Part shown: positions 1 through 64,000 of the stretch, piece by piece
Numbering within the stretch: the first letter of the stretch is position 1
Layout: each line of letters starts with the position of its first letter
DNA from: Candidatus Micrarchaeota archaeon
Lineage (GTDB): Archaea > Micrarchaeota > Micrarchaeia > Anstonellales > Anstonellaceae
Assembly (NCBI GenBank): GCA_964392435.1
Contig: CAYMOY010000001.1
Coordinates: 77,259-141,258, forward strand
Direction: 5' to 3'
DNA: 64,000 bases
Position numbers and translations under genes: made by a program
Notes under the pieces: model-generated
The model's input: only the letters and a program-made list of their open reading frames with translations
The model's database searches: none
What the model was told of the DNA's origin: nothing

Positions 1-421
1 CAAGGGGAAACGAGGTTCCGAAAACCCCGATGAATATCGTGTCCCCCCTATTCAATGCTCGGCCAACCATCTTCTTTTTGACAAACTGGTCAAAGCCAGG
101 CGAGTATTTCATGGGCTGCGTGGGGGCAAGCACCACCTTTTTCGCCTCTTTGAGCTCGGCTTTTTTGACCACCAGCTTGTCCCCCAGTCCAACCCCTGTG
201 TTTTGGCGCAAATAGCCGTCCATGCGCACAATGCTGAGCCCCTCATCCTGCGGGTGCGCCTGCCAGACAAGCGCGGCAGTGCTGCGCTTTCCTTTCAGCT
301 CAACTATGTCCCCGGTGGAGACATCCAGCTCCTTTCGCGCCTTGGAGTCTATCCTGACCAGCCCTCGCCCGACATCGTTTTGAAGCGCCTCGGCGACTTT
401 GAGTTCGATTGATTTTGCCAT
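1..421 (-). CDS. cdc48: CDC48/VAT AAA ATPase, N-terminal part (runs off window start)
   Basis: Manual translation from ATG at 421: MAKSIELKVAEALQNDVGRGLVRIDSKARKELDVSTGDIVEL...VRMDGYLRQNTGVGLGDKLVV, a typical CDC48 N-domain; absent from ORF track. Confidence 0.93.
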   Translation of the reverse strand, partial: MAKSIELKVAEALQNDVGRGLVRIDSKARKELDVSTGDIVELKGKRSTAALVWQAHPQDEGLSIVRMDGYLRQNTGVGLGDKLVVKKAELKEAKKVVLAPTQPMKYSPGFDQFVKKKMVGRALNRGDTIFIGVFGTSFPL

Positions 422-469
422 AAGACCACAACTCTTTCTTTTTTCCCAACTCCTAAAAGTGGCTCAAAA

Positions 470-479
470 CTTTATAAAG
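470..479. promoter_or_regulatory. Palindromic TATA box candidate between divergent genes
   Basis: CTTTATAAAG, a perfect palindrome about 50 bp upstream of cdc48. Confidence 0.5.
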
Positions 480-565
480 GGGCTCGGTTTTGCGCTGCGT
501 TGCGCCTTCAAAGGCTTCGGTTCTGGTGTGGGCTAAGGTATATTAACAAGTAGCGATAACAGTAT

Positions 566-1459
566 TTGGTGCAAAAGCAAAAACTCCACATTCTATTGTG
601 CTTCGGCCAGCACGGCAAGAGCAACTTCAAGAATCTCCTGCCCATAATTGAAAAATTCAAGCCAGATGTAATAGCCCCTGAAGGGGTGGATTATACAAAA
701 TCCCTGCGCAACAGGTCGGCTGATGCTTTTCGCATGATACGCGGGCGTATCAATCAACAGGCAGAAACTCCCCTCCCCCGCAACAGGATAAATCGCCTCC
801 TCGGCCCATTTCCGCTCAGAGATCCGCCATTTGCCGAATATGAATATCGTGAGGCACTGGCAAGGGGCATCGCCTATTTCCCGATAGAAGTCCACAAGCA
901 AACCCGTCAATTCATGGGCGCCCACGATGAATTCATCAGAGAGCAGTTCAGAATTTCGATTTTACTGTCCAACTGCCCATCGTGGAACTCCGTCTCAAAA
1001 GGCAGACTGGAAAAAACGGCTCAAAACTTCCTCTTAGCAAGCAAAAAATACGCAATTTCGAACATCGAACGCGAGAACGATATCATCCAGTCGATAGGCA
1101 GCTACCAAAGCGACCTGATTGGTTCCTATCCTGAACTGTCAAACAACAAGAAAATCCGCGTGTTCGCCCACTTTGGTACGTACCACGTCGGCATTCATTA
1201 CTTCGGCAAGCGTCATTATCTTGGCAATGGCGATATTCAGTTAAGCAGTTCCATGGCTTCTTTGGATTGCTCCGGCAACCTTTGCAGCCTGTTCATGCGC
1301 TTTGGAAAACTGCCTCCTGCCGGCATATTATACCATGATTTGATTTCTCTTTCCCAAATCTCCAAGCAGGCCTACTATTTCCTTCAAAAGAACGAGGAAT
1401 CCATAATCAAGGCGCTAAAACCGCTGGTTTGCGATTTGAAACCCATCCTGTTGCCCTAA
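566..1459 (+). CDS. Hypothetical protein, possible TraB/Tiki/ChaN-like fold
   Basis: 297-aa ORF with motifs FGQH, KPDVIAPEG, ERENDI, HFGTYHVGI. Confidence 0.6.
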   Translation: MVQKQKLHILLCFGQHGKSNFKNLLPIIEKFKPDVIAPEGVDYTKSLRNRSADAFRMIRGRINQQAETPLPRNRINRLLGPFPLRDPPFAEYEYREALARGIAYFPIEVHKQTRQFMGAHDEFIREQFRISILLSNCPSWNSVSKGRLEKTAQNFLLASKKYAISNIERENDIIQSIGSYQSDLIGSYPELSNNKKIRVFAHFGTYHVGIHYFGKRHYLGNGDIQLSSSMASLDCSGNLCSLFMRFGKLPPAGILYHDLISLSQISKQAYYFLQKNEESIIKALKPLVCDLKPILLP

Positions 1460-2727
1460 AAATCGCCAAGCGTCTTCTGCCCTTCCTCCATATCCGCATT
1501 CCCCTCCTTCTCGTCGAATATGATTATCCTTCCGTATTCCCCGTCGTAGCCTGCGACTTTCTTCACCTTTCCCTCCTCCACCCTTCGGATAGCCTCTGCC
1601 ACCCTTTCGCCTGCAACTTTTTTCAGCCTCGCAGGAGGGGCGTGGAGCACGGCAAACTCATTCCCGAAATGCTTTATGAGCCTGAAATAGTTCTCATCCA
1701 CTGCCTTGGTGGTGGATTTTTTGCCAATCGCCTCTCCTATCACTTCCTTGAGCGGCACTAACGACTCGAACGGGACGGAGTTTTTCGGTACAAATCCATC
1801 CTGCCTGTCTGCAAGCTGCTCCACTCTGGAAAGGACGCCGATAGTAAGCGGCTTTTTGCACACTGGGCAAATCCCGTTGCGCTTCTTCGTCTCCTCAGGC
1901 GAAAAGCTCACATTGCAGTTTCTATGCCCGTCAAAGTGGTATTTGCCCTCCTCGGGGTAAAACTCGTAGGTGCAGGCAAGCTTTTTCTTCTCCTTGTACC
2001 GTATCGCCTCGTAAAGCTCGTCATATCTGAGGTGGTCCAAGTCGAAAACATTGGCCTCCCTGCCTATTTTCTCGGGCGAGTGCGAGTCTGAATTCGAAAG
2101 AAGCTGCAATCTGTCAAGCTCGGAGAGCCTCCAGTTCATCGCCGGGTCGGAAGACAAGCCCGTCTCAATTGCGTAAATGCGCTTTTCGTATTCCCCAAAC
2201 GCCTCTGAAAGCGAGTCAAACCCGCTCATGGAGCCGAAAACCGAAAACCACGGAGTCCATATGTGCGCGGGGATTACGAGGTTCTTGTCAGAAACGCTAA
2301 GCACTATTTCGCATACCTCAATCGCGGACATCCCAAATATCGGGCGCCCATCCGACTTCAAATTTCCCCTCTTTCCAAGCGCCTCGTTTATCTGCGCAAC
2401 TATTTCGAGCGAGGGGGAGAGCAGCACAAGGTGCACGCGCCGTCCGTGCCCTCCCTGCGTGTAGATGCAGGACACTTCTGCTGACAGCACAAAATTCACG
2501 CCATCATACTGCAAAAAGCCCGAGTCCGACTCAATCGCCTTTGCCTGAAGCTCGGCAAACCACTCGGGGTGCGTGAAGTCGCCAGTGCCCAGGAGGTCAA
2601 TGCCCTTTATCTTCGCCCACTTGCTCAAAGTCTCCAGTTCCATTCCAGGCGAGGTCGCCCTGGAGTACTTGGAGTGCATGTGCAGGTCTGCGACTGCCTT
2701 TACCACGAAATTCCCCTCCCGTGCCAT
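1456..2727 (-). CDS. Endonuclease Q family (PHP domain plus Zn finger)
   Basis: ADLHMHSKYSRATS, HIWTPWFS, NSDSHS, GKYHFDGHRNC, CPVC. Confidence 0.9.
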   Translation of the reverse strand: MAREGNFVVKAVADLHMHSKYSRATSPGMELETLSKWAKIKGIDLLGTGDFTHPEWFAELQAKAIESDSGFLQYDGVNFVLSAEVSCIYTQGGHGRRVHLVLLSPSLEIVAQINEALGKRGNLKSDGRPIFGMSAIEVCEIVLSVSDKNLVIPAHIWTPWFSVFGSMSGFDSLSEAFGEYEKRIYAIETGLSSDPAMNWRLSELDRLQLLSNSDSHSPEKIGREANVFDLDHLRYDELYEAIRYKEKKKLACTYEFYPEEGKYHFDGHRNCNVSFSPEETKKRNGICPVCKKPLTIGVLSRVEQLADRQDGFVPKNSVPFESLVPLKEVIGEAIGKKSTTKAVDENYFRLIKHFGNEFAVLHAPPARLKKVAGERVAEAIRRVEEGKVKKVAGYDGEYGRIIIFDEKEGNADMEEGQKTLGDF

Positions 2728-2767
2728 TTTTATCCTCTTGCATTAATAATTCCTCCAGAATGATTCG

Positions 2768-5035
2768 ATGGTCATCTTTGCCACTAGAAAAACCGAAAAC
2801 TTGCCATTTCAGCCCCATGAGGCTTTGGGCCCAAACCCATTTCTGGGTCCAGCCTACTCAGAAACCATCAAAAACGAGCTGAACGCGCTTCGCCCCAACT
2901 TCTGCTCTGACAAAATGGCGGAAAACCTTGCAAAAAAAGTTCCAGAAGGCGGTCTGGACAAGTTTTTGGGCGAAATGAAAAGCCTGGTCTTGGTTATAGG
3001 GCAGAAAACAACAGACGATTCGGCGTTGATTTCACTTGGCAATCTTCTTTCTGATTCAAACTTCAAGCCCGAGTATCTTGCAACTGTCATGCGCATCAAT
3101 AAGGATAAAACCGGAAAAGAAGTATCTTGGAACATCGATGCCATCGCCAATCTCATTTCCAACTCGAATTTTAAGCCCGAATGCTTCGAAATGGCTGAAC
3201 AGCTTACGAAGAACGCAGGCAAGGATGAGACTTACCATGTTTTTCATGCCCTATCCGCTTTCATCTCCGACAACGGTTCCAGCACTGAAAACCTGAAATT
3301 ATTCGAAAAAGCGTTCGATTGGGCAATAAACAAGACAAATGAAAAAGATTCATTCCTGTGCGTCCGTTCTGCGGTTTCTCTTATTTCCGCACACGAATTC
3401 AAGCCAGAACATCTGGATTTATTCGTGAAAATCGCAGATTTGATAATCAGGAACACGCAGGGGGGCGACACTGGCGAAACCCAGTGGGCATTGATAAATC
3501 TTTCCGGAACGCTCTCCGAACCCAAATTCAATCCGGATTATCTTGAGCCAATGGCAGCTATTCTGAAGGGGAGGGGCAGGGCAGAAACATCCGGCATCCT
3601 AAAGGCGGTTTCAACAATGTTTTCCCATCCCGGTTTTGAGCCGGAAAAGCACAGGTTTTTTGAAAATCCCATGTCCATAAGCCTGATCCTAAACCAGTCA
3701 GGCAAAGAGGCGGTCTTTGCAATGGCCTCCTTCTTCGATCCCCGCATATCCGAGGACATCAGGAATAATTATCTTGCCGACCCACTGAAAAACATCCAGC
3801 TGCTTATGCCGCGCATTGTCGCCTATGGAGTGGCAACCGATCTTGGCGAGCCGATTGATTCTTTGCATGATGATGGACAGAACAGAAAGAAATATGTGGA
3901 CTCTCTGAATCTCTCGCAGGTTCTCGGGCTTCTAATGTCCGACCCTAACTTATTTTACACATCTTCCAACAATATGCTATTCGACCGCCTGAACAAGCTT
4001 CTCGGGGAAAATGGCGCCTCCCTGTCCCAATTCTTGCAAGAAAACCAGCTTATCGACACGAATCCAGACCTGGTCCGCAACCTGTTTTTCAGGGCAATGA
4101 ACTACGGCAGGCTTCACGGGGGGCCGGATTCCATATTGGATGGTGCTGGGTTCAAGCAGCTGGTGCCGCTTATCTTCGAGCCCATAAAATCCGGAAAATT
4201 CGATGCCAACTATTTCTATCTTCTCGGCAACGGGCTCGAGGCCATAAAGTCGCTTGGACTGGCAAAAGATTTGCTAAAGGCAATAGGCGAAACCGCCTCG
4301 GGCGACCAAAAATTCAACAGAGCCCGCGAGTTTGTTCGCAAGTACCTGGAAGGCACGCTTGAAGATTCTTCAAAAGCATTTTACAATCCCTCGCTTTTCT
4401 GCTCAAAAGACGGCAAGCAAGTGCTTGTCCAGGTTTTCGACAAAGAGGACAGCGGCAATGGCGAAGGCGGGAATTTTAAGGAGGCGATGCGGGACGCGCA
4501 GCTGCTGTGCGGGAAGCCCAAAAAAGGCGAGTATGGCGAACTAATATATGAAAATGGCAATAGGCGGATAATCCTCATCTGCCAAGAGGAAGGCACAAAC
4601 AGGCAATTTTTGGAAAACAGGCTAAAAACCGACTCGAACATGATACTGACTTTCAGGGGGCATAGCTACAGCCTGAATGACAACATTCCACCCGAGATTT
4701 TTGGTAATGTGGACGCGAATATCCTGTTTGTCATGGGGAGCTGCGGCAGCTCTGGGGCAGTGCCTAATTATATGGAAAAAAATCCCAAAATCAATTTTTC
4801 ATTCGTCTCAAACGAGAGCACTGGCAGGGCGGCCGTGACCCAGAGGGGATTAATCCCTGCGTTGCTCGACCAGAAAAGCAGCGGCAAGAAATATGCCGAT
4901 GTCTTGAAAAGCCGTGAGAAAGAGATCAAGGCGGGGCGCGGCGACCTAGAGACAATCAAAACCTACGATGACGGGCAATGGCTTTTGGATTATGTTCTGC
5001 GCAATGCCCCATCCACCTTAGCTTCACAATTATAA
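2768..5035 (+). CDS. Large hypothetical protein: about 6 helical repeats plus caspase-like (clan CD) C-terminal domain
   Basis: 755-aa ORF; repeated (N/E)FKPE motif; TFRGHSY and FVMGSCGSSG; start codon uncertain. Confidence 0.7.
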   Translation: MVIFATRKTENLPFQPHEALGPNPFLGPAYSETIKNELNALRPNFCSDKMAENLAKKVPEGGLDKFLGEMKSLVLVIGQKTTDDSALISLGNLLSDSNFKPEYLATVMRINKDKTGKEVSWNIDAIANLISNSNFKPECFEMAEQLTKNAGKDETYHVFHALSAFISDNGSSTENLKLFEKAFDWAINKTNEKDSFLCVRSAVSLISAHEFKPEHLDLFVKIADLIIRNTQGGDTGETQWALINLSGTLSEPKFNPDYLEPMAAILKGRGRAETSGILKAVSTMFSHPGFEPEKHRFFENPMSISLILNQSGKEAVFAMASFFDPRISEDIRNNYLADPLKNIQLLMPRIVAYGVATDLGEPIDSLHDDGQNRKKYVDSLNLSQVLGLLMSDPNLFYTSSNNMLFDRLNKLLGENGASLSQFLQENQLIDTNPDLVRNLFFRAMNYGRLHGGPDSILDGAGFKQLVPLIFEPIKSGKFDANYFYLLGNGLEAIKSLGLAKDLLKAIGETASGDQKFNRAREFVRKYLEGTLEDSSKAFYNPSLFCSKDGKQVLVQVFDKEDSGNGEGGNFKEAMRDAQLLCGKPKKGEYGELIYENGNRRIILICQEEGTNRQFLENRLKTDSNMILTFRGHSYSLNDNIPPEIFGNVDANILFVMGSCGSSGAVPNYMEKNPKINFSFVSNESTGRAAVTQRGLIPALLDQKSSGKKYADVLKSREKEIKAGRGDLETIKTYDDGQWLLDYVLRNAPSTLASQL

Positions 5036-5058
5036 AACTCCTCTCCGACTTTTGGATT

Positions 5059-5478
5059 ATGGAGATACGCAAGATGCGCGCAGGGGATTTGCCTGCGCTT
5101 TCGCGCATGGCATCAAAGATTTTCCAAGAGCCCTACCCAAAAATGGTACTAGCGTGGCTAACTGATTCCTTCAAATCCCGGGTGGAGGGCGCCTGCCTTG
5201 TGGCAGAGGACAATGGGAAGATGGCAGGCGCAATATTCGGGAACAAGCTGCTTACCACGCGCCCAGGTACGGCAAGAATAACCGAATTTTTCGTGGCAGG
5301 CGATTATCGTGGCAAGGGGGCGGGCAAGGCGCTTTTCTCATCCTGCATGTCCGCAATGAAGAAAAATGGCATGAAAAGCGTGTCCTTGCTGGTAAGGGAG
5401 AAAAACAAGCGCGCGCTTTCGCTTTACAAAAAAGCAGGCTTCAAGCCGTTCAGGCTCATGCTTTTGAGGAGATTTTGA
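5059..5478 (+). CDS. GNAT family N-acetyltransferase
   Basis: MEIRKMRAGDL; acetyl-CoA motif FFVAGDYRGKGAGKAL; NKRALSLYKKAGF; start refined from ORF track. Confidence 0.9.
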   Translation: MEIRKMRAGDLPALSRMASKIFQEPYPKMVLAWLTDSFKSRVEGACLVAEDNGKMAGAIFGNKLLTTRPGTARITEFFVAGDYRGKGAGKALFSSCMSAMKKNGMKSVSLLVREKNKRALSLYKKAGFKPFRLMLLRRF

Positions 5479-6563
5479 TGGCAAGCTCGAACATATTCAG
5501 GTCTTCAAAAGGGGAGAACAGGATATTCCGCGACGAGTCGGCCCTTCTTCCCGACTTTTTGCCAGATGAGCTTCCTGGCAGGGAACGCGAGATACGCGAG
5601 CTTGTCTATTGCCTTCAGCCTGCGGCGGAAAAGCGCCAGCCCGAGCACGCGCTTCTCATCGGAACGCCTGGCACAGGCAAGACATCCTCCGCGCGCTTTG
5701 TGCTCAAACAGCTCTCGGAGTACAGCCAGCGCCCTCTTCCCGTCTACATCAACTGCTGGGAGTATTCTAGCCGCTTTGCAATATTCTCCTTCCTGGCAGC
5801 CTCGCTTGGCGAGCCCATGCCCCGCCGAGGCATTGCGGCTGATGAGGTGTTTTCCCGCATTGTGGAAATAGCGAAAAAAGAGGAGCGGATACCCATTTTG
5901 GTGCTGGACGAGGCAGACAGGCTGGAGTCATCCGAAGAAGGCGTGCAGGTGCTCTACGACTTGTGCCGCGCAAACGAAATACACTCGCTCAAAACCGGCG
6001 TGATTGCGATAACAAACGATGAAGAATTCCACACCAGGCTGGATGCCCGCGTGCGCTCCTCATTCGTGCAGCACACGCTGAATTTCCCGGCATACACTGT
6101 CCCGCAGCTCAAAGAAATAGTCTCGCGGCGCGCCAAGCTTGCCTTTGCCCCGGATGTGCTTGATGCCGAAGTCGTCCCCCTCTGCGCGGCAATAGCATTC
6201 AAGAACGGCGGGGACGCGCGCGTTGCCCTCTCGCTGCTCTTGTCCGCTGGCAAGGCTGCCGAGCGGGAAAATGCGCCTCGCGTGTTGGTCTCCCATGTGC
6301 GGCAGATGGAAGGGCAGGCGCTGGGGGCATCCACAGTGAAAGCAGAGCGCAAGATTGCCGACCTTGACGAGATAGACCAAAAAATAGTGGAGGAGGCAAA
6401 AGGCGGCATAGAGTCAGGCCAGCTCTATTCAAGGCTAAAGAAATTCGTGCAGGAGCGCGCGCTTCGCAACAGAATCGAGCGCCTTGAGAAAAACGGGATA
6501 CTTGAGGTTCAAAGCAAAACGCTAGGGAAGGGCAGGACAAGGCTCATCAAGGTGAAAGGGTAA
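5475..6563 (+). CDS. cdc6: Orc1/Cdc6 replication initiator
   Basis: LPGRERE, Walker A GTPGTGKT, Walker B LVLDEAD, GDARVAL, C-terminal winged helix. Confidence 0.92.
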   Translation: MMASSNIFRSSKGENRIFRDESALLPDFLPDELPGREREIRELVYCLQPAAEKRQPEHALLIGTPGTGKTSSARFVLKQLSEYSQRPLPVYINCWEYSSRFAIFSFLAASLGEPMPRRGIAADEVFSRIVEIAKKEERIPILVLDEADRLESSEEGVQVLYDLCRANEIHSLKTGVIAITNDEEFHTRLDARVRSSFVQHTLNFPAYTVPQLKEIVSRRAKLAFAPDVLDAEVVPLCAAIAFKNGGDARVALSLLLSAGKAAERENAPRVLVSHVRQMEGQALGASTVKAERKIADLDEIDQKIVEEAKGGIESGQLYSRLKKFVQERALRNRIERLEKNGILEVQSKTLGKGRTRLIKVKG

Positions 6564-6564
6564 T

Positions 6565-7800
6565 CTAGCCAGCCTTTATCTTCTTAGCAGCCTCTTCAAG
6601 TTTCAGCATCTCTTCCTTCCCATTCGTAAGATTCCGCAGGGTGACTTTTCCCTCCTTTTTCTCCCGCTCGCCAACCACCACAATCCACTCGCAGCAGCCA
6701 GAAGCGTATTCCATCTGCTTTTTCAGGTTCCTCCTGTTCAGGTCGGTCTGCGCTGCGATGCCTGCGGCTCGAAGCTGTGATGAGACCTGCAGCGCATAGG
6801 GGTAAAACTCGTCTTTTGCAGCGGCAACGAAAACCCCGGTTTTTTCCTGCCCTGCCTTTCCCATCAGGGCAAGCAGCCGCTCTATCCCAAGCGAAATCCC
6901 AACCGCCGCGTCGCCCTGCCCGTACATGGCAAGCAACCCGTCGTATCTTCCTCCGCCTGCGACCGAGCCTATCTCCTCGCTCAGCTTTATCTCGAATATC
7001 GCGCCAGTGTAATAGTCCAGTCCGCGCACAAGGGAAAAGTCCAGCTCGACTTTTATCTTGTCCGAGTACTCCGAAACCAGCACCATGATGTCTGCCAGGT
7101 CCTTGGCGGCCTCGGGGGAATAAGTCATTGCCACCCTCAGCCTGCTCCCGTTATTTCCCGATGCAGTCAACTCGGCTAAGAGCTTTTTAGCCTTGCCTTC
7201 CTCAGCCCCAAGCTCCACGAACATCCTGATGGCAGCTTCATCACCTATTTTCTCCCGCTTGTCCAAAATGCGCAGTATCGCCCCTTCCTTTCCGGGCAAG
7301 AGCTTGGCGGCAATGGCCGAAATTATCCTCCTGTCGTTGATGCGCACTACCCCGCCAGAAAAGCCAAGCTTTTCAAGTGCGGTCCATGCGACTGCGATAA
7401 GCTCAGCCTCTGCCCGCACCGAGGGGCAGCCGATTATGTCCGCGTCAGCCTGGTAAAACTCGCGGAACCGCCCCTTCTGCGGCTCCTCGCGGCGCCAGAC
7501 AGGAGCAACGCAGTACCTTTTGAATGGCTTTTTGAAGGTGTTGGAGGATGCCACGCGCGAAAGCGGGACAGTCAGGTCAAAGCGCAGGGCAAGCCTGCCA
7601 TCATCCACCCTGAAAAGCTGCCCCTTTATCTCCTCGCCGCACTTTTTCTCCAGCACTTCGGCTGTTTCAAGCGCCGGCGTATCCATGGGCGCAAAGCCGA
7701 ACAAGCGGTAAACCGACCGTATCGTTCCTATGGCAAACTCCCGCCGGTTCATTTCATCCGGCAGAAAGTCCCGCATCCCTTTTGGCGCAGAGTAGTCCAT
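6565..7800 (-). CDS. hisS: Histidyl-tRNA synthetase
   Basis: PKGMRDF, LRFDLTVPL, RREEPQKGRFREFYQAD, VRGLDYYTG, GGGRYD. Confidence 0.97.
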   Translation of the reverse strand: MDYSAPKGMRDFLPDEMNRREFAIGTIRSVYRLFGFAPMDTPALETAEVLEKKCGEEIKGQLFRVDDGRLALRFDLTVPLSRVASSNTFKKPFKRYCVAPVWRREEPQKGRFREFYQADADIIGCPSVRAEAELIAVAWTALEKLGFSGGVVRINDRRIISAIAAKLLPGKEGAILRILDKREKIGDEAAIRMFVELGAEEGKAKKLLAELTASGNNGSRLRVAMTYSPEAAKDLADIMVLVSEYSDKIKVELDFSLVRGLDYYTGAIFEIKLSEEIGSVAGGGRYDGLLAMYGQGDAAVGISLGIERLLALMGKAGQEKTGVFVAAAKDEFYPYALQVSSQLRAAGIAAQTDLNRRNLKKQMEYASGCCEWIVVVGEREKKEGKVTLRNLTNGKEEMLKLEEAAKKIKAG

Positions 7801-7947
7801 GCGTTTATGGTGTCCGCTAGGCTATTTATCCTTATCCCCATTTGAGAGGATGCCAGGCTGGAAAAGGCGGGGGCTGGCTGTTGCTTGCATTCACGCTGCA
7901 AATGCTGCGCCCTGCCGGATTAAGGTGCGGGCTTCATCCTATTTTTC

Positions 7948-8259
7948 TCAGCCTTTCATGCTGGAGCCTATCCATTCCCTCAGGTTTTCCTTTGTGATGG
8001 CGCCCACGCGGTTGGCAATCACACGGCCGTCCTTGAAAAGCAGAAGGGTGGGTATGGAGGCGACCTCGAATTTCTCTGACAGCTCTGGCTGCTCGTCAAC
8101 GTTCACCTTGCCGAATCTGACCTCTTTCATCTCAAGCGAAAGAGCGTCCACAACAGGCCCCAGCATCCTGCAAGGGCCGCACCAGGGGGCCCAGAAATCC
8201 ACAAGCGTGACTCCCTTCCCGGTTTCCTTGTCGAAATTTTCTTTTGTCAGCGTAAGCAT
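7948..8259 (-). CDS. trxA: Thioredoxin
   Basis: VDFWAPWCGPC active site, SIPT cis-Pro. Confidence 0.97.
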   Translation of the reverse strand: MLTLTKENFDKETGKGVTLVDFWAPWCGPCRMLGPVVDALSLEMKEVRFGKVNVDEQPELSEKFEVASIPTLLLFKDGRVIANRVGAITKENLREWIGSSMKG

Positions 8260-8330
8260 CCCAACACCTCTCGTTTAGATGATGGCGCAATTAATTAAAA
8301 CCGATTACCCGGGTTTGCGCGCCCAAATGC

Positions 8331-8843
8331 CTATTCCGCCTTTGCCTGCCCGCCCTCCTCCTTGGGTGCTGAGGCCTGGCTGCCGAAATAAGCCTTGAAT
8401 TTTGGGGTGGTGGACAAGCTCTTTGTCCTGCCAGATTTTTTTTGCTGCACAAATCCTTTTTCGACAAGCTCCGCAATATCCTGGTATATTGTGGAGCCCA
8501 GCCGGTCTGCCAAAAGGGACTTCTTTATCCCCTCGCTTTTGGAGATGTAAGCCAGGGTGCGAAGCGCGTGTCGGGATATTTCCCCCTGCTGGGCAAAATC
8601 CTTCACATAATTCACATAGTCCGCGCGCAGCCTCATGTAATATTTGCCCTCCTCCAAGGCTATTTCAATCGCGCTCCCCGCGGAGTCGTATTTCGCCCTA
8701 AGCGCATCCAGCCGCTGTGACACAAAGCCTGGCGCGGCAACGCCAATAAGCTTGCCAAGCTCGGCAACAGACAATGGCTTGCTGCTCATGAAAAGCGCAG
8801 CCTCTATTATTCTTTCCGCCTGGGTCGAATCCATAAAAACCAA
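8331..8843 (-). CDS. scpB: SMC-Scp complex subunit ScpB
   Basis: IEAALFMSSKPLS, ALRTLAYI, TTPKFKAYFG; tandem winged helices. Confidence 0.9.
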   Translation of the reverse strand: MVFMDSTQAERIIEAALFMSSKPLSVAELGKLIGVAAPGFVSQRLDALRAKYDSAGSAIEIALEEGKYYMRLRADYVNYVKDFAQQGEISRHALRTLAYISKSEGIKKSLLADRLGSTIYQDIAELVEKGFVQQKKSGRTKSLSTTPKFKAYFGSQASAPKEEGGQAKAE

Positions 8844-8861
8844 CTCGCATGCTCTTTAATC

Positions 8862-9719
8862 TCACTTCGCCTTTGGCGCAGATTGCAGTTCCCCCTTCAC
8901 CCTGATGAAAATTTCCCCGAAGAACTTCTCCTGGAATATCGAGAGCTTCCTGTCCTGGACCAGGTGCAAAAGCGGCAGCAGTGTTGCGACAACCTGCACA
9001 GGTGTGCCGTCATTGACTATCCTTGAAAAGGTTGCAAGCCCCTCGCTGTCCTTTTCCTGGAGCACCCGTTCGTACACCTCAGCCATCCTCTGCTCTATGT
9101 TGAACTCCGGGAGGTGGATGTTTATCACGGCGGGTATCTCTATCTTCTGCGCCTTTTCTTCCCTTTTTTTCTGCTCATCAAAAACCTTCTCCATGGCAAG
9201 CAGCAGCTCGTCCAGCGTGACCATGCGCTTGGGGGGGATGCGGGTCTTGAGCTCCAGCACCGGTATCACTTCTGGCGAGGCATCCTCCTCCACATATGTT
9301 TCCTCGACCACGACTTGGGTCTCCTCTTCAAAGCGCAGCGCAGAGGCCTTGAACCGAACCAGTATTGCGGCTGCAAGTATCAGATTGGCAGGCACCCGCA
9401 AGTCCAGCATCTCCATCTTGTTTATGCGCTCGATGTAGCTCCCGGTTATCTCCACAATGTCTATGTTCCAGGGGTCCAGCTTCTTGGCCGCAACCAAGTC
9501 CAGCAGCATCTCCCTCCAGGTTGGAAGTGCGACTATCTTCTCCAGCTTCACATCATCGGATGTCATTTTAGAGGTGTCCACGCGTTCTTGCGCATCCGCA
9601 ATGTCCCTTTCCTCAGCCTGTGGCGCCACTGCATTAGCTTTTTTTGCGGGCGCACGTGCAAGTGTTTCATCTTCAGAAAACTCGCTCTCATCACCCTTGT
9701 TGTCCTTGCCATTGCCCAT
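8862..9719 (-). CDS. scpA: Kleisin ScpA
   Basis: LDPWNIDIVEIT, NLILAAAILVRFKA, VTLDELL, TLLPLLHL, QEKFFGEIFI; start refined. Confidence 0.9.
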   Translation of the reverse strand: MGNGKDNKGDESEFSEDETLARAPAKKANAVAPQAEERDIADAQERVDTSKMTSDDVKLEKIVALPTWREMLLDLVAAKKLDPWNIDIVEITGSYIERINKMEMLDLRVPANLILAAAILVRFKASALRFEEETQVVVEETYVEEDASPEVIPVLELKTRIPPKRMVTLDELLLAMEKVFDEQKKREEKAQKIEIPAVINIHLPEFNIEQRMAEVYERVLQEKDSEGLATFSRIVNDGTPVQVVATLLPLLHLVQDRKLSIFQEKFFGEIFIRVKGELQSAPKAK

Positions 9720-9869
9720 GCCGAAAATACTGCGCGCTCCCTTATATTTGTAGTGGGAATTCTGGTCGCAGCCAGTTTTCCCCGCATACAAAGCCCTGCC
9801 CGCCCATCATTGGCGCCACTCCAATAGTCAGGTTAAAAAATCCAAGCGCCGGTAATCAAAGCGGAGATT

Positions 9870-10364
9870 GTGATGGAAAAGAAAAAATCAGTCGACGAAA
9901 TCACAGATGAGGCGATAGGGCAGGGGGGCTGCCTCGCAATGGTGTATTTCGACTTGCATGCCCCGACATCGGAAGAGGTAAAAAATGTCATGGTTGGCTT
10001 CATAAGCAGGCTCACCAAGGAGCCTGGCGTGATATACGCAGTCGGTGAGATAGACCAGCCGGCTGAAAAGGACAACCTTTTCTCCACCTGGGCGCAAGTC
10101 AAACTCCTGGCGCGTGATTTTTCCACCCTTGTCCGAGTGTCTTCGCAATATTCGCCGATAGGGGTGGAGATACTCCGCCCCGATGAGGTGCGCATTTCCC
10201 TTGGCGAAGCGCAGGGGATGATTCTTGATGTTTCGCAGACCAGCCTGAATTTCACCCGCATGATAATGGAACGCGTCCTTTCCAAGGAAGAGGCTGAGCA
10301 GTACAAAAAGAAGATGGAGCAGCGTTCCGAGCTTGGCAGGAAGCTTTTGGAGAAAAAACAGTAG
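9870..10364 (+). CDS. Conserved-looking hypothetical protein
   Basis: 164-aa ORF with normal composition, alpha/beta N-terminal part and C-terminal coiled coil; co-oriented with KaiC-like gene and trpS. Confidence 0.75.
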   Translation: MMEKKKSVDEITDEAIGQGGCLAMVYFDLHAPTSEEVKNVMVGFISRLTKEPGVIYAVGEIDQPAEKDNLFSTWAQVKLLARDFSTLVRVSSQYSPIGVEILRPDEVRISLGEAQGMILDVSQTSLNFTRMIMERVLSKEEAEQYKKKMEQRSELGRKLLEKKQ

Positions 10365-10372
10365 GTGCTATT

Positions 10373-11110
10373 ATGGACGTGCCCAGGGTAAAATCCGGCA
10401 TTGCCGGGCTGGACAGGATGCTGGGGGGCGGCCTTCTCAAAAATAGTGTGGTCGCGGTTGCGGGCGGCACAGGTTCTGGAAGGACGGTCTTTGTCTCGCA
10501 GTTTTTGGTGAACGGGGCGATTGAGCAGGAAGAGCCCGGGCTGTTTTTGTCCTTTGACGAGCAGAAAAGCTCGATATACGCCAATCTTGCCTCATTCGGC
10601 TGGGATTTGATGGAGCTTGAGCGCAAGCAGAAAGTGGTCTTCATCGAATACCCCCAAAACGAGCTTTCCGCGTTCGTGGAGCAGGAAGGCGCCCTTCACG
10701 ACCTGATTGAAACCCTTGGCATAAAGCGGGTGGTGGTCGACTCAATAACCCCATACGCACTTTTGTACACCAATCCTGAGGAGAGGCGCACAAACACGTT
10801 GAAGCTGGTTTCCGCGCTGAAGGGGTGGAAGGCGACCTGCATGGTTTCATCTGAGGATGTGCCTGGCTCGGAGCACAGTTTTCCGCATACCGTTTCCGGC
10901 TTGGAGTCGTTCGCAGATGGCTTCATCCATCTGTCTTTTTTGCGCGAGGGGGGCAGGCGCAACAGGGCGGTTGAGGTAATAAAGATGCGCGGCTGCCGCC
11001 ACGAGCATGAAATCCAGCCAGCTTCAATCACTGACAGGGGATTTGTCATCGGCCCTGTGGGCGGGGATAAGAAAGAAGCCCGGAAAAAAAAGCCGTTTCC
11101 CCCCATATGA
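10373..11110 (+). CDS. KaiC/RAD55-family ATPase (single domain)
   Basis: VKSGIAGLDRMLGGG, Walker A variant GGTGSGRT, VVVDS, VIKMRG. Confidence 0.9.
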   Translation: MDVPRVKSGIAGLDRMLGGGLLKNSVVAVAGGTGSGRTVFVSQFLVNGAIEQEEPGLFLSFDEQKSSIYANLASFGWDLMELERKQKVVFIEYPQNELSAFVEQEGALHDLIETLGIKRVVVDSITPYALLYTNPEERRTNTLKLVSALKGWKATCMVSSEDVPGSEHSFPHTVSGLESFADGFIHLSFLREGGRRNRAVEVIKMRGCRHEHEIQPASITDRGFVIGPVGGDKKEARKKKPFPPI

Positions 11111-11122
11111 GGTTTTTGCAAA

Positions 11123-12205
11123 ATGGACAAGATTGACCCGTGGGCATCGGAGCAGTCATTCGACTACTCCAAGCTGTTCGAAGAGTTCGGCATGTCGAAG
11201 ATAAATCCGGAAATTGCCGCCCGGCTTGACTTTTACCTAGCGCGCCGCGGCATACTTTTTGCGCACCGCGAATTGGATTTGTGGCTGAAAGACGCCATGG
11301 AGGGCAAGCAGGTCGCCATAATGTCAGGCATCAAGCCGTCCTCCCAGTTCCATCTTGGCAGCAAGCTCACCGCGGACGAGATGGTCTTCTTCCAGAGGAA
11401 ATTCAAGGCAAAGGTGTTCTATGCAATAGCCGACCTTGAGGCATATGCTGACAACGGGCTTAGCATGGAGCAGACGCACGAGACAGCAATATCCAATCTT
11501 GCCGATTTCCTTGCCCTTGGCCTTGACGAGAAGAACGCATACATATACAAGCAAAGCCAGGAGCGGCGCGTCATGAACATGGCTTACGTCTTTTCCAAGA
11601 GGGCAACGCCAGCAATGCTCAAAGCGATATACGGCGATCGCAACTATTCGCTTTATTTCGCAGCGCTCACGCAAGTGGGGGACATATTGCTCCCGCAGCA
11701 CAAGGATTTCGGGGGCCCAAAGCGCGTCATAGTTCCGGTGGGCGTGGACCAGGATCCGCACATCAGATTCGCACGAGACATAGCATTCAAGGAAAAGCTG
11801 GTGCTGCCCGGGGCAACCTACCACAAGATAATGCGCAGCCTGAAAGGCGAGAGCAAGATGAGCAAGCGAGACCCGGCCACAACATTGTCACTTTCCGATT
11901 CTCCAGAGGTTGCGAAGAAAAAGCTTTCCGCGGTTCTTACTGGGGGCAGGACCACTGCTGTGGAACAGAAGAGTGCTGGCGGGGAAATAGGCAATTGCGT
12001 CTTTCACGAGCTTATGCGCTTCCACTTCATTCAAGACGAAAAAACTCTTGAGAAAATGCGCCTGGATTGCACCGGTGGCAAGGTGCTTTGCGGGGAATGC
12101 AAGGCGCTCTACTCGGAGCATGTGCTTGGCTGGCTTGCGGCCCATCAGGAAAAGAAAAGGAAGCTTCTTCCCAAGGCGAGAAAGATTCTCGAAGATGCAG
12201 TTTGA
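11123..12205 (+). CDS. trpS: Tryptophanyl-tRNA synthetase
   Basis: SGIKPSSQFHLG, PVGVDQDPH, KMSK. Confidence 0.93.
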   Translation: MDKIDPWASEQSFDYSKLFEEFGMSKINPEIAARLDFYLARRGILFAHRELDLWLKDAMEGKQVAIMSGIKPSSQFHLGSKLTADEMVFFQRKFKAKVFYAIADLEAYADNGLSMEQTHETAISNLADFLALGLDEKNAYIYKQSQERRVMNMAYVFSKRATPAMLKAIYGDRNYSLYFAALTQVGDILLPQHKDFGGPKRVIVPVGVDQDPHIRFARDIAFKEKLVLPGATYHKIMRSLKGESKMSKRDPATTLSLSDSPEVAKKKLSAVLTGGRTTAVEQKSAGGEIGNCVFHELMRFHFIQDEKTLEKMRLDCTGGKVLCGECKALYSEHVLGWLAAHQEKKRKLLPKARKILEDAV

Positions 12206-12251
12206 CTTCTTCAGAAAGGGTCTGTAAACCCCAAAACATACGGCACAATTC

Positions 12252-13292
12252 TCAATATTCCATTCCCTTTTTGGCCCTGGCGATGCGCGGCACAAAGGCG
12301 CATGCGACAGAAGCCTCTATCTGCTCGGCGCGGTGCATCATTCCATCTGAGAACCAGCCCAATGCTCCTTGCCTCCAGCCGATTTTCTTTATGCCGGTCA
12401 TTCCCCGCAGCGCCTCTGACAAATCGCTTTTCTTCGCAACTATGCGCCTGACAATCCGCTGGGGCACCACAAAGCCCATGCCGGTTCCGTAGCTTTCCTC
12501 TTTCCCGTCGTAAACGCAGCAGATGGTGATGTCGATGTGCATTCCGCGGCACATGCCTGAGAATAAGCCCGACTCAATGCCAAGCGCGTAGTCGCAACCT
12601 TTTCTTTTTGCAGCGCCGCCTCTTCTTCCCCGCGCATTCCCATTCGCCCGCTTCCAGGCTGCGTGCGCGCGGTTTTTTGCCCCTGCAAAAGTTTCCTCGT
12701 TGAACGGGTGCCTGCAAACGCGCGAGTCCTCGCAATGGTGCGTAATGGCGAATTTTTTCCCAAACACTCTGGCAAGCGCACTTGACGCGCCCTTGAGCTT
12801 GGTGGGGTTGTCGGTTGCCACCTGCACCATCAGGGGCCTTCTTAGTTTCCCTTCCGCGTCAATCTGCCCTTCAAATATCCTCGTGCAGGAAATCTTTCGC
12901 AAATCCTGCCCGTACAAAAGGGGAACGGCGATTATCTCCAGTGCGCGCAGGCCGCGTTTCCTCCTGCGCAAATTTATCCGCTTCGCAGCAGAGGCAGTCT
13001 CCTCGCTTACCACTATGGCATCCAAATCCTGTTCAGAATCCGCCCCGCCAGCCTCATCCTCTATCTTCACAATTCTTGTTTTTCGGGCAAGCCCAATCCT
13101 TTTTAGCGCCGCCTTCAGGCCCGCCAGCCTTTTCGAATAGGGGAGAGAAGGGTATATCTTGTGCCTGCGCACATACTCGTTGCTTGTCAGGCCGATAACC
13201 ACCCGGGTGAATTTCCTGCATTTTGAAAGAAGGCGCAGGTGCCCCTGGTGGACGTATGTGAATGTGCCTCCGAGTATGCAATTGGCTGCCAT
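12252..13292 (-). CDS. Fusion of phosphopantetheine adenylyltransferase and inosine/xanthosine triphosphatase (YjjX-like)
   Basis: GGTFTYVHQGH, AIVVSEET, then ATDNPTK, ETFAGAKNRA, GIESGL; start refined. Confidence 0.88.
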   Translation of the reverse strand: MAANCILGGTFTYVHQGHLRLLSKCRKFTRVVIGLTSNEYVRRHKIYPSLPYSKRLAGLKAALKRIGLARKTRIVKIEDEAGGADSEQDLDAIVVSEETASAAKRINLRRRKRGLRALEIIAVPLLYGQDLRKISCTRIFEGQIDAEGKLRRPLMVQVATDNPTKLKGASSALARVFGKKFAITHHCEDSRVCRHPFNEETFAGAKNRAHAAWKRANGNARGRRGGAAKRKGCDYALGIESGLFSGMCRGMHIDITICCVYDGKEESYGTGMGFVVPQRIVRRIVAKKSDLSEALRGMTGIKKIGWRQGALGWFSDGMMHRAEQIEASVACAFVPRIARAKKGMEY

Positions 13293-13297
13293 GGTTC

Positions 13298-14656
13298 CTA
13301 CCAGGTGTATTTCCTTCCTGAAAGCTCGTAGATGTATGCGACCATGAACACAAATCCGATGAAAATCGGATATACCCAGAGCATGCATAGCAATGGCAGG
13401 ATATGGCGCGGCTTCGGTTCCGTATGGGCTATCTCAAACGACTTTATCAGAAAATAGGCCCAGATTGCAAGCGAAAAAAGCCCCAGTATCCAGGCGGACT
13501 GGAATGTCAAAAGCCCGTTGCCAAGCCCGGCGAAGGTTGCGCTCATGCCTGCGGAAATGTTATATGTGAAAGGGGATATCCAATCGAAGAAATTCCTGCT
13601 CCAGCTCATCAGGGTCCATGCCATGAAAAGCGCGGCGAAGAATCCGCTGCCAAGGGTGGTCGGCAATATGAACAGCCCGAAATCGCCGTATTTTGGGTTG
13701 AAGAACAAGTCTATGTATTTTAGTATGTTCATGACACCGCCGCGGTACCAGCGCAGCCTTTGGCGATACAGCTTGTATATCGTGCCTGGCACATCTGTGA
13801 GGACAGAGGTCTCGTGGCATGCGCGTATCTTGTACCCGTTCTTCTGCATCCTAAGGGCGATTTCCATGTCCTCGGTGAGGTTCTGCTCGTCAAATCCGCC
13901 CAGGTGCTGCAATATGTCCTTGCGGTAAAGCGCGGTCGGGCCTGGCGTTACATACAGCCCGTCTATGCTGGCAATGGTGCGGAAGAAGAACCCGAACGAA
14001 ATCCAATATTCTATCTCCTGTATGCGCTGCAGTATTGTGCGCGGCTTGTTCACGCAGACGAATACCACCACCGAGGCGACTTTCTCATGCTCGTAAAAGT
14101 GCCTGACTGATTTTGAAAGCACGTCTTTGGCGGGATAGGTGTCCGAATCGATGCATGCCACTATTTCCCCCTTGCAGTTCCCTATCGCGTAATTGAGCGC
14201 AGATGCCTTGCCGCGGTTTTTGGTGTTGCGCAGCAGGCTGATGCCTGGGGTTTTCTGAAGCGTTTGATATGACCCGTCGGTGGATCCGTCGTCAATGACA
14301 AGTATGTCAAGCTTCCCCTCATACTCGATTTTTTTGCACGCGTCAATGGCCTCGAATATCGTCTGCTTGGAATTGTATGAAGGGATTATCACGGTCACAT
14401 CAGGCCAGCGCTTGGGGGCGGGCAGATGCGCCTCATCCTTCGCGCCCTCAAGCCACATGATGAGATACGCGCTGAATATGAATATTGACAGTATGGTGTA
14501 CCCGACGAATATTATCCGATATGATATTGAAAGGAAAAGGAACAGGCAAATCGCAATAAGTATCATTCCCAGGATGGCAAGCTCGCGCCTTTCAGGTATG
14601 TATATTGTGGAGCGCTTGAATTCTTTTTCCAGGGGTCTTTCCGCCAAGTGCAACAC
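13298..14656 (-). CDS. Processive GT2 glycosyltransferase with transmembrane helices
   Basis: DDGSTD, GKASALN, DSD, TEDME, QRLRW (QxxRW); hydrophobic helices at both ends. Confidence 0.9.
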   Translation of the reverse strand: MLHLAERPLEKEFKRSTIYIPERRELAILGMILIAICLFLFLSISYRIIFVGYTILSIFIFSAYLIMWLEGAKDEAHLPAPKRWPDVTVIIPSYNSKQTIFEAIDACKKIEYEGKLDILVIDDGSTDGSYQTLQKTPGISLLRNTKNRGKASALNYAIGNCKGEIVACIDSDTYPAKDVLSKSVRHFYEHEKVASVVVFVCVNKPRTILQRIQEIEYWISFGFFFRTIASIDGLYVTPGPTALYRKDILQHLGGFDEQNLTEDMEIALRMQKNGYKIRACHETSVLTDVPGTIYKLYRQRLRWYRGGVMNILKYIDLFFNPKYGDFGLFILPTTLGSGFFAALFMAWTLMSWSRNFFDWISPFTYNISAGMSATFAGLGNGLLTFQSAWILGLFSLAIWAYFLIKSFEIAHTEPKPRHILPLLCMLWVYPIFIGFVFMVAYIYELSGRKYTW

Positions 14657-14660
14657 CAGG

Positions 14661-15311
14661 CTAATTCTTGCTCAGGTGGGTTGCCACCCCATTCTCATCA
14701 GTCAGCCCCAAAAGCACATCCTTGTTGTTTATCACAAGGGCAGGCACCTGCGAAATGCCGTGGCGCTTCACAAACACATCGATGAACTGCAGATTGGTGT
14801 CATAGGGGAAGGCGAACACCCGCAGATTCGGTCTTGTCCTGCGCAGGTTGTCCAGCACCCCGCCCTGCGCCCGGCATTCCGGGCAGTCCTCTTTGATTTT
14901 GTAAAAGAAAAGGACGGTGTCATAAGGCGTGGTTCCGCAATATGTCTCGGCTGCGCGTATGTTGAGGTAAAGACCCATGTTCGAAAGGTAATATTGATTC
15001 CTTATTTTGTCATAATTCGCATCAGCCAGGTTGCTTTGCTCATAATACCTTATCTTTTCGGATAGTGCGTAAGCCTGGGAAGCCTTGGTCTGCGCAGAAG
15101 AATCCAGGTAGATGCATATTTCATCCGTGTCGTTGGACATCAGCTGCGAGTATGTGAAAAGCATGCGTTCGGCTTCGGACTGGAATAAGAGCCCCTCCAC
15201 CTCGGAACGAATTTCATTCGCCCTCATGGCATCAAGCTGGCTTATGAAAAAAAATCCAAGCGACACTATTGCTGCTGTCAAAAGCGCTGCTTTCAGGTAA
15301 GGACTTGCCAT
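14661..15311 (-). CDS. Membrane-anchored protein with C-terminal thioredoxin-like domain
   Basis: N-terminal hydrophobic helix; FFYKIKEDCPEC; QVPALVIN. Confidence 0.7.
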   Translation of the reverse strand: MASPYLKAALLTAAIVSLGFFFISQLDAMRANEIRSEVEGLLFQSEAERMLFTYSQLMSNDTDEICIYLDSSAQTKASQAYALSEKIRYYEQSNLADANYDKIRNQYYLSNMGLYLNIRAAETYCGTTPYDTVLFFYKIKEDCPECRAQGGVLDNLRRTRPNLRVFAFPYDTNLQFIDVFVKRHGISQVPALVINNKDVLLGLTDENGVATHLSKN

Positions 15312-15339
15312 AAGATTACCTTTCTGTGGAAAGGGTTAA

Positions 15340-16782
15340 TTAGCTGTGGCTTCCGCCTTTGCTATCTTCCCACATCCTGCGGATAAGGGAGCGCAGCTCC
15401 TCGCGCTTGCGTTCAAACTCGTTTTCCTCTTCTTGGGATAGTTTGACTTTTTCCACAAAAGATGGGGATTCGCCATCCGCCGCTCCGGAAATCCGCCCAG
15501 GTGCTGTTCCTTCTGGCTTTATTATCTCGAATTCCTTTATCAGCACCCTGACCCTCTGCTCAAGCAATGACTGTTCTCGCTTCAGCTCAGCAAGCAGGAA
15601 AGATGCCTTTTGCAGCTCGTTTTTGGGGATTCCTGCCTGGCCGCCTTCCTTGATTATCTCAAGGGCGGCCATCTGCGAACTTATAACCCGGCCAATCTCC
15701 TTTTGCTTGGAAAGCAGCGCCTCGTTTGCGCGGCTGACCTCATCTGCTATGTCAACATATTCGTTTTTCAGCTGCTCTAGCGTTTCAAGGCTCTTTCCCT
15801 GCTTTTGCGCGGTTGCCTCAAAGGCGGCCTGCTGCTTTTTGACTGCCTGCAAGGCTTCCTGGAGCTGGGACGCCACCGCGGTCTTTTGCCTTTTTGCATC
15901 CTCCTCCATCTTGGCAAGCTCCGCAAGCTGCCTCTTTCCAATTGAGCCTTCCTTGCCGGTGATTGATGCGAACTGGCCGCGCAGCTGCTCAATTTTCTGC
16001 TCAAGCTCCTTTTGTTCTTCCGAAACGGCTTCTATAGCCCCTGCAAGCTCTGTTTTCAGGTCGTCTATTTTCTCAAGCTGGTCCTTCATTTCATCTATGT
16101 CTTTCTGATATTCGCCGCTTTCCACATTTCGGCGCATCTGTTCGGATCTTGCTTCAAATGCCCCGAACAGGTCCTCGTTTTCGGAAAGCTGCTCTTTCAG
16201 GGCGGATTCGAATTTCTCCAAAAGCTCAATCTCGCCCATGAGGTCTCTTGCACCCTTTTTTCCAGCCCCCTGCGACAGCCCGCTCTTTGAGCCGAATGTC
16301 TCGACTTTTTTCTTGAGCTTTTCCAGCTTCCTGGCAGCCTGGCTGACCGCTTCTTCCTGTTCTTCTGAAAGCCGGGCAATCTCATCTTTGAGCCTCTGGA
16401 TGTCCTGCGGCGCCATAGCGGCCGCATTCTGGGCGCTTGCTATCTCGGCTTGCATCTCTGAGAGGTCCTGCTCGCCTTTTTCCACCTTGGAGAGCAGCAT
16501 TTCCAGCTCCTGCTTGGTCTGGCCCGCCTTTGCCTGTAGCTTTTCGCTTTTTTTAGCCAGATATTCCGGGCTTTGGGCCTTCCAGGCAAGATAAACCTTA
16601 GTCAGCTTGTATTCCACATTGATGAGCCCTTCCTCCTCTAGCACATGGGCCCAGTCCTCAACTGTGCGCAGAGGCAGGGAAAGCTCGCGGGCAGCCTGCC
16701 CCATCTCAATCTTTCCCCGCTCCCGCAAAAGCTTTATCAACTGGTCCACTCCAGTCGAAATAAGAAGATCATCAAGACCCAT
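15340..16782 (-). CDS. N-terminal winged-helix plus long coiled-coil protein
   Basis: GQAARELSLPLRTVEDWAHVLEEEGLI followed by about 350 aa of E/K/Q-rich heptads. Confidence 0.8.
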   Translation of the reverse strand: MGLDDLLISTGVDQLIKLLRERGKIEMGQAARELSLPLRTVEDWAHVLEEEGLINVEYKLTKVYLAWKAQSPEYLAKKSEKLQAKAGQTKQELEMLLSKVEKGEQDLSEMQAEIASAQNAAAMAPQDIQRLKDEIARLSEEQEEAVSQAARKLEKLKKKVETFGSKSGLSQGAGKKGARDLMGEIELLEKFESALKEQLSENEDLFGAFEARSEQMRRNVESGEYQKDIDEMKDQLEKIDDLKTELAGAIEAVSEEQKELEQKIEQLRGQFASITGKEGSIGKRQLAELAKMEEDAKRQKTAVASQLQEALQAVKKQQAAFEATAQKQGKSLETLEQLKNEYVDIADEVSRANEALLSKQKEIGRVISSQMAALEIIKEGGQAGIPKNELQKASFLLAELKREQSLLEQRVRVLIKEFEIIKPEGTAPGRISGAADGESPSFVEKVKLSQEEENEFERKREELRSLIRRMWEDSKGGSHS

Positions 16783-16881
16783 ATGTTTTCCGATGCAAAT
16801 CCAATCCTTATAAAGATTTGTGCGGAAGTCCTATTCTGCAGCAAGGCGATAAATCCGCCTTTTTTCCGCGCGGGGTTTTCC

Positions 16882-18093
16882 ATGGCAGGCTCAGATTTTG
16901 ACATCAAGCTGAAACGCGAGGCGCAGACCTCCCTCCAGGTTTTCAAGGACCAGTCATTGCTGCGCAGGAAATTCGGCGAGGAAGCGGTTAAGCTGTACAA
17001 CCTTATCGACAGCGGCAAAACTGCCCAAGAAATGATTGCACAGCTTGGGATGTCTGAGGAGCAGTTCATAGGCATCCTGGAATTCATGAACAACAATGCA
17101 ATGGTCAGCGTCATTCCTTCGGATTCAGCATCTCCAGAACCAAGGGGAGGCAGCCAGCTGCCATCGGATGCCAAAGGGCCCGCCGGGGCTGGAGAGGACA
17201 ACGAGCCGGATGAGAAGATGGACTCGGATTCGCTCTCCCCTCTGGAAAAGATACTCAACGACAATTACGGGGCGCTGGGGGTCCGCGTATACGGTTTGAT
17301 AGATGGGGAGAAAACCGCCGAGGAAATACTTCGGGAAACCGGAGTATCCGAGGCAAAGCTGGTTGAGATTCTCGAGTTCATGGACGAGCAGGGCATCATC
17401 AAACTCGAAAAGCCAAGTGAGAAAAGCGGCGCGAAAGATGGTTCGGATGATGCGGAAGATGGTTCGGACGCTAAAAAGGACGAGGAGGCTGCCCGCGAGC
17501 CGCGCTTCAAGCCCATGATAGAGGAAGAACCTGAGGAAAAGCCTTTCGAGCTCCCCAAGATCCCCGAAAAGCCCCAGCAACCTGAGAAGAAAAAGGAGGA
17601 AGAGCCGGATGAGGACATAATAATGGTCGATGTTCCCGCCATGGCAAAGCTCACACTTATGCAAAAGGCAGTAATTTTGACCGAGCTTTCCACCAAGTTC
17701 GGCAAAGGCGCGCGTGAGCTCGTGGATTTGGTCGACGGAAATCGGGATTTCGTTGAGCTTTCGCTTTCAACAAGGATGTCGTTTTTCGACATTGATTCGA
17801 TTATGGCTTATTTCGGGAAGAAAGGATTCTTCACTTTCCGTGTGCTTTCCAGGGAAGAGATAAAGAAGAAATATGGCGAAGATGGTTTTGCAATATACAA
17901 GCGTTATGGCAGGGATGGGCTGCTCCTGTATGAAATGATAGGCAAAGAAGCCTCGTTGAAGGACATAATAGCAAAAAGCAAGGTGGATGCCGACAGGGCA
18001 ATAGAGATATTCGTGTTCATCCACAAGGTTCTTGGGCTTGACATCCCGCTCGACCGAGACATCATCTATCGGCAGCTGGGATTGAAAAAATGA
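16882..18093 (+). CDS. Protein with four winged-helix-like repeats and acidic linkers
   Basis: Repeats (K/Y)xG..(Y)xLIDGxKTAxE...ILEFM; start refined to MAGSDFDIK. Confidence 0.8.
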   Translation: MAGSDFDIKLKREAQTSLQVFKDQSLLRRKFGEEAVKLYNLIDSGKTAQEMIAQLGMSEEQFIGILEFMNNNAMVSVIPSDSASPEPRGGSQLPSDAKGPAGAGEDNEPDEKMDSDSLSPLEKILNDNYGALGVRVYGLIDGEKTAEEILRETGVSEAKLVEILEFMDEQGIIKLEKPSEKSGAKDGSDDAEDGSDAKKDEEAAREPRFKPMIEEEPEEKPFELPKIPEKPQQPEKKKEEEPDEDIIMVDVPAMAKLTLMQKAVILTELSTKFGKGARELVDLVDGNRDFVELSLSTRMSFFDIDSIMAYFGKKGFFTFRVLSREEIKKKYGEDGFAIYKRYGRDGLLLYEMIGKEASLKDIIAKSKVDADRAIEIFVFIHKVLGLDIPLDRDIIYRQLGLKK

Positions 18094-18130
18094 CGGGGGG
18101 CAGGTCAGCTGGGAAAATCACCGCCCAGTT

Positions 18131-18565
18131 TCAGTTTCTTATCCTGGAAAGCGCCATCGCCTCAATCGCAAGTTCAGCTTCGCTGTAGCCGCCCTTTTTT
18201 TCCCCCCACTCTGATAGTGCAAGCGATTGGGCGCATGTCAGCTTCAGCTTCGCCTTCAGTCTGGCTATGGGAACCCTCCCCGGGCAAACAAGCACAAAGT
18301 CGTCCGGGCTTGCAGCCCCGACTTTTCTTGTGGCGGAGGAAAAGTTCACCTCTCGCGACAAGAACAGCAAAGCCTCGTTTGCTAGCTTTGGAGACAAATT
18401 GCCCCCCGAGGCGAAAGATTCCCGCGCCAGGCGGAAACACGCTTCCAATTCCTTTTCTGTCCTGGCGGCGGAAGGGGAGATCAGAAGCAAATCCCCTATG
18501 GAGGAGGAAAGCCCTACCAGCTCTTGCATGCTTTTTGCCGCTGATGAGCATCTTAGGACCATCAT
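18131..18565 (-). CDS. cgi121: KEOPS subunit Cgi121
   Basis: ARESFASGGNLSPKLANEALLFLS...VGA; about 144 aa; start refined. Confidence 0.7.
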   Translation of the reverse strand: MMVLRCSSAAKSMQELVGLSSSIGDLLLISPSAARTEKELEACFRLARESFASGGNLSPKLANEALLFLSREVNFSSATRKVGAASPDDFVLVCPGRVPIARLKAKLKLTCAQSLALSEWGEKKGGYSEAELAIEAMALSRIRN

Positions 18566-18646
18566 GTCATCATCGTCTGGTGGAACATTTAAAAACACAA
18601 GCCAGAAAATAGAGCCTGCATTCGTTATTCTTAAGGAGGTTATGCG

Positions 18647-19030
18647 ATGGAGAACTATCACGGGGCATCAGGCTCAACAATCAAGGGTACGGGGGGCAAG
18701 CGCGGTCACGCCGGAGACAAGAAGCTGCGATTGGTTGGCGGAACTTTCACTGCGACCAAGATTGGCAAGGAAGACATGCGCCGCGTCAAGCACAAGCGCG
18801 GCAATGTGCGGAAGATAAAGCTCAAGACGGCGAAATTCGTAAATGTCCTCACGAAGGGGGGCAAGATGCAGAAAGTGGCAATGAGGACTGTTCTTGAGAC
18901 TCCGGACAACCGCCACCACGCGCGTCAGAATATCGTTACAAAAGGCGCAATCGTAGACACTGAAATCGGCAAGGTGAAAGTCACCAACCGTGTCGGGCAG
19001 GACGGCGTGGTGAACGCCAAGCTACTGTAA
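18647..19030 (+). CDS. rps8e: 30S ribosomal protein S8e
   Basis: GTGGKR, RHHARQNIVTKGAIVDTEIG, VTNRVGQDGVVNA. Confidence 0.97.
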   Translation: MENYHGASGSTIKGTGGKRGHAGDKKLRLVGGTFTATKIGKEDMRRVKHKRGNVRKIKLKTAKFVNVLTKGGKMQKVAMRTVLETPDNRHHARQNIVTKGAIVDTEIGKVKVTNRVGQDGVVNAKLL

Positions 19031-19034
19031 GGGA

Positions 19035-19097
19035 ATGAAGTTCACCACAAGTTGCGCGCATCAGCGCAACTGCGTCGTCAACGCGAAGCTGCTGTAA
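19035..19097 (+). other. Degenerate duplicate of the rps8e 3' end, or a 20-aa sORF
   Basis: MKFTTSCAHQRNCVVNAKLL* versus eS8 tail VKVTNRVGQDGVVNAKLL*. Confidence 0.7.
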
Positions 19098-19313
19098 ACG
19101 TTGGCGAGACAGCCGTGTCGCAGCACCACGGGCGGATGGTGGACGCAAGCTTCTTTGAACAAGCAGGAATTGCCCTGCGCCGCGCTTGCAAATTCGCGTC
19201 CATCAGACGAGTCTCCATTTTTCACCCAGATTTTGGCATAGTTCGCGCACAGCAGCTTGCCATCCCCTTTTATTCCTTTCTAACCAGATTAGCCCACATA
19301 AAGAGGTGTGTGA

Positions 19314-19997
19314 ATGTCAATGGCTATAGCTAAAAACATGCCCGTTCCTGCGCAAGAATCTGCGAAGCTCAACATGCGTGTTCTTCAAAATCCGCAGGTG
19401 AGGCGGTTCAACAGGCAGTTCTTTTCCATCTGCAAGCTTGCCGATTTCGAACGGAAAATCGGGGTTGAATCTGGATTTTGGTCCGCGCAGGGCAATGTCA
19501 GCAACTCGTATAAGGTTGATCACAAGTTCTCTGTGCTTGCCAAATCCTCTGCGAATGCGGCATTCGCAGGGCATGGCGTGGGGGCCGGGCCCAACGAGAA
19601 CTTTGTGAAACAGGAGATTCTCGCCATTTCGTTTGATGGCGCCATGAATATCAGCAAGGAAAGCCTGCGCGCCAATACGCTGCGATACATATTCCAGCAT
19701 GGCGCAAAAAGCGCGGTAAATCTTTACCATGGCGGAGAAGATAAGAAAGCAATATTCCTCATAAGCAATCTGCTCCATTTTTTCAAGTCTGAAAAGGAAA
19801 TTCCAGATTATCTTCGGTCCGAGCTTCTGCCGCTTATCAAATCAACATTGGAAAGCGTAACTTTATTTGGGGGCAGGACGCTTCTTGACTTTCTTCCTGG
19901 TCAAGTGCGAGGCATTATGGATGACTTTTCCGGCGCAGCCGCAGGCTCAACAGTCTGGCGCGTGAAGAAAAGGCACCCGGCATTAAAGAATCTCTGA
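19314..19997 (+). CDS. Hypothetical protein
   Basis: 227-aa ORF preceded by GAGGTG SD; no recognised motif. Confidence 0.6.
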   Translation: MSMAIAKNMPVPAQESAKLNMRVLQNPQVRRFNRQFFSICKLADFERKIGVESGFWSAQGNVSNSYKVDHKFSVLAKSSANAAFAGHGVGAGPNENFVKQEILAISFDGAMNISKESLRANTLRYIFQHGAKSAVNLYHGGEDKKAIFLISNLLHFFKSEKEIPDYLRSELLPLIKSTLESVTLFGGRTLLDFLPGQVRGIMDDFSGAAAGSTVWRVKKRHPALKNL

Positions 19998-20007
19998 GCT
20001 TTCACAG

Positions 20008-21174
20008 CTAAAGCGAAAGCAGGATGGAGGGCACGATTATCAGCCCCATCACATGCGTTCTTCTTATCCCGAGCAAAGGGGGCAGCAGCCCTGCGGCGGC
20101 GCAAGTGGAGAAAAGAAGCAGACCAGCCCCTCCAGATATCACTGCGACCGCAAAGACCAGATAGGAGAGTATGCCGATGTTCAGCGCCCTCAAATCAAGG
20201 TTCTGCAGCAGGCTTGCTCGCTTGGAAAGGGCCATCAGCAAAAACGCGCAGACGCCTATTGAAAGCAGAAGGACTCCGATTACAGAGGGCAGGTCGCCAG
20301 GCAGGACAGGCCTTATCCCATTGAGAATGGCAATAGAGCCTTCCCTTGCCTTGCCTATCGAGAGCAGTGCGGCAAATGCGAATACTGTATGCGAGGCGGC
20401 AATCGAGGAGACCAGCGCCAGAAATTTCCGCGGTTCGCGCATAGACAGCACAACAGACGCAAAAACCGCTATTTGCGCAGGAGCCGCGATGCCTGGCAGC
20501 AAATCCGAGAGCATCCCCAGCAGCACGCCTGCCGCAACATAGGGCAGGAAATCCAGCCTTGTTTTTCCGGCAGCCTGCCTCGGCAGCGCCCGGGTGGCTG
20601 TAAATGAGAGCAATATCCCGCTTCCTGCGAAAAGCCCGCAAAAAGCCGGGAACAGGGGGTCGTTTATCGGCCCTCGAAGCGAAGCAATGCCAATTGCCCC
20701 TGAAAGCAGGAAAACAGATGCGGCCACCGCAATCTTTTTCCACTGCCCCTCAGAAGCGAGCAGGAATGAGGACGCCAGCACAAGCACGATTGCCATGTGC
20801 GGCTGCAATATGGAATATGCTGCGGGCAGGAAGTAAAGGGAGACTGGTATGAGCAGGGCAGAGGCAACCGAGGCAATCATCAACGATGAGGCGCAGACCA
20901 GAAGGGCTTCCCGCCCCCTGCCCTCAAGGGCCATCTGGTGCCCGGGCAGAACCGAAACCACTACGTTCTCATCCGGCACAGAAAGGAAAATTGATGGAAA
21001 GAACTGAAAAACCAAGTGCGCGCCAAGCACGGCCACTATAATGTAAAGGAGCATATCTGGCGCGATGGGGAGGGTGGCGACGATGGAGGCGATGGTGTTG
21101 GCATGGACTCCGGGAAGCAGACCTGAAAATATGCCAAGCAGCATTCCTGCGGCTATTGCAAGCGCCTGCAGCAT
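20008..21174 (-). CDS. DUF112 / TctA-like multi-pass membrane permease
   Basis: GIFSGLLPGVHANTI, VVSVLPGH, about 10-11 hydrophobic helices. Confidence 0.85.
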   Translation of the reverse strand: MLQALAIAAGMLLGIFSGLLPGVHANTIASIVATLPIAPDMLLYIIVAVLGAHLVFQFFPSIFLSVPDENVVVSVLPGHQMALEGRGREALLVCASSLMIASVASALLIPVSLYFLPAAYSILQPHMAIVLVLASSFLLASEGQWKKIAVAASVFLLSGAIGIASLRGPINDPLFPAFCGLFAGSGILLSFTATRALPRQAAGKTRLDFLPYVAAGVLLGMLSDLLPGIAAPAQIAVFASVVLSMREPRKFLALVSSIAASHTVFAFAALLSIGKAREGSIAILNGIRPVLPGDLPSVIGVLLLSIGVCAFLLMALSKRASLLQNLDLRALNIGILSYLVFAVAVISGGAGLLLFSTCAAAGLLPPLLGIRRTHVMGLIIVPSILLSL

Positions 21175-21178
21175 GTCT

Positions 21179-21571
21179 TTACCCGGGGGTTATTTCCTCT
21201 GCCTCGATGTACTTGTTCCACTTGTATTCTTTCACCCTTCCAGTCACAATCACCATCTTTCCCTCGTACAGTAGCGCTGAAGCCGGGAGGTCCTTTCCCC
21301 TCACGCTGATGCATATCCGGGTGCGCTGGGCTTTTTCAGCGCCAGCTCCAGAATTTCCCAAGCCAGCTTCAACTTGCTGGCAGAGAAGGAATTTTTCAGA
21401 TGTGACATTGGCGGCTTCCCCGTCAACCTTGACAAGCGTGTTGCTTTGTGCCACGATGGCTTGCGCCACGCTTGCGCTTTGGGGGCTTTCGGAAAGCAGA
21501 AAAAGAGCCAATGTCCCAACTATCGCAAAAGCAGCCGCAGCGATGGTCACATTCCCCTCTTCAAGCCGCAT
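21179..21571 (-). CDS. Membrane-anchored OB-fold protein
   Basis: N-terminal TM helix, LVKVDGE, GKMVIVTGRVKEYK...IEAEEI; start refined. Confidence 0.7.
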   Translation of the reverse strand: MRLEEGNVTIAAAAFAIVGTLALFLLSESPQSASVAQAIVAQSNTLVKVDGEAANVTSEKFLLCQQVEAGLGNSGAGAEKAQRTRICISVRGKDLPASALLYEGKMVIVTGRVKEYKWNKYIEAEEITPG

Positions 21572-21617
21572 AAGCATGATGTATACACTTAAAAATCGGA
21601 AGATTAAAACGCCTATC

Positions 21618-22880
21618 ATGTCACTGCTGATAAAAGGCGCCACATTGCTTTCCGGGAAAAAGTCAGACGTGCTTGTGGCTGGGGGGAAGATTGCGAAAAT
21701 CGCGCCCTTTATTGCTGCAAGGGCGGATGAAAAGCTGGATGCCTCGGGGAAGCTTTTGCTGCCAGGATTTGTCAACACCCACACGCATGCCGCAATGACC
21801 CTTTTCCGCGGCTCTGCCCAGGACATGTCTTTGGGGAAATGGCTCGCCACTGTGCGCAAAGAAGAGGAAAAAGTGACCCCCTCCCAAATCCGGGCAGGCT
21901 CCTTGCTTGCCTGTTCCGAAATGCTCAGAAGCGGCACCACCAGCTTCAACGACATGTATTTCCATATGGATGAGGTTGCGCACGCTGTGGCGCAGACAGG
22001 CATCCGCGCAACTTTGGGGTACAGCATGGTTGATATGGGGGTTGGCGCCAAGCGCAAGTCCGAGCTTTCAATCTGCGAGAAATTCGTCAAAGACTGGCAT
22101 GGGAAGGCAGGGGGCAGGATAAGATGCGCAATCCCCCCGCATTCCATCTACCTATGCTCAAAAGAGCTTCTGCAAAAGTCAGATGAGCTTTCTAAGAAAT
22201 ATTCCATTCCGCTGCACATCCACCTCTCAGAAACACGCAAGGAGGTTTTTGACTGCCTGCAAGAGCACAAGAAGCGCCCCGCCTATTACCTGGACTCGCT
22301 TGGCGCGCTCTCTTCGCGCATGGTTGCGGCGCACTGCGTCTGGCTCACAAAAGAAGAAGTGCGTCTCCTCGCCTCGCGCGGCGTTTCAGCCTCTCTCAAC
22401 CCGGTTTCCAACATGAAGCTGTCTGGCGGCGGGGCGGCACCCATGCCCGAAATGCAGGAGTTTTCCATGAATATTTCCCTTGGCACGGACGGCTCGGCTT
22501 CCAACAACTCGCTTTCAATGTTCGAGACAATGAAGACTCTCGGCCTGCTGCAGAAAAATTCGCGCTGGGACCCGTCTGTGGCAACGGACAGGGCAATATT
22601 TGAGGCAGCGACAGTTGGAGGCGCGAAGGCTCTTGGCATAGGTGCCGGAAGGATTGCGCAAGGCGCGTTGGCAGACATTATCCTTCTCGACTTGCGCTCT
22701 GCCAACATGGCGCCGGCCCACTCACTTGTGGCAAATGTGGTCTACTCCGCGCATGCAGGAAACGTGACTGACGTAATCGTGGACGGGAAGCTGGTTGTGG
22801 AAAACCGGAAGCTGCTAACTGTTGATGAGGGTAAAATAGCAGACTTTGCCCAAAGGGAAGCGGAAAAGATAGCTGGGTGA
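21618..22880 (+). CDS. mtaD: Amidohydrolase, MTA/SAH deaminase-like
   Basis: PGFVNTHTHAAM, HIHLSET, AAHCVWL, LGTDGSASNN; start refined. Confidence 0.85.
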   Translation: MSLLIKGATLLSGKKSDVLVAGGKIAKIAPFIAARADEKLDASGKLLLPGFVNTHTHAAMTLFRGSAQDMSLGKWLATVRKEEEKVTPSQIRAGSLLACSEMLRSGTTSFNDMYFHMDEVAHAVAQTGIRATLGYSMVDMGVGAKRKSELSICEKFVKDWHGKAGGRIRCAIPPHSIYLCSKELLQKSDELSKKYSIPLHIHLSETRKEVFDCLQEHKKRPAYYLDSLGALSSRMVAAHCVWLTKEEVRLLASRGVSASLNPVSNMKLSGGGAAPMPEMQEFSMNISLGTDGSASNNSLSMFETMKTLGLLQKNSRWDPSVATDRAIFEAATVGGAKALGIGAGRIAQGALADIILLDLRSANMAPAHSLVANVVYSAHAGNVTDVIVDGKLVVENRKLLTVDEGKIADFAQREAEKIAG

Positions 22881-22908
22881 ATGGCTGGTGTTCTCCAGCA
22901 TCAGCGCT

Positions 22909-23877
22909 TTATTTTTTCCCATGCCTTATTATTATCCTCGTGCTGGCATGCGGCACTCCAGCTCCGAATTTCTTTACCACCTCGGTTGCGAGCATGCCGC
23001 CTATTTTTCCGGATGAAACAGGGGAATAGCCCCTGCTAAGCCCGTAAAGAACTCCGGCAGCGTATGCGTCTCCTGCGCCAGTGGTGTCCAGCACCTTTGC
23101 CGAAAGAGCAGGTATTCCTGTTTTCTTTCCCCTGTGGAACAGGGCAGAGCCTTTTCTTCCCATCTTCAGGAAAACAAGCGCCGCTGGCTTGAAGGCAGCC
23201 AGTTTCGCCTCCGCATTCCTTCCGAGAAGCGCAGCTGCTTCCTCCTCGTTCATGAATAGAATATCCGCGTATTTTTTGGCAATCAAGAGAAGCCTGGCGC
23301 GGTTTTTCTCCACCATGGGCGGGCTTTCAAGCGAGATGGCCACGCGCTTATGTTCTTTTTTGGCAAGCTGCAGGTATTTTTCGGCAAGCTTTGCGGTGGC
23401 ACAGGGCACCCCCAGGGTTATGGAGGTCAGAAAAAGCATCCTTGCGCTTCCAAAAGCAAGTTTTTCTAGAAGGGTGCATTCCCCCGACACTCCCAAATCG
23501 GCGCAAAAGGTCCTCTGCCCATCTGGGGTCACAAGCGCCAGTATTTTTCCAGTCTTGCCTTTTTTTTGCTGAAGGAATGCCGCCACCCCGCATTTGGCGA
23601 GATTGGAGGCGAATTCCGCCGCTGCCCTGTCGCGGCCAGTCGCCCCGCAGTATCCGCAAAAGCCGCCAAGGGCCGCAAACCCCTCGCACACATTGCGCGC
23701 GTTGTCTCCGGGGTAGCGATAAGCTATGTTTTTCGACAAGCTGCGCTCCATCTTGGCAAGCTGCAAGGCGCTTACATAGCTGGTCGCTCCTTTCTGAACT
23801 TTCAATTCTGCAAGCTTCTTTTGAGAAACCCGGGCAAACAGGTCGATGGCGGGCGTGCCCAATGCAAAAAGCTCCAT
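22909..23877 (-). CDS. PfkB-family sugar/nucleoside kinase
   Basis: ILFMNEEEA, DTTGAGDAYAAG; start refined. Confidence 0.9.
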   Translation of the reverse strand: MELFALGTPAIDLFARVSQKKLAELKVQKGATSYVSALQLAKMERSLSKNIAYRYPGDNARNVCEGFAALGGFCGYCGATGRDRAAAEFASNLAKCGVAAFLQQKKGKTGKILALVTPDGQRTFCADLGVSGECTLLEKLAFGSARMLFLTSITLGVPCATAKLAEKYLQLAKKEHKRVAISLESPPMVEKNRARLLLIAKKYADILFMNEEEAAALLGRNAEAKLAAFKPAALVFLKMGRKGSALFHRGKKTGIPALSAKVLDTTGAGDAYAAGVLYGLSRGYSPVSSGKIGGMLATEVVKKFGAGVPHASTRIIIRHGKK

Positions 23878-23975
23878 GCAATGGATTGCGGGATATAGCA
23901 TTTTAAACAATCCCGCAGCATTCACAGTCGTGGGGCAGACTGCCCTATAGCTCTTGCTTGGAAGGGGGTTTTCAT

Positions 23976-25490
23976 ATGGTGGAACAAAAGAAGCGTCCTG
24001 CTGCCCGAGACGGCACAATCGACTCTTATGTCTATGACAATGAAGGCATACAGGTGCTTGCAAAAATCACTGCCAAGAGCGGCGATTACGTCCCCTTATA
24101 CGAGGTCAACGTCCGCGAGCTTTCCGAGGGCACGCGTTTGGTCCTAAACCAGCTCAAAGGGGAACTTATCACCACGGTCAAGCTGGACATAACCGATATA
24201 ATGGACCCGAAAAAGCGCGATGATGTGCGCAAGAAATTCGAGGTCCGAGCCAATTTCCTTCTGGGCAAGCATTTTCCCACGCTTTCAGAAGCTGACAAGA
24301 AGGTGCTCACCGCATACCTGCTGCAGAATTCTCTTGGCTTAGGCGAGATAGAATCCTTGATGCATGACAATAATCTTGAGGAGGTGGCCATCAATTCCGC
24401 CTCAGAGCCGATTTGGGTCTACCACAAGAAGCACGGCTGGTGCAAAACCAACATACAGCTCAAAAGCGAGGAATCCATATATGACATATCCGCCATGATA
24501 GGCAGGAGGATAGGCAAGCAGATAAACGTTCTCAATCCGGTCATGGATGCGCACCTTGCAACCGGCGACCGTGTCAACGCCACGCTGTATCCGGTCTCTT
24601 CCTTTGGCAACACAATAACCATCAGAAAATTCTCCCGCAACCCCTGGACAATACCCTATCTTATCGAGCTCAACTGTATCTCTTCGCAGGTTGCCGGCCT
24701 CATTTGGCTTTGCATGCAAAACGAGATGTCGCTTTTGGTCTCAGGAGGCACAGGCTCCGGAAAAACATCGTTCCTCAACGCAATGGCGTGCCTCATTCCG
24801 CCCAACCAGCGCGTGATTTCCATAGAGGACACCCGGGAGCTGACCCTGCCCAACTTCCTGCAATGGGTGCCCATGGTCACCCGCGAGCCGAACGCCGAGG
24901 GCAAGGGCGAGATAACCATGCTTGACCTGCTGGTCAATTCTCTGCGCATGAGGCCCGACCGGATAATATTGGGTGAGGTGCGCAAGCAGCGCGAGGCGGA
25001 AATACTCTTCGAGGCGATGCACACCGGGCATTCGGTTTATGCCACGCTGCACGCTGACAATGCGGCGGAGACAATCACCAGGCTGACCACCCCGCCCATT
25101 TCCATGCCGCGAGAGACACTCTCTGCGCTGGCTGGCATTGTAGTCCAGTTCAGGCACCGCAGGCTCAATGTGCGCCGCACTCTTGAATTTGCAGAGGTGC
25201 AAAAAGGAGGGGACATAAACACCCTTTATCGCTGGGATGTGAAAAGCGACAGGATAAACGAGGTCGGAAAGATGATCACACTGTCCCAAACGCTTTCACT
25301 TTACTCCGGCCTGACCCAAAAGGAAATAGACCAGGATGTTTCTGACAAGGCTAAGATATTTTCCTGGATGGTCAAGCGCGGCTTGAAAAGCGTGGACACC
25401 GTTGGCACCATAGTTTCCCAATACTATGTCAACCCGGATGACATACTTTCCCTGGCTACCAAAAATGCAGAATGGCATGGCCAGGAATGA
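23976..25490 (+). CDS. Type IV pilus assembly ATPase (TadA/VirB11 family)
   Basis: GGTGSGKT, SIEDTREL, LRMRPDRIILGEVR, TGHSVYATLHA. Confidence 0.95.
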   Translation: MVEQKKRPAARDGTIDSYVYDNEGIQVLAKITAKSGDYVPLYEVNVRELSEGTRLVLNQLKGELITTVKLDITDIMDPKKRDDVRKKFEVRANFLLGKHFPTLSEADKKVLTAYLLQNSLGLGEIESLMHDNNLEEVAINSASEPIWVYHKKHGWCKTNIQLKSEESIYDISAMIGRRIGKQINVLNPVMDAHLATGDRVNATLYPVSSFGNTITIRKFSRNPWTIPYLIELNCISSQVAGLIWLCMQNEMSLLVSGGTGSGKTSFLNAMACLIPPNQRVISIEDTRELTLPNFLQWVPMVTREPNAEGKGEITMLDLLVNSLRMRPDRIILGEVRKQREAEILFEAMHTGHSVYATLHADNAAETITRLTTPPISMPRETLSALAGIVVQFRHRRLNVRRTLEFAEVQKGGDINTLYRWDVKSDRINEVGKMITLSQTLSLYSGLTQKEIDQDVSDKAKIFSWMVKRGLKSVDTVGTIVSQYYVNPDDILSLATKNAEWHGQE

Positions 25491-25565
25491 GCCGGGCCTT
25501 AAGATGCGCATTGGCATCAGGGAAGGGCAGGCGTTTGCCTTTGCCCCTCAGCCGGATGCTATCGC

Positions 25566-28500
25566 GTGAAGGAGAATATTCGCATGGCGGCCAATGACAT
25601 TTTCCCCAGTTTCGTCGAATGCAGCCGGCAGGCTCGTGAAATCGAGCGCAAACTGCTGCCAGTCAAGCCTTCGCAGATTTCAGGCAAGCTCCGCCCGGAA
25701 GGCTCCACACAGATATTTCCCCGCGAGTTTGAGGAATACACCGTTGCTTACCTTGTTTCCGAGGCGCAAAAAGTAGAGCGCAAGCTTTTCGCCGCCAATT
25801 ACCAATCGGCTCCAAATGTCTCCGTGGCGCAAGCTTCTTCCAAGGTTGAGCTTGGGCAGAAAGTGGCAGATGAGCTGGGCCAGTTTGCCTCAGGGGCAGC
25901 CCAACAGCCTGGCTATCAAACCACGCCCAAGGTGCCAGGCATTCCCGCCAAAAAAGATGCTATCTGGGGCGGGGCAGGTGCTCAGGCTCAGCCAGAGGGG
26001 CCATCCTCGGGGGATGAAAAAATTTCCCCGCCAGCATTGCCATACCAGCAGGGCATTCCATCCGAGGTCCGCATTGCCAAGGAAGCCGAACTTGAGGCCG
26101 AGGCGAAGATGGCAAACGAGTCCGCCCATCACCCTGCGCAATTTGGGGGATATGGAAGCGGCGAGCCTGGCGATGCTTCGCGCAAGCTGCGCTTACAGGA
26201 CCAGCCCTCCTCGTCCGGTCTGATGTCCTCTTCAAAGCTTTCTCCAAGGCTCAGGGCTATAATCGAGGAGAAGCTGAGGAAAGAGGAACAAGCCGCCCAG
26301 GATGCGCCAGTGGAAATAGAAAAAGCATCTTATGAAAAAGAGGAGCAAGAAGAAAAGAATGAAGAGCCTCCCGTGCTCTCCTCGCGAGAGAGGCTGTTGC
26401 GGAAATTGCAGCGCGAAAGGCAGATTAGGGAGGGCGAGGCTCTGCTTCAAGGGCAGGAAAGGCAGCCTGCAAAAGTGCTTCCAAGAAAACTGCAAGAGCC
26501 TGCCGCTGGAGATGAAGAACTGCCTGAGCAAGAAGAGCAGGGGCAGCAGCCAGAGCAAGAGGGGCGGGAAGACTTGCAAAGGCCCCCTGAGGATGAGGAG
26601 GAGATTCAGGAGCAGGAAAGGCAGCCTGCCAGAGTGCTTCCAAGAAAACTGCAAGAGCCTGCCGCTGGAGATGAAGAACTGCCTGAGCAAGAAGAGCAGG
26701 GGCAGCAGCCAGAGCAAGAGGGGCGGGAAAACCAGCAAGAAGAGCAGGAGGTTTCAGGGCAGGCAGAAGGGGCGGAAGAAGAAACCCCCTCGCAAGTGGA
26801 GCAGCCGCTCGAGGTTGCCTCTGCAAAGGCAAGTGCCCCTGCCAAAAGCTCTATTTTGCAAAAGCAGCCTTTGGCATATGGGCAGGTGGCGCAAAAGGGC
26901 GCGTCCGCGCTCCCACCATCATCCCTAAGTTCTGGCAGAATACTCATAAAGCCCATTTTTGCCGGGCAGGAAAACGAGCAGGATGAAAACCAGGGGGCGC
27001 GGGACGATGGGGCGGAAAAAAGGATGGAGCGCATCTCACGCATAGTGCGGGAGCTGTCCCCGGACAGGTACAAGGCGCAGGCAATAGCGAAAAAACCAGA
27101 CGCCTCATCCGAAAAAGGCGATGCAAAGCCTGGCGAACCAGCTGCGCCTTTGCGGATGGAAAAGCGGCCAACCGCAAAACCGGTCCTGAAGAAAAAAGCC
27201 AAAATTCAAGTGAATGAGCAGCAGCCTTGGGAAGAGGCGCAAGAAGAACAGCAGGAGCCCCCATCAGATGCGGAAGGGCCGCAGGGGCAGGAAAACCCGC
27301 AAGAGGAGGCGCAGGAAGAGTCCGAGGTACGGCAAAGGCTCGGCTGGAACCAGCCTCAAGCGAAAAAAAAGCTGGCGCCAAAAGTTTCTGGGAAAAGACA
27401 GGGCGAATTGGCTAATGCGAAGAGAAAGAATTTGCCTGCTGGGGCGCAACAGCAGAAGAAGGCGGGAAAAGCGCAAAAGTCTTTGCCTGCGGCAAAGGAG
27501 CCTTCTGGGGGGAAAATAAGGTCCCAAGACCAGGGCGGTTTCCCTAAGAAGCAGCAGGTGGCTTTGCAAAAGCAGTCAAAATCGCCCCAAACCGCCCGGG
27601 CAAGGCAAGCGGCATCGCCCTCCAAAGAAGTTTTCCAATCCAAATCCCCTCCAATGCAATCAGCAAAGCGGCAGCTGCCACAGCCCCAAAAATCCGTGGC
27701 ATACGCACAACGCGGCACTCCTGTTCAATATCAGGATGAAAGACGCCCTGCCGCATCTTCGAGCCAACCATTGCCGTCCCGCCAAGTTGCGCCTGCTGCA
27801 AACAAGCCTCCAACCGTTTCTCGACCAAGCGTGGCTGCAAGTGCGCGACCAGTTTCACGGCTCTCGCCATATTCCGCGCCGCCTGCCAGGCCTGCCTCCG
27901 GTCCCTCCCTGGGGCGGCCCATCATGCGCCAGGTCCAAGCTCCAACAGCCTATCGCACTTCTCCCCAGCCAATTCCAAGGGCAGGATCCAGGCCGCGCAT
28001 TCTTCCGGGGGGTGCGCAACAGATGGCGCCACAGACATATCTGCCTCCAAGAAGAACGATAATCCGGCCGCAAGCTTTGGGGCAAGAATCTTTGGCTGTG
28101 GGGCAGCCAGAAGAGGATTCGCAACCTATGCGGGAAACTGGCGGATTGCCAAAAAGGCGCGCAGCATATCCGCAGCCTGGCAGTGGCGAGGCTCTGCTTC
28201 AAGGGCAGGAAAGGCAGCCTGCCAGAGTGCTTCCAAGAAAACTGCAAGAGCCTGCCGCTGGAGATGAAGAACTGCCTGAGCAAGAAGAGCAGGGGCAGCA
28301 GCCAGAGCAAGAGGGGCGGGAAAACCAGCAAGAAGAGCAGGAGGTTTCAGGGCAGGCAGAAGGGGCGGAAGAAGAAACCCCCTCGCAAGTGGAGCAGCCG
28401 CTCGAGGTTGCCTCTGCAAAGGCAAGGCTCAGCGCCATATCGCAGGTTTCGGGTCTCAAGCCCAGGAAAAACGTGCTTGACGAGCCGGTGCAAAAGACGC

Positions 28501-28967
28501 CTGAGCAGCTTGAGGAAGAAAAGCGCATTTCTCAAAAAGCGCAGGTGCTCTCGCAGATGGAGGGGCAAAAGCAGCACGAGATATCAGGTTCAGCTTCCCT
28601 TCCTTTGGAAGAGGAAGACTTGGAAGTGCCAAAGCCGCCGCCAGATGATTCCGAATCCGGGCAGCCGGATTACGATACTGCAAAATACGGGCTGCGGCGC
28701 AAGATGCAAGAGGATGACATCCGGGCGAAGACCAAGGAGGAGGTTGAGGCGATAATGGAGGGCTATGCAAAAGATAATCTTGTATGGCTCTATGAAATTT
28801 ATTCCATGGGCGGGATGCCCCGCGAGGACTTCCTGCAAAAAGTAAAGGAGAAAATGGCCGAGGAAAAAATCGCCCTGCCGCAAGTTGGGGGTGAGGAGCC
28901 ACCTCCGCCTTCCAATCCCGCCCTTGCTAATTTGGGCAAGGAAATAGACAAGAGATATAAAAAGTAG
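25566..28967 (+). CDS. Giant low-complexity Q/E/P/A-rich protein with internal repeats inside the pilus operon
   Basis: 1133-aa uninterrupted ORF; short folded-looking termini; start may be ATG at 25584. Confidence 0.8.
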   Translation: MKENIRMAANDIFPSFVECSRQAREIERKLLPVKPSQISGKLRPEGSTQIFPREFEEYTVAYLVSEAQKVERKLFAANYQSAPNVSVAQASSKVELGQKVADELGQFASGAAQQPGYQTTPKVPGIPAKKDAIWGGAGAQAQPEGPSSGDEKISPPALPYQQGIPSEVRIAKEAELEAEAKMANESAHHPAQFGGYGSGEPGDASRKLRLQDQPSSSGLMSSSKLSPRLRAIIEEKLRKEEQAAQDAPVEIEKASYEKEEQEEKNEEPPVLSSRERLLRKLQRERQIREGEALLQGQERQPAKVLPRKLQEPAAGDEELPEQEEQGQQPEQEGREDLQRPPEDEEEIQEQERQPARVLPRKLQEPAAGDEELPEQEEQGQQPEQEGRENQQEEQEVSGQAEGAEEETPSQVEQPLEVASAKASAPAKSSILQKQPLAYGQVAQKGASALPPSSLSSGRILIKPIFAGQENEQDENQGARDDGAEKRMERISRIVRELSPDRYKAQAIAKKPDASSEKGDAKPGEPAAPLRMEKRPTAKPVLKKKAKIQVNEQQPWEEAQEEQQEPPSDAEGPQGQENPQEEAQEESEVRQRLGWNQPQAKKKLAPKVSGKRQGELANAKRKNLPAGAQQQKKAGKAQKSLPAAKEPSGGKIRSQDQGGFPKKQQVALQKQSKSPQTARARQAASPSKEVFQSKSPPMQSAKRQLPQPQKSVAYAQRGTPVQYQDERRPAASSSQPLPSRQVAPAANKPPTVSRPSVAASARPVSRLSPYSAPPARPASGPSLGRPIMRQVQAPTAYRTSPQPIPRAGSRPRILPGGAQQMAPQTYLPPRRTIIRPQALGQESLAVGQPEEDSQPMRETGGLPKRRAAYPQPGSGEALLQGQERQPARVLPRKLQEPAAGDEELPEQEEQGQQPEQEGRENQQEEQEVSGQAEGAEEETPSQVEQPLEVASAKARLSAISQVSGLKPRKNVLDEPVQKTPEQLEEEKRISQKAQVLSQMEGQKQHEISGSASLPLEEEDLEVPKPPPDDSESGQPDYDTAKYGLRRKMQEDDIRAKTKEEVEAIMEGYAKDNLVWLYEIYSMGGMPREDFLQKVKEKMAEEKIALPQVGGEEPPPPSNPALANLGKEIDKRYKK
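26433..26570 (+). repeat. Intragenic repeat copy 1 (138 bp)
   Basis: Near-identical to 28185-28322; encodes GEALLQGQERQPAKVLPRKLQEPAAGDEELPEQEEQGQQPEQEGRE. Confidence 0.9.
26612..26833 (+). repeat. Intragenic repeat copy 2 (222 bp)
   Basis: Appears identical to 28205-28426 by manual comparison. Confidence 0.9.
28185..28426 (+). repeat. Intragenic repeat copy 3 (242 bp)
   Basis: 5' end matches copy 1; the remainder matches copy 2. Confidence 0.9.
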
Positions 28968-28995
28968 TGCCTAACAATTAATATAGAGGGAATGC

Positions 28996-29931
28996 ATGGC
29001 TGAAAACAAGGCAGGTCTGGCAAACGCTTCAAATTCAAAATCAAAGGTCTCCCAGCCGCTTATCACCCAGCCAATGAGGGATGTGGAAGGGCCGCAGGAC
29101 CCCTCCCAATTCAGGAATCTCATGCGTTCGCTGGCATCCCATTTTCCTGACTTGCGCAAGGACCTGGTGCGCGCAGACATGCAGTATACGCCAGCCGGGT
29201 TTGTCCAGTCCGCCCTCATAAATGCAATAACAATAGCCCTGGTCCTGCTCGTAATCGCCTATCTTTTCCTGCGCGGGCAGGAAATGGCGCCATTTCTGAT
29301 ACTGCTTCTTGCCCCAGTGTTTCTTTTCCTGGCTTTCTTCTACGCGATGTATTTTCCGAAGGCAAGGGCCCGCATGAGGGCAAAGCGCATGGAACAGGAG
29401 CTGGTGTTTGCGGGAAGGCACATGCTAATCGAGCTCAAAAGCGGAGTGCCCCTGTTCGACGCTATGCTGGGCATCTCTCAGGACTACGGCGAAATATCTG
29501 TGGAGTTCAACAAGATTGTGGAAAAAGTGACGCTGGGCGTTCCGCTTGGCGTGGCGCTGCACGAGGTTGCGGAGACCAACCCCTCCCAGTACTTCAAGCG
29601 GGTCATCCTCCAGGTGGCGAACTCGCTTGCATCAGGCTCGGATGTCGCAGCCGCCCTGGAAGCCGCGCTGGACCAGATTTCGCGCGAACAGGCAATAGAG
29701 CTTAAGGCATACGGGCAGAAGCTCAACCCCATTGTGATGTTCTTCATGATATTCGGGATAATCCTCCCTTCGCTTGGCATAGCATTCCTGATAATACTGG
29801 TGTCCTTCCTGGGCTCATCAGTCTCATTCGGCCCAACCGCGCTTTTCGGAGTGCTGCTTGCCATCGGGCTGGTGCAATTCATCTTCCTGACAATGGTTGA
29901 GGGTTCCAGGCCGAAGTTCGATATAGTATGA
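28996..29931 (+). CDS. Type II/IV secretion F-family (TadB/C) platform protein
   Basis: HMLIELKSGVPLF, EFNKIV...LGVPLGVAL, ELKAYGQKLNP, TM helices. Confidence 0.88.
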   Translation: MAENKAGLANASNSKSKVSQPLITQPMRDVEGPQDPSQFRNLMRSLASHFPDLRKDLVRADMQYTPAGFVQSALINAITIALVLLVIAYLFLRGQEMAPFLILLLAPVFLFLAFFYAMYFPKARARMRAKRMEQELVFAGRHMLIELKSGVPLFDAMLGISQDYGEISVEFNKIVEKVTLGVPLGVALHEVAETNPSQYFKRVILQVANSLASGSDVAAALEAALDQISREQAIELKAYGQKLNPIVMFFMIFGIILPSLGIAFLIILVSFLGSSVSFGPTALFGVLLAIGLVQFIFLTMVEGSRPKFDIV

Positions 29932-29940
29932 TGTGGTTCG

Positions 29941-31011
29941 ATGTCCAACGTTCTTTATGAAATGATCGGGCGGCTCTTCTCGCGCAGCCAGATGCGCAAG
30001 CTGGGGTTATTGCTTGAAACTTCCGGCATAAATTTCGTGCCAGAGGCATTCGCAGGCTTCATAGTGATACTTTCAGTTGTCCTATCCATTTTTACCTATC
30101 TGCTGCTCTCATCCATCTCAACCACCCGCAGTTTCATGTTCAGGCTTTCCTCAATGCTCTCGCCAGGCCTGACGCTCCAGTCGCCTGACTTTTTCCTCAT
30201 CGTTTCAGTTATTTTCTCAGTCCTGATTGCGACAGGATCGCTGCTGCTGGTTGTTTATGTCTGGCTGATGCTGCGGGCGGACAGCAGGCGCAGGAATGTT
30301 GAGGAGGTGCTGCCGGACTTCCTATCGCTTTCCGCAGCCAACGTTCGGGCGGGAATGACAATCGACCAGGCGATGTGGTATGCCGCAAAGCCCGAGTTTG
30401 GCATACTCTCGGTTGAAGTTGCTACGGTGGCGAAAAAGACATTCGGCGGGGTTCCGTTCAACCAGGCTGTCGACTACCTGACTGACAGGTTCAATTCCAA
30501 GTCAATCCGCAGGTCCGTGGCCCTCATCAAGCAGGGCATGGCATCCGGCGGGCAGCTTGCAGACATACTTGAGAGGACTGCGGAGGATGCCAGGCAGATG
30601 CATGTGCTCCAAAAGGAGATAGCCGCTTCGCTTCTGATGTATGTGATATTCATCGTCTTCGCAGGCGCCCTCGGCACCCCATTCCTATTTGCCATCTCCG
30701 GCAAGCTGGTGGGCATGCTGGAAAACGTGTTTGCCACGCTGCCAACCGACACTTCATCGTTTGCCGGCTCAATGCAGACACCCCTAATATCCGCGAGCCG
30801 CTCAGCAATCTCATCATCCGACTTTTTCCTCTTCACCATACTCTCATGCATAATGACCGCGATTTTTTCCGCTCTGATAATAGGGGTGATTTCCAAGGGG
30901 AGCAAAAGGGACGGCGTGCCTTACTTGCCATTCCTCCTGGTTGCTTCTCTGGCGATTTTCTTAATTGTCAGCGCCCTTCTGGACAGTTTCCTCTCCAATA
31001 TTTATGTATGA
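29941..31011 (+). CDS. Type II/IV secretion F-family (TadB/C) platform protein
   Basis: LPDFLSLSAANVRAGMT, GGQLADILERTAED, TM helices. Confidence 0.88.
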   Translation: MSNVLYEMIGRLFSRSQMRKLGLLLETSGINFVPEAFAGFIVILSVVLSIFTYLLLSSISTTRSFMFRLSSMLSPGLTLQSPDFFLIVSVIFSVLIATGSLLLVVYVWLMLRADSRRRNVEEVLPDFLSLSAANVRAGMTIDQAMWYAAKPEFGILSVEVATVAKKTFGGVPFNQAVDYLTDRFNSKSIRRSVALIKQGMASGGQLADILERTAEDARQMHVLQKEIAASLLMYVIFIVFAGALGTPFLFAISGKLVGMLENVFATLPTDTSSFAGSMQTPLISASRSAISSSDFFLFTILSCIMTAIFSALIIGVISKGSKRDGVPYLPFLLVASLAIFLIVSALLDSFLSNIYV

Positions 31012-31039
31012 ACTGATGGTAATCATTGAGGTGGTTGAT

Positions 31040-31537
31040 GTGTTGAACGGAAAAAAGAAAGGCCAGGCGGCAATGGAATACCTGATGACCTACGGCTGGG
31101 CTCTCCTGGTCATCGTAGTGGTCATCGCAATACTGCTCATCATAAATCCGCTTCAGCCTCCAGCAGGATGCCGTTTTGACACAATCGGCTTCACCTGCAG
31201 CGACCCGCTGGTTGCATCAAATGGAATGCTTTATCTGAAAATGACCAATGGCAACAGCAACAACATAGAAATCTATGGGCTGAAGTGCACAACTGACAAA
31301 TCGCCCAAGCCGCCAGTGCTCTCTGGTTCAGAAACCCTGGTAAAGAGGCTGCAGAGGCAGGAGCCCTACGAGTTCAACATAACCTGCACTGCCCCTGGCG
31401 TCGGGACAATCAGCCCGCAGCCCGGCTCGGACTTCTCAGGCAAGCTCTGGATATTCTACAAAAACGAGGAGGACGGTGCTGGCTATCCAATGCGCTCCAT
31501 AAGTGCGAATGTGGCCTCCAAGGTTGTTGCCTCCTAA
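31040..31537 (+). CDS. Archaeal type IV pilin (class III signal peptide)
   Basis: KKKG^QAAMEYLMTYGWALLVIVVVIAILL; GAGGTG SD upstream of GTG; start refined. Confidence 0.88.
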   Translation: MLNGKKKGQAAMEYLMTYGWALLVIVVVIAILLIINPLQPPAGCRFDTIGFTCSDPLVASNGMLYLKMTNGNSNNIEIYGLKCTTDKSPKPPVLSGSETLVKRLQRQEPYEFNITCTAPGVGTISPQPGSDFSGKLWIFYKNEEDGAGYPMRSISANVASKVVAS

Positions 31538-31557
31538 GCTAAGGCGGCAACTTCTCC

Positions 31558-31580
31558 TTTTTTTTCATTTTTATTTTTTT
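31558..31580 (+). terminator. Oligo-T terminator of the pilus operon
   Basis: TTTTTTTTCATTTTTATTTTTTT directly after the pilin stop. Confidence 0.65.
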
Positions 31581-31605
31581 ACACCTGTACGTGGGGTAGG
31601 TTTGA

Positions 31606-33012
31606 ATGGCAAGGGCAGAAGAGGATTTCATGGGCAGGGTTTCGGTTCCCGATGGCGCCTACTACGGCATCTTTACTGTGCGCGCGGAGGGCAATTTCAA
31701 AATATCAGGCGTCCGCCCCTCCGAAGACTTCATCCGCATGCTTGCCCTTGTCAAGAAAAGCTGCGCAGAGGCGAACATTGCGACCGGGGAGATGGACGCG
31801 AAGACTGGCAGGGCGCTTGTCAGGGCGGCCCAAGAGGCGGCCGAGGGCAAATTCAACAGCCATTTCATTCTTGATGCCTACACTGCAGGGGCAGGCACGC
31901 CTTTCAACATGAACATGAATGAGGTTCTCGCAAATCGCGCCGAGGAGCTTCTTGGGGGGAAAAAGGGGAACTATGCTCTGGTGCATCCGAACAATTCGGC
32001 CAACATGTCCCAGTCTTCAAACGACGTCATCCCAACGGCAATCCGCCTCACCCTTATCCATCAATCCGAATTGGTCACAGCTGAGGCGGAAAAGCTGGCA
32101 TCCTCAATCCAAGCAAAGGCAAAGGAGTTCTCCTCAGTTGTAAAGGCGGGCAGGACGCATCTCATGGATGCGGTCCCACTCGGAGTGGGCGACGAGCTTT
32201 CTGCATTCTCATCCGCATTGCGCAAGGATATTTCCCTAATCGAGTCTGCGGCAGATTCACTGCGCGAGCTTCCCATCGGCGCAACCGCGCTCGGCTCGGG
32301 CATCAACACGCATCCTGATTATGCCAAGCTTGCCATCAAGCGCATAGCCGCCAATACCGGCATTAGGGTAAGGGGGGGAGAAAACCTCTTCAGGCTCCTT
32401 TCAACCTCTTCAGACTTCCTAGCCTATTCCTCTGCGCTTTGTTCTCTTGCAACCACGATATCCAAGCTTTCAAACGACCTTAAGCTTCTCTCCTCTGGTC
32501 CAAATACCATGGTGGGCGAATACATTCTGCCCGAGGTGGAGCCGGGGTCCTCCATAATGCCAGGAAAAGTCAACCCTTCCATCCCGGAGTGCGCAGAAAT
32601 GGTCTGCAACCGCGTGCTTGGGCTGGGCCAGTCTGTGCAGCTTGCCTGCCTGGGGGGGCAGCTGCAGCTCAACGTGCAAACGCCGCTTATCTTGCAGTGC
32701 CTGACTGAGGCAAATGGCCTGCTTGCAGCCTGCTGTCTGATGCTGCGGAAGAAGTGCGTTTCAGGCTTGAGGATAAACAGGCAGAAGATGCAGAAGAACC
32801 TGGATGCCACCCTCATTTCCCTCACCGCTCTTGCTCCTTACTTCGGCTATGCGAAGATGAGCGGGCTTGTCAAGCGTGCGCAAAAGGAGGGGAAGAGTGT
32901 GCGGCAGGCGGTGCTCGATGAAAAGCTTCTTACTGGGGAAGAGTTTGACTCCCTGATGTCCCCCCAAAGGCTGACCCGCCCCTGCGTGAAAAAGAAAATA
33001 GGGAAAAAATAG
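31606..33012 (+). CDS. Class II fumarase / aspartate ammonia-lyase family
   Basis: GAGTPFNMNMNEV, SQSSND, GRTHLMDA, GSSIMPGKVNP; fumC versus aspA not resolvable by eye. Confidence 0.9.
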   Translation: MARAEEDFMGRVSVPDGAYYGIFTVRAEGNFKISGVRPSEDFIRMLALVKKSCAEANIATGEMDAKTGRALVRAAQEAAEGKFNSHFILDAYTAGAGTPFNMNMNEVLANRAEELLGGKKGNYALVHPNNSANMSQSSNDVIPTAIRLTLIHQSELVTAEAEKLASSIQAKAKEFSSVVKAGRTHLMDAVPLGVGDELSAFSSALRKDISLIESAADSLRELPIGATALGSGINTHPDYAKLAIKRIAANTGIRVRGGENLFRLLSTSSDFLAYSSALCSLATTISKLSNDLKLLSSGPNTMVGEYILPEVEPGSSIMPGKVNPSIPECAEMVCNRVLGLGQSVQLACLGGQLQLNVQTPLILQCLTEANGLLAACCLMLRKKCVSGLRINRQKMQKNLDATLISLTALAPYFGYAKMSGLVKRAQKEGKSVRQAVLDEKLLTGEEFDSLMSPQRLTRPCVKKKIGKK

Positions 33013-33021
33013 CCGTGCGCG

Positions 33022-33053
33022 GCCAATGCACGCCAATGCACTATTCTTTTAAA
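33022..33053 (+). promoter_or_regulatory. Candidate promoter of the psmA operon: 10-bp tandem repeat plus TATA
   Basis: GCCAATGCAC twice (33022-33041), then TTTTAAA (33047-33053). Confidence 0.45.
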
Positions 33054-33145
33054 CCCTCTCCCCTTCAATACAGGCGTAGACTAAGAAAAAAAGGGAGACG
33101 GCTTCCAGCATTGTCTTCTAATAGAACCAATCAGGGGTGAAATCT

Positions 33146-33853
33146 ATGTACCCTCCGCAACAGCAGGCATATGACCGTGCCATAACGGTGTTCTCGCCGG
33201 ACGGCAGGCTCTTCCAGGTGGAATACGCCAAGGAGGCAGTCAAGCGCGGCGCCACCGCCATAGGCATGATCTTCGATGGCGGCGTGCTTCTGATGGCATA
33301 CAAGAATGCGCCATCCAAGCTGCTTGTTCCAGAATCGATGAAAAAGATATTCGAGATAGACCGCCACATGGCAGCCACGGCGTCTGGCTTGATTGCCGAT
33401 GCGCGCAGGCTAGTGGACCTGGCGAGGATGGAATCTCAGCGGCACCGCCTGGCATATTCGGAGTCGGCTTCTGTGGAAGCCATTGCCAAGGAGCTTTGCG
33501 ACCTGATGCAGGTGTACACGCAATACGGCGGCATCCGCCCTTTCGGGGTTTCGCTTCTGGTTGCTGGCGTGGACAGCCAGCCCCATCTTTACGAGGCAGA
33601 GCCTTCAGGGGCATTGACCGGATACCTTGCAGACGCAGTTGGCTCCGGCAAGAAGGAAGTGGAGGAGTTCTTCGAGAAAGAATACAAGCAGAACCTGTCT
33701 CAGGACGAGGCAATCGCGCTTGCGGTGAAGGCGCTGAAAAAATCAGGCGATCTTACCATAAAGCCTGAGACGCTGGAAATAGCGGTTGCCACAATGAAGA
33801 AGAAGGAGTTTGTCATTCTCTCCCAAAAGGAAGTGGAAAAGTACCTCAAGTGA
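33146..33853 (+). CDS. psmA: Proteasome alpha subunit
   Basis: YDRAITVFSPDGRLFQVEYAKEAV, RPFGVSLL; GGGGTGA SD. Confidence 0.98.
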   Translation: MYPPQQQAYDRAITVFSPDGRLFQVEYAKEAVKRGATAIGMIFDGGVLLMAYKNAPSKLLVPESMKKIFEIDRHMAATASGLIADARRLVDLARMESQRHRLAYSESASVEAIAKELCDLMQVYTQYGGIRPFGVSLLVAGVDSQPHLYEAEPSGALTGYLADAVGSGKKEVEEFFEKEYKQNLSQDEAIALAVKALKKSGDLTIKPETLEIAVATMKKKEFVILSQKEVEKYLK

Positions 33854-33864
33854 GGGGCGCCACC

Positions 33865-34557
33865 ATGGCAAGCCTGGACAAGTCAATTACCGCGCATATG
33901 GACATCAACTCCGAGCGCTATGAGATACTGGTAGACCCCGATTTGGCTTACCTATACAGGATAGGGCAGAAAAAAGAGCTCAACAATGTGCTGACTGTCG
34001 AGGAGGTTTTCAAGAACTTCAAGAAGGGGGAGCGGCACACCACAAGCTCGCTGCAAAAGGCGTTCGGCACAACGGATGTGTGGCAGATTTCCGAGCGCAT
34101 ACTGAAAAACGGGGAGATACAGCTCACCACCGACCAGAAACGCAAGATGCTGGAGGAAAAGAAGAAGCAGGTCATCTCGATAATCGCGCGGGAGGCGATA
34201 GACCCGCGCACAGGGGCGCCGCACACGCAAATGCGCATCGAGCAGGCGCTTGAGGAGTCTCGTGTGCACATCGACGCTTTCAAGGATGCCGCGCAGCAGA
34301 TTGAAGATGTCATCAAGGCGATGCGCCCCATCATCCCGCTGAAATTCGAGCACGTGCGCATCGCTGTGAAAGTGCCTCCCTCATATGCGCAGAGGATTTA
34401 CGGCTCGCTGAAAGGGTATGGGATACAAAAGGAGGAATGGTCCCGGGACGGGAGCCTGATAGTTGTGATAGAGATGCCCGCAGGTATGCAGGGCGAGTTT
34501 TATGACCGGCTCAATAGGATGACAGCCGGCAGCGTGGAAACGAAAATATTGAAATGA
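33865..34557 (+). CDS. Ribosome maturation factor SBDS/Sdo1
   Basis: RYEILVDP, AFGTTD, GEIQLTTDQKR, DPRTGAPH. Confidence 0.95.
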   Translation: MASLDKSITAHMDINSERYEILVDPDLAYLYRIGQKKELNNVLTVEEVFKNFKKGERHTTSSLQKAFGTTDVWQISERILKNGEIQLTTDQKRKMLEEKKKQVISIIAREAIDPRTGAPHTQMRIEQALEESRVHIDAFKDAAQQIEDVIKAMRPIIPLKFEHVRIAVKVPPSYAQRIYGSLKGYGIQKEEWSRDGSLIVVIEMPAGMQGEFYDRLNRMTAGSVETKILK

Positions 34558-34607
34558 ATGGTGGGAAATTCAAAAAGCAAAGGAATAGTCGGGATTTACG
34601 GTGATTG

Positions 34608-35211
34608 CATGGCAGAAAGCAGAATAGTGATGCCCGGGGAGATTCTCTCCGAGCGAGAAGAGCGGATAAGCTATGCCTATGTGGATGGTGGCAAGACCTA
34701 CTCCACAGTGGTGGGGCTTTTCTCCGAGGGCAAATTGGTGCCGCTTGAGGGCCCATACGAGCCGCTGCCCGAAGACTACGTGGTCGGTGTGATTTCCGAA
34801 GTCAAGTTCTCCGGTTACAGTGTAGATGTCAACTGCGCCTATCCAGCGTTTTTGTCCAGCCGGGAAATACGCGAGCGCTTTTCAATGGGCGATGCGATTT
34901 TCGCCAAGATAATCAACATAAACGAGATGCGCGACTTGGAGCTTGCGGACGCCAAGAAGCTGCCCCCGGGCAGGCTGGTAAAAGTCTCATCTGTGAAAAT
35001 ACCCCGCATAATAGGGAAGAAAAACTCGATGATAGACATGCTCCAATCGGCGACTGGCTGCCAGATATTCGCAGGCCGCAATGGCTACGTCTGGATAGAT
35101 GGCAAGGGGAATGCAGGCCTTGCAGAGGAGGCGCTGCGCACCATTGAAGCTCAGGCGCACACGCACGGGCTTACTGATAGGATGGCAGCATTCTTGAAAG
35201 GGAAGAAATAA
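34608..35211 (+). CDS. rrp4: Exosome subunit Rrp4
   Basis: IVMPGE, YEPLPEDYVVG, KIPRIIGKKNSM, GRNGYVWI. Confidence 0.92.
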
Positions 35212-35230
35212 TTGGCATTGATTAGGTGAT

Positions 35231-35989
35231 TTGATGGGTGGAAATTCGGCAAACGCCCCGCAGCTTTTGTCTGGCGGGAAAAGACTGGACGGAAGGGGAA
35301 TTGAAGACCTGCGCCCGATAAAAATAGTGGCGCGAGTTCTCAACGACGCTGACGGCTCAGCATACATCGAGTGGGGCAAGAACAAGATACTGGCGGGCGT
35401 GTACGGGCCTTCGGAGTGCATTCCGCGCCACGACCAGTCGCTGTACCGGGCGATTGTGAAATGCCGCTACAACATGGCACCGTTTTCAGGCGCGGAGGAA
35501 CACGGGCGCAGCGGGCCTAACAGGCGCAGCAAGGAGCTTTCCAAGGTCATGCGCGAGGCGTTTGAGAACCTGATAATCTCCGAGAACTTCCCGAAAACGC
35601 AGATAGAGATATACGTGGAGGTGCTCCAGTCGGACGGGGGCACACGGTGCGCCGCGCTGACTGCTGCCGCAGTGGCTCTTGCCGATGCTGGGATACCGAT
35701 GAAGGATTTGCCCTGCGCAGTTGCGGTGTGCAAGATAGCGGGGCAGATGGCTGTGGACCCAGGCAAGGAAGAGGACAACTTCGGGGAATCCGACATGCCT
35801 ATCGCATTTGCGCCCCGAAACGGCGATGTGCTGCTGTTCCAGATGGACGGCCTGCTGACCCAGGAAGAGCTTTCCCGAGGCTTTGAGCTTGCAAAAAAAG
35901 CAGCCGTGGAGATACACAAGATACAGGTGGATGCGATACAAACGGTCTATCAGGAGCCCAAAGAGGAGAGGTTCCTCCTGATAAAGTAG
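35231..35989 (+). CDS. rrp41: Exosome subunit Rrp41
   Basis: RLDGR...LRP, ADGSAYIEWG, VLQSDGGTR. Confidence 0.96.
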   Translation: MMGGNSANAPQLLSGGKRLDGRGIEDLRPIKIVARVLNDADGSAYIEWGKNKILAGVYGPSECIPRHDQSLYRAIVKCRYNMAPFSGAEEHGRSGPNRRSKELSKVMREAFENLIISENFPKTQIEIYVEVLQSDGGTRCAALTAAAVALADAGIPMKDLPCAVAVCKIAGQMAVDPGKEEDNFGESDMPIAFAPRNGDVLLFQMDGLLTQEELSRGFELAKKAAVEIHKIQVDAIQTVYQEPKEERFLLIK

Positions 35990-36010
35990 CGCTATTGAAG
36001 ATGTGATAAC

Positions 36011-36787
36011 ATGGAAACAATAAACGAGATAAAACGCGACACGCTCTCCGCGCTTTTGAGCGCGGGCAAGCGCCCGGATGGCAGGGGCATGCACGACTAC
36101 CGCAAGATTTCAGTGCAAACAGCGCCTCTGCAAAACGCCGAGGGCTCATCACTGGTCTCAATCGGCAAGTCCCAGGTGATGGCTGGAATAAAATTCGACA
36201 TAGCCACGCCTTTCGCAGACAGGCCGGAGGAGGGCGTGCTCTCGACCTCTGCAGACCTGCTGCCGCTCGCATCGCACCTGTTTGAGACTGGCCCGCCATC
36301 CGACGAGTCGATAGAGCTTGCGCGCGTGGTGGACAGGGGCATACGAAGCTCGAACACAATAGATTTGAAGTCCTTTTTCCTGGAGGAGGGCAAGGTGCTT
36401 GCGCTTTACATCGACATATTCATCCTTGACCACGATGGCAACCTGATAGACGCGTCATCGCTTGCCGCAATGGAGGCATTGCTTTGCGCCAGGATGCCAA
36501 AAGTGGAGGGCGGCAAGATAGTGCGGGGGGAATACTCGGGAAAGCTCCCGCTGAAGGACAAGGTGGTGACCTGCACTTTCGGGAAGCTTGCCGGCAAGAC
36601 CTTCCTTGACCCCTGTTTGGATGAGGAAAAGGGCATGGACTGCAGGCTCACATTGGCAACCACGCCCAAGTACATCTGCGCAGGACAGAAGGGGCGCTGG
36701 GGCGCGATTTCGGAAAAGGATTTAATGGAGTTGGCGGATATATCGATGAGGAAAGGCAACGAGCTGCGCTCATTGCTCTCGGATTGA
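36011..36787 (+). CDS. rrp42: Exosome subunit Rrp42
   Basis: GKRPDGR, AEGSS, FETGPP, ARVVDRGIR, DHDGNLID. Confidence 0.96.
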   Translation: METINEIKRDTLSALLSAGKRPDGRGMHDYRKISVQTAPLQNAEGSSLVSIGKSQVMAGIKFDIATPFADRPEEGVLSTSADLLPLASHLFETGPPSDESIELARVVDRGIRSSNTIDLKSFFLEEGKVLALYIDIFILDHDGNLIDASSLAAMEALLCARMPKVEGGKIVRGEYSGKLPLKDKVVTCTFGKLAGKTFLDPCLDEEKGMDCRLTLATTPKYICAGQKGRWGAISEKDLMELADISMRKGNELRSLLSD

Positions 36788-36799
36788 TTGGTGGTTGAA

Positions 36800-37039
36800 A
36801 TGTCAAACAGAAACGTAAGATACGGCGCAGAGCTCCGCAAGCGCGCAGGAAAGATTGAAGCGCTCAAGTCCTCCAAATTTTCCTGCCCAAAATGCGGCAA
36901 GAAAAATGTCCGCCGAAACGGCAACTCCCGGTGGGAGTGCAAATCGTGCAAAGCGATTTTTGCCGGAGGCACTTACTCGCTATCCACGCCTGCCGGGGAA
37001 GCGGCGGTCAGGCTCATAGACGAATACAAAAAGAGGTAG
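36800..37039 (+). CDS. rpl37ae: 50S ribosomal protein L37Ae
   Basis: RYGAELR, CPKC...WECKSC, FAGGTY. Confidence 0.95.
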   Translation: MSNRNVRYGAELRKRAGKIEALKSSKFSCPKCGKKNVRRNGNSRWECKSCKAIFAGGTYSLSTPAGEAAVRLIDEYKKR

Positions 37040-37043
37040 TCGC

Positions 37044-37175
37044 ATGTACTCGTGCCCAAAATGCAAGAAGAAAATGCCTTCAATAGACGGGAAATTCACC
37101 CGCTGCCCGCATTGCGGCAACCGCGTGCTTTTCAAGGACCGCGAGCCTGTTGCGCGCGATGTCTCCACCGATTAA
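37044..37175 (+). CDS. rpoP: RNA polymerase subunit P (Rpo12)
   Basis: Manual translation MYSCPKCKKKMPSIDGKFTRCPHCGNRVLFKDREPVARDVSTD*; expected operon position; below ORF-track cutoff. Confidence 0.92.
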   Translation: MYSCPKCKKKMPSIDGKFTRCPHCGNRVLFKDREPVARDVSTD

Positions 37176-37185
37176 GCTGGTGCGG

Positions 37186-37653
37186 ATGCTCATCACGACT
37201 GGCAAGAGCAATGGCAAATCCAACAGGGCAATAGCCTCTGCACTGTTCCTTGCAACTCCCGGCTCGCTTTTTTGGGGGCGGGGGAAGCGCACCCTGGCAG
37301 CCCTTGTCCGCCAAGCGAAGAAAAAGCGCTTTTCCCGAATATGCGCAATCTACAGCCGAGGAAAAGCCGGGCAGAGCATCAATTTCCTCTCTCTTGAAGG
37401 GGGGCAAACCCGGTGGCTTTCGCCAAAAATAGTCGTGCAAACATTGTCTGCCCCAAAAAGGGCGCATTTGCCCCGTTCCAGTTCCCTTGCCCTGTCCGGG
37501 CCAAAGGCCAAGGTGCTGCGCAGGCTCATGGGTTTTTGCCCAAGGGCAAAGGCAGGCAGATGCAAATCAAAGATATCCGCCAGCGCCAAAAAGCTTTCAT
37601 TTTTCATTGGGGGAAAAAAAGCCCTTGAATTGGGGGTGTCTTATGAAAAATGA
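37186..37653 (+). CDS. Brix/Imp4-domain rRNA maturation protein
   Basis: MLITTGK, RGKRTLAALVRQA; canonical position after rpoP. Confidence 0.75.
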   Translation: MLITTGKSNGKSNRAIASALFLATPGSLFWGRGKRTLAALVRQAKKKRFSRICAIYSRGKAGQSINFLSLEGGQTRWLSPKIVVQTLSAPKRAHLPRSSSLALSGPKAKVLRRLMGFCPRAKAGRCKSKISASAKKLSFFIGGKKALELGVSYEK

Positions 37654-37957
37654 AAAAAAGCCCAAGAATGTCTGCCGCGGACCCCAAGCTGGCGGCAAAG
37701 GCCCCATGGAAAAGCAGATAAAAGGCAGGGCGACCCTCTCGCTTTTCTTCCCATCGCTCTGTTCTGCAAAGGCAGCGTACGATGGTCTGCTTTCCGAGGC
37801 TGACTTTTCGCACAGGGGCGGCTCCAAGGTGTTCTTATCCGGAAAATCCGTGCGGGTGGAAATTGAGGCGGATGACCCGGTCAGCTTGCGCGCCTCGATA
37901 AATTCCTATCTTCGCCTCATGCAAATCATTAAAACCCTTGACCAAGATAGTGGATAA
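37643..37957 (+). CDS. pcc1: KEOPS subunit Pcc1
   Basis: IEADDPVSLRASINSYLRLM; operon context. Confidence 0.88.
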   Translation: MKNEKKPKNVCRGPQAGGKGPMEKQIKGRATLSLFFPSLCSAKAAYDGLLSEADFSHRGGSKVFLSGKSVRVEIEADDPVSLRASINSYLRLMQIIKTLDQDSG

Positions 37958-38001
37958 CGGGAGGAGCCGCGTCTCATTGCGCACATTTAGGAGGTAATCA
38001 T

Positions 38002-38361
38002 ATGGCACAACCGCTTAGGAATCAGGAAGAATTGCAGAAAAGCCTTGCAGAGTTCCAGGAGCTTTCCCGCCAGATGCAAATGATGGCTTCCCAGCGCCAG
38101 CAGCTTTCGATGCAGGTGGAGGAGCTGAAAATCGCGGAAGAGGCGCTTGGCAAGGCTGAGAAAAGCGCAATCTACAGGGCAATCGGCCCCATACTCGTAG
38201 AAACCTCAAGGACTGACGCGAGCGCCGACTTGAAGGAAAAGAAGGACCTTTTCGATATGCGCATCGGAATGCTGGTCAAGCAGGAGGAGAAGCTCAAGCC
38301 GCGCATGGACCAGCTGCGCGCAGACCTTGAAAAGGCGATAAAGGAGAGCCGGCAGAAATAA
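38002..38361 (+). CDS. pfdB: Prefoldin beta subunit
   Basis: Helical hairpin with IYRAIGPILVE. Confidence 0.93.
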   Translation: MAQPLRNQEELQKSLAEFQELSRQMQMMASQRQQLSMQVEELKIAEEALGKAEKSAIYRAIGPILVETSRTDASADLKEKKDLFDMRIGMLVKQEEKLKPRMDQLRADLEKAIKESRQK

Positions 38362-38386
38362 GGAGCTGCTTTTCCAAGGCGCGAAA

Positions 38387-39394
38387 ATGGCGACAAGGCA
38401 GGGCAGCCGCATCCAATCTTCCACATCATCATCCCAAAGGCTTATTCTAAACCTTAAGCGCAGGCGCACCATCATCACTTTCCACTCTCTTGGCGACCTT
38501 GATGCGGCTGGATCGGCAATCGCCCTTTCCCGCTTCCTTGGGAAAAAGTCGCTCATCTGCCCGCCAGACCAGCCCTCCTCCCCGGCTCGCCGCCTGTTTG
38601 CCTACACACAGACTCCAACCGTGCTTTTTTCGCAGGCTAAGCGCAGCCCGGATGATGCCTTAGTGGCGCTGGATTCCTCATCTCCCCGCCTGCTTGCGCA
38701 CCTTGCCGGGCTGGTTCCAGACCTGGCAATCGACCACCATTCCCGCACAGGCGGGGAAATTCCGGCAAAGGCGATCATCAACGACCCTTCAGCATCCTCG
38801 ACATGCGAGATGCTCTATTTCCTTCTCAAGCCAAATGACAAAATTTCGGCAATCGCCCTTCTGCTCGGGATAATTTCTGATAGCGCGGGCTTCCAGAACG
38901 CCACCAGCCGGACATTCGAGGCGGTTTCCTCGCTCCTTGCCCTCTCCGGACTTTCTTATTCACAGATAAAGCAGCTGTCATTCGCACCCGAGTCGCTCTC
39001 AGAGCGGATTGAGGCGCTGCGCTCCTGCCAGTCCGTTTCAGCTGAGCGGATTGGCGAGCACATAATCGCCACAGCAATCGCAAAGAGCCACGAGGCGCAT
39101 TTCGCTGAGATGCTGGTGCGCACCGGGGCAGACCTTGCTTTCGTTGGGTGCGCTGGGGAGGATGGCAGGATTTCCGCCAGAATGCGCCAATCAATCAGGG
39201 GCAAGGTGAGCCTGGAGCGGATAATGTCCGAGGCTGGCAAGGTGCTAGGTGGTTCTGGCAGCGGGCACGAGCTTGCCGCAGGGGCATCAGGCGGGAAGGA
39301 AAACCTGCTCCCCGCGCTTGGCATCTGCGTGAAACTGGCGGAGTCCCAGCTCCTCGCATATGAGGGCGGCAAGATAAAGAAAATAGAATGGTGA
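38387..39394 (+). CDS. DHH family phosphoesterase
   Basis: TFHSLGDLDAAGS, IDHH, GIISDS, GGSGSGH. Confidence 0.88.
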   Translation: MATRQGSRIQSSTSSSQRLILNLKRRRTIITFHSLGDLDAAGSAIALSRFLGKKSLICPPDQPSSPARRLFAYTQTPTVLFSQAKRSPDDALVALDSSSPRLLAHLAGLVPDLAIDHHSRTGGEIPAKAIINDPSASSTCEMLYFLLKPNDKISAIALLLGIISDSAGFQNATSRTFEAVSSLLALSGLSYSQIKQLSFAPESLSERIEALRSCQSVSAERIGEHIIATAIAKSHEAHFAEMLVRTGADLAFVGCAGEDGRISARMRQSIRGKVSLERIMSEAGKVLGGSGSGHELAAGASGGKENLLPALGICVKLAESQLLAYEGGKIKKIEW

Positions 39395-39398
39395 GCCC

Positions 39399-40172
39399 TT
39401 GCCGGACTATGATTCCCAATCCAAGTCCTACGACCTCCTCTATCAAGGCTATTGCGAGGATATCCCATTTTACCTCTCAGAGGCAAAAAAAGCCCGCGGC
39501 CCAGTTCTTGAAATAGGCTGCGGCACAGGCAGGCTGCTTTTGAAATTCTTGCAAGCCGGGGTGGATGCGCACGGCATCGACATTTCGCCTGGGATGATTT
39601 CCCGCCTCATAAAAAAAGCAAAGGCACTTGGGATGGCGGCTGAGGGCAGGGCAAAAGTTGCAGACATGCGCAATTTTTCATCCAGGAGGAAATTTGCCCT
39701 GATAATAGTTCCCTTCCGTGTGTTTTTGCACCTTCTTTCAAGCGATGACCAGCTGTCCTCCCTTGCCTGCATGCGCAGGTCACTTTCGCCTCATGGCAGG
39801 ATAATCATGAATTTCTTCCTGCCCTCATCTGCGTTTATCGCAAAAAATTATGGCAAGCGGGTTTCCTGGGTGGCATACCACGACCGTGCGCACCTTGGGC
39901 GCAGCAAGGGGCTTGCGGAAAAGGGGCTCAGGGCGGTGGATTATGCCCGATACATAGACGAGCCAAACCAGGCAATCAAGGTGTCTCAGTCGCTTTACCG
40001 CGGGCAAAAGAGGGTGGCAAGGTATGATTACCGCCTGTCTTTGGTCTATAAGAAAGAGTTCGAGCTTTTGCTGCGCCTTGCGGGCTTTTCGAGATGGCGC
40101 GTTTACGGCGGATTTAAAAAGAAGCGGCTGGTATCATCAAAGCAGGAAATGGTGTGGGTAATCGACAAATGA
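39399..40172 (+). CDS. Class I SAM-dependent methyltransferase
   Basis: VLEIGCGTGR, GIDIS, ADMRNF. Confidence 0.9.
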   Translation: MPDYDSQSKSYDLLYQGYCEDIPFYLSEAKKARGPVLEIGCGTGRLLLKFLQAGVDAHGIDISPGMISRLIKKAKALGMAAEGRAKVADMRNFSSRRKFALIIVPFRVFLHLLSSDDQLSSLACMRRSLSPHGRIIMNFFLPSSAFIAKNYGKRVSWVAYHDRAHLGRSKGLAEKGLRAVDYARYIDEPNQAIKVSQSLYRGQKRVARYDYRLSLVYKKEFELLLRLAGFSRWRVYGGFKKKRLVSSKQEMVWVIDK

Positions 40173-41495
<1,323 letters not shown>

Positions 41496-41515
41496 GCGGC
41501 TTAAAATTAATTTAA

Positions 41516-41668
41516 GCCCCTGTAGCTCAGGGGTAGAGCGCGTGCATGGTAGAACCCTTTTTCCGCCTCCAGGCTAATGCGGCGAAAAAAGCGTTCACGG
41601 AAAACCTGTTGGTTCCGCGATTGGCTCCATCAAGCACGAGGTCGAGGGTTCAATTCCCTCCGGGGGCT
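41516..41668 (+). tRNA. tRNA-Thr(GGU) with 81-nt intron at 37/38 (41552-41632)
   Basis: Acceptor GCCCCTG/CGGGGGC; anticodon stem CGTGC/GCACG; T-arm GAGGG-TTCAATT-CCCTC; BHB core ATGG/CCAT; U73; no CCA encoded. Confidence 0.93.
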
Positions 41669-41669
41669 T

Positions 41670-42572
41670 TCAATTTTTACCCAGTTTTATCTTTGCCAGC
41701 AGCTGCAGCGTCTCGCTTTTCCCCTGCTCTGGGTCGATGTAATAAGCGCTGTCCTTGAGGTAAACTTCAACCACGAGGCTGCCCGACGCGGCTTTGCCTG
41801 GCGCAACGGCAATCTCGAATCTTCCTTCCCCACCCGGCTCCAGGAAGCATTCCTTGGGCTCTGATTCAAGCGCAATCTTGCTTCCATCCTCCAGCTTCAA
41901 GAAGGCCACCATCAGAGCCTCCTCTTTTTTCTGCCGCATGTTCTTGCCAACAAGTGTTACGCGCACTGTTTTGCCGGCCTCAATCTCATCTGGAAGCCCT
42001 TTTTCAACCAAGAGCGAAAAAGGGCGGGGCTGGGCATCCTCCCGCATGTCCAGCCTGAATTCATATGGGTTATTTTTTTTCTGGGGCTTATTCTCCTCCT
42101 GGTCGCTTTTTTCAGCCCTTGCAGCGCTCCATTTTTTTGCCTGGCGCTGCTGGTCGAGCGGGATTATGCCGTTTCCTTCGTATGCGCTTCCTGAGCCTGA
42201 GAAGGAGAAATTCTGGCTGACTGGCTTGCCAAAGGTCCGCTGGTGCATCAGCTCGTGCCTTTTTTGCTTTTTCTGCGCCTGGGCATCCCTCTCAAGCTTC
42301 AGAATCTCCCGCCGCTTCATCTCCTCTGCAACCCTTCTGCGCTTTAGCTCCTGCATTTCATCCTTTCGTTTCCTTTCAGACTCGCGGATAAGCCTGTCCC
42401 GCATCAGCTCGCGCTTCTCCTCAATCATTTTCTGCTGGCGCTCAGCCTCCTCCCTTCGTTTAATATCGTCTTTCTGCTTCACAAACTGGAAGCAGTTGGC
42501 GCAGTAGTCCATTCCGTTGTAAAAGCCGCCGCTTTCGTATTCCGCCCTGCACCTGTTGCAACGGTGGGTCAT
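41670..42572 (-). CDS. Hypothetical: Zn ribbon, coiled coil and beta-sandwich-like C-terminus
   Basis: CNRC...CANC, charged helix, beta-rich C-terminus. Confidence 0.7.
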   Translation of the reverse strand: MTHRCNRCRAEYESGGFYNGMDYCANCFQFVKQKDDIKRREEAERQQKMIEEKRELMRDRLIRESERKRKDEMQELKRRRVAEEMKRREILKLERDAQAQKKQKRHELMHQRTFGKPVSQNFSFSGSGSAYEGNGIIPLDQQRQAKKWSAARAEKSDQEENKPQKKNNPYEFRLDMREDAQPRPFSLLVEKGLPDEIEAGKTVRVTLVGKNMRQKKEEALMVAFLKLEDGSKIALESEPKECFLEPGGEGRFEIAVAPGKAASGSLVVEVYLKDSAYYIDPEQGKSETLQLLAKIKLGKN

Positions 42573-42649
42573 CTTCTCAAGCCCCTCTTTCGGGCAGACT
42601 CTCTTGCCGGTTTTTCATATTTAAGGCACATCTGCCAGCGCAGAAGGGA

Positions 42650-43888
42650 TCATACATCTATCGTTTCCCCAAGCGAAGGGGCGTATGCTTCAAAGCCCTC
42701 CAGCTTCAGCTCCTCTGCGAACTGTGGGCAGGCATCTCCGTGCATGCATAGAACACGGTCGGGCTTGAGCTTCTCGCAAAGCTCGAACAACTCTTTGCGC
42801 CCGGCGTGCGCCGAGAAATCCAGGTAGGAGTATTGCGCCTTGGGCGTTATTTTCACGCCATCATACTCCACAAATCCCTTGTTGAGCAGATTGTAGCCAT
42901 TGGTCTCCTCCACGCAATAGCCAGTGAAAATCGCGCGGGATTCTGGCTCCATCTGCAAAAGGTAGGAAAGCGCGGGCCCGCCCTGCAGCATTCCCGCGGT
43001 GGCTATTATCACGCAGGGGCGGCGCAGCACCTTTTTCCTGTCGTTCTTGTGCAATATAGGGGTGCAGGTCGCCATGTCCTGCCTGAAGCGCTTGAAATCC
43101 TTTGTGTATGCCGAATAATGCGCCAGCTCGTCTGATACCCTCCAGCCCATGCCGTCCACGAATATCTCCACGTCATGGTTGACCGAGCGGACAATGCGCA
43201 CCAATTCCTGCGTCCTGCCTATCGCGAACGCAGGGAAAAGCACGGTGCCACCCTGCTCCAGCGTTTCGGTCATCTGCCTGCCAAGCTCAGTCTCCAGCTC
43301 CTTTCTTGGCGGATGGTCCCTCTGCGCATAAGTGCTTTCCACCATCAGCACATCGGGCTCCTTGCGCGGAGGTTCGGATGCGAAGGTGGTCTTGGTCTCC
43401 TCGCCCTTGAAATCTCCGGAGTAAACCACTCGCTTGCCATCCATTTCCAGCTCTATCATGGATGCTCCGGGTATGTGGCCGGCATTGTGCAGCGTTACTG
43501 AGGCCCCGCCAATCTCATGGACTTTTCGATAAGACAGGTGCGTTGTGTTCTGTTCCATCCTCCTAACATGGCTTGACTTGAAAGGAAACTCGCCGCGCTT
43601 TGCCATTATCCTGATGGAGTCCTCTATTATTATCTTCCCGAGGGCAAGGGTTGGCGGGGTGCAAATAAGCTCCGGAGTGCCTTTCTTGAAAAGGGATGGT
43701 AGGAAACCGGTGTGGTCCAAATGCGCGTGCGAAGCCACCACAAAATCCGGTATGTGGGGGGGTGCAAGCGGCAGGGTGCTGTCCGAATGTATCTTCAGCC
43801 CGCAATCAAACATGACGTTCTCTTCCCCTGCGACAAGAACGCTGCTCCTTCCGACTTCCTGCGCTGCCCCAAGAAACGTTATCTCCAT
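42650..43888 (-). CDS. Beta-CASP metallo-beta-lactamase ribonuclease (KH-less aCPSF-like)
   Basis: FLGAAQEVGRS, SHAHLDH, AGHIPGA, YSGDF, ESTY, FSAHA, MHGD; start refined. Confidence 0.92.
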   Translation of the reverse strand: MEITFLGAAQEVGRSSVLVAGEENVMFDCGLKIHSDSTLPLAPPHIPDFVVASHAHLDHTGFLPSLFKKGTPELICTPPTLALGKIIIEDSIRIMAKRGEFPFKSSHVRRMEQNTTHLSYRKVHEIGGASVTLHNAGHIPGASMIELEMDGKRVVYSGDFKGEETKTTFASEPPRKEPDVLMVESTYAQRDHPPRKELETELGRQMTETLEQGGTVLFPAFAIGRTQELVRIVRSVNHDVEIFVDGMGWRVSDELAHYSAYTKDFKRFRQDMATCTPILHKNDRKKVLRRPCVIIATAGMLQGGPALSYLLQMEPESRAIFTGYCVEETNGYNLLNKGFVEYDGVKITPKAQYSYLDFSAHAGRKELFELCEKLKPDRVLCMHGDACPQFAEELKLEGFEAYAPSLGETIDV

Positions 43889-44092
43889 AGGAAAGGCTTC
43901 GGGTGCTAAGGCTATAAAGGCATGCGGCTTTGGCAAAAAGGGCTCGCATCTGAATTTGGGAAAATGCTCGCACATCATATGCCCTGCCCATCAGGCCGTA
44001 TCGCCCTGCTGCGCTTTCCCGCATGGCTTATCGGCGCAGATGGCATGCCCCCATAGGTTAAGCTCTTAAAAGTTAGCGCCCAATTCCATCAG

Positions 44093-44959
44093 ATGAACGA
44101 GCTTACTTTTCTGGACCTGGTCATTCTCAAAAAGGTGGACCCCGACTCCACAGTGGAAAAATTCGGGAGCTTGATAAACACCTCGTTTTTCGAGACTGCA
44201 AACCTCCTTGGCACCATCAAGATAAAAGGCTATATCAACATCGAGTCTTCTGTGGGCGGCGTTTCCCAAGTGGGGCTCACCGATGCTGGCAAGAGCCTTC
44301 TTGTCTTTGCCGAGCAGAAGGCAAAGGAGCCAATCGAGCCTCTGGATAATGCGATATTGCACTCTCTTGCCGGGGGCGCGCGCGAGCTTGAAGCGTTGCA
44401 AAACGCCCTGAATATCCGCAGCGGCGATTTGGCGTATCACATAAACAAGCTGGTCGGGCAGGGCTTCATGGATTTCGAAGTCCGCTCTGCCAAGGTGTAT
44501 TTTGTATTGACTGAGATGGGCTTCAACGCAACCGGCGGGGTCAGAGTGCAGCAAAGCCTTTCTTCAGAGGTAAAAAAAGAGGAAAAATCAGGCTCTGCTT
44601 CCGAATCCAGCGGAAAGCCAGCATCTCAAATCGCTGGCGCACCCGAGTCGGCTCCGCCCTGGGTCAATCCATCTGATTTAAGGCAAGAAAGCGGCAAGGG
44701 CGGTTCAAAAAAGGATGTTGAGCACATAATTGGGGAAAAGATGCATGTGCCCAAGCCGGAAAAGCAGCATGCCGACCAGAAGAAGCCGCACAAGCGCGAG
44801 CTGACTGCTGAGGAGATGAAGCAGCGCGAAAAGGCAAGGAGGCTTTTCTCCAAGGCGCAGTACTATATCGTGGAATATGCGCCTTACCTGGTGCTAATTG
44901 CAATGGTTCTGGCAATTTTCGCAGGCGCGATTTTCCTTTCACTCACCAAGCTCGTATGA
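44093..44959 (+). CDS. Hypothetical: two winged-helix domains, linker and C-terminal TM anchor
   Basis: LGTIKIKGYI...LTDAG; LAYHINKLVGQGFM...LTEMG; hydrophobic tail. Confidence 0.7.
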   Translation: MNELTFLDLVILKKVDPDSTVEKFGSLINTSFFETANLLGTIKIKGYINIESSVGGVSQVGLTDAGKSLLVFAEQKAKEPIEPLDNAILHSLAGGARELEALQNALNIRSGDLAYHINKLVGQGFMDFEVRSAKVYFVLTEMGFNATGGVRVQQSLSSEVKKEEKSGSASESSGKPASQIAGAPESAPPWVNPSDLRQESGKGGSKKDVEHIIGEKMHVPKPEKQHADQKKPHKRELTAEEMKQREKARRLFSKAQYYIVEYAPYLVLIAMVLAIFAGAIFLSLTKLV

Positions 44960-44968
44960 GGGATTCAT

Positions 44969-45583
44969 TTGGATTTTTCCCTTCTTTCAAAATACAAGAT
45001 AAGCTACCCGCCTTCAGTTCTCTGCTCGTCATCAGCAGCAGCAGTAAAGGCAGCCGATGAATTCGGCTACCCGGTGGTCCTCAAGCTGATTTCCCCCCAG
45101 GTGCTGCACAAGTCTGACAAAGGCGGGGTCATATTGCGGCTGGGCAACCAAGAAGAGGTGGCAAAGGCATACGAGCTTCTCATAAAGAGGTTCAGGGGTT
45201 TTCTGGTGGAAGGCGTGCTGGTGCAGAAGATGGTGGCGGGGCAAGGGCCTGAGCTTATTGTAGGCGGCAAGAAAGACGCCCAGTTCGGGCAGCTGATAAT
45301 GCTGGGGCTGGGGGGCATTTTTGTGGAAGTTTTCCGGGACGTGACATTTAGGGTCTGCCCGATTGCCAAGGGGGATGCGCAGGAGATGATCCGGGAGCTT
45401 CGCGCCTACCCCATATTGGCTGGCGCCCGGGGCCGCAAGCCAATAAGCCAGACTGCCCTGGTTGGGACATTGCTAAAGGTTTCCAATCTTCTGATGGAAG
45501 AGGACCCTCTGGAATTCGACCTCAACCCATTGGTGGCCGGGGAAAAAGACTGCGTTGCTTTGGATATGAGGATTCTGCGCTGA
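44969..45583 (+). CDS. ADP-forming acyl-CoA synthetase beta subunit
   Basis: GYPVVLKLISPQVLHKSDKGGV, GLGGIFVE, DLNP. Confidence 0.92.
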   Translation: MDFSLLSKYKISYPPSVLCSSSAAAVKAADEFGYPVVLKLISPQVLHKSDKGGVILRLGNQEEVAKAYELLIKRFRGFLVEGVLVQKMVAGQGPELIVGGKKDAQFGQLIMLGLGGIFVEVFRDVTFRVCPIAKGDAQEMIRELRAYPILAGARGRKPISQTALVGTLLKVSNLLMEEDPLEFDLNPLVAGEKDCVALDMRILR

Positions 45584-45598
45584 GGCGGGGATAAAAAA

Positions 45599-47026
45599 AT
45601 GGCAATCCAGAAAAAAGTGAAGAACCTTGAATCGGTTTTCAATCCCCTCAGCGTGGCTGTCATAGGCGCCAGCCGCGAGCCGAACAAAATAGGGCATGTG
45701 ATAGTGAAAAACTTCGTGGACGGGGGATTTGCGGGCAAAGTGTATCCAATCAACCCGAACGCGGAGGAGATACTCGGTCTGCGTTCCTACAGGTCTGTGC
45801 TTGAAATAGTGGAAAAGGTGGATTCCGCAGTGATAGCCGTCCCAGCGGCAGCGGTTGAGGGGGTGCTGGAGGAGTGCGGCAAGAAAGGCATCAAGGGCGT
45901 TGTGCTGATAACAGGCGGCTTTTCCGAAGTGGGGAACAAAGAAGGCGAGGCGCGAATAGCTGAAATCGCAAACCGCTATGAAATGGCGCTTATAGGCCCA
46001 AACTGCATGGGTGTGATAACCCCTGCGAGCAGGGTGGACAGCGTTTTCCTTCCCATCTACAAGCTGGGCAGGCCGCGTGTTGGCGGCATATCGTTCATCA
46101 GCCAGTCAGGAGCCGTGGGCGGCTGCATAGTCGATCTTGCTGCCCGCGCAGGCATAGGCATGAGCAAGTTCGTTTCTTACGGGAATGCCGCAGTTGTAGA
46201 CGAGTGCGATTTGCTGGAGTATCTTGCTGCTGACAAGGAAACCGAGATAATAGTCGCTTATCTTGAGGGAGTGAAAGACGGGCGGAAATTCCTGGAAACC
46301 GCTCGGAAAATCACCCACAAAAAGCCGATTGTTGTTCTCAAGGCTGGCAGGAGCGCGGCAGGGGCAGAGGCGGCGCAATCGCACACAGGCTCGCTTGCTG
46401 GCACCGCGGAAGCTTACACTGCGGCATTCAAGCAATCCAGGATAATCGAGGCCGCCACATTGGAGCAGCTCTTTGATTTCGCCAAGATATTCGACCAGGT
46501 GCTGCCCTGCGGCGGGCGGGTGGGCATAATCACCAACGGGGGCGGCATGGGCGTGCTTGCCACAGACTCACTTGAGGATGAAGGGCTTGAACTTGCCCGG
46601 ATTTCCGATGAGACCAAAAAGCTGCTGCGGTCATCCCTGCCCCAATATGCCAACGTTCGCAATCCCCTTGACATAATCGGGGATGCCGATTCGCACCGCT
46701 ATGAGGTGGCGCTCAACGCCATGCTAAAGGATGAGGGCGTAGACATCATACTTCTGATAATACTTTTCCAGACCGCAGGCATAGACAGCTCGGTTGTAAA
46801 TATCGCCATCCGGGCATCCGACCAAAAGAAAAAGCCCATAATAGCCGTCTGCACAGGGGGGGAATACACCGAGATGCACAAGCGCATACTTGAAAGCTAT
46901 GGGGTTCCGACCTACGCCTCCCCCTCATCCGCAATGCGGGCAATCTCGCGTTTTCTCATATATTCAAAGCATTACTCGAAATACAACGACGTGAAATGCC
47001 CAACGCCGATAAAGAAGTCCAAATAA
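45599..47026 (+). CDS. ADP-forming acyl-CoA synthetase alpha subunit
   Basis: VAVIGAS, IGPNCMG, SQSG, AQSHTGSLAG, NPLDIIGDA. Confidence 0.94.
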   Translation: MAIQKKVKNLESVFNPLSVAVIGASREPNKIGHVIVKNFVDGGFAGKVYPINPNAEEILGLRSYRSVLEIVEKVDSAVIAVPAAAVEGVLEECGKKGIKGVVLITGGFSEVGNKEGEARIAEIANRYEMALIGPNCMGVITPASRVDSVFLPIYKLGRPRVGGISFISQSGAVGGCIVDLAARAGIGMSKFVSYGNAAVVDECDLLEYLAADKETEIIVAYLEGVKDGRKFLETARKITHKKPIVVLKAGRSAAGAEAAQSHTGSLAGTAEAYTAAFKQSRIIEAATLEQLFDFAKIFDQVLPCGGRVGIITNGGGMGVLATDSLEDEGLELARISDETKKLLRSSLPQYANVRNPLDIIGDADSHRYEVALNAMLKDEGVDIILLIILFQTAGIDSSVVNIAIRASDQKKKPIIAVCTGGEYTEMHKRILESYGVPTYASPSSAMRAISRFLIYSKHYSKYNDVKCPTPIKKSK

Positions 47027-47083
47027 GGCTCATCCGCCTCAATGGCTTGCCCATTGGTTCCTGCCCGGGCTTGGGCGCGCGAT

Positions 47084-47785
47084 TCAATCCTTTTTACTTC
47101 CCTTCACAGCCTTGTGCCCTTTTTTGGTCTTCAGGTACCTGTGTATCGAGTAGAGGCACGCCACAATCGCAGTGACTATGACCGGGCCTATGAGCAGCCA
47201 CAGCCGAAGGTCTCCCTGCACCACCAACCCCACCAAGGCCAGGGCGCAGCATATCCAGAACAGCTTGCCCGCAAGCCTGTTGGTTTTTTCCCATATCTTC
47301 TCATCGGCAAGCCTCCAGGGCGTGCGCACGCCAATGAAATAGTTGCGCTTGGTGAAGTTCAGCATGTAGCCAACATAAAAGAAGAGGAGGGCAATCGCGA
47401 AAATGGTTATCAGGGACGGGTCAAAGTTGCCCCAATACCCCAAATTCGGGATGAGCGTTGCCACATAGATTACGCCCATGACAAAAACGAGCAGCACCCG
47501 AAAACCCCAAAACTGTTTTTCGAATTCTCTGATATTGCCCTGGTAGATGCCTATTCTGGGTATGACCAACAGCCCCAAGTATATTATCAGCGTAATTATG
47601 GGGATAAGATAAACGCCCACCGTCTTGCTGCCCCAGCCATCAGCGTTGCCGCTCAGACCCCAGTGGGTTATCACTTCTCCATTTTCATTTGTCTGTACGA
47701 GCGGGTCAGCATAGAACGCGATTGCGAACATCAGAGCGATTATGAGCAGCGGAAGTATGTCTTTGTGCACTATTCCACCCCGCAA
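47084..47785 (-). CDS. SdpI/DUF1648 family membrane protein
   Basis: THWGLSGNADGW, RNYFIGVRTPW, WEKTNRLAGK. Confidence 0.88.
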   Translation of the reverse strand: MRGGIVHKDILPLLIIALMFAIAFYADPLVQTNENGEVITHWGLSGNADGWGSKTVGVYLIPIITLIIYLGLLVIPRIGIYQGNIREFEKQFWGFRVLLVFVMGVIYVATLIPNLGYWGNFDPSLITIFAIALLFFYVGYMLNFTKRNYFIGVRTPWRLADEKIWEKTNRLAGKLFWICCALALVGLVVQGDLRLWLLIGPVIVTAIVACLYSIHRYLKTKKGHKAVKGSKKD

Positions 47786-47832
47786 AACATACTCTGATAA
47801 GGAATATAAAGGGCTGCATCTGCAGCATAAGC

Positions 47833-48372
47833 ATGGCAGATGGGCAAGCTCCGCTTTTCACCCGCAAAAACGCACTTGCGCTTTTCTTCGCCTTGGCAAT
47901 GGCGGCTGGGGCAGCGGTTCTTTTCCACCAGTTCGCATTCCTGCAGAACATCGGATATGCTGAAATATTCGCAGTTTCCCTCCTTTCATCTGCGACAATC
48001 CTGCTGCCCCTTCCTGGGTTTGCACTTGTTTTTGCCGCCGCGCCCTACCTCAACCCCTTCCTGCTTGGCATTGCCGCAGGATTGGGCTCGGGCTTGGGCG
48101 AAATCTCAGGTTATTTGGTCGGTTTTGCAGGGCACAATGCGGTGGAACGCACCAGGATTTTCCGCTCGCACAAAAAGCAGATTAAAAAATACGGGGCGCC
48201 ATCGGTGTTCATCCTCGCCCTCATCCCCAATCCCGCATTCGATATGGCCGGCATTGCGGCAGGGGCAATGAAGATGAGGTGGTGGGAGTTCCTTGCGGCA
48301 ACAGTGGGGGGCAAGACCATCCGCTATATCCTGCTGGCATACGCAGGCAATTTCTCAGCAGGATGGTTCTAG
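47833..48372 (+). CDS. VTT/DedA (SNARE-associated) membrane protein
   Basis: ATILLPLPG, GSGLGEISGY, IPNPAFDMAGIAAG, GKTIR. Confidence 0.85.
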   Translation: MADGQAPLFTRKNALALFFALAMAAGAAVLFHQFAFLQNIGYAEIFAVSLLSSATILLPLPGFALVFAAAPYLNPFLLGIAAGLGSGLGEISGYLVGFAGHNAVERTRIFRSHKKQIKKYGAPSVFILALIPNPAFDMAGIAAGAMKMRWWEFLAATVGGKTIRYILLAYAGNFSAGWF

Positions 48373-48430
48373 GTAAAAGCGACAATAATAAAAAATTGGT
48401 CTGAAGAGGGCTTTAGGGTGCTTCAAAGCC

Positions 48431-48970
48431 CTAGTCCTTCTCGTAATGCTTGAGCATGGAGATGTACTTCTCGTGCGCCATGCCTGCGTCGAACTCATGG
48501 CAGCTTTCAAGCATCCGCGCGCGCTCATCTGCAGTGAAATATTCCATGGAGGCTGGGAAAAATTCCTTGTCCTCCTTTTGTATGTGCGGGGGATAAAGCT
48601 CAACAAGTCTTTTGAGGTGGGTTGAAATGTGGGCAACCGCGTCCATGTCTCCCTTTTCGTACATCTGTACGGCCTCGTTAAGCCTCTTGACCTCCTCTCG
48701 CGCAGTGCTGTGCTCCCGCAGGAGCTGTTTCACGACTGATTCGTGCTCCGGCTTTATCCTTTTTTTCGCAAGCTCGCGAAAGAGTATGCCTTCCTCCTTT
48801 CCATGGTGCGTCATGTCCGCATAGTTTTTGAAAAAGTCCACTGCGGAATAAATGAATGCCGGGTTTGCAGTATGCCGCAGCTCCTCTGCGCCTACCTCTT
48901 TTTTCAGATAGGAGATCATCCTCTCTATTATCCGGTGTTCAGCCATCAGCACATGGATAATTTCCATCAT
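48431..48970 (-). CDS. Hemerythrin-domain protein
   Basis: EHRII, HHGKEEGILF, EH, HIQKEDKEFF; start refined. Confidence 0.9.
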   Translation of the reverse strand: MMEIIHVLMAEHRIIERMISYLKKEVGAEELRHTANPAFIYSAVDFFKNYADMTHHGKEEGILFRELAKKRIKPEHESVVKQLLREHSTAREEVKRLNEAVQMYEKGDMDAVAHISTHLKRLVELYPPHIQKEDKEFFPASMEYFTADERARMLESCHEFDAGMAHEKYISMLKHYEKD

Positions 48971-49030
48971 ATCACCTGCGCAAATAACTGCGGGCCAGAA
49001 TATAACCTTAACTTTGGGGGATTGACAAAG

Positions 49031-49240
49031 ATGGCGCAGTGCATTGTCTGCCAAACCAAACTCAAGATGCACTATGGGCTTTGGCAGCATTTAGAACATA
49101 AGGATTTCATCAAACCCATAAGATTGTTCTTTGCCGACTCTGGCTTGGAAAAGCCAGCGCATTATCCGAATATGGGTAAAGACAGGTTTACATGGAAGTA
49201 TAATTTCCAAAGCCCTGCCATTTATGCAGTATGCTTGTGA
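49031..49240 (+). CDS. Possible small Zn-finger protein (69 aa)
   Basis: CIVCQTKLKMHYGLWQHLEH resembles C2H2 spacing; fills an otherwise empty gap. Confidence 0.4.
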   Translation: MAQCIVCQTKLKMHYGLWQHLEHKDFIKPIRLFFADSGLEKPAHYPNMGKDRFTWKYNFQSPAIYAVCL

Positions 49241-49310
49241 AGAAACTTGGGGGAACAATGTCTCAAACAGGGGAAAAATTGCATGGGATAAACTGCACTT
49301 TTAATAAAAA

Positions 49311-49514
49311 TGGGCCGGAAGAGATTTGAACTCTCGACCTTTCGATGCCAAAACCTCCAGCGGGTTTTTCAGCGGTGTTCCGCCGCTTCCTCCCCACGCT
49401 TTGCGTGTGGATGGCGAATCTTGCGCCCTTTCCCTCTGGCAGTTTATCAGTCGAACGCTCCAACCAGGCTAAGCTTCCGTTGGCATTTGAAGATTCAAGT
49501 GCCATTACCGGCCC
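49311..49514 (-). tRNA. tRNA-Ile(GAU) with introns at 9/10 (31 nt, 49475-49505) and 37/38 (98 nt, 49347-49444)
   Basis: Spliced product GGGCCGG-TA-GCTTAGCCTGGTTGGAGC-G-TTCGA-CTGATAA-TCGAA-AGGTC-GAGAGTTCAAATCTCTT-CCGGCCC-A; both junctions form relaxed BHB motifs. Confidence 0.9.
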
Positions 49515-49572
49515 ACCAATTGGCTGGACAGGTTGTTTAGCCCATGATGATTTTAAAAAGCGTTGCTGGCGG

Positions 49573-50481
49573 CTAGTATTCAGGAACCTCTGTGCGGTAG
49601 GCTTGCTTCTTGTATATCTTTGCATTCTCGGACAGGTCAATGCCGCGCACCAGTTCAGCCCTCCTATGGAGCGCAGCCAGATAATCTCCCTGTATCTTGT
49701 CAAAATAGACCGATTCCTCCTCGGTAAGCTTGCGCGCCTGCTTCTCCGCAGACTTGGACTGTATTTTCGCCAGAAGCCCGGCTATCACCTTCTCGTTCGC
49801 CTCAAAATCCGGAGCTTTTTGCGCCTCCACCCAGATAACTCGCCCGCCAACGTTTCTTTGCACCTCGTCAGCGGCCCTCAGCTCTGCCAGTTCAGCTTTT
49901 TTTTTATCAAGGGAAAAGCTGCCTGAAAAGACGCAGCAGACCCTGCCCAGGCGGGCTGCGAGATTGACCAGTTCCTGCTGCTTTTCCTTCGGCATAAATG
50001 AGACATCCACATCATTGCCCTGGTTTTCCTCTATCACCGAAAGAAGCGCCTCCCCCTCTTTGCGCGGAAGTGTGTTCAAAAGTATGGTGAGCCTTGCAAT
50101 GTCCTCGCGCCTTTCATAATTGTTCTTTACGAAAACAGCGCGCTTTTTCATCAGCTCATAAGCCTCCCCGCTCTTGCCTTTCACTGCAATATCAAGCTCC
50201 GCGCGAGAGTACCTGTTTATTTTCTCGGTGTATTCGGAGATTTCCTTCCGGTTGGGGACCAGCGTGAGAAGGTCTGCAACCTCAAGCTTCTCGGCAATCG
50301 GAGACAGCTTCTGGTCCACTGCGGCAAGCTCTTCAGTAATGGCCTTGAGGTGCAAGTCCCCCTCCTTTGCCCCGGTGCGCAGCAAAAAGTCGCGCTTGAA
50401 CGACAGCTCGTTTCTCTTGCGTGAAAGCACGGCATGGTCAACAAGCTCTCGGCTGGAGATCATAACAGTCCGGTCGTCCAT
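49573..50481 (-). CDS. Hypothetical helical/coiled-coil protein
   Basis: 302-aa ORF with upstream TATA-like TTAATATAAA; no recognised family. Confidence 0.75.
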   Translation of the reverse strand: MDDRTVMISSRELVDHAVLSRKRNELSFKRDFLLRTGAKEGDLHLKAITEELAAVDQKLSPIAEKLEVADLLTLVPNRKEISEYTEKINRYSRAELDIAVKGKSGEAYELMKKRAVFVKNNYERREDIARLTILLNTLPRKEGEALLSVIEENQGNDVDVSFMPKEKQQELVNLAARLGRVCCVFSGSFSLDKKKAELAELRAADEVQRNVGGRVIWVEAQKAPDFEANEKVIAGLLAKIQSKSAEKQARKLTEEESVYFDKIQGDYLAALHRRAELVRGIDLSENAKIYKKQAYRTEVPEY

Positions 50482-50555
50482 GTTTCATGTTCTCAAGTAA
50501 GATTTATATTAATCCTTATTTGTGGCCCCCTCAGGCCAACAACCAGGAGGCATTA

Positions 50556-50699
50556 TTTTGGGGAAGGGGGGCGCAGATAAAAGTAGGGTGTGGGAGGTGA
50601 ATAATGGCGCCCCCGGTTCCCCAAAAACATTTGGTCGCCTTGCAATCTCTTGCAAGAATGACGTCGAGCCGCGCCCATCTTGCTTCTCTTGCCGGGCGC
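50556..50699. ncRNA. Candidate structured RNA or cis-element
   Basis: 18-bp stem 50556-50574/50607-50626 plus two further hairpins. Confidence 0.35.
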
Positions 50700-50734
50700 T
50701 GCTTGACGGTGGTGATTTTACGAATCCTTCATAG

Positions 50735-51214
50735 TCATTTTGCCGAGTACAGCACCGCCCTGCCCACCTGCCGCTTTGCAAGCAGGCCAAGCTCGAACAT
50801 CCTGTTCAGGCGCGAACTGGCCGCATTTTTCCCCCTGTATCCGAACCTCCTGCGGACCTCTTCCGCAGAAACATGCCTTTTCTCCTTCACGAACTTCAGT
50901 ATCTCCTCGTCCACAGACGGGAGGAGCACTTCCTCCGCGCCGCCTTCAGGAGCATGAACGCCTGATTCCACCAACGCCAGTCTGCGGTCGACTTCTGCGA
51001 ATTTCTCATCCAGCCGCTCTATCAGGGTCTTCAGCAGCCGGTTGGTGTTCTCCCGCTCGGTAGCCGCGGTGTGCATCAGTGCCGCGAGCACCACGGGGTC
51101 CCGGAGTTTCTGGATGTCATTTTCCAGCGGCGAGAGAACCTCATTCCGGAGTTCCTCAATCGCCTGCTTTCCCGACCCCTCCCCGATAGGCTTATATTGG
51201 TCTTCTTTCTTCAT
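50735..51214 (-). CDS. Coiled-coil plus C-terminal winged-helix protein
   Basis: EEILKFVKEKRHVSAEEV...ASSRLNRMFELGLLAKRQVGR. Confidence 0.78.
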   Translation of the reverse strand: MKKEDQYKPIGEGSGKQAIEELRNEVLSPLENDIQKLRDPVVLAALMHTAATERENTNRLLKTLIERLDEKFAEVDRRLALVESGVHAPEGGAEEVLLPSVDEEILKFVKEKRHVSAEEVRRRFGYRGKNAASSRLNRMFELGLLAKRQVGRAVLYSAK

Positions 51215-51362
51215 GTTCCCACGTCCGTGATGATTTCATCATGGAGGTGTCAGGTACTTGTCACGACTTAATCATGACAATATATATAAATGCCTATGGT
51301 TCACCGTCGTGAAAAAATGCAAAAAAATTGACACACAATTCCTCTTTTTAACATGTGATTGC

Positions 51363-51914
51363 ATGCCACTTTCGTTGCAGGAAACCGCGCTTTTAATCTC
51401 AAACGCCCTGCGCGAGCGCGATGTGCGCTCAATGCGCAAAATAAACAGCAGGTGCGTTCAAGAAACAGCGATAAAATTCGAGCAGCACACCTATCTTTTT
51501 GCCCTAACCACATATGTGCTTTCCAAGGTGCTAAGCAAACCCCGATACTTTTCCCAAAAAAAATACAAGGGCGCGCTTGAAAAAATCCTAATGCTGCTGG
51601 GGCAGTGCGAGTCGCAGGCAAAATCGGCCTCATACCCCTCTCTTGCAAAAACACAGACCAAGATACTCCTGGCAATAGAGAGGATGGATGACCAGGACAG
51701 GCGGTTTGTCAAGGGCATTTTGCAAAAGGGGAAGCTCAAAATAGCCACCACTCTTTATGCCCAGGGGATTTCCCTTGGCAATGCGGTGGAGATAACCGGT
51801 GTGGACAAGCGCGAGCTCCTCTCCTATGCCGGGCAGACAATGATGTTCGACCGGCTTCGCGAGAAAAAAAACATAGAGGAACGAATGAGGGACTTGAGGG
51901 AGATATTCTCCTAG
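51363..51914 (+). CDS. Helical protein with C-terminal UPF0175-like HTH
   Basis: LYAQGISLGNAVEITGVDKRELL; start refined. Confidence 0.7.
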   Translation: MPLSLQETALLISNALRERDVRSMRKINSRCVQETAIKFEQHTYLFALTTYVLSKVLSKPRYFSQKKYKGALEKILMLLGQCESQAKSASYPSLAKTQTKILLAIERMDDQDRRFVKGILQKGKLKIATTLYAQGISLGNAVEITGVDKRELLSYAGQTMMFDRLREKKNIEERMRDLREIFS

Positions 51915-51922
51915 GTGCTCTG

Positions 51923-52612
51923 ATGCCGAAACTTTCCGGGCAATCCATAGTCTGCGATGCCAGCTCTCTCATATCTCTTACCGACTCCTGCTTTGTCCAC
52001 GTTCTTTATTTTTTGAAAAAAAAGCACAAGGGGCATTTTATCATTCCGCCAATGGTTGAAAAGGAGTGCGTGGAGCAGCCGCAATCGCTGCGCATGCACG
52101 CGCTCCACGCCATCCGCCTCAAGCGCGCAATATGCGACGGAATGATAGAGGTGGTGGGCCTCAACTACCCAAAAAAAGCAGAGGAGCTTAGGTGGCTAGC
52201 CAACAACATCTTCTACGCATCCGGCACTCCCCTGCGCCTGCTGCACCAGGGCGAGGCTGAGATGCTCTCGCTTGCTCTGGAGACAGGGGTGGACAACCTG
52301 CTTATCGACGAGCGGACCACCCGCATGCTCTGCGAGGACCCAGAGGCGCTTCGGCTCCACCTGGAGCGCGAGTTTTGCATCCCGATAACCACCGACACCG
52401 AAAACCTCTATGCGTTTTCCCGCCTCACATCCTGCATGCGCTTTTTCCGGAGCAGCGAGTTATTGCTGCTTGCTTATGAAAAAGGCTATTTCAAAGACTA
52501 CGGCGAACTTGAAAACGAGGCAATCGAGGCTTCGCTTTACCGCCTAAAATACGCCGGCTGCGCGGTCGGCATGGGCGAAATAGACGGATATGTGCTAAAG
52601 CACATAAGGTAG
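51923..52612 (+). CDS. PIN-domain protein
   Basis: IVCDASSLISL, GEAEMLSLA, LLIDERTTR. Confidence 0.82.
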   Translation: MPKLSGQSIVCDASSLISLTDSCFVHVLYFLKKKHKGHFIIPPMVEKECVEQPQSLRMHALHAIRLKRAICDGMIEVVGLNYPKKAEELRWLANNIFYASGTPLRLLHQGEAEMLSLALETGVDNLLIDERTTRMLCEDPEALRLHLEREFCIPITTDTENLYAFSRLTSCMRFFRSSELLLLAYEKGYFKDYGELENEAIEASLYRLKYAGCAVGMGEIDGYVLKHIR

Positions 52613-52621
52613 GGTGCTGGT

Positions 52622-53287
52622 TTGACTGCTGGGAAAAAGCCAAAAATATTTGTGGACAACCGCGAGCCCGATGGGGTGTGCGACGCCCTGGAGGCTGCCG
52701 GCGCTGAAATAGAGATTTCCCAGCTTTCGCTTGGCGACTACCAGGTCTCAGACCGCCTAGTTGTGGAGAGGAAAACGCGGCAGGACTTCGAGTCCTCCAT
52801 AGTGGACGGCAGGCTTTTCTCCCAAGCCACAAGCCTGTCCGCCTCGGTGCCCCGCGCAGTCATCATCGTTGAAGGCTCCCCTGACTCCGAATCGCGCCTT
52901 TCCCGTTCAGCCCTGCTGGGCGCATACTCTTCCCTTATAGCCGACCTGGGCTGCTCGATTTTCTTCACCCGCTCGCCCTCGGCAACAGCCGAGCTGGTCT
53001 TCGCGCTTGCCTGCCACGAGCAGTTTTCGAAAAAACAGCCTCTCTCAGTATATGCAAAGCGCCGCTTCCGCACCCTTTCCGAGCAGCAGCGTGCTGTGGT
53101 GGAGGCGCTTCCAAGCGTTGGTCCCACCCTGGCCCGCGCCCTCTTGGAATACTTCGATACGATTGAAAATGTGATGGGCGCGCCTGAAAGCGAGCTTAGG
53201 GCGGTGGGCAAAATCGGGGAAAAAAAGGCAAAGGCGCTGCGGCAGCTTCTTACCAGCCGCTACAAAGCCGAGCAGGACCTGCCTTAG
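52622..53287 (+). CDS. Short-form XPF/ERCC4 nuclease with HhH
   Basis: VDNRE, GDY, VERKTRQDF, LPSVGPTLA, IGEKKA. Confidence 0.92.
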   Translation: MTAGKKPKIFVDNREPDGVCDALEAAGAEIEISQLSLGDYQVSDRLVVERKTRQDFESSIVDGRLFSQATSLSASVPRAVIIVEGSPDSESRLSRSALLGAYSSLIADLGCSIFFTRSPSATAELVFALACHEQFSKKQPLSVYAKRRFRTLSEQQRAVVEALPSVGPTLARALLEYFDTIENVMGAPESELRAVGKIGEKKAKALRQLLTSRYKAEQDLP

Positions 53288-53407
53288 TCTTCCCGATGGC
53301 ATCTTATCCAGCTATAGCCATTAAATATAACTTTTTTACAGTCAGCTATATAAGCTTCTTCGCCGTAAAAGCGGGCTATTGTCTATTTGCAGTTGAAAGG
53401 TGGTAAT

Positions 53408-53920
53408 ATGGACGAAAAAATACTCAAAATAGTCGCTGGAAAGCTTCGCCACTACGAAGGTCAGCCCATCAGCCAGGAGCGCCTTGAGGCCATACGCTCC
53501 GCGGTATATTCGGCAACCAAGACCAACAAGTTCGCATCATTTTCCAACGTGAAAAAGTGGATAAAGGCAGCGCGGGGGATGATGAAGCGGCAGGACAATC
53601 AGGCGAAGAAAGCTGCAAAGAAAGTGGGCAAGGCCAAGCCTTCTCATCACGTCCTCCACGCGCACTTCGCGCCAGTCCGCGAGGTGGCGATACCCGAGGT
53701 TTCCCGCAAGGTGGAAGACTCGGTCAACCTGATAAAGGAAGAGGCCGCGCCAGTCCCTCCCATGCAGGAGGTCGCACTGCCCAAGCCCCAGATTGTCTTC
53801 GACAAGATTTATCTGCAGAGCATCAAGTTCGAGATTGCTGGCATCCGCCAGACCATGGAGCGGGTCAGCAGGCAGCTTGACAAGATGGAAAGGGAGCTTA
53901 CCTCACACGCCGAGGATTAA
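53408..53920 (+). CDS. Hypothetical protein with C-terminal coiled coil
   Basis: ORF preceded by GGTGGT SD-like element and TATA-like tracts. Confidence 0.65.
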   Translation: MDEKILKIVAGKLRHYEGQPISQERLEAIRSAVYSATKTNKFASFSNVKKWIKAARGMMKRQDNQAKKAAKKVGKAKPSHHVLHAHFAPVREVAIPEVSRKVEDSVNLIKEEAAPVPPMQEVALPKPQIVFDKIYLQSIKFEIAGIRQTMERVSRQLDKMERELTSHAED

Positions 53921-54075
53921 AGCGCAACTGCCCGGAGCCTCTGCCAATCCGGATGGCATCTTCTCTCCCGATTCCCCCGGGTTTTCCATCCCGTTGCGCC
54001 AGACAGCCAATCCCCTGCCATTTGGCAGCATAGTCATCCTTTTATTGTTTCCACACGTTCTTTTTCTGCGATCAG

Positions 54076-55062
54076 ATGCTGCGGCAGGGCAAGCTTGAAG
54101 TTGATGGTATAAGGATAGCCTTAGATGACGCCAGCTCAGACGTGTGCTTTGTCTCTCATGCGCACACAGACCACACCGCCGCATTTTCCAAAAAGCGGAG
54201 CATAATCGCGTCTGATGAGACATTCATGCTTTTGGGAAGCGAGCCCTCATCATGCCCCTTGCCGGGCGGGTTGAGCATTCACCCTGCTGGGCATATGCTG
54301 GGCGCCCGCCAGCTGCGGGCAGAAACGCCTTCAGGGGTGTTCGTCTATACGGGCGATTTTTCCCTCCATCAGTCATACACCGTTCCTGCAGCCTCGATTC
54401 TCCAGTGCGACACCCTGATGATAGATTCCACATACGCCCTGCCCCATCTCCGCCTTCCAAGCAGGCATGAAACATCCCGGAAAATGGCGCATTTTGTGAA
54501 GGAGAATGAAGGCAGGATATTGGTGTTTGGCGCCTATATCCGGGGGAAGACGCAGGAGCTGGTGCGCTTCCTCAACATCGAGTGCTCTGTCTCGCCAATA
54601 GTGAGCGCGCCTGCTGCAAAGCTATGCGGCATATATGAAAAATGCGGGGTCAGGCTGGATTATATAGAGGCAGGCACTTCCGAGGGGGAGGAGGCAATGC
54701 GTTCGCCTTTTGTGGCAATAATGCCCTCCGGCATGGTGAATTTTTCATTCGGCTCCAGGCTCTCAGAGGCATTCGGGCGAGAGGTTCGGACCTCGCTGGC
54801 GACCGGCTGGGCAACAGTTTCGCGCTTCCCTGTGGATGCGGCTTTCCCATTTTCCGACCATGCCGATTTTCGCGACACCATGCGCTATATATACGACTCT
54901 GGCGCGAAAAGGGTAATCTGCGCCAACTCAAGCGAGGCAGAAGCCGCCTCGTACCTGCGCACACTTGGGATAGACGCAATCGCCAAGTCTGAAATGAGGA
55001 TGGAAACGCAGACGACCCTGGCAAAGGCATGGGGCGAGCCCCAGGCAGCGCTGAGGATTTAA
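54076..55062 (+). CDS. Metallo-beta-lactamase / beta-CASP-type exonuclease
   Basis: FVSHAHTDH, PAGHMLGA, YTGDF, IDSTY, FSDHADF. Confidence 0.88.
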   Translation: MLRQGKLEVDGIRIALDDASSDVCFVSHAHTDHTAAFSKKRSIIASDETFMLLGSEPSSCPLPGGLSIHPAGHMLGARQLRAETPSGVFVYTGDFSLHQSYTVPAASILQCDTLMIDSTYALPHLRLPSRHETSRKMAHFVKENEGRILVFGAYIRGKTQELVRFLNIECSVSPIVSAPAAKLCGIYEKCGVRLDYIEAGTSEGEEAMRSPFVAIMPSGMVNFSFGSRLSEAFGREVRTSLATGWATVSRFPVDAAFPFSDHADFRDTMRYIYDSGAKRVICANSSEAEAASYLRTLGIDAIAKSEMRMETQTTLAKAWGEPQAALRI

Positions 55063-55089
55063 ATCTTATTCGGTAATTCAGACGGAAAG

Positions 55090-55428
55090 GTGATTTTCAT
55101 GGCATCCAAGGCGCAAAAGGACGACTTACTAGGCGAGATAAGCGGAAAGGTTCTGCTTTACGGCAACGGGCTGGATGCATCGGGTGAAATAATACTTTGC
55201 GAAGGGGGCTTGATAGTGCGGGCCGAGGGCAACACCATCAAGGCGCCTTTCAGGTATGTGACTATGTTTGAAAAAAGCAAGGAGCTGCCGCTTGGCAAGG
55301 TCGGCGTGGAAATGGATGTCTATGACCAATCCGGCATAAAGCATTACTTCCATGTGGGCATGGCGGAGCAGCATTTCGTTGCGCTCAAAAAGGCGATTTT
55401 GGGCAAGGAAAAGCAAAGCCAAGAATAG
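55090..55428 (+). CDS. Hypothetical small protein (possible PH-like fold)
   Basis: 112-aa beta-rich ORF with terminal helix. Confidence 0.6.
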   Translation: MIFMASKAQKDDLLGEISGKVLLYGNGLDASGEIILCEGGLIVRAEGNTIKAPFRYVTMFEKSKELPLGKVGVEMDVYDQSGIKHYFHVGMAEQHFVALKKAILGKEKQSQE

Positions 55429-55525
55429 GATTTTATACTCTAGCTGAGGAATGGGGCTTATGTCAAAAATGCGCAAGCAGGCGACTGAGTGCCATCCGGG
55501 CACTTCTTGCCTGAAAGGTCGGGCA

Positions 55526-56056
55526 GTGATTGAGTTGCCTGCGGCAACTGCTCACCGCCTGCGCGGGCAGGCTATGATGGAATATCTGGTGACCTACGGA
55601 TGGGCGCTTTTGGCGCTTTTCCTGGTGATCGCATTGCTTTTGGCCTCCGGCGCATTCTCTCCAAACAGCTTCTCAGTGCAGGAATGCACTTTCCAGCCAG
55701 GACTGCCTTGCTCCCCGTTCATAATCTACAAAAATTCCAGCAGCGGCCAAACCGTGCTGCGCTTCACCCTGGCAAACGGCTTGGGATTCCCGATAAACGT
55801 GACTGGGGTGAACTATACTGTCACCGACCTTGGTGCTGAAGGGCGGCGTCAGATTTCTGGCATCGTTCCGTCAAGTTATGCGGTTTCGCAGGGCAGCAGC
55901 ATGAACTTCGAGCAGAACTTCTCAGGCCCCAGCCAGCCAGAGCCCAAGACATTCAGGACAATCTACGCCACGATTTTCTACATCAACTGCAAGAATTCTG
56001 TCTGCAGCGGGCCTTACCAGTCTTCGGGCAGGATTTCAGCCGTTGTGGAAGGCTAG
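55526..56056 (+). CDS. Second archaeal type IV pilin
   Basis: RLRG^QAMMEYLVTYGWALLALFLVIALLL; start GTG at 55526 or TTG at 55535. Confidence 0.85.
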   Translation: MIELPAATAHRLRGQAMMEYLVTYGWALLALFLVIALLLASGAFSPNSFSVQECTFQPGLPCSPFIIYKNSSSGQTVLRFTLANGLGFPINVTGVNYTVTDLGAEGRRQISGIVPSSYAVSQGSSMNFEQNFSGPSQPEPKTFRTIYATIFYINCKNSVCSGPYQSSGRISAVVEG

Positions 56057-56306
56057 CAAAGGGCGCTGAGGGGCGATTTTGCCCCAAATCAAAACCCAAC
56101 ACAACATGGCCAGTCAACAAAGTCAGTCGGCCCAAACAGGCTCAAACGGTTACTTTTTGAGCAAGGCTCGCTGCGGCGCACTTTTTTAAATTCTAACCTC
56201 GTATTTTGCCTTGCAGGATGCGGCAGGCGGCCAATGGTTCTGTAAACAGGCACCGAGGCGAGTTTCCGCAGTCTGTGAAAGGCGACACAACAAAGGTAGA
56301 AAACCA

Positions 56307-59300
56307 ATGGTTTATATCAGGGGCTTGAAATTCCGCGGTTTCAAGTCATTCCGCCGCGCAGAAGCGAACTTCCCCCAGGGATACGTCTGCCTGGCAGGTC
56401 CGAACGGAAGCGGCAAAAGCAACGTGACAGACGGCATACGCTTCGCACTTGGGGAGGGCAGCCTCAAGGCGCTGCGCGCCAAGAAAGTTTCCGAGCTTAT
56501 CAACACCTCCTCCAGCTTCGGCGAGGTGACCCTTTACATCGATGGCGAGCGGCAGTATGAGATACGCCGGGCGATAAAGGTTGATGGCAAGGATGTCAAG
56601 ACCTTGTACCGGATAAACGGCAAGCGCTCCACGCGCACGCTGGTGATGGAGGAATTGCGCCCCTATGGGCTTGAAAGCGGCAGCCACAACATAATCGCGC
56701 AGGGGCAGGTGCAAAAAATAGTCGAAATGTCCTCCAAGGAGCGAAGGCAGATAATAGACGGAGTTGCTGGCATTTCTGAGTATGATGCGAAAAAAGACGA
56801 GGCGCTAGGCGAGCTTGCCCGCGTGGATGCCAAGATAAACGAGGCAAACGTGGTGCTGGGTGAGAGGCAGGGGCTTCTGACCGAGCTTGAGCGCCAGAAG
56901 GCGGAGGCGCTCTCCTACATGGAGGCCCAGGAGAATTTCCGCCGTTCCAAGGCTTCAATGGTGAACGCGGAATACTCGAAGCTCAACCGACAGCACACTG
57001 ATACTGTCCAGAAATACGCAGCCATAAAATCGGAATCCGACGAGCTTGAGCGCCAGTCCTCGGTGCTATCTTGCCGGCTAGGCGAATTGGCTGCGCAGCA
57101 GAAAACAGTCACCGACAAGATAACCTCAAGCGGCAGCCGCGAGGCCGCCATGCAGGATATATCTTCTCTCAAGGAATCGATAGGTTCGGACAGCGCCACT
57201 CTCTTGGCTCAGAAAAAGGAGATCGAGCGTCTGGAATCGCTGCTGGCTGCGCTTCACTCCCAAGTGGAATCCGCCCGCAAATCGCAAAAGGAAACCTCAT
57301 CTCAAAGCAAGCTGTTATCCGACCAGATCTCGGAGGTATCCTCCAAAATTGCCGAGCTTGAGAAAAAAACCACATCTGGCAACATCCAGCATGAGGAGAT
57401 TGCATCCCGCCTCGAATCGCTCTCCTCGAAAATAGTCTCGCTCAAGGAGCAAAAGGCATCTTCCGAAACATCGCTTCGCAGCGCCGAGAAGATGCTTGAG
57501 ATGAAAAGGCAGGAAAAAGACAGGCTCTCTTCAGCTGTTGGCAAGATTGCCGATGAGAAGCTCTCAGGAGAAGCTTCGATATACAAAAAGGAAATACTGT
57601 CGCTGCAATCAGAGCTGGACGCGCTTTTCGATTCTGAAAAAGAGATAAACCGCTCGCTGCCAGAAGTGGAGAAACGGCTTTTCTCGGCAAAGGACAGGGC
57701 AGCTACGCTTCGCGCCTCCATAGCCCCTTCAGCATCAAGCATGGCGGTGCGCGCAGTTGAGGAAATGAAGCAGAATGGGATGAAGGGGATTTACGGGCAA
57801 GTGGCGTCCCTTCTCACCTGCGACCCGAAGCACTCGATTGCAATTGAGGCTGCTGCGGGGCAGCGCCTCTCATACGTTGTGGTGGACAACACCGCAACCG
57901 CAATGAAGGTAATTGACAAGCTCAAGGAGGGCAGGAGCGGCCGTTGCACCATAATCCCGCTGGACCTTCCGCGCCTTTCATCCAGGGAAAAGCCTGAAAA
58001 AGGGGCCGGCTGCTTAGGCCCCCTCCTGGATTTTGTGGAATATGACGCTGCGTTCCAGCCAGCAATGGACTATGTCTTCTCAGACACCCTGCTTTACGAT
58101 ACGGCGCCAAACGCGCGCAAGGGGGGCTACGGCAGATGCAGGATGGTTACTCTGGAAGGCGAGCTTTTCGAGCGCTCCGGTGTCATCACGGGCGGCTCAA
58201 TGAAAGGCTCTCTCCTCTCAAAATCCGCACTTGACAAGGTGGAATCCGAAGCAGAATCTCTCAAGAAGGAAAAAGACGCGCTTTTTGCCCGGCTGTATTC
58301 CCTCCGCGAGGAGATGAACGCCAAGCGAAGGGAAAAGGCGGAGGCGGAAGTCAAGCTCAAGGGGCTTGAGATAGAGATGAAGACCGCGGAGGAAAAGAGG
58401 TCCAGCCACAAACAGGCTCTCGAGGCCATAGGTGAAATAGAAAAGGAAATCCTGGCAACGGACCTTGAAATGTCCCGCATCAAAAAGTCATCCGAGCTCC
58501 TGCAGTCGCAGCTCCTATCCTCGATTTCTGAGCATGAATCCCTCAAAGGGAGGCTTTCCTCCGAGCAGGAAAAAGCGAAGAAAGCGGATGTTGAGTCAAA
58601 CAAGAAGCTGACTTCTTTGCACTCATTGCGCTCCTCGCTTGACGCGCAGCTGAAGGCCAAAAACGATGAGTTCGAGAGGCTATCGGCGTTTTATTCGGAA
58701 AAGGAAAAGGAGTCGAAAGGCGCGCAGGAGGAGCTTTTCGAGTGCAGAAAGCAGGTTTCAGCCCTGCAAAAGCTCATCTCTGAGAACACCAAACTGCTCC
58801 AGGAAAAGGAAGCCAAACTTTCGGAGTTGAGCGCAAGCAGCAGCAAGCTCATGGCCAAGCTCAAGGAAATAGAGGGGCAGTCTGCAGAGCTTGCGCAGCA
58901 AATGGGCAAACTCAAAGTGGAAATCGACCGCAAGGCTCGCGAGATTATGGAATTGGAAGTGCGCCGCCAGACTGCGGAGACGCGGCTGGTTGACCTTAAG
59001 GCTGCGCTTGAGGAGTATTCCGGGGTTCCGACCATCGATGCAAGCAGGCAGGAACTGGAGGCGCTTGCCAAAAAGAGCGAGGAGACGATGAATTCACTTC
59101 CCACGGTAAATCTCAAGGCGCCTGAACTTTATGATCAGAAGAAAAAGGAAATAGACGACATACGCACCCGCGTGAATTCTCTGGACTCGGAGAAAAAAGC
59201 GGTCTTCCACATGATGGACGAGATAGAGGCGAAAAAGCGCGCAATCTTCATCTCATCATTCACTGCGGTAAACGACAACTTCAAGCGCCTGTTCTCCTAT

Positions 59301-59714
59301 GTTTTCAAAGGCGAGGGCACGCTGCTTTTGGAAAATCCCTCGAGCCCATTCGACTCAGGTCTGCTGGTGAAAGTGCGCGACGAGGGGCACGAGAAATATC
59401 TGGATTCCATGTCTGGCGGGGAAAAATCCCTGCTTGCGCTCATATTCATCTTTTCCATACAGATGCACAAGGCAGCCCCATTCTACATACTTGACGAGGC
59501 TGACGCTGCCTTGGACAAGGAGAATTCCAAGAAGCTGGCCGACCTGATACGCCAGCTTGCCGGGAAAACCCAATTCATAGTGGTCACCCACAACGACACC
59601 ATTCTTTCGAATGCCGATGTCGCGCTCGGGGTCACTCGCACAGAGGACGGCTCAAAAATAGTCGGGGTGCAGCTCACTTCGGCGGCGGTCGTGGCGCGCC
59701 AGAAAAAAGCCTAA
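56307..59714 (+). CDS. smc: Chromosome segregation protein Smc
   Basis: FKSF, GPNGSGKSN, hinge GIYGQV, MSGGEKS, LDEADAALD; start refined. Confidence 0.97.
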   Translation: MVYIRGLKFRGFKSFRRAEANFPQGYVCLAGPNGSGKSNVTDGIRFALGEGSLKALRAKKVSELINTSSSFGEVTLYIDGERQYEIRRAIKVDGKDVKTLYRINGKRSTRTLVMEELRPYGLESGSHNIIAQGQVQKIVEMSSKERRQIIDGVAGISEYDAKKDEALGELARVDAKINEANVVLGERQGLLTELERQKAEALSYMEAQENFRRSKASMVNAEYSKLNRQHTDTVQKYAAIKSESDELERQSSVLSCRLGELAAQQKTVTDKITSSGSREAAMQDISSLKESIGSDSATLLAQKKEIERLESLLAALHSQVESARKSQKETSSQSKLLSDQISEVSSKIAELEKKTTSGNIQHEEIASRLESLSSKIVSLKEQKASSETSLRSAEKMLEMKRQEKDRLSSAVGKIADEKLSGEASIYKKEILSLQSELDALFDSEKEINRSLPEVEKRLFSAKDRAATLRASIAPSASSMAVRAVEEMKQNGMKGIYGQVASLLTCDPKHSIAIEAAAGQRLSYVVVDNTATAMKVIDKLKEGRSGRCTIIPLDLPRLSSREKPEKGAGCLGPLLDFVEYDAAFQPAMDYVFSDTLLYDTAPNARKGGYGRCRMVTLEGELFERSGVITGGSMKGSLLSKSALDKVESEAESLKKEKDALFARLYSLREEMNAKRREKAEAEVKLKGLEIEMKTAEEKRSSHKQALEAIGEIEKEILATDLEMSRIKKSSELLQSQLLSSISEHESLKGRLSSEQEKAKKADVESNKKLTSLHSLRSSLDAQLKAKNDEFERLSAFYSEKEKESKGAQEELFECRKQVSALQKLISENTKLLQEKEAKLSELSASSSKLMAKLKEIEGQSAELAQQMGKLKVEIDRKAREIMELEVRRQTAETRLVDLKAALEEYSGVPTIDASRQELEALAKKSEETMNSLPTVNLKAPELYDQKKKEIDDIRTRVNSLDSEKKAVFHMMDEIEAKKRAIFISSFTAVNDNFKRLFSYVFKGEGTLLLENPSSPFDSGLLVKVRDEGHEKYLDSMSGGEKSLLALIFIFSIQMHKAAPFYILDEADAALDKENSKKLADLIRQLAGKTQFIVVTHNDTILSNADVALGVTRTEDGSKIVGVQLTSAAVVARQKKA

Positions 59715-59749
59715 GCCAATAAATGCTTCTCCTCAAGAATCGGGAAAAA

Positions 59750-60829
59750 TCATTTCGCTGCTGTGACTTCGTATATTGAAAATCCGTCGCTATAAACGCG
59801 CACAGTGCCGTCGCGGTCTGTTCTCCACACCTTAATTCCTCGAAGCGAAAGCCGGGTCAGGGCGGTCTGTGAGGGCAGCCCTGCGCTGTTCTCCCCGACA
59901 GATATAATCGCCTGCTCGGGCGGGTAGTTCTCAATAAGAAGAGAGGGGGTGGGCCTTCCCTCGCCATGCTTGAAATATGATATCACCGGGCACTGCAGGT
60001 CGCCGCCCTTGCCAATAAGCGAGCCCTCGACCTCCTGTACGGTCGGATTAAGGAGCAATGCGCAGAAATTGTTGAATGAGATTTTCACCACTATCGAATC
60101 CACGTCCGGATTTCCCCGCATCCTTGGAGTTTGCGGGTTGAGCACGGATATGTCCATGCCGCTGACCGAAACGCTTTCGCCTGCCTGGGGGTGCTTGACG
60201 ACTATCCCCATCTCCTTCACTTTCGCAAGAAGTTCTGAATACTTTGTTGATGCTGGGGCCAGAGCCACCAGGTTAGGGTTCGACTGCACGTCATTCTCCC
60301 AGAATTCCTCCACAGGATAGGCATCCAGGATGTCTGCAATCCCGTCTATCGCCACTGGCGAGTCCCTCGTGGCTACCAGAACATTGAGGTATGTCATGCC
60401 CCTGTTTTTCAAAAATTCAAGCACCTGAGGCGAGCTTCCCGCGTCAATCAACATGTAAAACTCTCCTTTGTTCACAAGCACGGAATCGGAATGCCCGTCA
60501 TCTATGAAATAAATATTCAGGGGGGCCCCTGGCAGCTCGTTTATCCTGAACTGCCCGTCCGCTATCCTGTCCGACTGGTTGCGGGGGGGTATTCCTGCGA
60601 AGGGGTCTGGCCGCTCAATCGGCTTTATAGTGGTCTTGTTCTGGCGTATCACAGTCTCATTTTTAGCGGCATTGCTATGGTTGGCAGTCGTATTCTGGCC
60701 GAATGCTGTGCCATTTTGTGGCGCAACCTGCGCAGGTTTTTTCGGTTCAGGGGGATTCTGCTCCCATGGCATGGCACAGCCCGCGAAAAGCAGGACGCAA
60801 ATCGCAAGCAATGCCGCAAAGGCCTTCAT
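59750..60829 (-). CDS. Lipoprotein with ComEC-type metallo-beta-lactamase fold, metal ligands lost
   Basis: Lipobox LLFAG^C; LIDAG; DSIVVK; IISVGENSAGLP; WRTDRDGTV; HxHxDH replaced by RDSPVA. Confidence 0.8.
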   Translation of the reverse strand: MKAFAALLAICVLLFAGCAMPWEQNPPEPKKPAQVAPQNGTAFGQNTTANHSNAAKNETVIRQNKTTIKPIERPDPFAGIPPRNQSDRIADGQFRINELPGAPLNIYFIDDGHSDSVLVNKGEFYMLIDAGSSPQVLEFLKNRGMTYLNVLVATRDSPVAIDGIADILDAYPVEEFWENDVQSNPNLVALAPASTKYSELLAKVKEMGIVVKHPQAGESVSVSGMDISVLNPQTPRMRGNPDVDSIVVKISFNNFCALLLNPTVQEVEGSLIGKGGDLQCPVISYFKHGEGRPTPSLLIENYPPEQAIISVGENSAGLPSQTALTRLSLRGIKVWRTDRDGTVRVYSDGFSIYEVTAAK

Positions 60830-60920
60830 TTTCGCGCTTTCGCAAGCCAGGTTTTAATCCCTTGCGGATTGGTTTGGCCCCCACCCTCCCCTGCGCGCCG
60901 CAAGACCTGCGTGCCATTGC

Positions 60921-62279
60921 CTAAAGCACCCCAAAATACCTTTCCTTTTCCCAGGGGGTTACCTGCGTCTTGTAACAATTCCAGTCCTTCTTTTGTATTT
61001 TCAGCAAATATTCGGTGGTGTGGGCGCCCAAAGCCTCTGTGATAACCTTGTCCGCTGCGAATTCCTTGCTGGCTTCGACAAGCGATCCGGGCAGGGTGCC
61101 TATGCCAAGCAGTCTGCGTTTCTCCTCCTCATATCCGTACACCCTTTCCTCAACCGCTTTTGGCGGAACCAATTTGTTCTGTATCCCGTCCAGACCTGCC
61201 GCAAGCATAGCCGCAAAGGCAAGGTAAGGGTTGCAGGAGGGGTCGGGAAAGCGGCATTCTATCCGCGTTCCCTTTTCCTTGCCGGCAAGATTCCTGGGTA
61301 TCCTTATGAGTGCCGAGCGGTTAACCCTGCCCCAGCAAATGTATACTGGCGCCTCGTAGCCAGGCACCAGCCTCTTATACGAGTTCACAGTGGGGTTGGT
61401 GATTGCCGCAAGCGCCCTGGCATGCTCCATTATCCCGGCGATGAAGCTCAAGCCTGTGCTGGAAAGCCAGTATTCGTTGCTGCCATCGTAAAATAGGTTT
61501 TTGTCCCCCTCCCAAAGCGACTGGTGGACGTGCATCCCTGAGCCGTTTATTCCGAAAACCGGCTTGGGCATGAATGACGCGTATAAGCCGTATTTTTTCG
61601 AAAGCGTCTTCACAGTTGTCTTGTATGTGAGCACAGAATCCGCTATGGAAAGCGCGTTTCCATACTTAAAGCCAATCTCGTGCTGGCCTTGGGCGACCTC
61701 GTGGTGGCTGCGCTCTATGGTCATTCCCATCTTCTCAAGAGCAGGGACTATCTCCTGCCTCAGTTCCACCGCCTCGTCGCGCGTGGCCAGGTCGAAGTAG
61801 CCCGCATTGTCATGCACCTGGGCTGCTTCCGGGTCCCCATTCCCGTTCATCCCCTTGAATATGAAAAACTCAAGCTCCGGGCCAACCTTGTAATCAAAGC
61901 CCATTTTCTTGGCACGGGCAAGCTGGCGCTTGAGTATGCTTCTTGGGTCCCCGGCAAAAGGCGTCTTCTCGTCCACATAAACATCGCAAATAAGCCTCGC
62001 AGTCCTGTTGCCAGTCCAGGGCAATGTCGCCCATGTGGACGTGTCAGGCACAAGAAACATGTCCGATTCGGCAATTCTGGCAAATCCTTCGATGGATGAC
62101 CCGTCGAACCAGGTGCCGTCGCTCAGCACGTCCTCAAGCCGCTTTGCCGTTATCTCGCACATCTTGGGTGCGCCTTGTATGTCCACGAATTCCAAGTCGA
62201 CAAACTCTACTCCCTTTTCCTTGGCTTCGGAAAGCAGCCGCCCTATCTCCTCTTTTGGAATATCCCCCAGCATAAACAT
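60921..62279 (-). CDS. glnA: Glutamine synthetase type I
   Basis: FDGSSIEG, GPELEFF, HHEVAQGQHEI, FMPKP, NGSGMHVHQSL, RIECRFPDP. Confidence 0.98.
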   Translation of the reverse strand: MFMLGDIPKEEIGRLLSEAKEKGVEFVDLEFVDIQGAPKMCEITAKRLEDVLSDGTWFDGSSIEGFARIAESDMFLVPDTSTWATLPWTGNRTARLICDVYVDEKTPFAGDPRSILKRQLARAKKMGFDYKVGPELEFFIFKGMNGNGDPEAAQVHDNAGYFDLATRDEAVELRQEIVPALEKMGMTIERSHHEVAQGQHEIGFKYGNALSIADSVLTYKTTVKTLSKKYGLYASFMPKPVFGINGSGMHVHQSLWEGDKNLFYDGSNEYWLSSTGLSFIAGIMEHARALAAITNPTVNSYKRLVPGYEAPVYICWGRVNRSALIRIPRNLAGKEKGTRIECRFPDPSCNPYLAFAAMLAAGLDGIQNKLVPPKAVEERVYGYEEEKRRLLGIGTLPGSLVEASKEFAADKVITEALGAHTTEYLLKIQKKDWNCYKTQVTPWEKERYFGVL

Positions 62280-62307
62280 CCCCCCGTTGGGCTTTGCTAG
62301 AGTTTAG

Positions 62308-62392
62308 GTTATATATATAACAATCGCAGTTTTTTTTGGACATAATAGCAAATAGTTTTTAATCAAATTGTTCAAATGTCTATTTATTATGC
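62308..62392. promoter_or_regulatory. Divergent glnA/lrp promoter region
   Basis: 14-bp palindrome GTTATATATATAAC (62308-62321) and an imperfect inverted repeat GACATAATA...TATTATGCC. Confidence 0.5.
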
Positions 62393-62417
62393 CCCAAGGC
62401 AGCAAAAAGGTGTTCAA

Positions 62418-62864
62418 ATGTTGGACAAGACAGACGCGGCAATACTTTCCGAGCTGAGGCAAAACGCACGCAGCTCATTTCGGAGCATTTCCTCAAGGCT
62501 TTGCATGCATCCCACCACGCTTATCTCCCGTGTTGAAAAGCTGGAGAAGTCCGGTATCATCAGGGGCTACGGGGCGAACCTTGACCTGACATCGCTCGGC
62601 TATGAATTCATGGGGATTGTCCAGATAAAAATAGCCAAGGGCAACCTTCTGGTCGTGCAGGAGAAGATAAGCCGCCTGAAAGGCGTGGTGGCGGTATATG
62701 ACGTGACTGGCGAATACGACAGCGTCGCCATAATCGCCGCAAAGACGCGCGAGGGCTTCTCAAAGCTGATAAAGTCTTTTTCGCACCTGCCCTATGTTGA
62801 GCATACCAACACGCAGGTGGTGCTAAACGTGGTCAAGGCAAGCTGGCAGTTCGAGGCAGTGTGA
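62418..62864 (+). CDS. Lrp/AsnC transcriptional regulator
   Basis: LDKTDAAILSELRQNAR, RVEKLEKSGIIRGY, YDVTGEYD. Confidence 0.94.
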   Translation: MLDKTDAAILSELRQNARSSFRSISSRLCMHPTTLISRVEKLEKSGIIRGYGANLDLTSLGYEFMGIVQIKIAKGNLLVVQEKISRLKGVVAVYDVTGEYDSVAIIAAKTREGFSKLIKSFSHLPYVEHTNTQVVLNVVKASWQFEAV

Positions 62865-62876
62865 TTCTCCTGGCAA

Positions 62877-63449
62877 TCAACGCATTTTCGCCCTGACCAG
62901 TTCGCTTCGAGCCTGCTCGGTCTGCGAACGGGCCACATCCTGCTTCTTTCTGAAGTTGGGCAGAAGCGAGTTGGAGAAGCGGATGGGCTGGAGCTCCTCG
63001 TAAATCGCGCTCATCAGCTCAAAGTAGCGTTCGGCTTCCTTCCTGTTCCCCTTCTTGAGCATCTCCAGCATTTCCCTTCTCAATTCGCCTGCAAAGTCGC
63101 AAAGCCCCAGAAGGTAAGGCTCGAATGGCATCCCCATCTCTTCCCAGCCCGGCAGCGGCTTTTTCTCAACTGCTGCCAAAAGCAGCCTCGCCTCCGCAAT
63201 TTCCTGGTAGGGCTGCGAAAGCAGGTACTCAAACTTCCTTGTCCTGGAAAACGGGGCTATCTTCTTTTCCGCCTGCGAAACCTCCAGCTTCGCCTTCTTC
63301 ACTTCCCCGGCGTGGATGAGCTTTATCCCGTTTGCGCAATGGCGTATGATTTCGCGCACTGAGCCCAGTATGGCATCCTGTTCCTTTTCACGCCCCTCAA
63401 GCTCCTTCACAACAGCTCCAATTTTGGCTGAAAATTTGTCCACTGCCAT
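62877..63449 (-). CDS. Translin/TRAX family protein
   Basis: YQEIAEA, YLLGLCDFAGELRR, FRKKQDVAR; start refined. Confidence 0.85.
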   Translation of the reverse strand: MAVDKFSAKIGAVVKELEGREKEQDAILGSVREIIRHCANGIKLIHAGEVKKAKLEVSQAEKKIAPFSRTRKFEYLLSQPYQEIAEARLLLAAVEKKPLPGWEEMGMPFEPYLLGLCDFAGELRREMLEMLKKGNRKEAERYFELMSAIYEELQPIRFSNSLLPNFRKKQDVARSQTEQARSELVRAKMR

Positions 63450-63518
63450 ATTCTCCCCCCACGGTACGTTGATGATGGGAGAATGAGGGTTTAAAAATCT
63501 GCATAGCAAACTAACCTT

Positions 63519-64000
63519 ATGCAGCCTATTGTGGTTCTCTCTTTAGGGGGTTCGCTGGTAAATCCCGGCGCCCCGGACTCCCAATACGTTTCCTCGCTTT
63601 CCCGCCTGCTGCGTTCCACCAAGTACCGTTTCGGCATAGTGGTGGGCGGGGGGAAGCTGGCGCGAAAATGGGCTGAGGCGGCGCGCAAGAAAGGAGCCTC
63701 AGAATTCGAGGCAGACGAAGCTGCGATTGATGCCACAAAGAAAAACGCGCAGTTCGTGATAGATATCCTGAAGAAAGACGTCAACCGCGTCCCGTGCAAC
63801 ACGTTCGAGTCTGCGCGCGAGCACTCGAAAAAGCACCGCTTTGTTGTGATGGGCGGCACCATTCCAGGAATAACTACTGATAGCGATGCCACGCTTCTGG
63901 CGGAGTGCCTTGGGGCGAAAAGGCTTCTGAACCTGTCCAACATAGACGGTATTTATTCGGACAATCCTGTGCGCAACCACGATGCGAAAAAATTCCAAAA
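63519..64000 (+). CDS. pyrH: UMP kinase (runs off window end)
   Basis: Manual translation MQPIVVLSLGGSL...IVVGGGKLAR...GGTIPGITTDSDA...NIDGIY; absent from ORF track. Confidence 0.93.
   Translation, partial: MQPIVVLSLGGSLVNPGAPDSQYVSSLSRLLRSTKYRFGIVVGGGKLARKWAEAARKKGASEFEADEAAIDATKKNAQFVIDILKKDVNRVPCNTFESAREHSKKHRFVVMGGTIPGITTDSDATLLAECLGAKRLLNLSNIDGIYSDNPVRNHDAKKFQ

Follow-up and report, generated by a model that had tools for sequence, protein, structure and literature searches.

Gene, predicted membrane anchor and stalk

The window, that is, the whole stretch of DNA analysed in this study, is 64 kb long and carries on its minus strand a gene for a putative surface protein, which lies tail-to-tail with smc. 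The features of the gene, its flanks and the domains of its product are as follows.

59750-60829, minus strand: intact ORF of 359 amino acid residues with an ATG start
60852-60858, minus strand: putative TATA-like box ATTAAAA, 23-29 nt upstream of the ATG
59745-59752, minus strand: TGA stop codon with a directly adjoining T5 run, a putative archaeal-type terminator signal
60776-60829, minus strand: Sec-type signal peptide ending in the lipobox L-L-F-A-G-C18 (residues 1-18)
60599-60775, minus strand: low-complexity P/N/T/Q-rich stalk (residues 19-77) with sequons at N39, N46, N50, N57 and N64
60521-60598, minus strand: pre-domain segment PRN(x)SDxIxDGxFxI (residues 78-103), modelled as packed on the domain
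59753-60520, minus strand: MBL-fold domain of the ComEC type (residues 104-359), acidic, with a pI of 4.7 and a net charge of -11

The identical sequence recurs in three public runs that come from two studies, and none of them shows an indel in the ORF, which rules out an assembly artefact. RNA runs searched for the gene sequence gave no match. The distance of the TATA-like box from the ATG implies that the gene would be transcribed from a promoter of its own into an mRNA with a short leader or none. Comparable A/T boxes were found at equal distance from the ATG in three orthologous loci (L001, L004, and L005). The terminator-like T5 run sits inside the 35-nt gap that separates the ORF from the convergent smc.

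It is very probable that the encoded protein is attached to the cell surface. Cys18 is predicted to carry a thioether-linked archaeol, which would hold the mature protein at the membrane. The lipobox of the window protein (LLFAG-C18) meets the archaeal lipoprotein pattern [L/V/I][A/S/T/V/I][G/A/S]C, but has F rather than L/V/I at position -3. The lipobox consensus of the family is LLFGC, and a lipobox was identified in 60 of the 76 family members having an N-terminus. In P0009 it appears after start correction, and in several other members it is replaced by an N-terminal transmembrane helix. The stalk is predicted to be disordered, with pLDDT values of 45-62 in the AF2 model, and to be N-glycosylated. 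Six N-x-S/T sequons precede the domain core (the five of the stalk and N84), and the sequon density of family linkers is 4.9 per 100 amino acid residues vs. 1.2 in the domain. The pre-domain segment was modelled with pLDDT values of 94-97. Its residues R83, S86, I89, G92, and F94 are each conserved in at least 90% of the members, and the N84 sequon is largely kept (N in 58 of 74). Thus, the surface location is supported by a lipobox or an N-terminal transmembrane anchor across the family, by the sequon-rich linker and by the invariant Cys pair described below, as well as by the lipidation enzyme AliA, which was reported in DPANN (PMC12462473). Both the lipobox and the N/T/Q-rich linker that the earlier note had placed before the domain are present.

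The ComEC-type domain and its lost metal site

Pfam searches of the window protein returned no MBL model, including Lactamase_B (PF00753), even at E <= 1, and no precomputed Pfam domains were found in 67 close homologs. The homology was therefore established via PDB sequences, NCBIfam and fold comparison. In a phmmer search of PDB, the window protein matched 9ic4, which is the beta-lactamase-like nuclease domain (BLACT) of ComEC, a bacterial DNA-uptake protein, from M. glycerini, at 9.4e-15 and full-length ComEC (30bt) at 6.9e-12. The match to TIGR00361 was confined to its C-terminal positions 442-663 (6e-10; 37.9 bits vs. a cutoff of 190). Moreover, the AF2 model had a pLDDT of 86.8, and its top Foldseek match was also 9ic4 (E 3e-20, TM 0.84), the closest solved relative. 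These results bear out the MBL fold and the ComEC-type scaffold that had been read from the sequence earlier. The alignment register is fixed by T154, I161, and G163, which correspond to T597, I604, and G606 of ComEC, and was identical in HMMER, MAFFT, and hmmalign.

Similar to the C-terminal MBL nuclease domain of ComEC/Rec2 (BLACT of M. glycerini and the CTD of M. thermoacetica), the domain of the window protein is predicted to be extracytoplasmic and has the same fold; shared motifs include D115, the equivalent of GQGD, as well as LIDAG and YRTD. Different from ComEC, however, the window protein is archaeal, stands alone without a channel or OB domain, is predicted to be lipid-anchored on an N-x-S/T-rich stalk, possesses an extra invariant Cys pair and has lost all five Mn2+ ligands and both putative DNA contacts. 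The polytopic competence channel domain (PF03772) is absent from its 359 residues, which contain a single N-terminal hydrophobic segment, and no Pfam match to the N-terminal OB fold (DUF4131) was found in the window protein. Its N-terminal 100 residues consist of the signal peptide, the disordered linker and a short conserved segment. The features of the former active site are as follows.

60341-60373, minus strand: motif II relic A153-T-R-D-S-P-V-A-I-D-G163, replacing S-T-H598-P-D600-A-D602-H603-I-G-G
60026-60058, minus strand: motif IV relic L258-L-L-N-P-T-V-Q-E-V-E268, with P262 in place of the metal-bridging D700
59951-59977, minus strand: motif V relic Y285-F-K-H-G-E-G-R-P293, with K287 for H725, E290 for S728, and H288 kept (H726)
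59870-59881, minus strand: G317-L-P-S320, in place of the G-H-P conserved in ComEC-type MBLs
60062-60064, minus strand: Cys256, first of the family-specific Cys pair, predicted to form a disulfide
59990-59992, minus strand: Cys280, second of the pair, predicted to form a disulfide

All five mutagenesis-defined Mn2+ ligands are replaced (H598R, D600S, D602V, H603A, and D700P). Both putative DNA-contact residues are changed as well (H725K and S728E), and the histidine of GHP is leucine. As shown by the residues at the aligned positions, the binuclear metal site is gone, R, S, V, A, and P being non-ligands. In the M. glycerini ComEC domain, substitutions H598A, D602A, H603A, and D700A left the enzyme virtually inactive, D600A lowered the rate about 5-fold and S728A about 3-fold; Ser728 contacts the 5' phosphate in ComEC (PMC12455585). 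From the mutagenesis of these equivalent residues, Mn2+-dependent nuclease activity is predicted to be absent from the window protein. The four motif readings of the earlier note (T154-R-D-S-P-V-A160, L259-L-N-P262, K287-H-G-E290, and G317-L-P319) were exact, and the loss of metal ligands that it had deduced from them is real at all five positions. Its statement that these residues bind Zn in ComEC-type nucleases was not supported, as the ComEC domain is experimentally Mn2+-dependent and Zn binding was not shown (PMC8579336, PMC12455585).

The replacement residues are themselves conserved. In motif II, R155 was found in 70 of 78, D156 in 76 of 79 and A160 in 74 of 79 family sequences. The counts out of 81 were 75 for N261, 78 for P262, 78 for T263, 76 for Q265, 79 for E266, and 80 for E268 in motif IV. 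In motif V, G289 was present in 81/81, E290 and R292 in 79 each and H288 in 77, the other four having Q, W or R. L318 and P319 of GLPS were kept in 79/81 and 81/81, respectively. C256 and C280, which probably form a disulfide, were present in 81/81 core members, whereas of 82 canonical sequences only 3 have Cys at the first of these positions and only 9 at the second.

Bacterial stand-alone proteins annotated as 'MBL fold metallo-hydrolase' (e.g., P0068-P0073 and P0125-P0217) are also exported, often with a lipobox, and are homologous to the window protein across the entire domain (E 1e-20 to 1e-36). Different from the window protein, however, they keep 8-9 of the 9 ligand positions, mostly lack the Cys pair and carry bacterial accessory modules. 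The second-closest structure was Pce/CbpE of S. pneumoniae (PDB 2bib and 1wra; E 1e-12), with an identity of only 15-16%. Similar to the window protein, Pce is a surface-attached MBL; its substrate is an envelope polymer, not nucleic acid. The binuclear Zn site of Pce is intact, and Pce also carries choline-binding repeats, whereas the window protein has neither.

Conservation and distribution in Micrarchaeota

Among 81 cluster representatives of the family, the replacement motifs ATRD, LLNPTVQE, FKHGEGRP, and GLPS as well as the Cys pair were near-invariant, and none of these close relatives retains the His ligands, contrary to the refuting case of His-bearing orthologs named in the earlier note. 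Every member with an organism name was from Micrarchaeota, including all 16 loci in GTDB species genomes. Neither the 18 loci examined nor the 81 representatives contained a disrupted ORF. The dN/dS ratios of 20 non-saturated ortholog pairs ranged from 0.10 to 0.20; these are closer pairs within the family, as dS between the window gene and its relatives was saturated or undefined. Searches of the literature on DPANN or Micrarchaeota with ComEC and on MBL pseudoenzymes found no description of the family.

In every Micrarchaeota locus recovered, the gene was tail-to-tail with smc. This adjacency outlives an inversion that relocated the entire block, and the position is also kept in genomes where the identity of SMC falls to 59-66%. 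The gene is thus stable and vertically inherited. A functional linkage to smc was considered and rejected: the adjacency is convergent and is accounted for by one inversion, which moved both genes together as a block.

In a neighbor-joining tree, which is without support values and is only indicative, the core family was monophyletic and nested in a clade whose members bear a lipobox and the Cys pair and have ligand scores of 0 to 6 of 9. Moreover, more distant genes that are likewise located beside smc are partly liganded, with 4-6 of the 9 ligand positions. As these more distant genes retain part of the ligand set, the loss of ligands appears to have been graded. Together with the relatives that have 9/9 positions and the fully substituted, newly constrained motifs of the core family, they provide a natural series from hydrolase to pseudoenzyme.

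Proposed function and its alternatives

Strict conservation despite loss of the cutting residues means that the protein must now do something else, which is probably binding rather than cutting. We therefore lean, with modest confidence, toward a Micrarchaeota-specific cell-surface pseudo-nuclease that acts as a binding module, whose former cleft serves as a binding pocket or docking site. The sequon-rich stalk of about 60 residues, presumably N-glycosylated, would hold the globular part off the membrane, and the globular part descends from the Mn2+-dependent nuclease domain of ComEC. The former catalytic cleft would still be the working surface, for binding or docking instead of hydrolysis, as suggested by the new near-invariant motifs in the old active-site loops and by the strong purifying selection. 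That the conserved residues line one cleft is predicted from homology to the ComEC motifs. The positions vacated by the metal ions are probably taken up by R155, K287, and R292, with D115, D156, E266, and E290 as their partners. The ligand would be common to all Micrarchaeia and might be a conserved envelope component, a host-derived molecule or a partner protein; DNA is less likely.

By analogy, there are precedents for retained inactive MBL domains. The CTD of S. pneumoniae ComEC is possibly an inactive MBL, for which a non-catalytic 'guide' role was proposed (PMC8579336). Similar to the domain of the window protein, this CTD is a ComEC-type MBL that has been kept despite its substituted metal ligands. 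However, its changes are conservative (His to Asn, Asp to Glu, and Asp to Asn) and may still allow metal binding, whereas the replacements in the window protein (R, S, V, A, P, K, E, and L) cannot bind metal; moreover, the CTD of S. pneumoniae remains part of the channel protein, whereas the domain of the window protein does not. CPSF100, INTS9, and the N-terminal half of tRNase ZL are MBL folds that lack metal ligands and are kept as non-catalytic modules. Similar to CPSF100 and INTS9, the window family has lost its metal ligands and the gene is retained under purifying selection. Different from the window protein, the three eukaryotic examples CPSF100, INTS9, and the tRNase ZL half are intracellular, have a beta-CASP insertion and are obligate partners of an active paralog; the AF2 model of the window protein has no beta-CASP insertion, and no paralog was found in the 64-kb window.

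Micrarchaeota and other DPANN have tiny genomes and are attached to or dependent on other archaea. The gene described here makes a concrete candidate for study by biochemistry and cryo-ET in the small number of Micrarchaeota co-cultures under cultivation, as it is present beside smc in every recovered locus and strongly constrained, and its product is very probably surface-exposed. A tentative and rather doubtful extension is that a DPANN lineage turned an exported ComEC-type nuclease stepwise into a core, vertically inherited, non-catalytic 'symbiosis' surface receptor of Micrarchaeota, as one part of the equipment with which the symbiont docks on its host or captures molecules from it. If so, the captured host molecules would be lipids, envelope components or nucleic acids, and intermediates of the erosion would be alive in sister lineages.

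It is unlikely, but not negligibly so, that the protein is a rebuilt enzyme, in which the MBL scaffold carries a new centre composed of D156, E266, E268, H288, K287, E290, and R292. Such an enzyme might use Mg2+, Ca2+ or no metal, and its substrate might be an extracellular phosphodiester, a glycan or a lipid head group. Near-invariant polar residues in all four former active-site loops, new acidic residues adjoining each lost ligand, dN/dS of 0.1-0.2, retention of H288 in 77/81 and the rank of Pce, an esterase on a cell-wall polymer, as second-closest structural neighbor all argue for this alternative. However, the true ligand positions hold V/G159, A160, P262, and L318, which are unable to coordinate metal, and among the more distant genes beside smc the ligands have been lost piecemeal, with no change to a single alternative site. 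H288 is not essential, as four members that are otherwise intact have Q, W or R in its place. Moreover, we know of no MBL-fold hydrolase that works without a His/Asp metal site. The conserved polar residues D156, N261, T263, Q265, E266, E268, H288, E290, and R292 would, for their part, also fit a rebuilt catalytic site.

Less likely still is a module for envelope or lipid handling, in which the pseudo-MBL recognises a head group or an envelope component, in some lineages with a fused LolA/RseB-like barrel, for instance in acquiring host lipids or lipoproteins or in docking on the host envelope. This alternative is suggested by six representatives from two subfamilies (P0028, P0025, P0078, and P0079, and the W-type P0120 and P0121), which possess an extra all-beta domain of about 180 amino acid residues between the lipobox and the MBL domain. 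In the AF2 model of P0028, this domain had pLDDT values of 75-87, and Foldseek matched it to RseB (5e-9), MucB, and LolA (1e-7) with TM values of 0.45-0.58. A Pfam search of ten members with long N-termini gave no accessory-domain match, so that the LolA/RseB-like fold is visible only via structure prediction and Foldseek. Two of the fusion genes (L013 and L021) occupy the same position beside smc, and Pce, the second-best structural neighbor, is an MBL that acts on teichoic-acid phosphocholine. In addition, DPANN archaea are generally without lipid synthesis. However, the LolA-like domain is absent from the window protein and from most family members, the model was built on only six sequences, LolA-like domains occur widely among lipoproteins of diverse function and the locus has no linked gene related to lipids.

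A yet lower probability is given to a DNA receptor, as proposed in the earlier note, in which the dead nuclease would still bind extracellular DNA and pass it to a pilus or uptake system, much as was suggested for the possibly inactive CTD of S. pneumoniae ComEC; the DNA-receptor and pilus ideas are mildly disfavoured, and neither they nor a role as an adhesin found support in this analysis. The domain does descend from a DNA nuclease, the old site has gained basic residues (R155, K287, and R292) and the organism has type IV pilus-like genes, namely T2SSE/T2SSF (23958-31011) and a pilin-like gene (55451-56056). DPANN archaea also depend on scavenged nucleotides. However, the domain is acidic, at a net charge of -11 and a pI of 4.7 (family median pI 5.1), and with no metals bound, nothing would offset its negative charge. 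The 5'-phosphate-contacting Ser728 is now a conserved Glu, and the MBL domain of ComEC binds DNA poorly by itself, depending on the OB fold for affinity (PMC12455585). No OB, HhH or other DNA-binding accessory domain was found in any family member, with Pfam run on ten members that have long N-termini, the only accessory domain modelled in relatives being the LolA/RseB-like one. Neither a ComEC channel domain nor an active MBL paralog was found by tblastn within the 64-kb window, which answers for the window the earlier suggestion to look for an active paralog; channel-bearing ComEC proteins gave matches through their MBL part alone. The only other MBLs in the window were a cytoplasmic beta-CASP protein (42650-43978) and an SHAHTDH protein (54076-55062). 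The T2SSE/T2SSF locus is 29 kb away, which rules out linkage to it as a genomic argument. The pilin-like gene is in the same conserved block as the window gene, 3.7 kb away on the other strand, beyond smc.

Finally, a decaying relic, that is, a former nuclease gene drifting to loss without function, would fit the loss of all catalytic residues taken alone, but is practically excluded by the ORF being intact in every relative (18 loci and 81 representatives), by dN/dS of 0.10-0.20, by the invariance of the substituted motifs and by the position retained where SMC is only 59-66% identical, and the earlier argument against decay from the full-length ORF thus holds.

The automatic label 'competence protein ComEC' on such proteins is misleading, and natural competence should not be deduced from it in DPANN genomes.

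Fold and loss of the metal site

The pseudo-MBL protein, with its ComEC-type MBL domain devoid of metal ligands, is encoded by an intact single ORF:
59750-60829, minus strand, 359 aa, ATG at 60829 and TGA at 59750-59752

A Pfam search of the protein matched no MBL model. [quoted passage not shown] The AlphaFold2 model, built with a 77-sequence alignment, had a mean pLDDT of 86.8, with values above 90 across most of residues 71-359 and of 45-62 in the linker. Foldseek with this model also placed 9ic4 at the top (E 3e-20, TM 0.84 on the target), followed by the surface phosphorylcholine esterase Pce and then by many other MBLs. Together, these search results and the model indicate an MBL fold most closely related to the ComEC nuclease domain, in agreement with the ComEC-type scaffold that an earlier note had proposed from the sequence alone. 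The protein is nevertheless not a ComEC, as channel, OB fold and metal site are all absent, and the label "competence protein ComEC" on some family members in some sources is misleading.

Mutagenesis of the M. glycerini ComEC domain identified H598, D600, D602, H603 and D700 as Mn2+ ligands. Alanine at H598, D602, H603 or D700 virtually abolished activity and D600A reduced it about 5-fold, while H725 and S728 putatively contact DNA (PMC12455585). The alignment of the two proteins is gapless around the motifs (anchors T154=T597, I161=I604 and G163=G606), and MAFFT and hmmalign gave a register identical to that of phmmer.

Positions of M. glycerini ComEC and their counterparts in the pseudo-MBL protein
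H598, Mn2+ ligand: R155
D600, Mn2+ ligand: S157
D602, Mn2+ ligand and proposed general base: V159
H603, Mn2+ ligand: A160
D700, bridging Mn2+ ligand: P262
H725, putative DNA contact: K287
H726, second His of HHGS: H288, kept
S728, putative 5'-phosphate contact: E290
GHP histidine, conserved among ComEC-type MBLs: L318

All four motif readings of the earlier note were exact, whereas the cofactor that it named, Zn, has to give way to Mn2+ according to experiments on ComEC (PMC8579336, PMC12455585). As judged from the alignment, the side chains now at the ligand positions cannot coordinate metal; so far as a sequence can tell, these replacements exclude hydrolysis by a binuclear metal centre. The principle is shared with other MBL pseudoenzymes, such as CPSF100, INTS9, the N-terminal half of tRNase ZL and possibly the pneumococcal ComEC CTD. 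Different from these, the protein is archaeal, stands alone, is predicted to be extracellular and lipid-anchored, and has no visible pairing with an active paralog in the 64-kb window.

Conservation and predicted surface location of the family

Among 5.8 billion proteins searched, 67 close relatives with identities of 41-75% (E <1e-70) were found, followed by a gap and then by ordinary MBL/ComEC proteins at E 1e-20 and weaker. None of the 67 had a precomputed Pfam domain, and those named by organism were all from Micrarchaeota, Micrarchaeia or Anstonellaceae, as were the loci found in GTDB species genomes (16/16 Micrarchaeota). With a profile searched against 1.84 billion cluster representatives, the family grew to 81 representatives. 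No account of it turned up in literature searches. A further protein of 173 aa (P0126), of which the C-terminal 110 residues match the family perfectly (FCALLLNPTVQE ... FKHGEGRS) and the N-terminus is unrelated and helical, is probably a chimera of assembly or gene calling.

The substituted motifs were close to invariant across the 81 representatives: R155 (70/78 members), D156 (76/79), A160 (74/79), N261 (75/81), P262 (78/81), T263 (78/81), Q265 (76/81), E266 (79/81), E268 (80/81), G289 (81/81), E290 (79/81), R292 (79/81) and L318 (79/81). Retention of the His ligands by orthologs, which the earlier note had named as contrary to its reading, was not observed in this close family, whose 81 representatives are substituted. 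C256 and C280 were present in 81/81 members and are rare among liganded relatives.

The N-terminus of the protein, MKAFAALLAICVLLFAGC, is a Sec-type signal peptide with a lipobox ending at Cys18. It is followed by a P/N/T/Q-rich stretch with six N-x-S/T sequons (N39, 46, 50, 57, 64 and 84), so that both the lipobox and the N/T/Q-rich linker described previously are there; the well-ordered globular part starts at about residue 78. A lipobox was found in 60 of the 76 family members having an N-terminus. P0009 lacks it only apparently, as its start was miscalled in the deposited record (L003, 7930-8001): translation from an in-frame ATG lying 54 nt further upstream yields the additional residues MRSALVLLAILIILLGCS, which form a signal peptide with lipobox. 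In several other members an N-terminal TM helix replaces the lipobox. Given that members possess either device, membrane tethering appears to be conserved although the device varies. Moreover, the sequon density in the family was four times higher in the linker than in the MBL domain, and the invariant Cys pair is compatible with an extracellular disulfide. Lipidation, N-glycosylation and the disulfide are all predicted for this protein; the lipidation enzyme AliA was reported for DPANN (PMC12462473).

Genomic setting and more distant relatives

The following genes of the window comprise neighbours of the pseudo-MBL gene, further MBL or MBL-like genes and scpA:
56211-59714, plus strand, smc, convergent with the pseudo-MBL gene, 35-nt gap
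60921-62279, minus strand, glnA, neighbour of the pseudo-MBL gene
54076-55062, plus strand, 328-aa protein with intact SHAHTDH and DHADF motifs and no signal peptide
42650-43978, minus strand, beta-CASP/RMMBL MBL ribonuclease (aCPSF or RNase J-like)
8862-9791, minus strand, kleisin gene scpA, 46 kb away from smc

The neighbours in this Micrarchaeota genome are housekeeping genes, which also include a translin-like gene and one for an Lrp/AsnC regulator. A TATA-like ATTAAAA lies 23-29 nt 5' of the ATG, a comparable A/T box occurs at equal spacing in three orthologous loci, and a T5 run immediately follows the stop codon. The box and the T5 run suggest that the gene is transcribed on its own, into an mRNA with a short leader or none. 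Contigs with the sequence of the gene also occur in three public runs, which come from two studies (sludge and food metagenomes). The ORF in them differs at one third position and has no indel, which rules out an assembly artefact.

The gene was tail-to-tail with smc in every related locus having enough flank, with either glnA or an ERCC4-o177 pair upstream. A single inversion, of the block o328-o112-o201-smc-target (o328, a 112-aa gene, a pilin-like gene, smc and the pseudo-MBL gene; window 52622-62279 versus L004, L005, L010, L014 and L017-L019), distinguishes the two arrangements and divides two groups of Micrarchaeota genomes. Because the block was inverted as a unit, adjacency to smc reflects synteny and is no evidence of a shared function. 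The identities between loci were 42-56% for the pseudo-MBL protein, 59-66% for SMC and 70-88% for GlnA; thus, the former evolves faster than its neighbours, as is usual for a surface protein. L004 and L005, two contigs of one MAG (GCA_041659465.1), had identical ERCC4 ... pseudo-MBL - smc synteny, with additional genes separating o177 from the pseudo-MBL gene in L005 and MBL domains 84% identical; they are probably two related strains binned together rather than paralogs.

The MBL-like, 112-aa and pilin-like genes directly upstream of smc are unusual company for it. The 54076-55062 protein, a candidate MBL or beta-CASP-like nuclease by its motifs, had no Pfam match at 1e-3; each related locus has a conserved counterpart (58-69% identity) upstream of smc. 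The 42650-43978 protein, which matches standard MBL Pfam models, is the only other Pfam-recognised MBL in the window; this cytoplasmic protein is not related to MBLs of the ComEC type.

Two more distant proteins also adjoin smc. P0097, of the W-type subfamily, has TTFESDK as motif II, keeps D700 and shares HGEGRP and GLPS with the family (SMC 43% identical); P0092 has NHANEH, SD, AHGS and GYP and keeps 4 of nine ligand positions (SMC 45% identical). Given their genomic position, both are probably orthologs of the window gene. Among the best 217 profile matches, the Cys pair and lipobox together marked a clade with 0-6 of nine ligand positions kept, and proteins keeping 8-9 almost never had the Cys pair. 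A rough NJ tree, which has no support values, recovered the core family as a monophyletic group with the W-type clade as its sister; both were nested among partly liganded forms, and the two fully liganded Cys-pair proteins lay just outside, beside liganded relatives. This pattern suggests that an active exported nuclease was eroded step by step and that a new motif set then became fixed.

Possible function

On balance, the protein is probably a non-catalytic binding module. The best-conserved parts of the family are the loops that built the active site, which suggests that the former catalytic cleft is still a functional surface, now for binding, where R155, K287 and R292, paired with D115, D156, E266 and E290, probably stand in for metal ions. 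This surface is invariant across Micrarchaeia of groundwater, lake and sludge, which argues for a ligand common to all Micrarchaeia rather than a host-specific adhesin epitope. The finding would be more significant if the protein belongs to the symbiont-host interface.

That the conserved residues are mostly polar would suit a rebuilt catalytic site, yet such an enzyme is unlikely, and four intact members have Q, W or R in place of H288. Within the binding-module reading, envelope or lipid handling is a somewhat fainter prospect. Its modest hint is an extra domain of ~180 aa between lipobox and MBL in six representatives of two subfamilies (P0028, P0025, P0078, P0079, P0120 and P0121). This Cys-containing, all-beta domain was modelled as an 11-strand beta structure (pLDDT 75-87) that matches RseB, MucB and LolA (E 5e-9 to 1e-7, TM 0.45-0.58), and two of the genes occupy the same position beside smc (L013 and L021).

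A DNA receptor, also a form of binding module, is doubtful to a slightly greater degree. Descent from the ComEC nuclease domain and the pneumococcal precedent (PMC8579336) favor it, but the domain is acidic (pI 4.7, net -11), the phosphate-contacting Ser is replaced by a conserved Glu, and the ComEC MBL domain gets its DNA affinity from the OB fold (PMC12455585). In addition, no ComEC channel was found within the window, and no DNA-binding accessory domain in any relative (Pfam, ten members with long N-termini). Thus, of the earlier interpretation, the surface pseudo-nuclease is supported, the roles of adhesin or pilus partner are speculative, and the DNA receptor is mildly disfavored. Finally, a relic without function has practically no probability: all 18 genomic copies examined were intact and dN/dS over the MBL domain was 0.10-0.20 (20 unsaturated ortholog pairs), which with the near-invariant substituted motifs excludes decay, as the earlier note had argued.

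Regarding the pilus that was proposed as a partner, the window contains a pilin-like ORF and, at 23958-31011 (plus strand), a type IV pilus or archaellum-like assembly locus:
55451-56056, plus strand, ORF with a class III (type IV pilin-like) signal RGQAMMEYLVTYGWALLALFLVIALL, conserved in L001 (KGQTMMEYLVTYGWALL)
23958-25490, plus strand, T2SSE ATPase
25566-28967, plus strand, 1133-aa ORF without Pfam match
28996-29931 and 29941-31011, plus strand, two T2SSF platform proteins

The pilin-like ORF had no Pfam match, and its listed start is probably too far upstream, since its orthologs are ~169 aa. In all Micrarchaeota loci, smc follows this ORF directly.
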